DNA of 32,401 bases, from the NCBI RefSeq assembly GCF_001194135.2, contig NC_068985.1, positions 105,130,983 through 105,163,383 on the forward strand, read 5' to 3'. Under the pieces are notes generated by a model. The model searched no databases. It had not been told where the DNA came from and worked only from the letters and a program-made list of their open reading frames with translations. The translations under genes were made by a program, and so were the position numbers. Positions 1 to 32,401 of this stretch are shown here, piece by piece; position 1 is the first letter of the stretch; each line of letters opens with the position of its first letter. The stretch is from Octopus bimaculoides (lineage: Eukaryota).

Positions 1-615
1 AACGCTTCGACCAAAGATTATTTGTTCACTGAGTTATAATCTATACCACAGGATATCATTCGAGACACAATTAGTAATGAAGAGAAATCTCTATTAATAT
101 GAACCACACAGACAATACTAAATATTTGAAGTTGTCCCAAATTTCTTGTCTCGATCTAAGTAAATGTATATATTACAGTGAATTCTTTTGGTGGAGCACA
201 AAGCAGTTATTGTTCTAATCTTGCTTTGAATATGATATTTAGATGTTTTACAAACAAAAGAAGTACATACATTTCAAACTAAGGTGCGAATCAAAATAGT
301 TATCAAACGTTTGAAAGTCATATTAAGGAATTCTTTGAGCTTCTTTTTTTGTTCAACGGGATAATTCTATATTGCGTGTTTGTAGCACAAAAATATGCAA
401 ACTTTCACTGACTTAGAAAATAAAAATGGCCTCAATGTAAAATTTGCAGATGAAATCATACGTAAATGAATTTGCTCAAATATATTTGCACACGTAAACT
501 CATTTCTGCACTTAACAAATGGCATCCTTGAAATCTCATTCGAATTATCTGCGCACATGGTTCTACATAGTTTAAGGTTATGCTGATAACGTTCACTAAG
601 TAATTTATAACTATT

Positions 616-662
616 TTTCTCTCCTTGTTTCTCTCCTTGTTTCTCTCCTTGTTTCTCTCCTT
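616..662. repeat. 12-bp tandem repeat (TTTCTCTCCTTG) x ~4 in a pyrimidine-rich tract
   Basis: Units start at 616, 628, 640 and 652, followed by a degenerate CT/T tract to ~720. Confidence 0.9.
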
Positions 663-1104
663 TTTTTTTTTCTCTCTCTCTCTTTGTTTCTTTCCTTGTT
701 TCTTTCTGTGTTCCTTTCTGTGGAAGAGCGTAGGCTCCAAACGTTAAAGTCTTTTTTCAATTCCCGAGCGTTATACTAATACATCTGTTTGTTTTCTACA
801 CCACCTGTCTTCGTCTGTTGTTTTTTTTTTTTTGTGAATTCTCCCTAACTTATAACTATGTTTATGGAAGTAGAGACAACGGTTCTAAATATACCCTAAA
901 TTGAGTGAATAATAAATTACAGTGACTACAAAATTCCTTTCCTATATTACTAAAAGAGTAAAAATAGTGAATAAACGGGAGGGTTCAGAATTGTAACTAG
1001 ATACTTCATTGTATAAGAGGTGGCAGTCTATACCTTCAGCCACTTCAGAAATATTTAGATAAATGATAATACTAATTATATTTTTTTATTTCTAACCATT
1101 TCAG

Positions 1105-1315
1105 GTAATTTAATCCGTAAGAGTGTGGAAACCCTAACAGAAGATGAAGTTCTCAACCTACAAGTAGCTCTTCGAGCCATGCAGGATGATGCAACTCCGA
1201 CTGGTTTCCAAGCCATCGCAGGCTACCATGGTGAGCCAGCTGACTGTAAGGCACCAGATGGAAGAACTGTGGTCTGTTGCTTGCATGGTATGCCAACGTT
1301 CCCTCTTTGGCATAG
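1105..1315 (+). CDS. Hc: Hemocyanin, first exon of functional unit a (copy 1), 3' end truncated by gap
   Basis: Acceptor TTTCAG ends at 1104 (phase 1). From 1107 it reads NLIRKSVETLTEDEVLNLQVALRAMQDDATPTGFQAIAGYHGEPADCKAPDGRTVVCCLHGMPTFPLWH. CuA histidines H41 (1227), H60 (1284) and H69 (1311), C47/C57 disulfide and C58-H60 thioether pattern of molluscan hemocyanin. Closely matches the octopod FU-a N-terminus as I recall it. Confidence 0.96.
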
Positions 1316-1415
1316 NNNNNNNNNNNNNNNNNNNNNNNNNNNNNNNNNNNNNNNNNNNNNNNNNNNNNNNNNNNNNNNNNNNNNNNNNNNNNNNNNNNNN
1401 NNNNNNNNNNNNNNN
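1316..1415. other. Assembly gap of exactly 100 N (probably unknown size) joining two opposite-strand hemocyanin exon fragments
   Basis: Exactly 100 N, whereas most other gaps have irregular sizes (338, 94, 317, 888, 240, 263, 349; one of 10). Confidence 0.9.
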
Positions 1416-1494
1416 TGCATGGCTCGAAGAGCTACTTGTAGGTTGAGAACTTCATCTTCTGTTAGTGTTTCCACACTCTTACGGATTAAATTAC
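1416..1494 (-). CDS. Hc: Hemocyanin exon 3, start of FU-a (copy 2), truncated by gap
   Basis: Reverse complement matches 1105-1183 at 78/79 nt. The single difference is synonymous (Thr ACC/ACA, 1133 vs 1466). Acceptor AG at 1496-1495. Encodes (G)NLIRKSVETLTEDEVLNLQVALRAM. Confidence 0.95.
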
Positions 1495-2495
1495 CTGAAA
1501 TAGAAAGAGGTTTGAATTAATAATATTATTTGTATTGCATCAAGTCTTATTTCGTTAAAATATTTTCGGATTGAATTAATTAAATGTTTTCTGTATGAGA
1601 TCTCTAGACGATCAAAGGATTTTACATTTGATTTATATTAGGGGTGCTTCAATAATTTGTTACCAGGGTGATGACAGGCTTATCAATTCATATGTGTTGC
1701 ACCGCAGTTCTTTACATATTTATTTTTAGTATGGGTATAATATGTAAATCTTGCAATAAAATCTAGAATTGAGCCGTAATAATCAAGTGATCGAGTAGTC
1801 ATTTGAAATGTATATTTATTTTGACAGTTAACATTATTGGGAGGGAGATTCTGTACAAATTTGCCATACTGGAAGCGATAAGCGATAAGAGGCTAGGACA
1901 TCTTTAAATATATATATATATAAATTATAGTGAATTTTCTCCATTGTCAAGTGTGTCTCGAATCTCTTTTGTTGTAAATCATAATTCCGAACAAAAAAAG
2001 AAAAAAAAAATGGTGAGCGCCTTTCGATTCGCTCTCATTGATCTATTTTGTATTTTGTACTTGTACTCACAGCTCACTCTTATTCGTAATGTTCCAGCGT
2101 TTGTTTTACAAATTTGCTGGCGAATTTCTTTGGATGGTTTTCAGCAGATGAGATAAAGATGCTAGCGATGTGAGACAAGACCCTGAGTAGTGCAAATATT
2201 GAAGAGCTAACTGTAAAGATGACTCTTCAAAGTGTACGCAATGAATATTCCAAAAGGTGCTTTTTTATATATCATATTTAGAGAGTGAATAGCGATGTGA
2301 TTGCGAATAATAAATAGCAGTCAAGGATTCAGAATTAGCTGATCTTATCAAGACTCCTGGTGAAGAAATGAATCCCTTTCTGCAGTCTACTTTAACAGAT
2401 GTACATAGATTTATATTCAAGCAAACTAACTTAACCATCTTCTAATTGGCTATTACTTGCGATGTTAAAATATGCAATATGGAAATATTGGTTAC

Positions 2496-2520
2496 CTTCT
2501 GCACTTCCGCATAGCAAGAA
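2496..2520 (-). CDS. Hc: Hemocyanin exon 2, 25-nt signal-peptide micro-exon (FLLCGSAE-G)
   Basis: Minus strand reads ttatttctag|TTC TTG CTA TGC GGA AGT GCA GAA G|gtaacc. Phase-0 start fits exon 1 and phase-1 end fits exon 3, completing a hydrophobic signal peptide with A-E-G|N cleavage at the known mature N-terminus. Confidence 0.88.
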
Positions 2521-2729
2521 CTAGAAATAAATTAGAAATTTAGTTTTTAATTATGTCAACAAATAAGTCATTTTAAAAGTTGTATTAAATATGAATTGAG
2601 ATAAAGCAATAGAAACGTGTAAATTTTTATTTCTAACATTTACCGTTTAAAAGATTTGTAACATGGAAAATAGTGGTTTCTAAAATAGGAAAAAGGTGAG
2701 AAATGGAAATGGAGGATGTTTATTAATAC

Positions 2730-3868
2730 AGCGAGTCCCAACTTCTTGGCTAATACTTTATTTTATCGATCCCGAAAGGATTAACGAGAAAGTTGACCTC
2801 GGTGGGGTCAGAATGTAAAAAAATACCTAACTAAAACCACAAACCACTGTTTTCCAACGCTCTAACGATTCTGCTAATCTTTCTAATTATGGCATGATGC
2901 CAGTAATTTTGAGGTCAGCGAGCTCGATTGCATCGAACCCAATGTTCAGCTAGGACCTGTTTTATCGACTCCAGAAAGAATGAAAGGCAAAGTCGACCTC
3001 GTCAGTATTTGAATTCAGAACATAAAGACTGCAAAATAATAGTTTCAAATTTTGGCACAAGGTCAGCAATTGAACTCCGAATGTAAAGGCGGACGAAATG
3101 CCGCTAAGCATTTTGCCCAGAGTGCTTAAGATTCTGTCAGCTCGCTGCCTCCAGTGTGCAAAATATTGGTTTTAAATTTTGGCACAAGGTCAGCAATTTC
3201 AAGGCAGGTGGCAAGTAGATTGGATAGACCTCGGTATTCAGCTGGTACTTATTTTATCGACCTCGAAAGGATGGAAGGGCAAGTTGACATGAGCGGGATT
3301 TGAACTCAGAAACGTAAAAATGGACGAAATGTGAGAAAGCCGATAAGCATTTAGCCCGGTACGGTGGCGATTCTACCAGCTCGCTGCCTAACAGTAAAGC
3401 AATATTGGTTTCAAATTTTGGTACAAGGCCAACAAGTTCAGGATAACGGGTAAGTCGATTACATCGACCACACTGTTGAACTGGTTCTTTTTCTATCGAC
3501 ACCGAAAGGATGAAAGGCAAAATAAGCCTCCGTGTGATTCGAACTCAGAATATAAAGAAGGATGAAATGCCGCTAAGCATTTTGCTCAGAGTGCTAACGA
3601 TTCTGCCAGCTCGCTGCTTTCAATGTGCAAAATATTTATTTCTTTATTACCTACAGGAAGATAAACATAGAGGGTACAAACAAGGACAGACAAAGGGTTT
3701 AAGTCGATTACATAGACCTCAGTACGTAACTGGTACTTATTTAGTCGACCCCGAAAGGATGAAAATCACAGTCAACCTCGGCGGAATTTGAACTCAGAAC
3801 ATAACGGCAGATGAAATACCGCCAAGCATTTCGCCCGACGTGCTAACGATTCTGCCAGCTTGCCACCC
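2730..3868 (-). mobile_element. Array of six copies or fragments of tRNA-derived SINE family B inside hemocyanin intron 1
   Basis: Repeated GGCGG/AGCGAGCTGGCAGAATCGTTAGCAC...GTTCTGAGTTCAAAT...CTTTCATCCTTTCGGGGTCGATAAAATAAGTACCAG on the minus strand at about 2730-2880, 2884-3030, 3041-3149, 3168-3389, 3401-3618 and 3637-3868. A-box and B-box-like motifs present. Confidence 0.9.
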
Positions 3869-3948
3869 TTCAATGTGCAAAATATTAAGAAAAAATGTTG
3901 ATAATTTCGATACGTGCATAGAAAGTTAAAGAATTCTGTTTAACTTAC

Positions 3949-3987
3949 GGCGAAGACGATCGCAAAGAGACAAGAAATCTTCATCAT
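3949..3987 (-). CDS. Hc: Hemocyanin exon 1 coding part (MMKISCLFAIVFA)
   Basis: ATG ATG AAG ATT TCT TGT CTC TTT GCG ATC GTC TTC GCC followed by a consensus donor GTAAGT (3948-3943). Basic N-region plus hydrophobic core, directly downstream of TATA/Inr. Confidence 0.9.
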
Positions 3988-4028
3988 GACTTCTTCAAGT
4001 CAGTGTTCAGTCTTCAGCTGAAGGCAAC

Positions 4029-4062
4029 ACTGATGAAATCTGTGAAATGCTCCCCTTTTATA
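4029..4062 (-). promoter_or_regulatory. Hemocyanin core promoter: TATA box and initiator
   Basis: TATAAAAG at 4062-4055 and TCAGT at 4033-4029 (A+1 = 4031) on the minus strand. The TATA box starts 31 nt upstream of the predicted start, leaving a 44-nt 5' UTR. Confidence 0.82.
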
Positions 4063-5132
4063 ACAATTTCCGTAATGCTTTGTTGGCAAAACAACATGTG
4101 CAGGACACGTTTAACTCTTTCAGACGCTGACAAATCATAATTTTGACATATCACACTAACCTGAAAATCAAATTTCGTAAAATCTTTCTCAAAGAAGATA
4201 GATCGCTATCTTCTAGAATTCCACTTTGAATATTGAATTTCAGTTTTGCTTTTGAAATTATATGTTTGTAAATTTGATTCAATGTTACGGTTGTGATTTA
4301 TAATCAATTTTCCTGTCGTGGTGAGAAATATAAGTTTTGAGAATGCGGAATACACTATATTGGTTTCGATTCCTGCTTGAAACCAATTCCCATTACTGAA
4401 GCTGCTACTCGCTTCGCAAAAAATGCTTTTGTCGACAAGATTTGAAAGAAGCATTGAAATCTAGCAAACTTCGCACTTATTTTCTGTGTTTAGTACACCC
4501 CGTAGTTAATTGTACCTCTCGAACAAATTGATTTTAGCTAAGCAGTTTGGCCGTTTAAGAGTTATAATGCTTCGTTGGTGACATATTATAGTGGAATACT
4601 AGTATCAAAATACTAAAGACTTCTGAGATAGCTCACGGGTAACTCTGTTCATAAATTAGTTGAGACCACGGCATTTAATTTCTAGTAACACCTAATACTC
4701 TTCCTTTACTAAGCTTATGGCTTTGGGAAACCCCGAGCGTCATACTTTCAATTTGCTTTAAATATAAGTATGTTGTGTCAAGAATTATTTAATGATAATA
4801 TTATTAAGGAAGAAACTCGGAATTACAAGTTGGTTTTTAAAGATACATTTATACATTAAATAAGCAGAAATAAGTTATCCTCCAACTATTGTGTGTTTTG
4901 ACTGATGGGTTAAAGACGATATGGAGCGTTTAAAAATACTGACCGAGTAACAATCTCTGAATCCCTAAGAGATATTAGCATAGTCTTTACTTATGTTAAG
5001 TTGTTGAGACAAAAAAAAAAAAAAATTATACAAATAAGGCATGTGATGTGTGGAATGTGATGAACTCTATAAAACATTTTTACTGCTTTAGTAACATTGT
5101 GAAAGTAAAATCTAACTCGGTATAGATGGAAT

Positions 5133-5507
5133 GTTGTTGGCACTCCGTCGCTTACGACATCGAGGGTTCCAGTTGGTCCGATCAACAGAATAGCCCGCTC
5201 GTGAAATTAACGTGCAAGGGGCTGAGCATTCCACAGACACGTGTACCCTTAACGTAGTTCTCGGGGATATTCACCGTGAACAAGGCTGACCTTTTGAAAT
5301 ACAGGCACAACAGAAACAAGAAGTAAGAGTGAGAGAAAGTTGTGGTGAATGAGTACAGCAGGGTTCGCCACCATCCCCTGCCGGAGCCTCGTGGAGCTTT
5401 AGGTGTTTTCGCTCAATAAACACTCACAACACCCGGGCTGGGAATCGAAACCGCGATCCTATGACCGCGAGTCCGTTGCCCTAACCACTGGGCCATTGCG
5501 CCTCCAC
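5133..5507 (-). mobile_element. Full-length tRNA(Arg)-like SINE, tail type 1
   Basis: A box TGGCCCAGTGG, B-box-like GTTTCGATTCCC and a (CAA)-type end. Closely similar to 12204-12591. Possible degenerate 12-nt TSD TATAGATGGAAT (5121) / TATGCATGGAAT (5508). Confidence 0.92.
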
Positions 5508-5811
5508 TATGCATGGAATAGCAAGTGCAAGATATGAAACTTAACTTAGTTTCAGTTAATTATATTGTTTGTAGTAAATTAAATATTTCCACTTTCACGC
5601 TAGGAGACACTTAAAACTTGATATGAAAACGTTGAGGTATTGAAACATGATAAACCATTTTCACTGGATTTTAACTAGAATACACATGCAAAGCAGTAAT
5701 GTTTAAGTGAATTAAAGGGCTTCAAAGAATACAGTTCTAAGTATTTCGATATGGCTCTGTTGTAAGTTATGTATATAAAAGAAGCATATAGAGTCAGTGA
5801 GGAGAAGTGTT

Positions 5812-5978
5812 TAGTCAATCCCATCGTTCCTGTACTTGACTGGTACTTATTATATCGATCTTGAATGGATGAAAGGCAAAGTTATCCTCAGCAACGTTTC
5901 AGCTCAAAGCTTAAAGGACCGGGATAAATCCATAAAGCATTTTGTTCGACGCTCAATCGATTCCATCAATATACCACC
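5812..5978 (-). mobile_element. Degenerate SINE family B copy
   Basis: CTGGTACTTATTATATCGAT...GGATGAAAGGCAAAGT...AAGCATTTTG matches family B. Confidence 0.75.
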
Positions 5979-6653
5979 CTGATTCATAATGTCATAATAC
6001 TATTAATAAAAGTAATATTATTAAAAGTATTGTTACTCAGAGTTGTTAATATTACGAACGCTCGTCATTAAATTTCAGACTTAACCTCTGAATCTCAGAT
6101 ATACTTTTGGAATAATTATTCTAATATAAAATGAAAATGCTTTTTAAAAATAATTCGAACACATCTTTCTCGTGTTTGTTAACAGATTTCTTAAATTGAT
6201 TTTTCGCATATTTTTGGAATTGCAATATATTTACAATTTCCCTATCACCCTTCTGAAAACAGTTGTTGATTTAGTGCAGCGCTGATTCGGGTCAGAGAAT
6301 TTAAAGACCTTGTACCTATGATACGAAGACTTATTTAAATTTCAGTTTTTATAGACATGACCTCCTTTCTGATCAATATGTGTAAGAACTTTTCATTTAT
6401 ATTTCAACATTTTAGAGCCTATAACGAATTTATCTTACTATTTTGATAAAGTAAATAAATACCTATTCCTTTTATCAGTAATTTTGTTAAAAAAGTAACG
6501 ATTTAGATTTTTCTTTTCCCTTTTTCCTATCAAATAAACATTTGAATCACCGTACTGTTTTATAAAGACAAAGGAAGATTATGGTTGTTTAATTATTGTT
6601 GTTCATTTTGGTTTTCATGATTCTTTTAAGATGTTAAAGTTGAGATTTATAAA

Positions 6654-6730
6654 GGCGGTGAGCTGGCAGAAACGTTAGCACGCCGGGCGAAATGCTTAGC
6701 GGTATTTCGTCTGTCTTTACGTTCAAATTC
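6654..6730 (+). mobile_element. SINE family B head, 3'-truncated, abutting a LINE
   Basis: GGCGGTGAGCTGGCAGAAACGTTAGCACGCCGGGCGAAATGCTTAGCGGTATTTCGTCTG...GTTCAAATTC, then LINE ORF2 sequence. Confidence 0.9.
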
Positions 6731-9240
6731 AGTGCCTTGACAGTTTGTCTCGAACAGTTAACGCCGTACGGTAGCACTGCCAAGCCAAGGATTTCTGGTA
6801 ATTATCCAGATACCCCGGCCCGAACGTTCTCCTGAACAGGTTGATCAACTGATTTTCATCGTAGCCCAGGGTCTCCCCCAAGGCGTCTTCGGACATAAAG
6901 TCTACTAACCCGCTATAAAATTCCGCGGTGGTACTCCTGCAGCCGGCATTGCCCGCTCGAGAGAGNNNNNNNNNNNNNNNNNNNNNNNNNNNNNNNNNNN
7001 NNNNNNNNNNNNNNNNNNNNNNNNNNNNNNNNNNNNNNNNNNNNNNNNNNNNNNNNNNNNNNNNNNNNNNNNNNNNNNNNNNNNNNNNNNNNNNNNNNNN
7101 NNNNNNNNNNNNNNNNNNNNNNNNNNNNNNNNNNNNNNNNNNNNNNNNNNNNNNNNNNNNNNNNNNNNNNNNNNNNNNNNNNNNNNNNNNNNNNNNNNNN
7201 NNNNNNNNNNNNNNNNNNNNNNNNNNNNNNNNNNNNNNNNNNNNNNNNNNNNNNNNNNNNNNNNNNNNNNNNNNNNNNNNNNNNNNNNNNNNNNNNNNNN
7301 NNNGCCTTCCCTAGCAAGGATAACGCCCGCCCAGACCAAGTCTGGGTTAGAGTAGTCACCCTGCTGGTTACCTCGCTCCAAGTTTTCTCTGTCTGAAGGT
7401 CTGGACCAAACCAGATCCCGAGCAGCTTAACAGGACCTTCCGTCCAACGACGTTATTAGACGTCATCGGATTGCCCCTCCAGGTGCCGAATTGGAAACCG
7501 ACTGACTTGTCCTTCTTAACGTTTGCTCCTGCCACCGCCTCGTAACTTTTGATGGCCTCTTCCACCACTGGAAGCTGGCCCTCATCTGCCACGATGATGG
7601 AGATGTCATCCGCATACGCCGTAGCTCCTCTTCCACACCACAGATCATTCAGAGCCCCCTAGTACCTTCAACTTCCGTAGCAATGGCTCAAGAGCCAACA
7701 CATACAGAAGCGAGGACAGGGGACACCCCTGACGCACTGAGCATTCGATCCTGAATGGTTTCGAGAAGAAACCATTCACTTTTACGACAAACTCGATGTC
7801 GCTGTACAAAACAGCAATCCAACCGCGGAAGGTCGGGCCCAGGCCAGCCTTCTCGATGACCGCTGCCAAGTACCGATGGTCGACGCTATCGAATGCTTTA
7901 GTCTAGTCTAACTGTACTAGTGCCCCTCCTACGCCAGAAAGTTTCCCTAACCTCTCTAAGGAGTAGTGTATTAGGTGGAAATTGTCGCGGATCGACCTGC
8001 TCGGGATGGCGCAATTTTGCGCCCCCAACAAGTCTGTCCACGACCCGCGCTAACCTTTTCGCTAGCACCTTGGCCAAAATCTTTAACTCTGCGTTTAGCG
8101 GAGTTATGGGCCTAAAATTACTTATCTCGTCCTCCTTGCTCGGGTCCTTTCTGATCAACGTCACTACCCCTCTACTTGCAGACCTGGGAATTCTCCCATT
8201 CTGCTGCCAGTTGGCGTAAACGCTGCCCAGCAGGTGCCCGAACAAGTCTGGCATGATTTTATAAAATTCGTAAGGTAGACCATCCAGCACCTCAATCACC
8301 TCCTCGGCTGTGATTGGCTCCTCAGAGCACTCAGCCTCTCGTGCCGAGGGACGCGGGCCACCAGACAGGAAGTCCCTAAGAGCCTCACCATGATCCAGCG
8401 TCCCGCTCCTCCCAAACAACTCAGCAGAGTGCTTGTAAAGTGTTTCACACATCTCGTCCCGTCCTTCGACCGAACACCCACTATCATCCACCAGAGACCT
8501 AATTGTGGCATAATTTCCACGCTGGGTTTCTACCGTGCGGGTTCATCCGGAAACACTAATCCCCTCACGGCCCAATGCTCGCACTTTAGCCCGAACTCTG
8601 CACCCCTTGTGTTTACTTTTCTACCAGTCGAGCCAACACTATCGATGCGTGCGTCAACGATAGCGTTAAAGTTAAACAACAGGGCGGCCATCACCTCACT
8701 CGGGTCTACTTCTGGTGGCACTTCTGCCACCTTTACACGTTAAGTCCGTCTTCCCATGTAGGTTGGCAGAAGCACCACATCTTCTGTTTTCAAGGAGCTC
8801 ACAGAGTACTCGCGGACCTTTTCCTCAGATGCGAAACGCACCTCAACAGTGCCATATGTCTTGCCCCTCGCAGTATACGTTACGTCCTTCCAAATCGGGG
8901 CAAGACATTTTTCAATTTTCTCTTTTCGAAATGTTTAAATAGTCTGTTTTTCGGATAGAATGATTTAAATATTATTGTTTTTCGGTCCTATTCAACCATC
9001 TTGGAGGAGAGTAATATTTTTATATCCCCATCCTCCTCTTTCATTCTCCTGAAATATTCCTGTAGTGTCTCTACATGAATATCAATGTTTTCGGTTGCCA
9101 CAGCGACAATCGCCGAAAACTTTTTTACAGGGTATAATTTCATGTATAATTTCGACCGACATACTCTAGCGTACTGGGAAGAGGAAAGCGGTTAGGAAAG
9201 CAGTAAAATCAGGTGTTGTGGAACGCCGAGAGCACGGCGA
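6731..9240 (-). mobile_element. Defective L1/Tx1-type LINE: ORF1 N-terminal half joined to ORF2 linker plus reverse transcriptase, with no endonuclease domain and a truncated 3' end
   Basis: RT motifs DGLPYEFY, NFRPITPLNAELKILAKVLAKRL, AFDSVDHRYL, QGCPLS (7731-7714), YADD (7616-7605), VKLLGIWFG and LAWQCYRTALTVRDKLSRH. ORF1-like EKCLAPIWKDVTY..GTVEVRF at ~8900-8830. Frameshifts and stops present. The 5' boundary is approximate. Confidence 0.9.
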
Positions 9241-9249
9241 GATACTATG

Positions 9250-10850
9250 GAGTCCTGGTCATCTACAGCAGCAAGAAGGGTCTCTAGCCGTAATGGTTTT
9301 TTTGTTCCACTAGGTCAAGGTTCTTTCTGCCGAGAGAGCGCGAGTGTTCTTGTACAACAGCTCTCGACACTTAAAACAACTACACGCACAGGTACCTGCC
9401 CTTCTCAGCCTTCCAGAATTGTCAACCTCAAGTTCTGCAGAGAGAGGGGAGTGGCGAGAGGGACAGGTGGCAGTAACCACTAGAAGTACTAGTCACAAGC
9501 CTGCACGTAGACAGCCTGCAGACCATCGGTCGCTTTTCTTCGTATTGGACATCGGAGAATTTCAGCAGCATCCCAGGTGATTGAGCAGCCTTTTTGGGGC
9601 AGCACTGCTCACCCTAGTAAGGAAGCAGCCTAGAAAACATAGCCAGACTCCTTTCAGCCAAATACAGTAGGAGTTCCAGTCCAACCTTGATGACGAGTTC
9701 GAGATGATAGGATCACCAACTGGTGGACCAGAAGAAAAGTAGAACCAGTTCAAAAAAGTCTTCACAGAGACTGGTTTGATGGCGACGACGCCTAGTTGAT
9801 CTGTCCGTATTAATAGCTGCATACCCTGTCCTAACCAATAATGCTTCTGGATTCTCTGTCTGTAGAATACTGGTTTTCTCATCTATGTCGAAGGGAAACG
9901 CAGCCACTAACCAGCAGATTTTGACTTCTGGTGATACGTTTAGTATTCTTACTTTGAATACCCTTCGAATAAGGTAAATGAGGATGCGGGTGAGTTCGTC
10001 ACTCGTTAGGGTGACTGTTGAGTGATTTTTGGCCTCCTCCTTTGAGGCGAACCTCACTTCGACAGTCCCAGATTTTCCCCCATGGCTATATAGGTTTTGC
10101 TCTTCCAAACTGGTCGTAAACATTTTTCAATCTGCTGGTGCATTGCCTGCTCTACTTTTCTTTTTGCTTCACTTCTTTCATATAGAACTGTCTGCAAATT
10201 AGTTTCTTGGTGGATAGATCTAGGAACATTCTCCAACATTTCTCCAACATACATTTTGCACTTTTAAGTTCATTTTCGTTTATAAAAATGTCTTCACATA
10301 CTTGTCGCTTCGCGTCGGCAAAACCTCTCACAACGGATTTGCATGGTTCTTTTTTCTTGTTCTTGTTTTTTTCGTTAATGATGTTGTTGTTGGTGGTGGT
10401 TTGCTGTTGCCACTGGCGGTGGTAGTGGAGGTGGCAATATTCTCGCTAGTGTTTTTGCTTTTTGTGGTCATTGATCGCTACTGTTGTTCCTGTAATGGTT
10501 GTTCTGAGATTTTTAGCATCAGAAAGTTACTTTCACACATTTCACGTACTATATTGTCGCTGTAGCTGTTTCTGGTGCTGCTGCCACTACTGCTGCCACT
10601 ACTGCTGCCACTACTGCTGCCACTACTGCTGTTACTGACTTTTTCAATTTGGCTGTTCTGTTCTGCGGATACCTAGCTGTCCTTTTCATCGTACGAATGA
10701 TCCTTTTTTAAGCAAAAATTGAGCCGTGTCTTTGCTAAACAATCCCTAAATTAGCCTCTAAGGGCTACAGATGGAGAAATAATAACCAACTTCTTAAGAT
10801 CCTGGTTATTTATCTTATAAGGATAAAGAAAGTTCAATATATAACTTTGT
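9250..10850 (-). mobile_element. Second, diverged L1/Tx1-type element represented by a disrupted ORF1 only
   Basis: ATG at 10689 gives MKRTARYPQNR...SSSGSSSG. The segment IEKCLRPVWKSKTY...GTVEVRFASKEEAK...KVRILNVSPEV is homologous to the ORF1 remnant at 8900-8690. No RT detected. Boundaries approximate. Confidence 0.7.
10579..10631. repeat. 12-bp tandem repeat (TGCTGCCACTAC) x ~4.4
   Basis: Exact units at 10579, 10591, 10603 and 10615. Encodes SSSG repeats in the minus-strand ORF1 frame. Confidence 0.95.
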
Positions 10851-10928
10851 GTTACAATATGAATAACAATAAACTTACGGGAGCGATGTGGAATGCGTGT
10901 CGATAGACGAACAAGAACAAGAACAAAA

Positions 10929-10930
<2 letters not shown>

Positions 10931-10963
<33 letters not shown>
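10931..10963. repeat. (ATT)n microsatellite at the 3' end of the adjacent SINE
   Basis: About 11 units. Confidence 0.95.
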
Positions 10964-10965
<2 letters not shown>

Positions 10966-11176
10966 TCTTCCTACTAAAGATACAAGGCCTGAAATTTTGG
11001 AAGAGGAGACTAGTCCACTACAGCGACCCCAGTACTCGAGAGGTACTCTTTTTATCAACCCCGAAAGGATGAAAGGCAAAGTCGAACTCGGCAGAGTTTG
11101 AACTCAGAACGATGTCGGATGAAATGCTGCCAAGCATTTTGTCTAGCACGCTAACGATTCTCCCAGCTCGCCGCCG
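10964..11176 (-). mobile_element. Full-length SINE family B copy with a third tail type
   Basis: Family B head and core, with tail CAAAATTTCAGGCCTTGTATCTTTAGTAGGAAGAATT(AAT)n. Confidence 0.88.
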
Positions 11177-11178
11177 GT

Positions 11179-11350
11179 AATGATAATAATAATAATAATG
11201 ACGATGATGATGATGATCATCATGATCATGATNNNNNNNNNNNNNNNNNNNNNNNNNNNNNNNNNNNNNNNNNNNNNNNNNNNNNNNNNNNNNNNNNNNN
11301 NNNNNNNNNNNNNNNNNNNNNNNNNNTCATCATCATCATCACCATGATGT
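11179..11350. repeat. (AAT)n/(GAT)n/(CAT)n microsatellite spanning gap 11233-11326
   Basis: Trinucleotide runs on both sides of the gap. Confidence 0.85.
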
Positions 11351-11647
11351 TAGTGGTGATAATGGTGATTTTCTTCAGTTTCAAATAACTTACCGGATTG
11401 CTATCTTGACATTACGGTTACATATATTTTGAGAAAATGTTACTGAGAATGAAATATGCGCTAGATCACTAATGATAAAAACCAAATGGAAATGGTGATA
11501 TGCTTTCTGTTTTTTTCTATTTACAAGTTGCTATTTGTCAATGTTTCTGCTGATTAAAGAAGCACAATATAACAAGATTTACCATATTTAATTGTGTATA
11601 ATTCGCATATAATTTTGTAGTTTGTTTATAATTTTATACTTGATTTT

Positions 11648-11795
11648 AACCGAAAAAAACCGGGGTGCGACTAATACATAGAGCAAAGCTAAAATTATGA
11701 AAGCAAATAAATAAAGAAAATAAAATAAAAAAAAACGCGTCTGCCGAGATTAAACATTAAATTAGGGGTGCAACTTATATACGGATAAATACATT
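11648..11795. mobile_element. Possible degenerate end of a Tc1/mariner (pogo/Tigger-like) DNA transposon
   Basis: GGGGTGCGACTAATAC and GGGGTGCAACTTATATACGGATAAATAC resemble pogo-type subterminal and terminal repeats as I recall them. No partner end found. Confidence 0.3.
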
Positions 11796-12203
11796 AAATA
11801 TTGTAGCTTATTGTCTCTACAAGAGCAAAGTAATTTTATAAAGTTTCATAATGATTTATAGATATATGGAGGTAAAATTAACCGCTCATATGTTATTTTT
11901 TTCCACTCCCAGGAAACTTCTGGAAAAACAGCAATTACAAAAATTAATTCACAAAGAAACTTTTTCGTTTAAAACCATCATAATGTTGTAACTGCTCAAA
12001 AGCTTCATAAATTAGTAAGGCGACTACATTTTCCCCTTAAAAGCATAACGTAACAAACTTAAATATTGTAGTATAATCAAACTGTCCCTTCAACAAGAGC
12101 AGAACAATTGTATAGTTTTGTAATAATTTAGAAAAACTTGGCGGTACATGTATGCACATGTGTCTGTTATTTTGTTTTTACCGTAGAGTAATAATGGTAA
12201 AGA

Positions 12204-12591
12204 GGAGGCGCAATGGCCCAGTGGTTAGGGCAGCGGACTCGCGGTCATAGGATCGCAGTTTCGATTCCCAGACCGGGCGTTGTGAGTGTTTATTGAGCGA
12301 AAACACCTAAAGCTCCACGAGGCTCCGGCGGGGGATAGTGGTGAACCCTGCTGTACTCTTTCACCACAACTTTCACTCACTCTTACCTCCTGTTTCTGTT
12401 GTGCCTGTAATTCAAAGGGTCAGCCTTGTCACACTGTGTCATGCTGAATATCCCCGAGAACTACGTTAAGGGTACACGTGTCTGTGGAGTGCTCAGCCAC
12501 TTGCACGTTAATTTCACGAGCAGGCTGTTCCGTTGATCGGATCAACTGGAACCCTCGACGTCGTAAGCGACGGAGTGCCAACAAACAACAA
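12204..12591 (+). mobile_element. Full-length tRNA(Arg)-like SINE, tail type 1
   Basis: A and B boxes, GGACTCGCGGTC anticodon-arm relic, tail CTGGAACCCTCGACGTCGTAAGCGACGGAGTGCCAACAAACAACAA. Reverse complement of 5133-5507 with scattered differences. Confidence 0.93.
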
Positions 12592-12993
12592 TAAAGCTAT
12601 TTTGACCAATAGTGATCCTGATAGGAACATAGGTTTTTCATTTGAAAAAAAAAATGTGCAGCTGTTCAAACTCTCGTATATCGGCTGAGTGATTTTATTC
12701 TACCTAAAATAGTTCGAATTTACAAGAGTCTCTTACAATTAATCTTTTCTAGTCTTACGAAATTGCAACTCATCAATTATCACGATTCTGTTCTTCCTTA
12801 CCAGCAGCTAATTTTACTCATAATAATGAAAAATTGCATCCCCACTCTATCCAAAATCTATATGAGTTATCAACAGTATTTGAAATAAACATAATTTCAA
12901 GACTTTGGTCAGAATCGAAACGATGTCTAAAAGACGCCATAGAATGTAACTATTTATTCCCTGATTTCTCTTATGTATCTTCTTAGTCTGCAT

Positions 12994-13140
12994 CCGATGG
13001 GCGTCCACTCAGTTTCTGTCGATCAAATTTCACGTAGAAGGTATTGGTATAGGAAAGGACACTCAAATCATGTGAGGGTTCGATCCAGTAACCACGTGGT
13101 TGTAAAGCAAACTTTTTAACCACACAGCCGTGCCTGTATC
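12994..13140 (-). mobile_element. Degenerate head of SINE family C (CORE-like)
   Basis: TTTAACCACACAGCCGTGCCTG head and CAGTTTCTGTCGATCAAATTTCAC match 17778-18108. Confidence 0.7.
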
Positions 13141-14167
13141 CTGTTTTTTTTTTTTTTTTAGATATTGGAGAGTTGCAGGGTTTTATAGGGTTTGTATCAG
13201 ACTTTAAAAAAAATTTTTTTTCTCTCGCTATTTTCGATGACGTGGTCCTTCCGTTTTTCGTTAAATGAATGATCTATGGCCAATGAATAATGATGTTACG
13301 ATGTTCAGGGATTGATTAGTATGTTGTATATTTAGATGTTGTTGTTTAACTCTATTTTAACCTTGATACAGCAGATCTATAATCAAAGGTATTTCAGCGA
13401 CAGCTAGCTCGTCTTCTTTTAGGAATATGTAAGGCTAAATTATCTGATGGGTTCTGTAAGATAATATACCCTGCCACTTCTAGTAGGTTCTGAGGCCACA
13501 TAAAGGCTCTCATGCAGGTTCGTCTTAGGAAATGCTTGAGTTACTGGCTGCATTAACATAATACCACAAAGATGTGATTGGGTTTTTATGGTCTCTGGGT
13601 ATGTATTATTAATGCTACCACCATGAGCCGCTAGCACAGGGTTCCAGGATAAATGGTGATAATAAGAATAGCAACATCACTAACAATAAAAGCGCTATAG
13701 TTATACTATTTGGATAGCTTTTGACTCTCCTGAGTTCATCCACCCTTTGACAGGCTTTGTTTTTCGTCCTGTAAGGTGTCTAAGGTGTGTAATATTCTCC
13801 CTTTGCCTTGCAAAGGACTTTTGGAAGTCTTCCATAGTCACCAACATGAAAGTCCTCCAGTAGAGAATACATAGGCTATTCTAGTCGATGCACATAGTCA
13901 ATCCAGGCCATCGTCGCTCACACACTCAAATAGCCTTCTTCAAAAATCGAGAGTTGCTTTCATGCCAATGTGCTTGTCTTGGAGATGTACTACGGTGAGC
14001 GCCTAACAACATTCTAGATGCCAAATGTCCAATCTCGTTTTCCGCTTGAACTATGATTGTAGCTAGGGTACGAAGACGAATTGCAGAGAAACGTGTTGTA
14101 TGAAAGATGCCCTCACCAGTTGTCCCTAACACGAGATGGATTGACCTGTTGTGGCTAGATCTGTTGG

Positions 14168-14726
14168 AAGTATATAATGGTCATGATGTTAATTGAAACG
14201 TATGTGCGGCCGAGAAGCTTAAGGTACTGAACTTGACGGTCAATGTTTTGAATAGGAAGAAAGAAACATTTTCTTCTTGTTTTATTTCAAAGCATTCAAA
14301 TTAAGGCTAGCACAACTCACTACAGCTAATTCTTTCGTCACAGAACATCACTCCTCTCTTTATGATGATGTAAATAAACAGACCAAAACCAGTTGTCAAC
14401 TGTGTAAGGTATAAATATAAACACAAAGGCATACACATACAAACATACTCATATTCGACGAGATTCCACATATTTCCTGACTATTAAATTTACTCACAAG
14501 GCATTGTTCGGTCCTATTAGATAGAGCGTGGCCTCAAAGGTGCAAGTATATAATGGTCGTGGTAGTAACGGCAACTTTCGTTGAGAAGCTTAAGTTATCG
14601 AATCTGATAGTCAATGTTTTGAATAAGACGAACGTAAGATTTTCTTGTTTTCATGCATGGAAATTCAAATTAGATTCAACACAAATCACTACACCTAATT
14701 CTTTCGTCACAGAACGTTGATCCTCT
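14168..14726. repeat. Pair of diverged ~185-bp direct repeats (14168-14357, 14544-14726) flanking a SINE family C fragment (~14410-14543)
   Basis: Shared collinear blocks AAGTATATAATGGTC, GAGAAGCTTAAG, GTCAATGTTTTGAATA and CTAATTCTTTCGTCACAGAAC. Confidence 0.85.
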
Positions 14727-14908
14727 GATATTTTGTCCTTACTCATATAAGTGATGACTTACGAATGCTCAACAGAAACAATAATGGAGTCAATCTCCTT
14801 TGTCTGGAGAGCAGACTGCGGAGACCATGCCCGCTACAACCATCTCCAAGGCTTAGGTAGTAAAAAGACTGATTGGGTCGGTGATATGCAATTGACTGAA
14901 TGAAATAT

Positions 14909-15102
14909 CTCATTACATATTTCAATTGATTAAGTACTACGAGGTGTACCTTTGTGTCAAACCCATTTACATTTTACAGGTTGTACATTCTTTCAAACGT
15001 CGCTCATTACATGTTTCAATTTCAATTGATTAAGTAGTACGAGGTGTACCTATGTGTGAAACTAATTTAAATTTTACAGGTTGTACATTCTTTCAAAAGT
15101 CG
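14909..15102. repeat. Tandem duplication, units of 94 and 100 bp
   Basis: 14909-15002 and 15003-15102 share CTCATTACAT, TACGAGGTGTACCT and ATTTTACAGGTTGTACATTCTTTCAAA. The second unit has an extra TTCAAT. Confidence 0.93.
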
Positions 15103-15629
15103 GAACTAGTTCTTATACTCAGAAACTTTCGCAGTTAAACTTGTGAAACAATATTGTGTTTCTTAAAAAGAGAAATTACATCAACATGTTGTAGAGTGTG
15201 TTACCATTAAGCAATCGAATGATTATGCCGTGAATTTTCAAGGTTGTACATGGAAGACACAACCTGAGATTCGAGAGTTAACTTTGAGATTTGTGAATGT
15301 AAACACAACTCTTTGAACAAATATGACTCTCTTTTGATTGTCATTACCATTACTACTCGTGTCATTCAGTATCATATGTTTTCTTTCTTTTATTTTCTCC
15401 TTATTAATAATTTTAATTTTTTTTATTTACTACAATTTCAACTGGTCATATCTAAGTTTATGTAGCATTTTGTTGAATTACTTTTGATTCCTCACCATTG
15501 ATAATCTTAATTATAATTTAATTTCAATTATTACTACTTTACTTAGAAATATTTAAATTATATACCCTTAATTAGTCTCCTATTGTTTTGTTTAGTATCT
15601 GTATGTAGTTGATGTTTTGTGTGTTTGTG

Positions 15630-15780
15630 TGTTTTGTGTCTGTGTTTACGTTTGCCGTCGTAAAAGCCAGATTGAAATAAGTACTGGAGTCGATATCATT
15701 GATTAAACTCTTGAAGTGAGTATTCTAGTATAGCCTCAATCCTATATCTGAAGCTAGTAAACTAAAATAATGGCAATGAT
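15630..15780 (+). mobile_element. Degenerate 3' part of SINE family C
   Basis: GTGTCTGTGTTTACGT...AAATAAGTACTGGAGTCGAT resembles the tails at 17778-17940 and 21822-21935. Confidence 0.55.
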
Positions 15781-15989
15781 AAAGCAGCTGACCTTTCCAT
15801 GACATTCTCAAACATAATGTTAACTTCAATTAATACATAAGACCACCATAAAGAAGGAAACCCGAATGGCCACCACATACATCCCTTCTCCGATGTGATA
15901 AAAATCTCTTATTTAATCATAGCGAGAAACTACATAGAAATTACATAGAAATTGTTTTAGAGTAGAGTTTCTTACAAAGGGATACATTG

Positions 15990-16310
15990 TAGGGTTTCTG
16001 TTCAGTTTGAGGCTGTCTTACAGTAATTACTGTAGCATTACGTTTGATGTTAAAAATGTGATAATTAACCAAATGCTGATGTAGTGGACTGCTTTCATGT
16101 TAAGAACACTTTCGAGAAACTTTGACAGTTATTGTATATTACCGTGTGATAATACACTACAAGTTACGTAATCTCTAGAGAAATTAATCGTGGAGTAGTT
16201 GACAGAAGTCAAGTTCTTGCCGCCAACAGTAACCTTTAAGTAATTAGTAGTCCTTAGTGGAATGTCTGAAGGAACATCCTTGGCCCCATTATTGTTCATA
16301 AAAGCTCCCC
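15990..16310 (+). mobile_element. Ancient CR1/L2-group LINE reverse transcriptase relic
   Basis: Frameshifted fragments DRSQVLAAN and VVLSGMSEGTSLAPLLFI resemble the RQ.V..NG and SGVPQGSVLGPLLF RT motifs. Confidence 0.5.
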
Positions 16311-17160
16311 TAAGAGTAACAGATTATTATAACAACTAACGCTAATGATATTAAAATATGGACGAAAATCGACAGTTCTAATGGTGTAAAAACAAAGAGA
16401 AACATCAGTCCATTTTAAAACACGTATTTTGATACACAAGAACAAAAGATTAGTCTCAAAATCTAAATGTTTTGTAACTGGGAAATTATTAAGACACATC
16501 GTTTCAATTGTAAATTTATAAATTACTTATATGGTAATAATTCGCAGACAACTGGTCGATTGAATCCGAGAAACATATAGATTGAGAGAACTCAATCATG
16601 CATGCTCTATGGAACATAATTGTTTTCAGTCGTGTAGATTATTTCTCATGATTATTGTCTCCAGTGGTTCAAAATTGTAAATCTATATCCGTTAGAGAAA
16701 AGAAGTGAAGGAATATGTATTAATTTATACACGAGTAATCTTGGAACGAAATGCACAAAACCTTGATTTGATCGATCCCAGTTCATAAGAGGTGCTCATT
16801 TTATAGATCTCAATGAGATAACAAATTTGATAGGACAGAACTAAATATTATAAAGCCCACTCCACCACCAGCAATACGACGTAATCAAGTAATTTACTTA
16901 AATATATTGATTTATAATTGAATTTAAAGTTTGATCGTACTGGTTACTTTCAATATGAAACAGTTTTTGTTACTATAACAATTTTGCATGGTGAAGAGGT
17001 TGAATACTATAGCCAATGTTTTATTTTTCAGTGTTTATTTACTATCCTTTAAGTTTCCAGTTCAAATTCCGTTGAGGTTAAAGGTGCCTTAATCGTCCAC
17101 ACCAAATGATCACTAATTATATAGTGAAGCCGATTTAATGGACTGTATCCCTCTTTGTGT

Positions 17161-17488
17161 GGAAGCGCAATGGCCTAGTGGTTAGGGCAGCGGACTCGCA
17201 GTCGGAGGATCGTGGTTTCGATTCCCAGACCGGGCGTTGTGTGTGTTTATTGAGCGAAAACACCTAAAGCTCCCCGAGGCTCCGACAGGGAGCGGTGGCG
17301 ACCCCTGTTGTACTCTTTCGCCCCAACTTTCTCTCACTCTTTCTTCCTGTTTCTTGAGTAAAGCTGCGATGGACTGGCGTCCCGTCCAGCTGGGAAGGAG
17401 GGAACACATACGCCATAGAAACCGGGAAACCGGGCCCATGAGCCTGGCTAGGCTTTAAAAGGACGTATAAATAAAATAAAAATAAAAA
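17161..17488 (+). mobile_element. tRNA(Arg)-like SINE with the same ~194-nt head as 12204 but a different tail (type 2)
   Basis: Aligns with 12204-12397 up to CCTGTTTCT (17354), then continues GCTGCGATGGACTGGCGTCCCGTCCAG...GAAACCGGG...CATGAGCCTGGCTAGGCTTTAAAAGG with an (AAAAT)n end. Confidence 0.9.
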
Positions 17489-17599
17489 TCCATCTTTGTG
17501 GCCTTGTACCAATAATTTTTCAGGACATGCGCTATATCAAAAAATCAAAAACGAAACAAAAAACTTTTGTAACTTTGCTACCGCAATGTAAATATTATA

Positions 17600-17767
17600 A
17601 GTCAAATATATCGACCCCAGTACTTAACTGGTACTTATTCTATCGTTCACCGACAGGATGAATGGTCAAGTCGACCACGGTGGAATTTGAACTCAGAGCG
17701 TAAAGACGGACGAAATGCCACTAAGCATTTTGCCCGGCGTGTTACCGATTCTGCCAGCTCACCGCCT
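17600..17767 (-). mobile_element. SINE family B copy lacking the distal tail
   Basis: Family B head and core motifs. Confidence 0.9.
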
Positions 17768-17777
17768 TATATAATAC

Positions 17778-18108
17778 TTTAAAGCTGTGGCCATGCTGGT
17801 GCACCACCGTTGTAACTATAGTCGAACAAATCAACCCCAGTCTCTTTTGCGGAACCGCTAAGTTACGGGGGACGTAAACACACCAACACCGATTGTCAGG
17901 TGGTGGGGACAAACACAGACATAAAGATACACACACCCATATGACGGGCATCTTTCAACTTCCGTCTACCAAATCCACTGACAAGGCTTTGGTCGACCCT
18001 AGGCTATAGTAGAAGACACTTGCCCAAGGTGCCCCTCAGTGAGACTGAACCCAGAACCATGGGGCAGGGAAGCAAGCTTCTTACTACGTATAGAACAACA
18101 CCTGCGTC
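17778..18108 (-). mobile_element. Near full-length SINE family C (CORE-SINE-like)
   Basis: tRNA-like head with GGTTCAGTCTC B box, the CORE-like GCACCTTGGGCAAGTGTCTTCTACTATAGCC box, a short internal TG-rich segment and tail CCAGCATGGCCACAGC. Confidence 0.88.
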
Positions 18109-19465
18109 TGTCAAATATATTAAAATTTAGTAATTATACAAAGTTACTGCGGTCCCATTCCATGGTGTGTAATTAGTTTAAATTTAACTTAAATTTTAAA
18201 AAATCCCTTTAAAACTATTTAGGTTTTTAATATAATTAATAATAAATTGTAAATTTAAAAAAGAAACACAAAACAAAACTGATAATCAAATATGCCATCA
18301 GTCTCACAATATAAAACTTGTTTACGATCATATTTCATTGATGTCATTTATGGAATACGATTGCATTCTAAGATAACAACATAATATGAAAACGTTGTAG
18401 TCTGCATTAGATTATCTAATAATCTAGTAATATAATCCACAGTACATGTTTGTGTTGCCTTTGATTTGTTGGTGTCTCCATGTCATAAATATGATAAATA
18501 GTTTAAAGCGAATGATAAGCAAAAATGAAATATGACAACTACTTACTGAAGCAGCCAACAAAGTATAATTAAAATGATTATAAAAGGAAAATGATCGGCT
18601 ATATTTGCCTTTTTTGGCCCTCACAGCACATTCTTCTAGTAATCGCTTTGAAAATGAACTGTAAATTTTCGCGTCCAAGTTTTGCTGTAAGTTAATTTTC
18701 TGGTTTTATATCCCGCTATATTGTTATTTTGAATTATTCTATACCATTTATTCAATTAAACGCTAATGTTCTTAAAAACTTAGTAAATGAAAACTTTTCG
18801 GAAATGTATTTCAGTAAATTGAGCAAATAGCTTTTTTTCTCTTATCAATTTAAATAATAGATTATTTACCTACTTTTTTTCTATATTAGGTTAACTTAAA
18901 TGCAATATCAGAATGTAGTAAGAGATTTGACTGTTGATGATTAAAATTAAGAAGCAATGGAACAATCATTGAAGGAAGAGTGGTTTCAAATAAAAACTGA
19001 AGATATGTTATTCTGCTTGATGTGTTAGAGAAGGGAGTCAGTATTTTGCAGTTTGGTTTCATTTCCTAACTGCTGATAAATCTCCATATATGAAATACTT
19101 TTTTTATGCTTAGCCTTTAAAAGAAACGGATTAGAAAATCGTGCATCACAGCTACGTTCTATAAGACAAAGTTTTAGGGGTTCTTCTGTTCGATAAGTCA
19201 AGTTGAAAACAGAAACTGAAACCGGTCGTCGTATTGTTTCCTTTTATTAGCAAAATATGAGAAAATTATATAAAAAAACAGTCAACACTTTTTCAAAGAA
19301 ACCCCAACAACAACCTGCTGTTGAATTTGTCTGTCAGTCTATTCTCTTTAAGTTTCCATTATAATTGAATGAAAATCGCATTTACTTCAGTTCGAAGAGA
19401 TAAAAAGAAATAAATTTAAAATATATCAAAATTTGTACAGTTATTAGTATTAGAATTGTAAATCA

Positions 19466-19531
19466 GGCGGTGAGCTGGCAGAACCGTTAGCACGGCGGAC
19501 GAAATGCTTAGCGGTATTTCGTCTGTCTGTT
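19466..19531 (+). mobile_element. SINE family B head, truncated before the B box
   Basis: GGCGGTGAGCTGGCAGAACCGTTAGCACGGCGGACGAAATGCTTAGCGGTATTTCGTCTGTC. Confidence 0.9.
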
Positions 19532-20063
19532 ATTGAAAATTTATTGTTGGAGTGTGTTCGTAAAGTAAGTTTCTGTTAATTGTTATATCGTTATACCTCT
19601 TGTCGTGCCTATTGTTGGACTTATTGTTTAAAAATTGTATTACAGTTTTCTTTCGAAAGCTATCTGTGGTTTTCCCCTGTGGGGGAAAACATTATTTGCC
19701 GTCAAGATGCCGAAAAGTGTGTCTTCGTCGGGTGAAGATTCATCGACCGAGCGGGAAGCGAGGAAGATTGAAAGTCTAAATTTTGATAACGTTTCTGATG
19801 TTTCGGAAAGCGAATTCCCTGCATTACCAAAAGTTTCGGGTACCAAAAGAAATATAGAAGCAAAGACCATTCAAAATGAAGAAAGAAAAAGTTTTGCGTC
19901 AGCAGCTGGTAGTGGAACGCGACAGCTGTCAACTGACAAAAAAGAATTATTAAAATACAAGGAAATGATAACGGTACGAGAGGGAGTGGTAAAAGTGGAA
20001 ATAACAGAAGAACAATTAACGGCAGAAAAAAAAAACACAAAAAAAAACAAACTATTATTTTAA
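19532..20063 (+). mobile_element. Probable 5' end of a LINE (5' UTR plus ORF1 N-terminus), ending in an A-rich tract
   Basis: ATG at 19707 opens MPKSVSSSGEDSSTERE...SEFPALPK...KSFASAAGS... The EFPAL and SFA.AA motifs are typical of LINE ORF1 N-termini. The frame is open for ~118 codons in AT-rich DNA. Confidence 0.45.
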
Positions 20064-21292
20064 AGATATTCTGAATTAAATTAAATTAACAGGTATAACT
20101 AAGAATCACTTTTTTCGCGCAAAAAGAAAAATCAATTGAATTACAGAAACATGAATATCATATCGATCTTATCAGAATACCATCGATTGATATGAAAATC
20201 AAATATGTAACACAATATTAACTTTCTGGGGGAAACATGAAATTTGGTAAATATACAGGTCAATTCTGTGTAGAATAATGTACAAAAACTACGTTCATTC
20301 TTTACAGTTTTAGCAACACTGATTTCTTATACGATATCATTACAAATTAATGATACTTTTAATTTCTAAGTAGGTGACAATAAAACTACAAGAATATGGC
20401 AGAAGAAGTTCTTAATGTTGCTAATTCTATGTACCATTCAGAATGATAATAGACTGAATCGTTACGAAGCCATTCGTAGCATACTATGTAAAACCAACAG
20501 ATTGGAAATAATATCGTCTGTTGTACCACCAGAGGGAAGTACTATGGTGTCTTGTTTGCGTGGTAGCCTAGCATGGTTTCCTTTTCCCTTTTAGCACAGT
20601 CTGTACAACTTAAATAAGGGCAACTCTGCATTCGAAATTAGGTCTTCCCTACTGAGATTGGGTTCAACAATTGAACCATCTACCTGAGCACGTTATCATC
20701 CTTTTTTTAAGGATATTACTTCTGACACAGTTAAAACCAACGTCTTCTAATCAGGTGATACAGCATTTGATAATAACAATACTGCATATGCCGTGGATGC
20801 TAAACAGTTTAAAGCTTTGGCCTAGATCTTGTAAATGGATTTTCTAAGGTATGCGACATTACAACATTATCACGAAAATCTGAGCATGTTTATCAGCCTA
20901 GCCCAAATGCATAGCAGTAAAATTTGATCAGAAAAATCGATGATAACCCAATTAGAATCGTCATTTCAGTTAACTATCTTTGCTCTACTCTCAAATGTTA
21001 GGAATGAGTTTTGGAAAAACTTATGTGAGCACAAATTATTGGAGTCATGCAATTCTGAGTACTATTACTATGATTCGTACTTTAAAATTAATTCATTGTT
21101 GATACTGAAAAAAATATTCGTAGACTTCTTTGGTAAGTGACTTGAAATAATAATTAATGTCTTCATTATTATCACTCTAATTTTCTAATTTTGATTGCTT
21201 CCATTAATTCTCAATACCCCGCTCTGATAATGGAGCTCCCCTCTATACATTCATACACGCATACATAGGTACATACATACACCTCCCCACAC

Positions 21293-21779
21293 AGCGTGGC
21301 TGTGTGGTATGAAGCTTGCTTCTCGATCATATGCTTTTGGGTTCAGTCTCACAGTGTGGTACTTTGGGCAAGTATCTTCTGCTCTAGCTTCGTGCCGATC
21401 AAAGCTTTGCCAGTGGATTTGATACTCGGAAACTGAAAGAAGCTCGTTATATATATATATATNNNNNNNNNNNNNNNNNNNNNNNNNNNNNNNNNNNNNN
21501 NNNNNNNNNNNNNNNNNNNNNNNNNNNNNNNNNNNNNNNNNNNNNNNNNNNNNNNNNNNNNNNNNNNNNNNNNNNNNNNNNNNNNNNNNNNNNNNNNNNN
21601 NNNNNNNNNNNNNNNNNNNNNNNNNNNNNNNNNNNNNNNNNNNNNNNNNNNNNNNNNNNNNNNNNNNNNNNNNNNNNNNNNNNNNNNNNNNNNNNNNNNN
21701 NNNNNNNNNNNNNNNNNNNNNNNNNNNNNNNNNNNNNNNNNNNNNNNNNNNNNNNNNNNNNNNNNNNNNNNNNNNNNNN

Positions 21780-21816
<37 letters not shown>

Positions 21817-21935
21817 GTGTGTTGTACTTGTATTGTAGAATAAGTACCAGGCTTGAAAAAATTAATACTGAGGTCGATTTTTTCGACTAAACCCCAGCAT
21901 GGCCGTCGTCCAATGACTGAAACAAAAGAGAAAGG
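21293..21935 (+). mobile_element. SINE family C with an expanded internal (TA)n/(TG)n microsatellite spanning gap 21463-21779
   Basis: Head 21293-21446 (CTTTGGGCAAGTATCTTC...GGAAACTGAAAGAAGCTCG), then (TA)n, gap, (TA)n(TG)n, and tail 21822-21935 (AATAAGTACCAGG...CCAGCATGGCCG...ATGACTGAAAC). Confidence 0.85.
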
Positions 21936-22069
21936 TGTATATATATATATATATATATACACAAGGACCAAAGATACTGAAGATTCAGTATACACCACGT
22001 GGCAAAATTATGAGTTGAAAAATATGTGGAAAAAATATATATATGAGAAGTGGAAGAGAAATGCCTTCG

Positions 22070-22449
22070 TTTCATATAGTTCAATATCTTTTTATAAATA
22101 TATACATATTATATGGATGTTGTGAAATCCAACCGGTTTTCGCTATTTAAATTAGCTTTTCAAGGGACATTGTACAGTAATCAACTCTCGTGACAATATA
22201 CAATATACAATTTTAAAATTTATACTAAGGAGCCAGTTGTTCCCCTTGCCACCTGTTGCTTCCCTTGGTTCACTCTCTAGACTCATTCTTATTTTTCAAA
22301 CATCCAAAATGACGAGACCCCTCTGTCACGAGAATTGATTATTGTACAATGTCCCTTGAAAAGCTAATTCAAATAGCGAAAACCGGTTGGATTTCACAAC
22401 ATCCATATAATATGTATATATTTATAAAACGATATTAAAGTATATGAAA
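22070..22449. mobile_element. Foldback/MITE-like element A: inverted arms of at least 126 bp, 128-bp spacer
   Basis: 22070-22195 matches the reverse complement of 22324-22449 with 6 mismatches. The right arm runs into gap 22450-23337. Confidence 0.85.
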
Positions 22450-23337
22450 NNNNNNNNNNNNNNNNNNNNNNNNNNNNNNNNNNNNNNNNNNNNNNNNNNN
22501 NNNNNNNNNNNNNNNNNNNNNNNNNNNNNNNNNNNNNNNNNNNNNNNNNNNNNNNNNNNNNNNNNNNNNNNNNNNNNNNNNNNNNNNNNNNNNNNNNNNN
22601 NNNNNNNNNNNNNNNNNNNNNNNNNNNNNNNNNNNNNNNNNNNNNNNNNNNNNNNNNNNNNNNNNNNNNNNNNNNNNNNNNNNNNNNNNNNNNNNNNNNN
22701 NNNNNNNNNNNNNNNNNNNNNNNNNNNNNNNNNNNNNNNNNNNNNNNNNNNNNNNNNNNNNNNNNNNNNNNNNNNNNNNNNNNNNNNNNNNNNNNNNNNN
22801 NNNNNNNNNNNNNNNNNNNNNNNNNNNNNNNNNNNNNNNNNNNNNNNNNNNNNNNNNNNNNNNNNNNNNNNNNNNNNNNNNNNNNNNNNNNNNNNNNNNN
22901 NNNNNNNNNNNNNNNNNNNNNNNNNNNNNNNNNNNNNNNNNNNNNNNNNNNNNNNNNNNNNNNNNNNNNNNNNNNNNNNNNNNNNNNNNNNNNNNNNNNN
23001 NNNNNNNNNNNNNNNNNNNNNNNNNNNNNNNNNNNNNNNNNNNNNNNNNNNNNNNNNNNNNNNNNNNNNNNNNNNNNNNNNNNNNNNNNNNNNNNNNNNN
23101 NNNNNNNNNNNNNNNNNNNNNNNNNNNNNNNNNNNNNNNNNNNNNNNNNNNNNNNNNNNNNNNNNNNNNNNNNNNNNNNNNNNNNNNNNNNNNNNNNNNN
23201 NNNNNNNNNNNNNNNNNNNNNNNNNNNNNNNNNNNNNNNNNNNNNNNNNNNNNNNNNNNNNNNNNNNNNNNNNNNNNNNNNNNNNNNNNNNNNNNNNNNN
23301 NNNNNNNNNNNNNNNNNNNNNNNNNNNNNNNNNNNNN

Positions 23338-23369
<32 letters not shown>
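23338..23369. repeat. (TA)n microsatellite at gap edge
   Basis: Direct observation. Confidence 0.95.
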
Positions 23370-23379
<10 letters not shown>

Positions 23380-24826
23380 CACATACACACGATAAACGTA
23401 TTTATTTTCGCCATTTCAATAAATAATTCTCTGAATTCTAACTTTTCATTTCTTTGTTATCTTTTTATTCAATAATATTAAAAAGCGTATCTTCTTCAAT
23501 CTACACAGTTTACACAATTTTTTTCGGGGATTCGTGGAACTAGTCTATCGTATCAGTCGAGTTGCCATTGTACATTAGAGTAGTTGTTACCTTTTAATCT
23601 ATTTCACTTTGTATTTCCAGAATGTTTCGAATAAATATAATTTTTTCTCGCAACATGAAAGAACTTTGGCCTCTGGAATTCATGCCTGCATATGCTTTCC
23701 TGCAGCCACTGACTTCAAGTGGAATGTTAAGCAACAAATGCCATCGGTCTTGGAGAACGTGTGAGGGTTATGGACACAACCCCTTATTATATGTCGAACC
23801 AATAAAATATGCACACACACACGTGTGTGTGTGTGTGTAAATCAAAAGTAACGCAGCCTGATCATATTTCTTTTTTTATGGTCTCGTTATTATTGAGATA
23901 ATGTGTTGATTTTGACGAGGCTCCAGTCATGTTCCACAACACATCAAAATTTTGTTGCAGTTCACAACAGTATTTCCACTCTACAGAGTATGATTCGAAA
24001 TTTGTTTGCATATAAATATGCAAACAAATCTTTAGTCTACTGATTTGTAACAGTTCCTTTCGATCCATAACTCCAAGCTCATTTAGTGGAACATTGTGTT
24101 GAAGAACTGAAAAGTTCTATCTGTAATTTATTTCATCGGATAATGTTTTCACGAGCAATATTTATAAACCATTCTTCTTCTGCATTATCTCTAGCATATG
24201 TTATATATTTGTAGTATATATAAGGCAATATATATATAAGGCAATGGTTTTATGGATGTTGCAATAAATTTGGAGATAGGAAAGACGGTGTGAAGATTTG
24301 GTCGATTTTATAAAATATTGAATATACTGAAGCACTAGCTGAGCTTGGTGTAGATTTGTGTTGAACTGTTTAGTATAAAAAATACAACTGTAATTACAGA
24401 TCTCATTTTGATATACACTTCAAGAAAGAGCATATTGATCGTGTATAAGTACGCAGTTGCCTACAATTTGAATTAGTCTAAAACTTCAAGTTTGTGCAAA
24501 TATTAAGGAATATAGTTGTGCATCTATGTATTCAAATTATATTTTGTCTTCACATGTGTAATTTTAAAGGGTATTATATTCTTACTTCATTCGTAACACA
24601 TACGCACTCACAGACACATTCACCTGCATGTAGACACCATTCATATATAGACCCATACACACACACACGAAGGTACATGGTTAGGAGTTTAATTCCTGAA
24701 AGGAGCAGAACACTTCATTTCACGTTGCTCCAGTCTATTTAGCTGATAATGAATATCACTACACAGGCATTTAAAGCAATTAGCAAGAGCATGGTACTAA
24801 CTATCGAGTCATACTTGCATACTATA

Positions 24827-25106
24827 ATATATATATATATATATATATANNNNNNNNNNNNNNNNNNNNNNNNNNNNNNNNNNNNNNNNNNNNNNNNNNN
24901 NNNNNNNNNNNNNNNNNNNNNNNNNNNNNNNNNNNNNNNNNNNNNNNNNNNNNNNNNNNNNNNNNNNNNNNNNNNNNNNNNNNNNNNNNNNNNNNNNNNN
25001 NNNNNNNNNNNNNNNNNNNNNNNNNNNNNNNNNNNNNNNNNNNNNNNNNNNNNNNNNNNNNNNNNNNNNNNNNNNNNNNNNNNNNNNNNATATATATATA
25101 TATATA
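24827..25106. repeat. (TA)n microsatellite on both sides of gap 24850-25089
   Basis: Direct observation. Confidence 0.9.
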
Positions 25107-25161
25107 ATTAGAAATGGGAGAAAGCCACAGATCAACCGACACATCGATGGACCACATTTAT

Positions 25162-25585
25162 AGCTTATTTTTTAATACAAAACATGACATAACAAAATAG
25201 GTGGCGTAACATATCTTACGGCCATTACTGATCAGATTGCCAAAATTCAGTCTATACATAAATGCGAGAATAAAATTCTTCATCTTCATAGAGCATTCGA
25301 ATTAAGGCAATGGATCTTCATCAGAGTGAAAAACAAGAGCATATAATATAAACAAAAGGACGAAGGGAAAGGAAAGAAAAACATGTCTTAGACGAGTTGT
25401 CTAGAAGCCCTTGTTTTTCACTCCGATGAAGATCCGTTGCTTTAATTCGAATGCCCTATGAGGACGAAGAATTTTATTCTCGCATGTATGTATAGACTGT
25501 ATTTTGGCAATCTGATCAGTAAAGGGCGTAAGATATGTTACGTCACCTATTTGGTTATGTCATGCTTTGCATTAAAAAATAAGCT
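25162..25585. mobile_element. Foldback/MITE-like element B: 179-bp inverted arms, 66-bp spacer
   Basis: 25162-25340 matches the reverse complement of 25407-25585 with ~15 mismatches and no indels. Termini are AGCT. Confidence 0.85.
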
Positions 25586-25639
25586 CATTTTAAGATAGAT
25601 ACGCGAGTAGAATTACTAATAGAGGAACGAAAATAAACT

Positions 25640-25949
25640 TTGGAAACAGCAACGCCACCATAGGATACGTGGAAACAATGAGCGTGTTTTTAAGGCAGAT
25701 ATTCAAAGAACATAACATTGTAATGCTTCATGTAAAGTAAATATAACAAATGAAAAATCCTTCAAGAATCCATTAAAATTCCTGGATCACTACCAAAATT
25801 TCATCATTTGTTCCTTGTGTCATTACCAACTTTTTCTACACGTTTCATCAAATACTGTTCACAACTTTTTGAGTTATTTTGCACACAGACGGACAGACGG
25901 ACAAACCAACGTCGATGAAAACATAACCTCCTTCCTTGGCGGAGGTAAT
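25640..25949 (-). mobile_element. Truncated Helentron-type non-autonomous element (HINE/DINE-1-like)
   Basis: Minus strand starts ATTACCTCCGCCAAGGAAGGAGGTTATGTTTTC (self-complementary CCTCC/GGAGG) followed by (GTCC/GTCT)n, the layout of DINE-1/HINE ends. The opposite terminus was not found. Confidence 0.6.
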
Positions 25950-26499
25950 GAGAAAGAGAACAGACCTTGACAAATATAGATTCACAGAAACTGAGAGGTT
26001 ATGACATAGCGGTCTGACATTAATGTGAAATGCCATGTTAGAAAATTACTATTAAAAGGTTGAAATAATATTCTTTTGTCAAATACTAGAAAAAAAAAAT
26101 GTACTCTGTGCGTCGCAAAGTTGCATCTCTTACAACGGGTAGGAGGTATAACTACGATGAAAACAACAAAACAAAAAGCAAAAATAAAAACAAAAACAAA
26201 AATTAAAGAAAAGCACACACTAAAAAACCACCCAAATAAAGATAAAGAAAATCAATTCTTCATAGTGTAATGTCCAGGAAGAATACTTCCATCTCAAAGG
26301 TTCATAATAGAATGATAGTGTGAGATAGTAGAAATTGGCTAAAGAGAGTACATAGAGAGAGTGATATCGTAATAGAGCGGTAGAGGCTATTGAGGGGAAA
26401 AAGAGAAAGAAGAAGAATAATAAGTAGAGAAGGTGGTCACATTTATAGAGAAAGAAGCAGTTGACATGGTATTGCTGAAGATTATATAAAAATATAATA

Positions 26500-26892
26500 A
26501 CTAAAAGGACAATAATAACAATATACAAACACATGCGACATATTATGTCATATCAGTAATTAAAAAAGAACATCTAGTGAGAGAAAATGAGATAATGACT
26601 TACAGCTGTTTCAGTTTAGTTGTGACATGCCTCATTCTATCTATATAACTCCAGTTGGCTGGAAGAGGCCTAGAGAATCATCCATGTACCTCTATTTCAT
26701 ATATTTCATCTATTTCATCTACTAATTACTTCAGCATACTGGAGTTATATAAATAGAATGAGGCATGCCCCACTAGACTGAAACAGCTGTAAGTCATTAT
26801 CCCATTTTCTGTCACTATATGTCCTTTTTTAATTACTGATATGACATAATATGTCGCATGTGTTTGTATATTGTTATTATTGTCTTTTTAGT
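26500..26892. mobile_element. Foldback/MITE-like element C: ~156-bp inverted arms, 82-bp spacer
   Basis: 26500-26655 matches the reverse complement of 26738-26892 with ~9-10 differences, including one indel. Confidence 0.85.
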
Positions 26893-27405
26893 AAAAAAGT
26901 AAACAGGTAAATTGACACAATACAATGTCTGCAAGTTGATGAATACCACCTATTCCCCTCCATTTTCTTATTGCTATATAAATTAATGGTAAAATATCTT
27001 TTTACTCGCACCCATTTATTGCACTTGGTAATACAAAGAAAAAACAGTAGTGTAATAATAATTGGGTATTCTTCCGGCAGTATATTGGATAGATATTATT
27101 CCTTAGTGGGTTGGATTCACAACCCCTAACTTTCTTGGATATNNNNNNNNNNNNNNNNNNNNNNNNNNNNNNNNNNNNNNNNNNNNNNNNNNNNNNNNNN
27201 NNNNNNNNNNNNNNNNNNNNNNNNNNNNNNNNNNNNNNNNNNNNNNNNNNNNNNNNNNNNNNNNNNNNNNNNNNNNNNNNNNNNNNNNNNNNNNNNNNNN
27301 NNNNNNNNNNNNNNNNNNNNNNNNNNNNNNNNNNNNNNNNNNNNNNNNNNNNNNNNNNNNNNNNNNNNNNNNNNNNNNNNNNNNNNNNNNNNNNNNNNNN
27401 NNNNN

Positions 27406-27436
<31 letters not shown>
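27406..27436. repeat. (CA)n microsatellite at gap edge
   Basis: Direct observation. Confidence 0.95.
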
Positions 27437-27442
<6 letters not shown>

Positions 27443-27831
27443 AAGGTATGGAAAGTACAGTGAGTTTATTTTCTGTTAAACACCACCTTTGCTTTTACAA
27501 TATTCATGAGAGAAACATTATTTGAAAATGATGTTTTCATGCTTTAAAAATTTGAATTGCATTGTTAGAATACGTATAAATTAGTTAGTATTTACTAGAA
27601 TCTTTTATCTGCACACAAGAGTTAAAGCTAGTAAAAAATAAGTGCTTTGTAACATTCAGCCACCTTTTAATGTCTTCCAATTATTCATGGAGGATGTGAA
27701 TTCAGCGCTCAAAATCAATAATGCTTTGTTTTATGAAATGGCAAAATGCTATGTGATTGACGTCATTGTTAGTTGTTAGTTATTGTTCAAGAACAAGTAA
27801 TAAATATCGGTTTATATCAATATCAATGTCA

Positions 27832-27833
<2 letters not shown>

Positions 27834-27886
<53 letters not shown>
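27834..27886. repeat. (CA)n microsatellite at gap edge
   Basis: Direct observation. Confidence 0.95.
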
Positions 27887-28451
27887 NNNNNNNNNNNNNN
27901 NNNNNNNNNNNNNNNNNNNNNNNNNNNNNNNNNNNNNNNNNNNNNNNNNNNNNNNNNNNNNNNNNNNNNNNNNNNNNNNNNNNNNNNNNNNNNNNNNNNN
28001 NNNNNNNNNNNNNNNNNNNNNNNNNNNNNNNNNNNNNNNNNNNNNNNNNNNNNNNNNNNNNNNNNNNNNNNNNNNNNNNNNNNNNNNNNNNNNNNNNNNN
28101 NNNNNNNNNNNNNNNNNNNNNNNNNNNNNNNNNNNNNNNNNNNNNNNNNNNNNNNNNNNNNNNNNNNNNNNNNNNNNNNNNNNNNNNNNNNNNNNNNNNN
28201 NNNNNNNNNNNNNNNNNNNNNNNNNNNNNNNNNNNAGTGACCTGATCTGTGATCGTGTGCTGGAACGAAAACAATTGCAGCGTGGAAGGTGTTTATAAGC
28301 CATTTAAGAAACACACAAAACTGTTAGACTCACTTCAACATTTAAATTTAATTTGCCAAAATATTTTCGTCGCTTTGAGACCGCGACCTATTCACCTACA
28401 AAATTCCGTGCTATTGGTATATGCATTTGTATATTTGCGTGTATATAAATG

Positions 28452-28510
<59 letters not shown>

Positions 28511-28541
28511 GTCTGTCTGTCTGTCTATTTATCTATCTATC
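28452..28541. repeat. (TCTA)n/(TCTG)n microsatellite
   Basis: Direct observation. Confidence 0.95.
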
Positions 28542-28582
28542 TTTTACCCCAGTGTCACTTTGATGGCATGCACTGCTCTCTC

Positions 28583-28623
<41 letters not shown>

Positions 28624-28686
28624 CAACAACAATAATAATAGTAGTAGTAATAGTAGTAGTGCAGCAGCAGTAGCAGCAGCAACAGC
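28583..28686. repeat. Compound trinucleotide repeat (AAT)n-(AAC)n-(AAT)n-(AGT)n-(AGC)n
   Basis: Direct observation. Confidence 0.95.
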
Positions 28687-29413
28687 GGCTAGAGTACGAT
28701 CAGAGATGATGGTATTAATTGAATTGGATGTGTTTTTTAAATACGTTCTTAAATAATTATTCTATAATTGAACTCGTTTTCTTTTGTTCAACAATTGGAG
28801 TACAGTGGACGAAAGCAAAGCACACACACTTACTATACACTTACACACACTTCAACCATATTATAAGATATGAAATGCGTAGATATATAAAAACGGGCGA
28901 AAATGAAAATTAAAAAAAGCTTTCGGCTTCCAGGGAAGAAAAAAGCTTAAAAAACAATCCCCAGCACCAAAAGTAGAAAAAAAAAAAAGAGAGCAAAGAA
29001 AATAAACTAAAGTGCATGCCAATCATTCAGTTCTCCAGTAACGGTTTTGACTCTGACAGAGCTGTGTTATGGCGTTGTCAAACATCCTCGTCTTTATCCG
29101 ATTAACAGAATAAGAAAGTTACGGAACGTAGAGAGAGATGTCATATGTCAGACACGTCAGGAAAAAGGTTCGATCTTGAAGTTTCAGAAACCACAAGAAA
29201 AAGAAAAAAAAAAAAGAAAAAAAAAAAAAACAAAACAAACCAAAAGGCATTATTCGTGTACAAAGGTAACGCGCCACTTCCCAGTTAACAGTTTTGTGTC
29301 TCTTCGTTTTCTAAGTTGGTAAGTTGCGATTTGAAATAGATTTGGTTACTATTTTTAGTAGGTCAAGCGGCCGAGTAGAAAGCTTATTCAATATATTCCT
29401 CCTTTTCCTATAC

Positions 29414-29524
29414 ATGTATGTATGTATGTATGTATGTATGTATGTATGTATGTATGTATGTATGCGTATGTGTGTGTATGTATGTATGCATGTATGTGTA
29501 TGTATGTATGTATGTGTATGTATG
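29414..29524. repeat. (ATGT)n = (CATA)n microsatellite at the 3' end of RLE element copy 1
   Basis: Pure to ~29464, then interrupted. Joins the element at TATG|CCT. Confidence 0.95.
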
Positions 29525-30803
29525 CCTCTTCTATTTTTTGATTATTATAAATCTTTCACTGAGGAGGGAGCCGGTCTCCAACAAAGATACACGGTTCCAT
29601 TTTTGAGATGTAGTTAACGCAGACAAATTCACATTTGGAACTTGAAGAAAGTCTTGCATATTTTTACTGTTCCACTCACAGATTGCACTTGCAATGTACG
29701 AATTAGCCAGTCTACTTCTCTTTCTGAAAATTCCAGTTTATCCAGATTCTCCTTTAAGCATTTACTAACAAAACCTAGTGCTCCAATTATTATTGGTATG
29801 AACATGAATTCATAGTCTAGATATAGAAGCTGGAGGTTTCGAAGAAGTTGTCCATAGATATCCTCATTTTCTTTGATCTTCAAAGAGATATTTATATCTG
29901 TAGGGCAACTGACCTCTGTGATGATACATACATTTTCTCCTCTGTCCCAAACAACGACATCCGGCCAGTTATTTGACAGAAGTTTTGATGGGAATATTCC
30001 ACCAGTATTCCTTGAATTGGTGTTTATGAATGTATTTCATAACAAAGGGATTTTCTAAGTTTATTTTATGACAGTCTTTTTTGCGGCTGGCATTGTAAAT
30101 TGTTTTAGTAACAACATCGTGTCGCATTGGGAGGTAGTACCGCGACGACATTTTAGGACAGCTGCTAATCACATGCGTAATGTCTTCCACAGAAACATGA
30201 CATGGCCTACACATGCGCTTGCACTTTGGGATTACAAGAGCGTCACTGTCTATCTTGTTCACCAAGCATTTTGTAGCAATCTCCTTTCTTGGATTGCAAA
30301 CGCATAGCCTTCAAAGTGTGATGTGAAGTAGTGGTCCTGTGTCCAAGAGAGGCTGCGCTTCGTATCAATTCTACTGTCTTTTTCAAGCTTCTGGGCAACA
30401 TACCCATGCATGGTCTTTTTGTTTTTGTATGCTGAGTGCTTTTCATCCAGGTCTTCTCTGAGGTAAGAGAGCCCCGCTGTTTCGGGGCTGTATAGGAGAT
30501 CATCAGGAAGAGAATGTTTCTTGAGGATTTCACTGCCAACTCGTACAATGTTACTCACTTCATTTTTCAGCACTGCATTTATATCTTTATTTTTGCTTCT
30601 ATTGTTCAGCAAGTGCTACCTGAGTGATACCATACGGCATTCAAAGTCCGTCTGCACTGATCTCAGGCCTCTACCACCTTTACTCCTTCTTAGGTAGAGC
30701 CTGTTAACATCACTGTTTCTGTGGAAGTTCCCAGTTGTCAGGATTTTGCGGGTTTTGATATCTATGGAGCGGATTTCCTCAACAGACCAATCAAGTATCC
30801 CAA
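29525..30803 (-). mobile_element. 5'-truncated R4/Dong-like non-LTR retrotransposon with restriction-like endonuclease (copy 1, pseudogenised)
   Basis: FGILDWSVEEIRSIDIKTRK, RLYLRRSKGGRGL, MHGY, AFAIQE, a C-X2-C-X8-H-X4-C knuckle (30211-30158), RHD (30124-30116), PDVVVWD (PD at 29964-29959), IITEVSCP, KIKENEDIY, PIIIGALG and stop at 29629. One internal stop and at least 2 frameshifts. 3' UTR ~104 nt. Confidence 0.9.
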
Positions 30804-30826
30804 ATGTATGTATGTATGTATGTATG
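30804..30826. repeat. (ATGT)n tract between the 5' junction of copy 1 and the 3' end of copy 2
   Basis: ATGTATGTATGTATGTATGTATG, then the same CCT junction as at 29525. Confidence 0.95.
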
Positions 30827-30990
30827 CCTTTACTATTCTATTTTTATTAGAATTCTTCTTACGTGGAGGAAGCTGGTTTCAAACGGAAACAGAAGCTTCA
30901 TCACTGGAATTTGGATAACAACAATGATTATTACACTTTGAAATTTAGGAAATACTAGCAGGCTTTTACTGTTCCACTTACAGACTGCAT
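30827..30990 (-). mobile_element. Short 3' fragment of the same R4/Dong-like family (copy 2)
   Basis: Aligns with 29525-29690. Encodes QSVSGTVKAC*YFLNFKV* versus QSVSGTVKICKTFFKFQM* in copy 1. Confidence 0.82.
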
Positions 30991-30999
30991 CGCATGTAA

Positions 31000-31265
31000 A
31001 CTTTCACTTTTCATTTATTAGCATTATTCCATGCAGGAAGGAACGGTTTTCTAACAGAAAAAACGTAAGCTCCATTACTGAAAATTAGATAACAACACTT
31101 AATGCTATAAATTGAAATTTAGTGAAAGACTTGCATATTTTTACTGTTCTACTTAAAGATTGTATTTGTAAATTTCGTGTTAGTCAGTCTCTTTCTTTGC
31201 CTGAAAATTTCTAGATTGTCTCAAACCTTTACTAACATAATCAAGCGCAATAATTATTACACTGT
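31000..31265 (-). mobile_element. Older 3' fragment of the same R4/Dong-like family (copy 3)
   Basis: GAAAGACTTGCATATTTTTACTGTTC matches 29645-29670. Relic peptides IIIALDYVSK and TVKICKSFTKFQ. Confidence 0.78.
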
Positions 31266-31739
31266 GTATCAAAATTCTAATCTTTTTCTTTTGTCTTCGG
31301 ATAATAAGGTATCGTATTTACTCAATATATGATATATTAATATGCAAATCAAAATCAATACGTTAGATTTAATCTACAAAATTTAACGCTGATCTGAGGA
31401 AGTTGTTTACGACAACCATAAAAAATATACATACATCGAGATTAATATGTTATAATTAATCTATAAAAGTTGATGCTATGTCGTGGGAATTTGTATGACA
31501 GCCACTAAATATAAAACCATGAGCATTATTGCGCTATAATTTGATCTTTGACGTCAGTTTTAGGATTTGTTTACGTTAATCATAAAATATAAGCGTTCAT
31601 GTCACAAAATCGTCAGTGTTCTTCGGAACAGCTGTACTGAATAGCCAATAATTAATTAAGAATGATTGCTTAAATATAAGTCAAATACAAATGTTCACTG
31701 ATTGTTTCCTTGGCAAAGAGTCTGAATTATACGCCTTTG

Positions 31740-31740
<1 letters not shown>

Positions 31741-31801
<61 letters not shown>

Positions 31802-31811
31802 NNNNNNNNNN

Positions 31812-31842
<31 letters not shown>
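31741..31842. repeat. (CA)n microsatellite containing a 10-N gap
   Basis: Direct observation. Confidence 0.95.
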
Positions 31843-31844
<2 letters not shown>

Positions 31845-32401
31845 AAATATGGATAACAAAGAAGAATAAGGGTAATTAAGAGTGAATCAGGGGAGTGGCG
31901 TTTCTGCCTCAAGAAACGTTATCAGTACAGCAGTTGTCCTATCTTGAATTCAGCTTGACATAAGACTTATACATAAAAAAGTAGAAAACATTTATGGTTT
32001 GAGTTAATTTGCATAATTTACAGGAAAATCACAAAAACTATTCTCACCTATTGTACAATAAATAATTCATAGTATACAAAGCGAATTAGTAACATTTTAT
32101 TAGTAACCAAGTCAGGTTTTGTTAGTTCTATTTATTATCAAAAGGGTTAGCGACTTCATATGACAAGCTGAAATTTAGTTTAACAAACAAAACCTATTTT
32201 AAGTACACTAATCTGCCATTTTTATTTCAAAATAATTGCCATCTATCATTAGCCGTTTCTACGTAACTCAAGAATGGTTTCAGCGCCAATAGATTGTTGA
32301 ACAAGATTGTAAGATTTCAGATCCTTTAAATCTATTTATGAGTCGTATCGATTTTGTTTGGCTGCCATTTTATTAGTGTTTTATTACTGTTTTCAAATAA
32401 T

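What the first reader, a model, noticed from the sequence alone, without database searches (positions are those of the whole stretch)
1081..1560. Two hemocyanin paralog 5' ends converge on a 100-N gap: exons ~99% identical, introns unrelated
Seen: the FU-a exon start on + (1105-1183) and on - (1494-1416) differ by one synonymous base, but their upstream introns share only the last 7 nt (ATTTCAG). Known: a molluscan hemocyanin subunit is a chain of 7-8 functional units of ~400 aa each, so neither gene fits in 100 bp, and octopods carry very similar subunit types. Inferred: alleles would have near-identical introns, so these are two genes whose exons were recently homogenised (gene conversion) or tightly constrained. 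The gap either hides a tail-to-tail pair of complete genes collapsed by the assembler or is a false scaffold join through the shared exon. In both cases the locus is probably mis-annotated.
Basis: partly seen in the sequence, partly recalled or inferred. Interest (0 to 1): 0.75.

Follow-up and report, generated by a model that had tools for sequence, protein, structure and literature searches.

The report
Hemocyanin paralog starts, falsely joined scaffold
Two facing copies of the first hemocyanin coding exon are real starts of two different genes of a three-gene tandem cluster in Octopus bimaculoides, but their head-on meeting at a 100-N gap is a scaffolding error caused by the assembler collapsing the near-identical gene bodies.

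Summary
Window 1105-1183 (+) and 1494-1416 (-) are the start of the FU-a exon of an A-type hemocyanin. They are 78/79 identical, the one difference is synonymous, and the introns just upstream are not alignable.

They are not alleles and not a hidden tail-to-tail pair. Both have signal-peptide exons about 2.5 kb upstream. By flank synteny with O. vulgaris, which has three same-strand tandem genes followed by a CCDC15-like gene, the minus copy is the 5' end of gene 1 and the plus copy is the 5' end of gene 3.

The gap at 1316-1415 is one of four exactly-100-N joins within 50 kb. Each join cuts a hemocyanin gene. The block carrying the plus copy (C5:105094750-105132297) is inverted and misplaced. 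Moving and flipping it makes all four junctions consistent. Only about one fragmentary gene body exists for three genes, so the bodies were collapsed.

The real biology is an old triplication whose gene bodies evolve in concert. High identity begins within about 11 nt of the FU-a acceptor in both species. The signal-peptide exons, introns 1-2 and the last ~170 coding nt keep one-to-one orthology. This is an ordinary mechanism in a new instance. Interest is modest.

The parts
1..1104 (+). 3' part of intron 2 of copy 'A', the ortholog of O. vulgaris gene 3. It contains a dispersed SINE-like insert at about 620-850. Signal-peptide exon 2 of this copy probably lies in the 1160-N gap just before the window. 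Signal-peptide exon 1 (MMKIPCLFAIVFA) is at C5:105129578-616, outside the window.
   Evidence: It is 84.5% identical to O. vulgaris gene-3 intron 2. The upstream SP1 region is 89% identical to gene 3, against 82% and 78% to genes 1 and 2.
1105..1315 (+). First 211 nt of the FU-a exon of copy A (codons G23-H92). It follows a phase-1 acceptor, and the contig ends inside the exon.
1316..1415. An exactly 100-N placeholder gap. It joins two original scaffolds: S4, ending at 1315, and S5, starting at 1416. This is a false join.
   Evidence: four exactly-100-N gaps lie within 50 kb, while the other gaps have irregular sizes. Searches give orientation and synteny.
1416..1494 (-). First 79 nt of the FU-a exon of copy 'B', the ortholog of O. 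vulgaris gene 1. Its contig ends exactly 50 nt after its only private base, at exon position 29.
1495..2495 (-). Intron 2 of copy B, with a GTAACC donor and a TATTTCAG acceptor. It is single-copy in the genome.
   Evidence: it is unique; 88.7% over 1120 bp to O. vulgaris gene-1 intron 2, with no comparable hit to genes 2 or 3.
2496..2520 (-). Signal-peptide exon 2 of copy B (FLLCGSAE plus the first base of a Gly codon). It is one codon shorter than in genes 2 and 3.
   Evidence: Read. The identical FLLCGSAE exon lies at -991 in O. vulgaris gene 1. The region is 70% identical to the A' exon-2 region.
2521..3948 (-). Intron 1 of copy B. It holds a tandem array of SINE-like units of about 240-250 bp at 2771-3890.
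3949..3987 (-). Coding part of exon 1 of copy B (MMKISCLFAIVFA), followed by a GTAAGT donor.
3988..25407 (-). Upstream region of gene 1. It is reverse-collinear with O. vulgaris OX597818.1 from about 96828900 back to 96794176.
20529..20816 (+). A decayed FU-a-like pseudo-exon. It is 37% identical to residues 73-169, has in-frame stops, and points the opposite way to gene 1.

Best explanation
The window comes from the A-type hemocyanin cluster of Octopus bimaculoides, on chromosome-scale scaffold C5. The cluster is an old tandem triplication: gene 1, gene 2, gene 3, all on one strand, followed by a CCDC15-like gene.

Gene conversion keeps the gene bodies nearly identical. The converted stretch runs from about 11 nt before the FU-a exon to about 170 nt before the stop codon. 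The promoter, the two signal-peptide exons, introns 1-2 and the 3' end lie outside it and have diverged.

The short-read assembler could not separate the three bodies. It produced about one fragmentary body, plus separate scaffolds for the unique 5' and 3' flanks. Each of those scaffolds ends a short way inside shared sequence. The Hi-C scaffolder then strung these small scaffolds together with 100-N placeholders. In doing so it put the block S3-S4 (C5:105094750-105132297) in the wrong place and the wrong orientation.

As a result, the 5' end of gene 3 (window 1105-1315, +) abuts the 5' end of gene 1 (window 1494-1416, -).

Shown here: the identity of the exons, the signal-peptide exons, the one-to-one orthology of the flanks, the inconsistent orientation, and the single-copy gene body. 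Inferred: that the 100-N gaps are Hi-C joins, and that gene conversion, rather than another homogenising process, is the mechanism.
For: 1. The genome is O. bimaculoides.

2. There are three 5' ends, each with SP exon 1. A is at 105129578 (+), A' at 105083891 (-) and B at 105134904 (-). There are three FU-g 3' ends: g1 at 105081234-82106 (-), g2 at 105094474-647 (-) and g3 at 105108339-109534 (+).

3. O. vulgaris has three same-strand genes and then CCDC15. O. sinensis has a fused 5821-aa model plus P0004, followed by CCDC15.

4. The unique flanks map one to one onto O. vulgaris. B and all of S5 match the gene-1 upstream region. The g2 flank matches the gene-1 3' flank (88%, 2963 bp, the only hit). 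A' matches the gene-2 5' region. The g3 flank matches the gene-2 3' flank. A matches the gene-3 5' region (89% against 82% and 78%). The g1 flank matches the gene-3 3' flank plus CCDC15.

5. The gene-1-specific exon 2, FLLCGSAE, is identical in both species.

6. Four exactly-100-N gaps each cut hemocyanin sequence. The layout S1, S4rc/S3rc, S2, S5 makes every junction read as a 5' end, then missing body, then a 3' end, all on one strand.

7. There is evidence of collapse. S3, S4, C117085, C10464 and C1991 overlap at 100% identity. The A-type FU-a body exists only once, in tiny unplaced contigs. C107195 is an exact 208-bp duplicate of window 971-1178.

8. There is evidence of concerted evolution. 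In the first 79 nt of the exon, A and B differ at 1 site, but each differs from its ortholog at 3-4 sites, and A and B share states at positions 59 and 71. In a 424-nt FU-g segment, O. bimaculoides genes 3 and 2 are 99.1% identical, against 95.3-96.9% to any O. vulgaris copy. In the last 174 nt, orthologs are closest (97.8% for gene 1) and paralogs are 84-90%. In O. vulgaris, the 96-97% identity between gene 1 and genes 2/3 starts at -11 from the FU-a exon and spans the internal introns.

9. The chromosome assembly was made by adding Hi-C to the older shotgun assembly (PMC9068888).
Against: No reads, Hi-C maps or long-read O. bimaculoides assembly were available. The corrected order therefore rests on internal consistency and on synteny with O. 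vulgaris and O. sinensis.

The O. bimaculoides paralog comparisons use short stretches (79 nt and 424 nt). These could be slightly biased by assembler consensus.

The proximal part of intron 2 does not separate genes 2 and 3 well: 765 against 658 bits for A, and 896 against 857 bits for A'. The A and A' assignments therefore rest mainly on the SP1 region and on scaffold continuity.

A tail-to-tail pair of identical hemocyanin genes does exist in Argonauta hians. Such an arrangement is therefore not impossible in octopods.
Confidence: 0.87

Rival explanations
1. The layout is real. A convergent (tail-to-tail) pair of complete, near-identical hemocyanin genes lies in the gap and was collapsed by the assembler.
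For: In Argonauta hians (GCA_054771915.1), the same 2916-aa hemocyanin is encoded twice, tail to tail. The arms are 99.89% identical over 13.8 kb, starting about 430 nt upstream of the FU-a exon, while the outer 5' parts are only about 96.7% identical. The size of the 100-N gap is arbitrary.
Against: The 3' ends that are orthologous to the genes of A and B are already assembled elsewhere, on the minus strand. They have the expected downstream flanks: g1 plus CCDC15, and g2 plus the gene-1 flank. A sits on the same scaffold and strand as the 3' end of gene 2, as expected in a tandem array. O. vulgaris has all three genes on one strand.
Confidence: 0.05
2. O. bimaculoides has a genuine species-specific inversion or transposition of the 37-kb block S3-S4. 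The assembled order would then be true, and genes 2 and 3 would be broken.
For: The scaffold as deposited shows this order. Nothing in the sequence itself contradicts the joins, because they are N-gaps.
Against: It would disrupt two of three genes for the main oxygen carrier. All four breakpoints would have to fall exactly at scaffold ends inside collapsed repeats. Every junction is a placeholder gap with no sequence support.
Confidence: 0.04
3. The two copies are the two haplotypes of one gene, with a structural variant in intron 2.
For: The exons are nearly identical, and a diploid short-read assembly can split haplotypes.
Against: Each copy has its own ortholog in O. vulgaris, with about 89% non-coding identity, whereas the two copies are only 70-83% alike. 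Exon 2 differs by a codon in the same way in both species. The B intron occurs only once in the assembly. A third 5' end, A', also exists.
Confidence: 0.02
4. One copy is an isolated duplicated exon or pseudogene fragment without a functional gene.
For: Only 79 nt of the minus copy are assembled. A decayed FU-a relic does exist at 20529-20816.
Against: Both copies have an intact acceptor, signal-peptide exons with good splice sites at conserved distances, and open frames. The truncation coincides with contig ends.
Confidence: 0.02

Closest known systems
Octopod A-type hemocyanin genes: O. sinensis XP_029636170.2 ('OvH Type-A' of Schaefer et al. 2021, PMC7931591), O. vulgaris CAI9723234/235/237, and Enteroctopus dofleini OdH (O61363)
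   Same: The precursor has a signal peptide plus seven functional units, FU-a to FU-g. A phase-1 intron precedes FU-a. The assembled exon is 94% identical in protein sequence. The flanks are collinear, including the downstream CCDC15-like gene.
   Different: In the O. bimaculoides assembly the three genes are represented only by their unique ends plus one fragmentary collapsed body. Schaefer et al. could reconstruct only the Type-R gene for this species, which here is C70530 plus C33596.
Concerted evolution of tandem gene duplicates by gene conversion (a textbook phenomenon; named from my own knowledge)
   Same: Within the gene body, paralogs in one species are more alike than orthologs between species. 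The flanks keep their orthology, and there are sharp tract boundaries.
   Different: The 5' boundary sits within about 11 nt of an exon acceptor and is shared by two species. I found no paper in the library describing this for cephalopod hemocyanin.
Argonauta hians tail-to-tail hemocyanin palindrome (GCA_054771915.1, BAAFZT010000005.1: 19711082-19746400)
   Same: It has near-identical gene bodies, less similar 5' parts, and the convergent look that the finding describes.
   Different: There the convergence lies in contiguous, gap-free sequence with a spacer of about 2 kb. In O. bimaculoides it is produced by a 100-N join and contradicted by synteny.
Hi-C scaffolding mis-orientation or misplacement of small scaffolds in collapsed repeats (a general assembly artefact; named from my own knowledge)
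   Same: There are fixed-size placeholder gaps. The scaffolds are small, 4-33 kb. Their ends lie in multi-copy sequence where Hi-C reads map ambiguously.
   Different: Nothing unusual.

Membership tests
Molluscan hemocyanin, functional unit a (type-3 copper protein) | The sequence aligns to the N-terminus of the mature subunit (FU-a) better than to other functional units | tested here: met
   Sepia 6r83 residues 1-69 score 113.5 bits, against 66.8 bits or less for the other FUs. It is 94% identical to O. sinensis residues 23-92.
Molluscan hemocyanin, functional unit a (type-3 copper protein) | Start of the CuA site (HG...C..CC.HGM..FP.WH) | tested here: met
   YHGEPADCKAPDGRTVVCCLHGMPTFPLWH is present in copy A. 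The Pfam Tyrosinase score is only 20 bits, below the 22.6-bit cut-off, because just 38 domain residues are assembled.
Molluscan hemocyanin, functional unit a (type-3 copper protein) | Preceded by signal-peptide exon(s) and a phase-1 intron | tested here: met
   SP exon 1 lies upstream of both copies and SP exon 2 was found for B. The split codon is G|GT.
Molluscan hemocyanin, functional unit a (type-3 copper protein) | Continuous seven-FU open reading frame | tested here: inconclusive
   The gene bodies are collapsed or missing in this assembly. They are complete in O. vulgaris and O. sinensis.
Tandem paralogs under concerted evolution | The duplication predates the species split, shown by one-to-one orthology of the flanks | tested here: met
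   and the last 174 nt.
Tandem paralogs under concerted evolution | In the body, within-species paralog identity exceeds between-species ortholog identity | tested here: met
   99.1% against 95.3-96.9% over 424 nt. In the FU-a exon, 1 difference against 3-4 over 79 nt. The samples are short.
Convergent (palindromic) gene pair | The 3' ends of the two genes face each other across a spacer | tested here: not met
   The orthologous 3' ends lie at 105081234-82106 and 105094474-647, both on the minus strand. This feature is met only in Argonauta hians.
Scaffolding mis-join | The join is a fixed-size placeholder, and the flanking sequences cannot be parts of one consistent gene layout | tested here: met
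Scaffolding mis-join | Direct evidence from reads, Hi-C contacts or long-read contigs | not testable with these tools
   No read data and no second O. bimaculoides assembly were reachable.

The most novel reading that the evidence does not exclude
The octopus A-type hemocyanin triplet predates the O. bimaculoides / O. vulgaris split. Its gene bodies, introns included, are continuously homogenised. The 5' conversion boundary is pinned within about 11 nt of the FU-a acceptor in both species. Each gene keeps its own promoter, signal peptide and C-terminal ~58 residues. This would allow independent regulation of subunits that are otherwise interchangeable in the decamer. I found no description of this for cephalopod hemocyanin in the searched library.
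Probability: 0.5. Interest if true: 0.45.

Novelty: new member of a known kind. Interest (0 to 1): 0.3.

Why it matters
Practical value: the reference O. bimaculoides chromosome 5 scaffold misrepresents the main oxygen-carrier locus. Three genes are reduced to fragments, and a 37-kb block is inverted and misplaced. Expression, editing or selection studies that map to this locus will merge three genes or lose them.

Biological value: the locus is a clean example of concerted evolution with conserved tract boundaries in a respiratory protein. It bears on how cephalopods maintain several hemocyanin isoforms. However, tandem duplicates homogenised by gene conversion are a familiar phenomenon.

Tried and rejected
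1. I first read the collinear upstream similarity as possibly coincidental repeats. Finding SP exon 1 inside it showed that it is true paralogy.

2. My first model placed B upstream of the S3/S4 body, with only a flip of S3-S4. Flank-by-flank synteny corrected this to a swap plus a flip: B is gene 1, A' is gene 2 and A is gene 3.

3. A scan for B's exon 2 using the A' peptide failed. The exon was found through the 70% DNA alignment and by reading the sequence. It was confirmed by the identical exon in O. vulgaris gene 1.

4. The ORFs that the ORF listing draws through the N-gap (for example 1059-1520) are meaningless.

5. The Pfam hit on the 69-aa piece is below cut-off, but only because the piece is short.

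6. Literature searches for gene conversion in cephalopod hemocyanin, and for A-type/G-type isoforms, returned nothing relevant.

7. Because of the Argonauta palindrome, I took the hidden tail-to-tail pair seriously. I rejected it for O. bimaculoides on the orientation and synteny of the 3' ends.

8. The observation that B's contig ends exactly 50 nt after its private base fits a k=51 de Bruijn contig end. I could not verify which k was used, so this remains a remark only.

Full report
**Observation.** The window has an inverted repeat at 1091-1183 / 1416-1508: 93 nt, 96% complementary. From the shared acceptor ATTTCAG onward, 1105-1183 (+) and 1494-1416 (-) are 78/79 identical. The one difference is C at 1133 against A at 1466 on the minus strand. 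It changes ACC to ACA, both Thr. Upstream of the acceptor, ungapped identity falls to 60% over 20 nt and 34% over 100 nt. The plus copy runs 211 nt to the gap and the minus copy runs 79 nt. The gap at 1316-1415 is exactly 100 N. The two sides read the same codons in opposite directions, so nothing can be continuous or in frame across it.

**Identity.** The peptide NLIRKSVETLTEDEVLNLQVALRAMQDDATPTGFQAIAGYHGEPADCKAPDGRTVVCCLHGMPTFPLWH aligns best to residues 1-69 of mature Sepia hemocyanin, which is FU-a. The score is 113.5 bits, against 66.8 bits or less for the other units. It is 94% identical to residues 23-92 of the O. sinensis precursor, directly after the signal peptide MMKIPCLFAIVFAFWLCGHIAEG. 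The genome is Octopus bimaculoides. The 11,378-bp contig C70530 carries XP_014789836.1, and a 291-aa partial model sits on a contig of the length of C5. C70530 is a different paralog, 'Type-R', 72-73% identical.

**Both copies are true gene starts.** The signal peptide is split over two small exons. Exon 1 (MMKIPCLFAIVFA, donor GTAAGT) occurs three times on C5:
- A, at 105129578 (+), 2.5 kb upstream of the plus copy.
- B, at window 3949-3987 (-), reading MMKISCLFAIVFA, 2.5 kb upstream of the minus copy.
- A', at 105083891 (-), a third 5' end.

Exon 2 of B is at window 2496-2520 (-) and reads FLLCGSAE+G. A' has FWLCGHNAE+G. Exon 2 of A probably lies in the 1160-N gap just before the window. The 5' regions are collinear and homologous but diverged:
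- A against B: 83% around exon 1.
- A' against B: 77%, and 70% around exon 2.
- A against A': 79-96%.

So the introns are old paralogs, not unrelated DNA.

**The assembly around the finding.** In 133 kb there are 34 gaps. Four are exactly 100 N, at 105082108, 105094650, 105099091 and 105132298, the last being window 1316. The others have irregular sizes. The chromosome-scale assembly was made by adding Hi-C to the older shotgun assembly (PMC9068888). I therefore read the 100-N gaps as scaffolder joins; this is an inference. They delimit blocks S1 to S5, and every join cuts hemocyanin sequence:
- S1 ends in FU-g (residue 2626, minus strand).
- S2 runs from A' intron 2 to the last 58 codons of an FU-g (minus strand).
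- S3 holds FU-a 321-381 and the first part of FU-c (plus strand).
- S4 holds FU-b to FU-d, an FU-g, about 20 kb of spacer, and then A (plus strand).
- S5 starts with B (minus strand).

A second pair of facing hemocyanin fragments (different units: FU-g and FU-a) sits at the 105094650 join. The body pieces overlap one another at 100% identity: S3/S4, C117085, C10464 and C1991. C107195 is an exact 208-bp duplicate of window 971-1178. The A-type FU-a body occurs only once, in tiny unplaced contigs C2434, C42185 and C119330. So three 5' ends and three 3' ends share about one fragmentary body. The bodies were collapsed.

**Comparison with relatives.** O. vulgaris (OX597818.1) has three complete A-type genes on one strand. 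Their FU-a starts are at 96831052, 96859948 and 96912208. A CCDC15-like gene follows on the other strand. O. sinensis shows the last gene plus CCDC15, and a fused 5821-aa model on the same chromosome. The unique flanks of the O. bimaculoides pieces map one to one:
- S5, window 1416 to about 25400, is reverse-collinear with the upstream region and 5' end of gene 1.
- B intron 2 is 88.7% identical over 1120 bp to gene-1 intron 2 only.
- The g2 flank matches the gene-1 3' flank (88%, 2963 bp, the only hit).
- A' matches the gene-2 5' region.
- The g3 flank matches the gene-2 3' flank.
- The A exon-1 region is 89% identical to gene 3, against 82% and 78% to genes 1 and 2.
- The g1 flank matches the gene-3 3' flank and CCDC15.

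The eight-codon exon 2, FLLCGSAE, is identical in O. vulgaris gene 1, while genes 2 and 3 have FWLCG(Y/H)IAE. The last 60 nt of intron 2 group B with O. vulgaris gene 1, and A with genes 2 and 3.

**Corrected layout.** In gene orientation the order is S5rc - [gene 1 body] - S2rc - [gene 2 body, of which S3 and the front of S4 are fragments] - rest of S4 - [gene 3 body] - S1rc - CCDC15. On the scaffold, the S3-S4 block is inverted and sits on the wrong side of S2. After correction, all four junctions read as a 5' end, then missing body, then a 3' end, on one strand. The plus copy is the start of gene 3 and the minus copy is the start of gene 1. They are about 80 kb apart and co-oriented in O. 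vulgaris. As deposited, the start of gene 3 would point away from its own 3' end, which cannot be a working gene.

**Why the exons are alike and the introns are not.** The triplication is older than the species split, as the flank orthology shows. Yet the bodies are more alike within a species than between species.
- In the first 79 nt of FU-a, A and B differ once. Each differs 3-4 times from its ortholog. A and B share O. bimaculoides-specific states at positions 59 and 71. The C at position 29 is private to A.
- In a 424-nt FU-g segment, O. bimaculoides genes 3 and 2 are 99.1% identical, against 95.3-96.9% to any O. vulgaris copy.
- In the last 174 coding nt, orthologs are closest (gene 1: 97.8%) and paralogs are only 84-90%.
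- In O. vulgaris, the 96-97% identity between gene 1 and genes 2/3 begins at -11 from the FU-a exon and runs through exons and internal introns alike. Protein-level constraint alone cannot explain that.

This is concerted evolution, most simply explained by gene conversion, with conserved tract ends. The caveats are that the O. bimaculoides comparisons are short and come from a short-read assembly. Also, the minus contig stops exactly 50 nt after its private base, as expected if the contig ends where it merges with shared k-mers. The '99% over 79 nt' figure is therefore partly set by where the assembler stopped.

**Rivals.**
- A hidden tail-to-tail pair deserved attention, because Argonauta hians has exactly that. 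The same 2916-aa protein is encoded twice, convergently. The arms are 99.89% identical over 13.8 kb from about 430 nt upstream of FU-a, and the 5' parts are about 96.7% identical. In O. bimaculoides it is contradicted by the location and strand of the orthologous 3' ends, and by S4's continuity from the gene-2 3' flank into A.
- Allelic haplotypes are excluded by the separate orthologs, the gene-specific exon 2, a third 5' end, and the single occurrence of the B intron.
- A real inversion would break two hemocyanin genes and would need all breakpoints at placeholder gaps.

**Literature.** Schaefer et al. 2021 (PMC7931591) reconstructed only the Type-R gene for O. bimaculoides, and a Type-A gene only for the genome they called O. 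vulgaris, GCF_006345805.1. That agrees with the A-type locus being unusable in this assembly. I found no paper in the library on gene conversion among cephalopod hemocyanin genes.

**Verdict.** The two-gene and homogenisation inferences are supported. The convergent arrangement is an assembly and scaffolding artefact. The biology is a tandem family under concerted evolution, which is a known kind of thing in a new, tidy instance.

Noticed in passing
window 20529-20816 (+) (C5:105151511-105151798; a looser hit extends to 105152023): A decayed FU-a-like pseudo-exon. It is 37% identical to residues 73-169 and has several in-frame stops. It lies about 19 kb upstream of gene 1 and points the opposite way. 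It is a relic of an older hemocyanin copy.
   Followed up: partly
L041/L042 = GCA_054771915.1 BAAFZT010000005.1:19711082-19746400 (Argonauta hians): There is a tail-to-tail palindrome of two hemocyanin genes that encode the identical 2916-aa protein. The arms are 99.89% identical over 13.8 kb and the spacer is about 2 kb. Identity drops to about 96.7% upstream of about -430 from the FU-a exon. Two more hemocyanin genes, GAB1598689 and GAB1598691, lie on the same contig.
   Followed up: partly
C5:105094474-105094647 (-) / 105094751-105094933 (+), around the 100-N gap at 105094650: A second pair of hemocyanin fragments faces each other across a 100-N join. One is the FU-g end of gene 1 and the other is FU-a residues 321-381. 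It is the same kind of artefact as the finding.
   Followed up: yes
window 2771-3890 and window ~620-850: A tandem array of SINE-like units of about 240-250 bp lies in intron 1 of copy B. A dispersed SINE-like element, with more than 1,700 candidate copies genome-wide, is inserted in intron 2 of copy A but is absent from A'.
   Followed up: partly
window 7645-7902 (-), with adjoining ORFs at 7368-8542: A reverse-transcriptase fragment of a retroelement (Pfam RVT_1, 32.5 bits). A similar element lies at a comparable distance upstream of copy A, with 69% identity.
   Followed up: partly
G000:C28:3262412-3269005 (+): A further cluster of at least three hemocyanin/tyrosinase-like units with beta-sandwich domains lies on another chromosome. 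The units are 33-51% identical to FU-a. I did not examine it.
   Followed up: no
cluster 4 (Type-R genes): The second hemocyanin type is also multi-copy in relatives. O. vulgaris has CAI9741815/816 adjacent to each other. O. sinensis has two accessions for one identical 2923-aa protein. A. hians has GAB1607023/024/026. Near-identical duplicates therefore seem to be a general feature of octopod hemocyanin loci.
   Followed up: no
L044 (O. vulgaris), gene models CAI9723234 / 235 / 237: The annotated models span 28-40 kb, although the exon maps give about 12-13 kb from FU-a to the stop codon. The models appear to start far upstream, so the cluster may be imperfectly annotated in that genome too.
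   Followed up: no

Follow-up and report, generated by a model that had tools for sequence, protein, structure and literature searches.

A nest of 5′-truncated Dong-lineage retrotransposons in Octopus bimaculoides and its probable (CATA)n microsatellite target

Introduction

The non-LTR retrotransposons R2 and R4 both insert in 28S rDNA, and R2, for which target-primed reverse transcription is established, serves as the model for the mechanism proposed in this study. Target specificity is the rule among LINEs with a restriction-like endonuclease (RLE), and microsatellites are the target of some HERO families as well as of Togen, which inserts into (TG)n (PMC4640811). Within this context, Dong targets (TAA)n in the moth Bombyx mori, in the mosquito Anopheles gambiae (DongAg), and in the snail Biomphalaria glabrata (DongBg), and Waldo, a member of the R1 clade, targets (ACAY)n (PMC3812793).

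In cephalopods, Dong-R4 LINEs have been described as abundant, ancient, and recently active (PMC13282606; PMC8967140), and among molluscs they have been reported to be almost confined to this group (PMC10294476). Furthermore, five families with 1,129 recent insertions were recorded in O. vulgaris, and an activity of Dong-R4 elements in the octopus brain has been discussed (PMC13282606). Microsatellite targeting by Dong is therefore known; as regards a (CATA)n preference, we found no description in the literature, where a search for an RLE LINE associated with (ACAT)n/(CATA)n, or for a link between tetranucleotide repeats and retrotransposons in octopus, returned nothing pertinent, Repbase and Dfam lying outside the scope of that search.

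Here, we analysed a nest of three retrotransposon copies located in a 32,401-nt stretch of the Octopus bimaculoides genome (hereafter, the window, meaning this whole stretch). Our reading, to which we give a probability of about 85%, is that the nest consists of three old 5′-truncated insertions of non-LTR retrotransposons from the Dong lineage (R4 clade), whose integration sites are (CATA)n.(TATG)n microsatellites.

Results

Layout of the nest

The nest lies on the minus strand of the window, and its features are the following:

29414 to 29524, minus strand: (CATA)n array 3′ of copy 1 (Tandem Repeats Finder)
29525 to 29628, minus strand: 3′ UTR of copy 1, with a conserved hairpin at 29567-29598 (sequence)
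29629 to 30803, minus strand: coding remnant of copy 1, about 390 codons (translation, homologues, profile, fold)
30804 to 30826, minus strand: perfect (CATA)5.75 separating the 5′ end of copy 1 from the 3′ end of copy 2 (Tandem Repeats Finder)
30827 to 30999, minus strand: copy 2, comprising the ~173 nt at the 3′ end of a diverged relative, with a hairpin at 30869-30899 (alignment, blastn, folding)
31000 to 31265, minus strand: copy 3, comprising the ~266 nt at the 3′ end of a further diverged relative, with a hairpin at 31040-31073 (alignment, tblastn, blastn, folding)

Three 3′ ends arranged head to tail on the minus strand had been proposed in the preliminary description; all three are present, each of them 5′-truncated, and the arrays lie where they had been placed. 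Read on the plus strand, the two arrays are (ATGT)n, with 28.8 imperfect copies (85% matches) at 29414-29524 and 5.8 copies (100% matches) at 30804-30826, according to Tandem Repeats Finder. The former is either the tail of copy 1 or the downstream part of a split target array; the latter is the upstream part of the array that received the insertion of copy 1. The 3′ UTR of copy 1 terminates in ...AGAGG, with the array immediately after it, and copy 2, whose 5′ end adjoins copy 3, terminates in ...AAAGG followed by CATA. Indeed, both copies share the terminus ...AGG directly before CATACATA, so that the identical 3′ junction previously attributed to them holds. Copy 3 retains the last 34 codons and the 3′ UTR (tblastn match to residues 361-394), presents no clear array at either end, and has no (CATA)n in its 5′ flank; of the three window copies, copy 1 alone is bordered by a clear array at both ends.

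By blastn, copy 2 was 77% identical to copy 1 over 57 nt, copy 3 was 73% identical to copy 1 over 146 nt, and copies 2 and 3 were 73% identical over 155 nt. These values denote one lineage with diverged subfamilies, so the earlier claim of one family stands as regards the lineage but not as regards a single tight family. Likewise, copy 1 is the longest of the three, as claimed, but its supposed best preservation is relative, with ~6-8% of its positions off the family consensus. No further family copies were found in the window beyond these three, and a DNA search of a phage collection gave no match. Outside the nest, in ~29.8 kb of known sequence, the only (CATA)-like array reported by Tandem Repeats Finder was degenerate and 37 nt long, and the chance of a random 5′ junction falling in such an array is therefore well under 1%. 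A SINE-like sequence is also present in the window (21283-21445), which we take to resemble the common octopus SINE, in keeping with a cephalopod genome.

Coding content of copy 1

Copy 1 can be read from T-F-G-I-L-D-W (30807-30787) to the stop codon at 29629-29631 in three frame segments, being damaged by one in-frame stop (30616-30618) and two frameshifts (~30259-30286 and ~29969-29986). The 5′ truncation point falls just after the reverse transcriptase (RT), and the remnant keeps the GGRGL thumb motif (30664-30678), a CCHC knuckle (30158-30211), and the RLE domain (29632-29973), which includes WPD (29944-29967) and ITEVSCP (29902-29922). No RT coding resumes on the far side of copy 3, past 31265, so that copy 1 is a genuinely truncated copy and has not been split by copies 2 and 3.

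In a large protein collection, homologues of the copy 1 protein were at most 51% identical to it, many of them with an upstream RT domain, and intact relatives presented a single ORF of ~1,130 residues with RT, CCHC knuckle, and RLE. The window fragment gave no significant match in a Pfam search, and the single window sequence gave no match in a PDB search, for which a profile of relatives was required. The profile, built from nine relatives, matched solved R2 proteins (E 1e-30 to 2e-13) along three collinear stretches, corresponding to the RT, the CCHC (CRxC...H...C), and the RLE (KPDLI...VVDV...EK). Moreover, the uninterrupted 114-residue C-terminal piece encoded in the window (29973 to 29632) was modelled with a mean pLDDT of 94.2 (AlphaFold2, alignment of relatives); its best full-coverage Foldseek matches were R2Tg and R2Pm (TM 0.74-0.79), which are structures of proteins caught initiating target-primed reverse transcription, followed by weaker matches to PD-(D/E)xK cap-snatching endonucleases. 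The element of copy 1 thus encodes a restriction-like endonuclease.

When full-length relatives were searched against Pfam, only RVT_1 and a weak zf-RVT were obtained; their N-terminal ~450 residues gave only chance-level hits far below the curated cut-offs, and an apurinic-like endonuclease domain was absent from them, with the C-terminal RLE present instead. Within the N-terminal region, the motif VSYRRNRDYS..F.WTYELN was conserved across relatives of all three target types described below.

Clade placement

Among the matches of two large protein searches, none was a named reference for Dong, R4, or HERO; the clade references used here come from the RLE-LINE alignment in the supplement of Mahbub et al. 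2017 (PMC5678591). Against this set, the window fragment matched by blastp Dong of Bombyx (E 5e-15), DongAa (4e-13), and R4 (AAA97394; 8e-13), with the next clade at E 0.07 only and with HERO-1_SP and HERO-2_DR at E above 1. The scores of full-length relatives followed the same order, with 316-337 bits for Dong, 222-238 bits for R4, at most 178 bits for Utopia, NeSL, and R2, and at most 113 bits for HERO.

A neighbour-joining tree (581 columns, CRE1 outgroup, 100 bootstraps) was built on relatives 44-51% identical to the window fragment, since the window copy is devoid of RT. In this tree, six full-length relatives grouped with the two Dong references in 99/100 replicates, and with Dong plus R4 in 100/100, with the HERO and R2 references on separate branches and likewise no grouping with NeSL/Utopia or CRE. 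Together with the RLE fold (pLDDT 94), these scores and groupings agree with the R4/Dong-like, RLE-encoding character first ascribed to the family, and support, from sequence comparison, the placement of the window element in the Dong lineage of the R4 clade.

A conserved hairpin in the 3′ UTR

A hairpin located 24-59 nt before the element end was conserved in the 3′ UTR. The folded set comprised eleven sequences (the three window copies, the family consensus of copy 1, and seven copies from relatives), and the same architecture was found in 11/11: an outer and an inner stem, each with 3-6 bp, a 1-nt bulge, a 5′-side spacer of 2-4 nt (UU in most), and a short loop, of 5 nt in 10/11. The stem sequences vary among the eleven. 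Z-scores against shuffles ranged from -1.0 to -4.5, the hairpins having been folded singly, as the MAFFT alignment set two sequences out of register.

Junctions and age of the copies

Longer copies elsewhere in the genome read ...CCAAATGT followed by TGGGATCAGC... through place 30807, with the support of 46, 51, and 39 contigs in three runs (agreement 0.77-0.78). It follows that ATGT at 30804-30807 is native element sequence and at the same time the first array unit, which bears out the earlier observation that the 5′ end of copy 1 lies in the (CATA)n of copy 2 with ACAT microhomology.

At the junction between copies 3 and 2, a CATGTA remnant of an array (~30992) had been suggested. The minus-strand sequence TACATGCG at this junction aligns with TACATTGCAAG of the copy 1 body, and TACATGCGATGCAGTCTG aligns with TACATTGCAAGTGCAATCTG of copy 1; three other organisms read TCCATGCAA at this place (30991 C>T, 30997 T>G), which is closer still to the body. 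The supposed remnant is thus better read as body sequence of copy 2, leaving no clear array between the two copies. The junction is compatible with the target model, yet offers no evidence for it.

Contigs of the same three organisms carry copies 2 and 3 with the left flank at ~5% divergence, which places the origin of both copies before these organisms separated. In our reading, copy 1 inserted into the array following copy 2 when copies 2 and 3 were already in place. At the copy 1 locus, the contigs of the other organisms end inside arrays and yielded no empty site, and their joints from 29439-29497 to 30803-30807 are only array-to-array matches with sides of 19-24 nt.

Body-to-array joints in the same genome and in other organisms

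Contigs from three independent runs of the same organism were aligned to the copy 1 body plus its upstream array (29900-30830), on the logic that a copy truncated elsewhere and then continuing in the repeat appears as a joint from a body place to the array; the data are short assembled contigs, not reads. Among the 15 best-supported joints, 13 led from variable body places (29995, 30013, 30014 twice, 30019, 30082, 30127, 30203 twice, 30204, 30306, 30318, and 30525) straight into 30804/30805, each one seen in at least two of the three runs. In the three other organisms, which gave 328 joint rows, joints of the same kind were 10 of the top 15; both figures are counts among best-supported joints, not shares of all 5′ junctions. 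When the last 27 nt were removed from the query as a control (29900-30803), none of the top 15 joints ran into an array. Joint rows numbered 292 with the array versus 116 without it in the same runs, from which ~176 distinct junctions are body-to-(ATGT)n.

The cluster of joints at 30012-30019 may represent an internal repeat rather than truncation, because it coincides with subfamily divergence into TGTA-like sequence; without it, eight joints of the top 15 are left in the same organism and six in the other organisms. The 3′ ends of other family copies also enter (ATGT)n, as loose ends before 29515 in 28-38 contigs per run. In the loose-end consensus on the body alone, the best six rows per run mostly mark points of subfamily divergence.

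Summed word depth in one run (X1) was ~7.5-7.8e5 near the 3′ end versus 3.7e4 near 30800; divided by the single-locus word depth of this run (~35-60), these values give on the order of 10^4 3′ ends and 10^3 copies reaching 30800. The copy-number gradient from 3′ to 5′ is strong, and such a gradient is typical of 5′ truncation.

Relatives in other assemblies

Relatives from other assemblies (L001 to L006), with 44-48% protein identity to the window protein, have a single kind of tetranucleotide array at both of their ends, which is (CATA)n, (TACT)n, or (TTCC)n. L005, a full-length copy at about 4472-8424, has (CATA)58 upstream, adjoining non-element flank, and (ACAT)27 downstream; L002 ends in (CATA)9.8, its 5′ end being cut off by the contig. 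(TACT)n-type arrays occur on both sides of L001 and L003, and the second copy of L001 begins directly after the array of the first. L006 presents two head-to-tail copies with (TACT)n between them; in L001 as in L006, a free array and non-element flank lie upstream of the first copy. Finally, L004 contains three full-length, nearly identical copies with a period of 4,346 bp and (TTCC)n between them, which start with TCACTCGCATGCAG exactly after the (TTCC)n array and end in ...AAATACA before the next one. Array length across loci ranged from 6 to 83 units, and (TAA)n, the target of Dong, was at no junction of the window copies or of the relatives, so that the window element stands as another member of the Dong lineage, distinct from Dong itself.

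With these loci and the joints, two claims of the preliminary description gain support. Self-nesting recurs, as head-to-tail arrays split by the target repeat, in L001, L004, and L006. The expected (CATA)n at variable 5′ truncation points was found through joints in the same genome and in three other organisms, and the proposed (CATA)n specificity is further backed by L005, with (CATA)n on both sides beside non-element flank. In the protein comparison, the two (CATA)n relatives pair at 60% identity, and the (TACT)n families are scattered, one of them having the (TTCC)n family as its partner (57%). Repeat unit and protein tree are discordant, which argues that the target changed several times within the lineage.

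Discussion

Under the reading of the nest as successive insertions into (CATA)n microsatellites, and by analogy with R2, the element protein would bind the conserved 3′-UTR hairpin of its own RNA, and the RLE would nick one strand within the array. The freed 3′ end would then prime reverse transcription, probably aided by CAUA units pairing at the RNA 3′ end. Synthesis of cDNA would often stop early, and the cDNA end would be joined to the upstream half of the array via short ACAT microhomology, as seen at 30804-30807. Each insertion would leave target array on both sides, allowing the next insertion to adjoin the previous one and giving rise to head-to-tail nests and tandem arrays. In this respect, the idea that the tails of the element regenerate its target is sustained insofar as target is left on both sides; the tail need not be element-made, since the downstream array may be largely the other half of the target.

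The specificity itself may be set by the endonuclease, by another domain, or by pairing between RNA and target. A more definite version of the last option, that the target microsatellite is chosen largely through pairing of the RNA 3′ repeat units with the nicked strand and not by a dedicated DNA-reading domain, strikes us as unlikely though worth stating. It would explain why families only 44-60% identical in protein differ in their target, (CATA)n, (TACT)n, or (TTCC)n, and do not cluster accordingly, as well as why the N-terminal motif is kept across all three target types; if true, retargeting would take no more than a new tail.

Regarding the head-to-tail order, one event or a later duplication could in principle have produced it, either by jumping of the RT between RNA templates, leaving one at its 5′ end and resuming on another at its 3′ end, or by unequal crossing-over between arrays. 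The RT of R2 is known for template jumping, an established property of this enzyme, and the three nearly identical copies of L004, with their period of 4,346 bp, speak in favour of such a process. We consider this origin improbable for the nest, given that the window copies are 23-27% divergent and truncated at different points, and that copies 2 and 3 also occur in three other organisms. Beyond the window, a free array with non-element flank lies upstream of L005 and of the first copies in L001 and L006, and the ~176 extra joints, at many positions, would each require an upstream partner.

The great differences in array length between loci (6 to 83 units) might suggest that the element prefers only a short motif, and that the arrays are later expansions, at both ends, of a short target-site duplication containing CATA. 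Such growth would have to occur independently at both ends of nearly every copy, truncation points included, and the same pattern is seen in relatives with three different repeat units, whose head-to-tail full-length copies begin exactly at the array end; we therefore regard this explanation as very improbable. Hardly credible is a LINE of the ordinary kind that lacks target preference and owes its (CATA)n tail to slippage, copy 1 having reached the tail of copy 2 by chance, for although many LINEs terminate in short tandem repeats and a clear upstream array exists at only one of the three window copies, joints run from many body positions into (ATGT)n in four organisms, with a control, full-length relatives carry long upstream arrays, and (CATA)n makes up well under 1% of the window.

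Integration into pre-existing (CATA)n arrays, our preferred reading, would have consequences for how these elements are viewed in octopus genomes, where Dong-R4 elements reportedly count as some of the most abundant LINEs with recent activity. If insertion occurs almost only into one tetranucleotide repeat, gene hits would be far less likely than usually assumed. Moreover, part of the (CATA)n landscape would have been shaped by Dong-R4, every insertion splitting one array into two. To a specialist, a Dong-lineage LINE with a tetranucleotide target will not be very surprising; the points of interest are the several tetranucleotide targets, the conserved 3′ hairpin, the frequent tandem self-nesting, and what these mean for LINE activity in octopus. 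With several tetranucleotide specificities on similar proteins, the lineage offers a natural series for the study of target choice in RLE retrotransposons.

Comparison with known systems

The cephalopod Dong-R4 LINEs are abundant, as is the window family with its order of 10^4 copies, and we infer that this family is among those already annotated; in published surveys, they are classed by RepeatMasker type, with no microsatellite link or target given (PMC13282606; PMC8967140). HERO and Togen resemble the window family as RLE LINEs with microsatellite targets, but the HERO references scored lowest of the RLE clades other than CRE. Waldo is close in target, since (ACAY)n includes ACAT, the same repeat unit as CATA, but belongs to a remote clade and uses an apurinic-like endonuclease, a domain that relatives of the window family do not have.

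R2 shares the RLE fold and the CCHC knuckle but forms a separate clade, and the flanks of the window family are microsatellite, whereas those of R2 are rDNA. R4 of Ascaris (AAA97394) belongs to the same clade (100/100 with Dong and the relatives) and has the same domain order, but resides in 28S rDNA and not in a microsatellite, and the window fragment scores it below Dong. The closest described system is Dong, which has in common with the window family the RT-CCHC-RLE protein, the position of nearest reference clade both by score and in the tree, and insertion in microsatellites with flanking repeat; the two differ in protein sequence, with identity to Dong of only ~27-34%, and in target, which is (TAA)n for Dong, (CATA)n for the window family, and (TACT)n or (TTCC)n for its relatives.

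Conserved hairpin in the 3' UTR

Folding of 11 sequences, comprising the three copies of the window, the consensus of the family to which copy 1 (30803 to 29525, minus strand) belongs, and seven copies from Dong-like relatives on contigs of other assemblies (among them L002, L004, L005 and L006), revealed a hairpin that is kept in the 3' UTR, 24-59 nt upstream of the element end.

Hairpins predicted by folding
29567-29598, minus strand: 3'-UTR hairpin, window
30869-30899, minus strand: 3'-UTR hairpin, window
31040-31073, minus strand: 3'-UTR hairpin, window
L002, ~3273-3300: 3'-UTR hairpin, relative
L004, ~6826-6848: 3'-UTR hairpin, relative
L005, ~8364-8390: 3'-UTR hairpin, relative
L006, ~9613-9633: 3'-UTR hairpin, relative

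The predicted layout consists of an outer stem, a spacer of 2-4 nt (UU in most), an inner stem, a short loop and a 1-nt bulge, which is often followed by CGG; the loop measures 5 nt in 10 of the 11 sequences. Moreover, the stems vary in sequence from family to family while their pairing is retained. This hairpin is a likely site of binding for the element's own protein.

Subfamilies and variable 3' ends

Among contigs assembled from public sequencing runs and placed on copy 1, about one third of those of the family carry an extra G behind 30285, the site of the first frameshift of copy 1, and for this reason copy 1 has probably undergone a private deletion of 1 nt there. Furthermore, about 1/4 to 1/2 of contigs contain one additional codon, GTT, behind 30733, which marks a subfamily. 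In the linker region, a joint between 30203 and 30286 that omits 82 nt was recovered in five contigs per run in three runs, and is present in other organisms too, denoting either a deletion-bearing subfamily or a replaced segment.

Across the family, several contigs run (ATGT)n straight into position 29648, within the last ORF codons, and other subfamilies turn into A-rich sequence at 29629-29648, which argues that 3' UTRs are strongly unlike between subfamilies; some subfamilies may have a much shorter one.

Surrounding repeats and (ATGT)n arrays

Just downstream of the nest lies an A-rich low-complexity tract (29198-29245), whose summed depth in other organisms is about 1e5-8e5. This tract could be a tail belonging to another retroposon or just a common simple repeat. 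Elsewhere in the window, a short RT-like stretch (7654-7917, minus strand) matches the RT of the relatives with 30-34% identity and an E value of 1e-5, and is presumably a piece of another, different LINE. Beside a degenerate (CATA)-like array (21245-21281), the analysis detected no Dong-like 3' end. After this array comes a sequence (~21283-21445) that we take to be the common octopus SINE and that terminates in (TA)n, at a gap.

Around the relatives, L001 carries an unrelated LINE with apurinic-like endonuclease and RT (406-3081); the (TACT)n array containing the Dong-like element lies ~0.8 kb downstream of it. In L003, about 200 units of a 17-bp satellite (3-3571) lie upstream of the Dong-like element, and a 135-bp tandem repeat is common to L002 (5456-6086) and L003 (10974-11360), contigs from one sample.

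Viewed genome-wide from 29405-29485 of the window, (ATGT)n is extremely abundant in these genomes. Contigs that exit such arrays into sequence differing from that of the window have a (TA)n or AT-rich consensus, indicating that many arrays are compound TA/TGTA microsatellites without an adjoining element.
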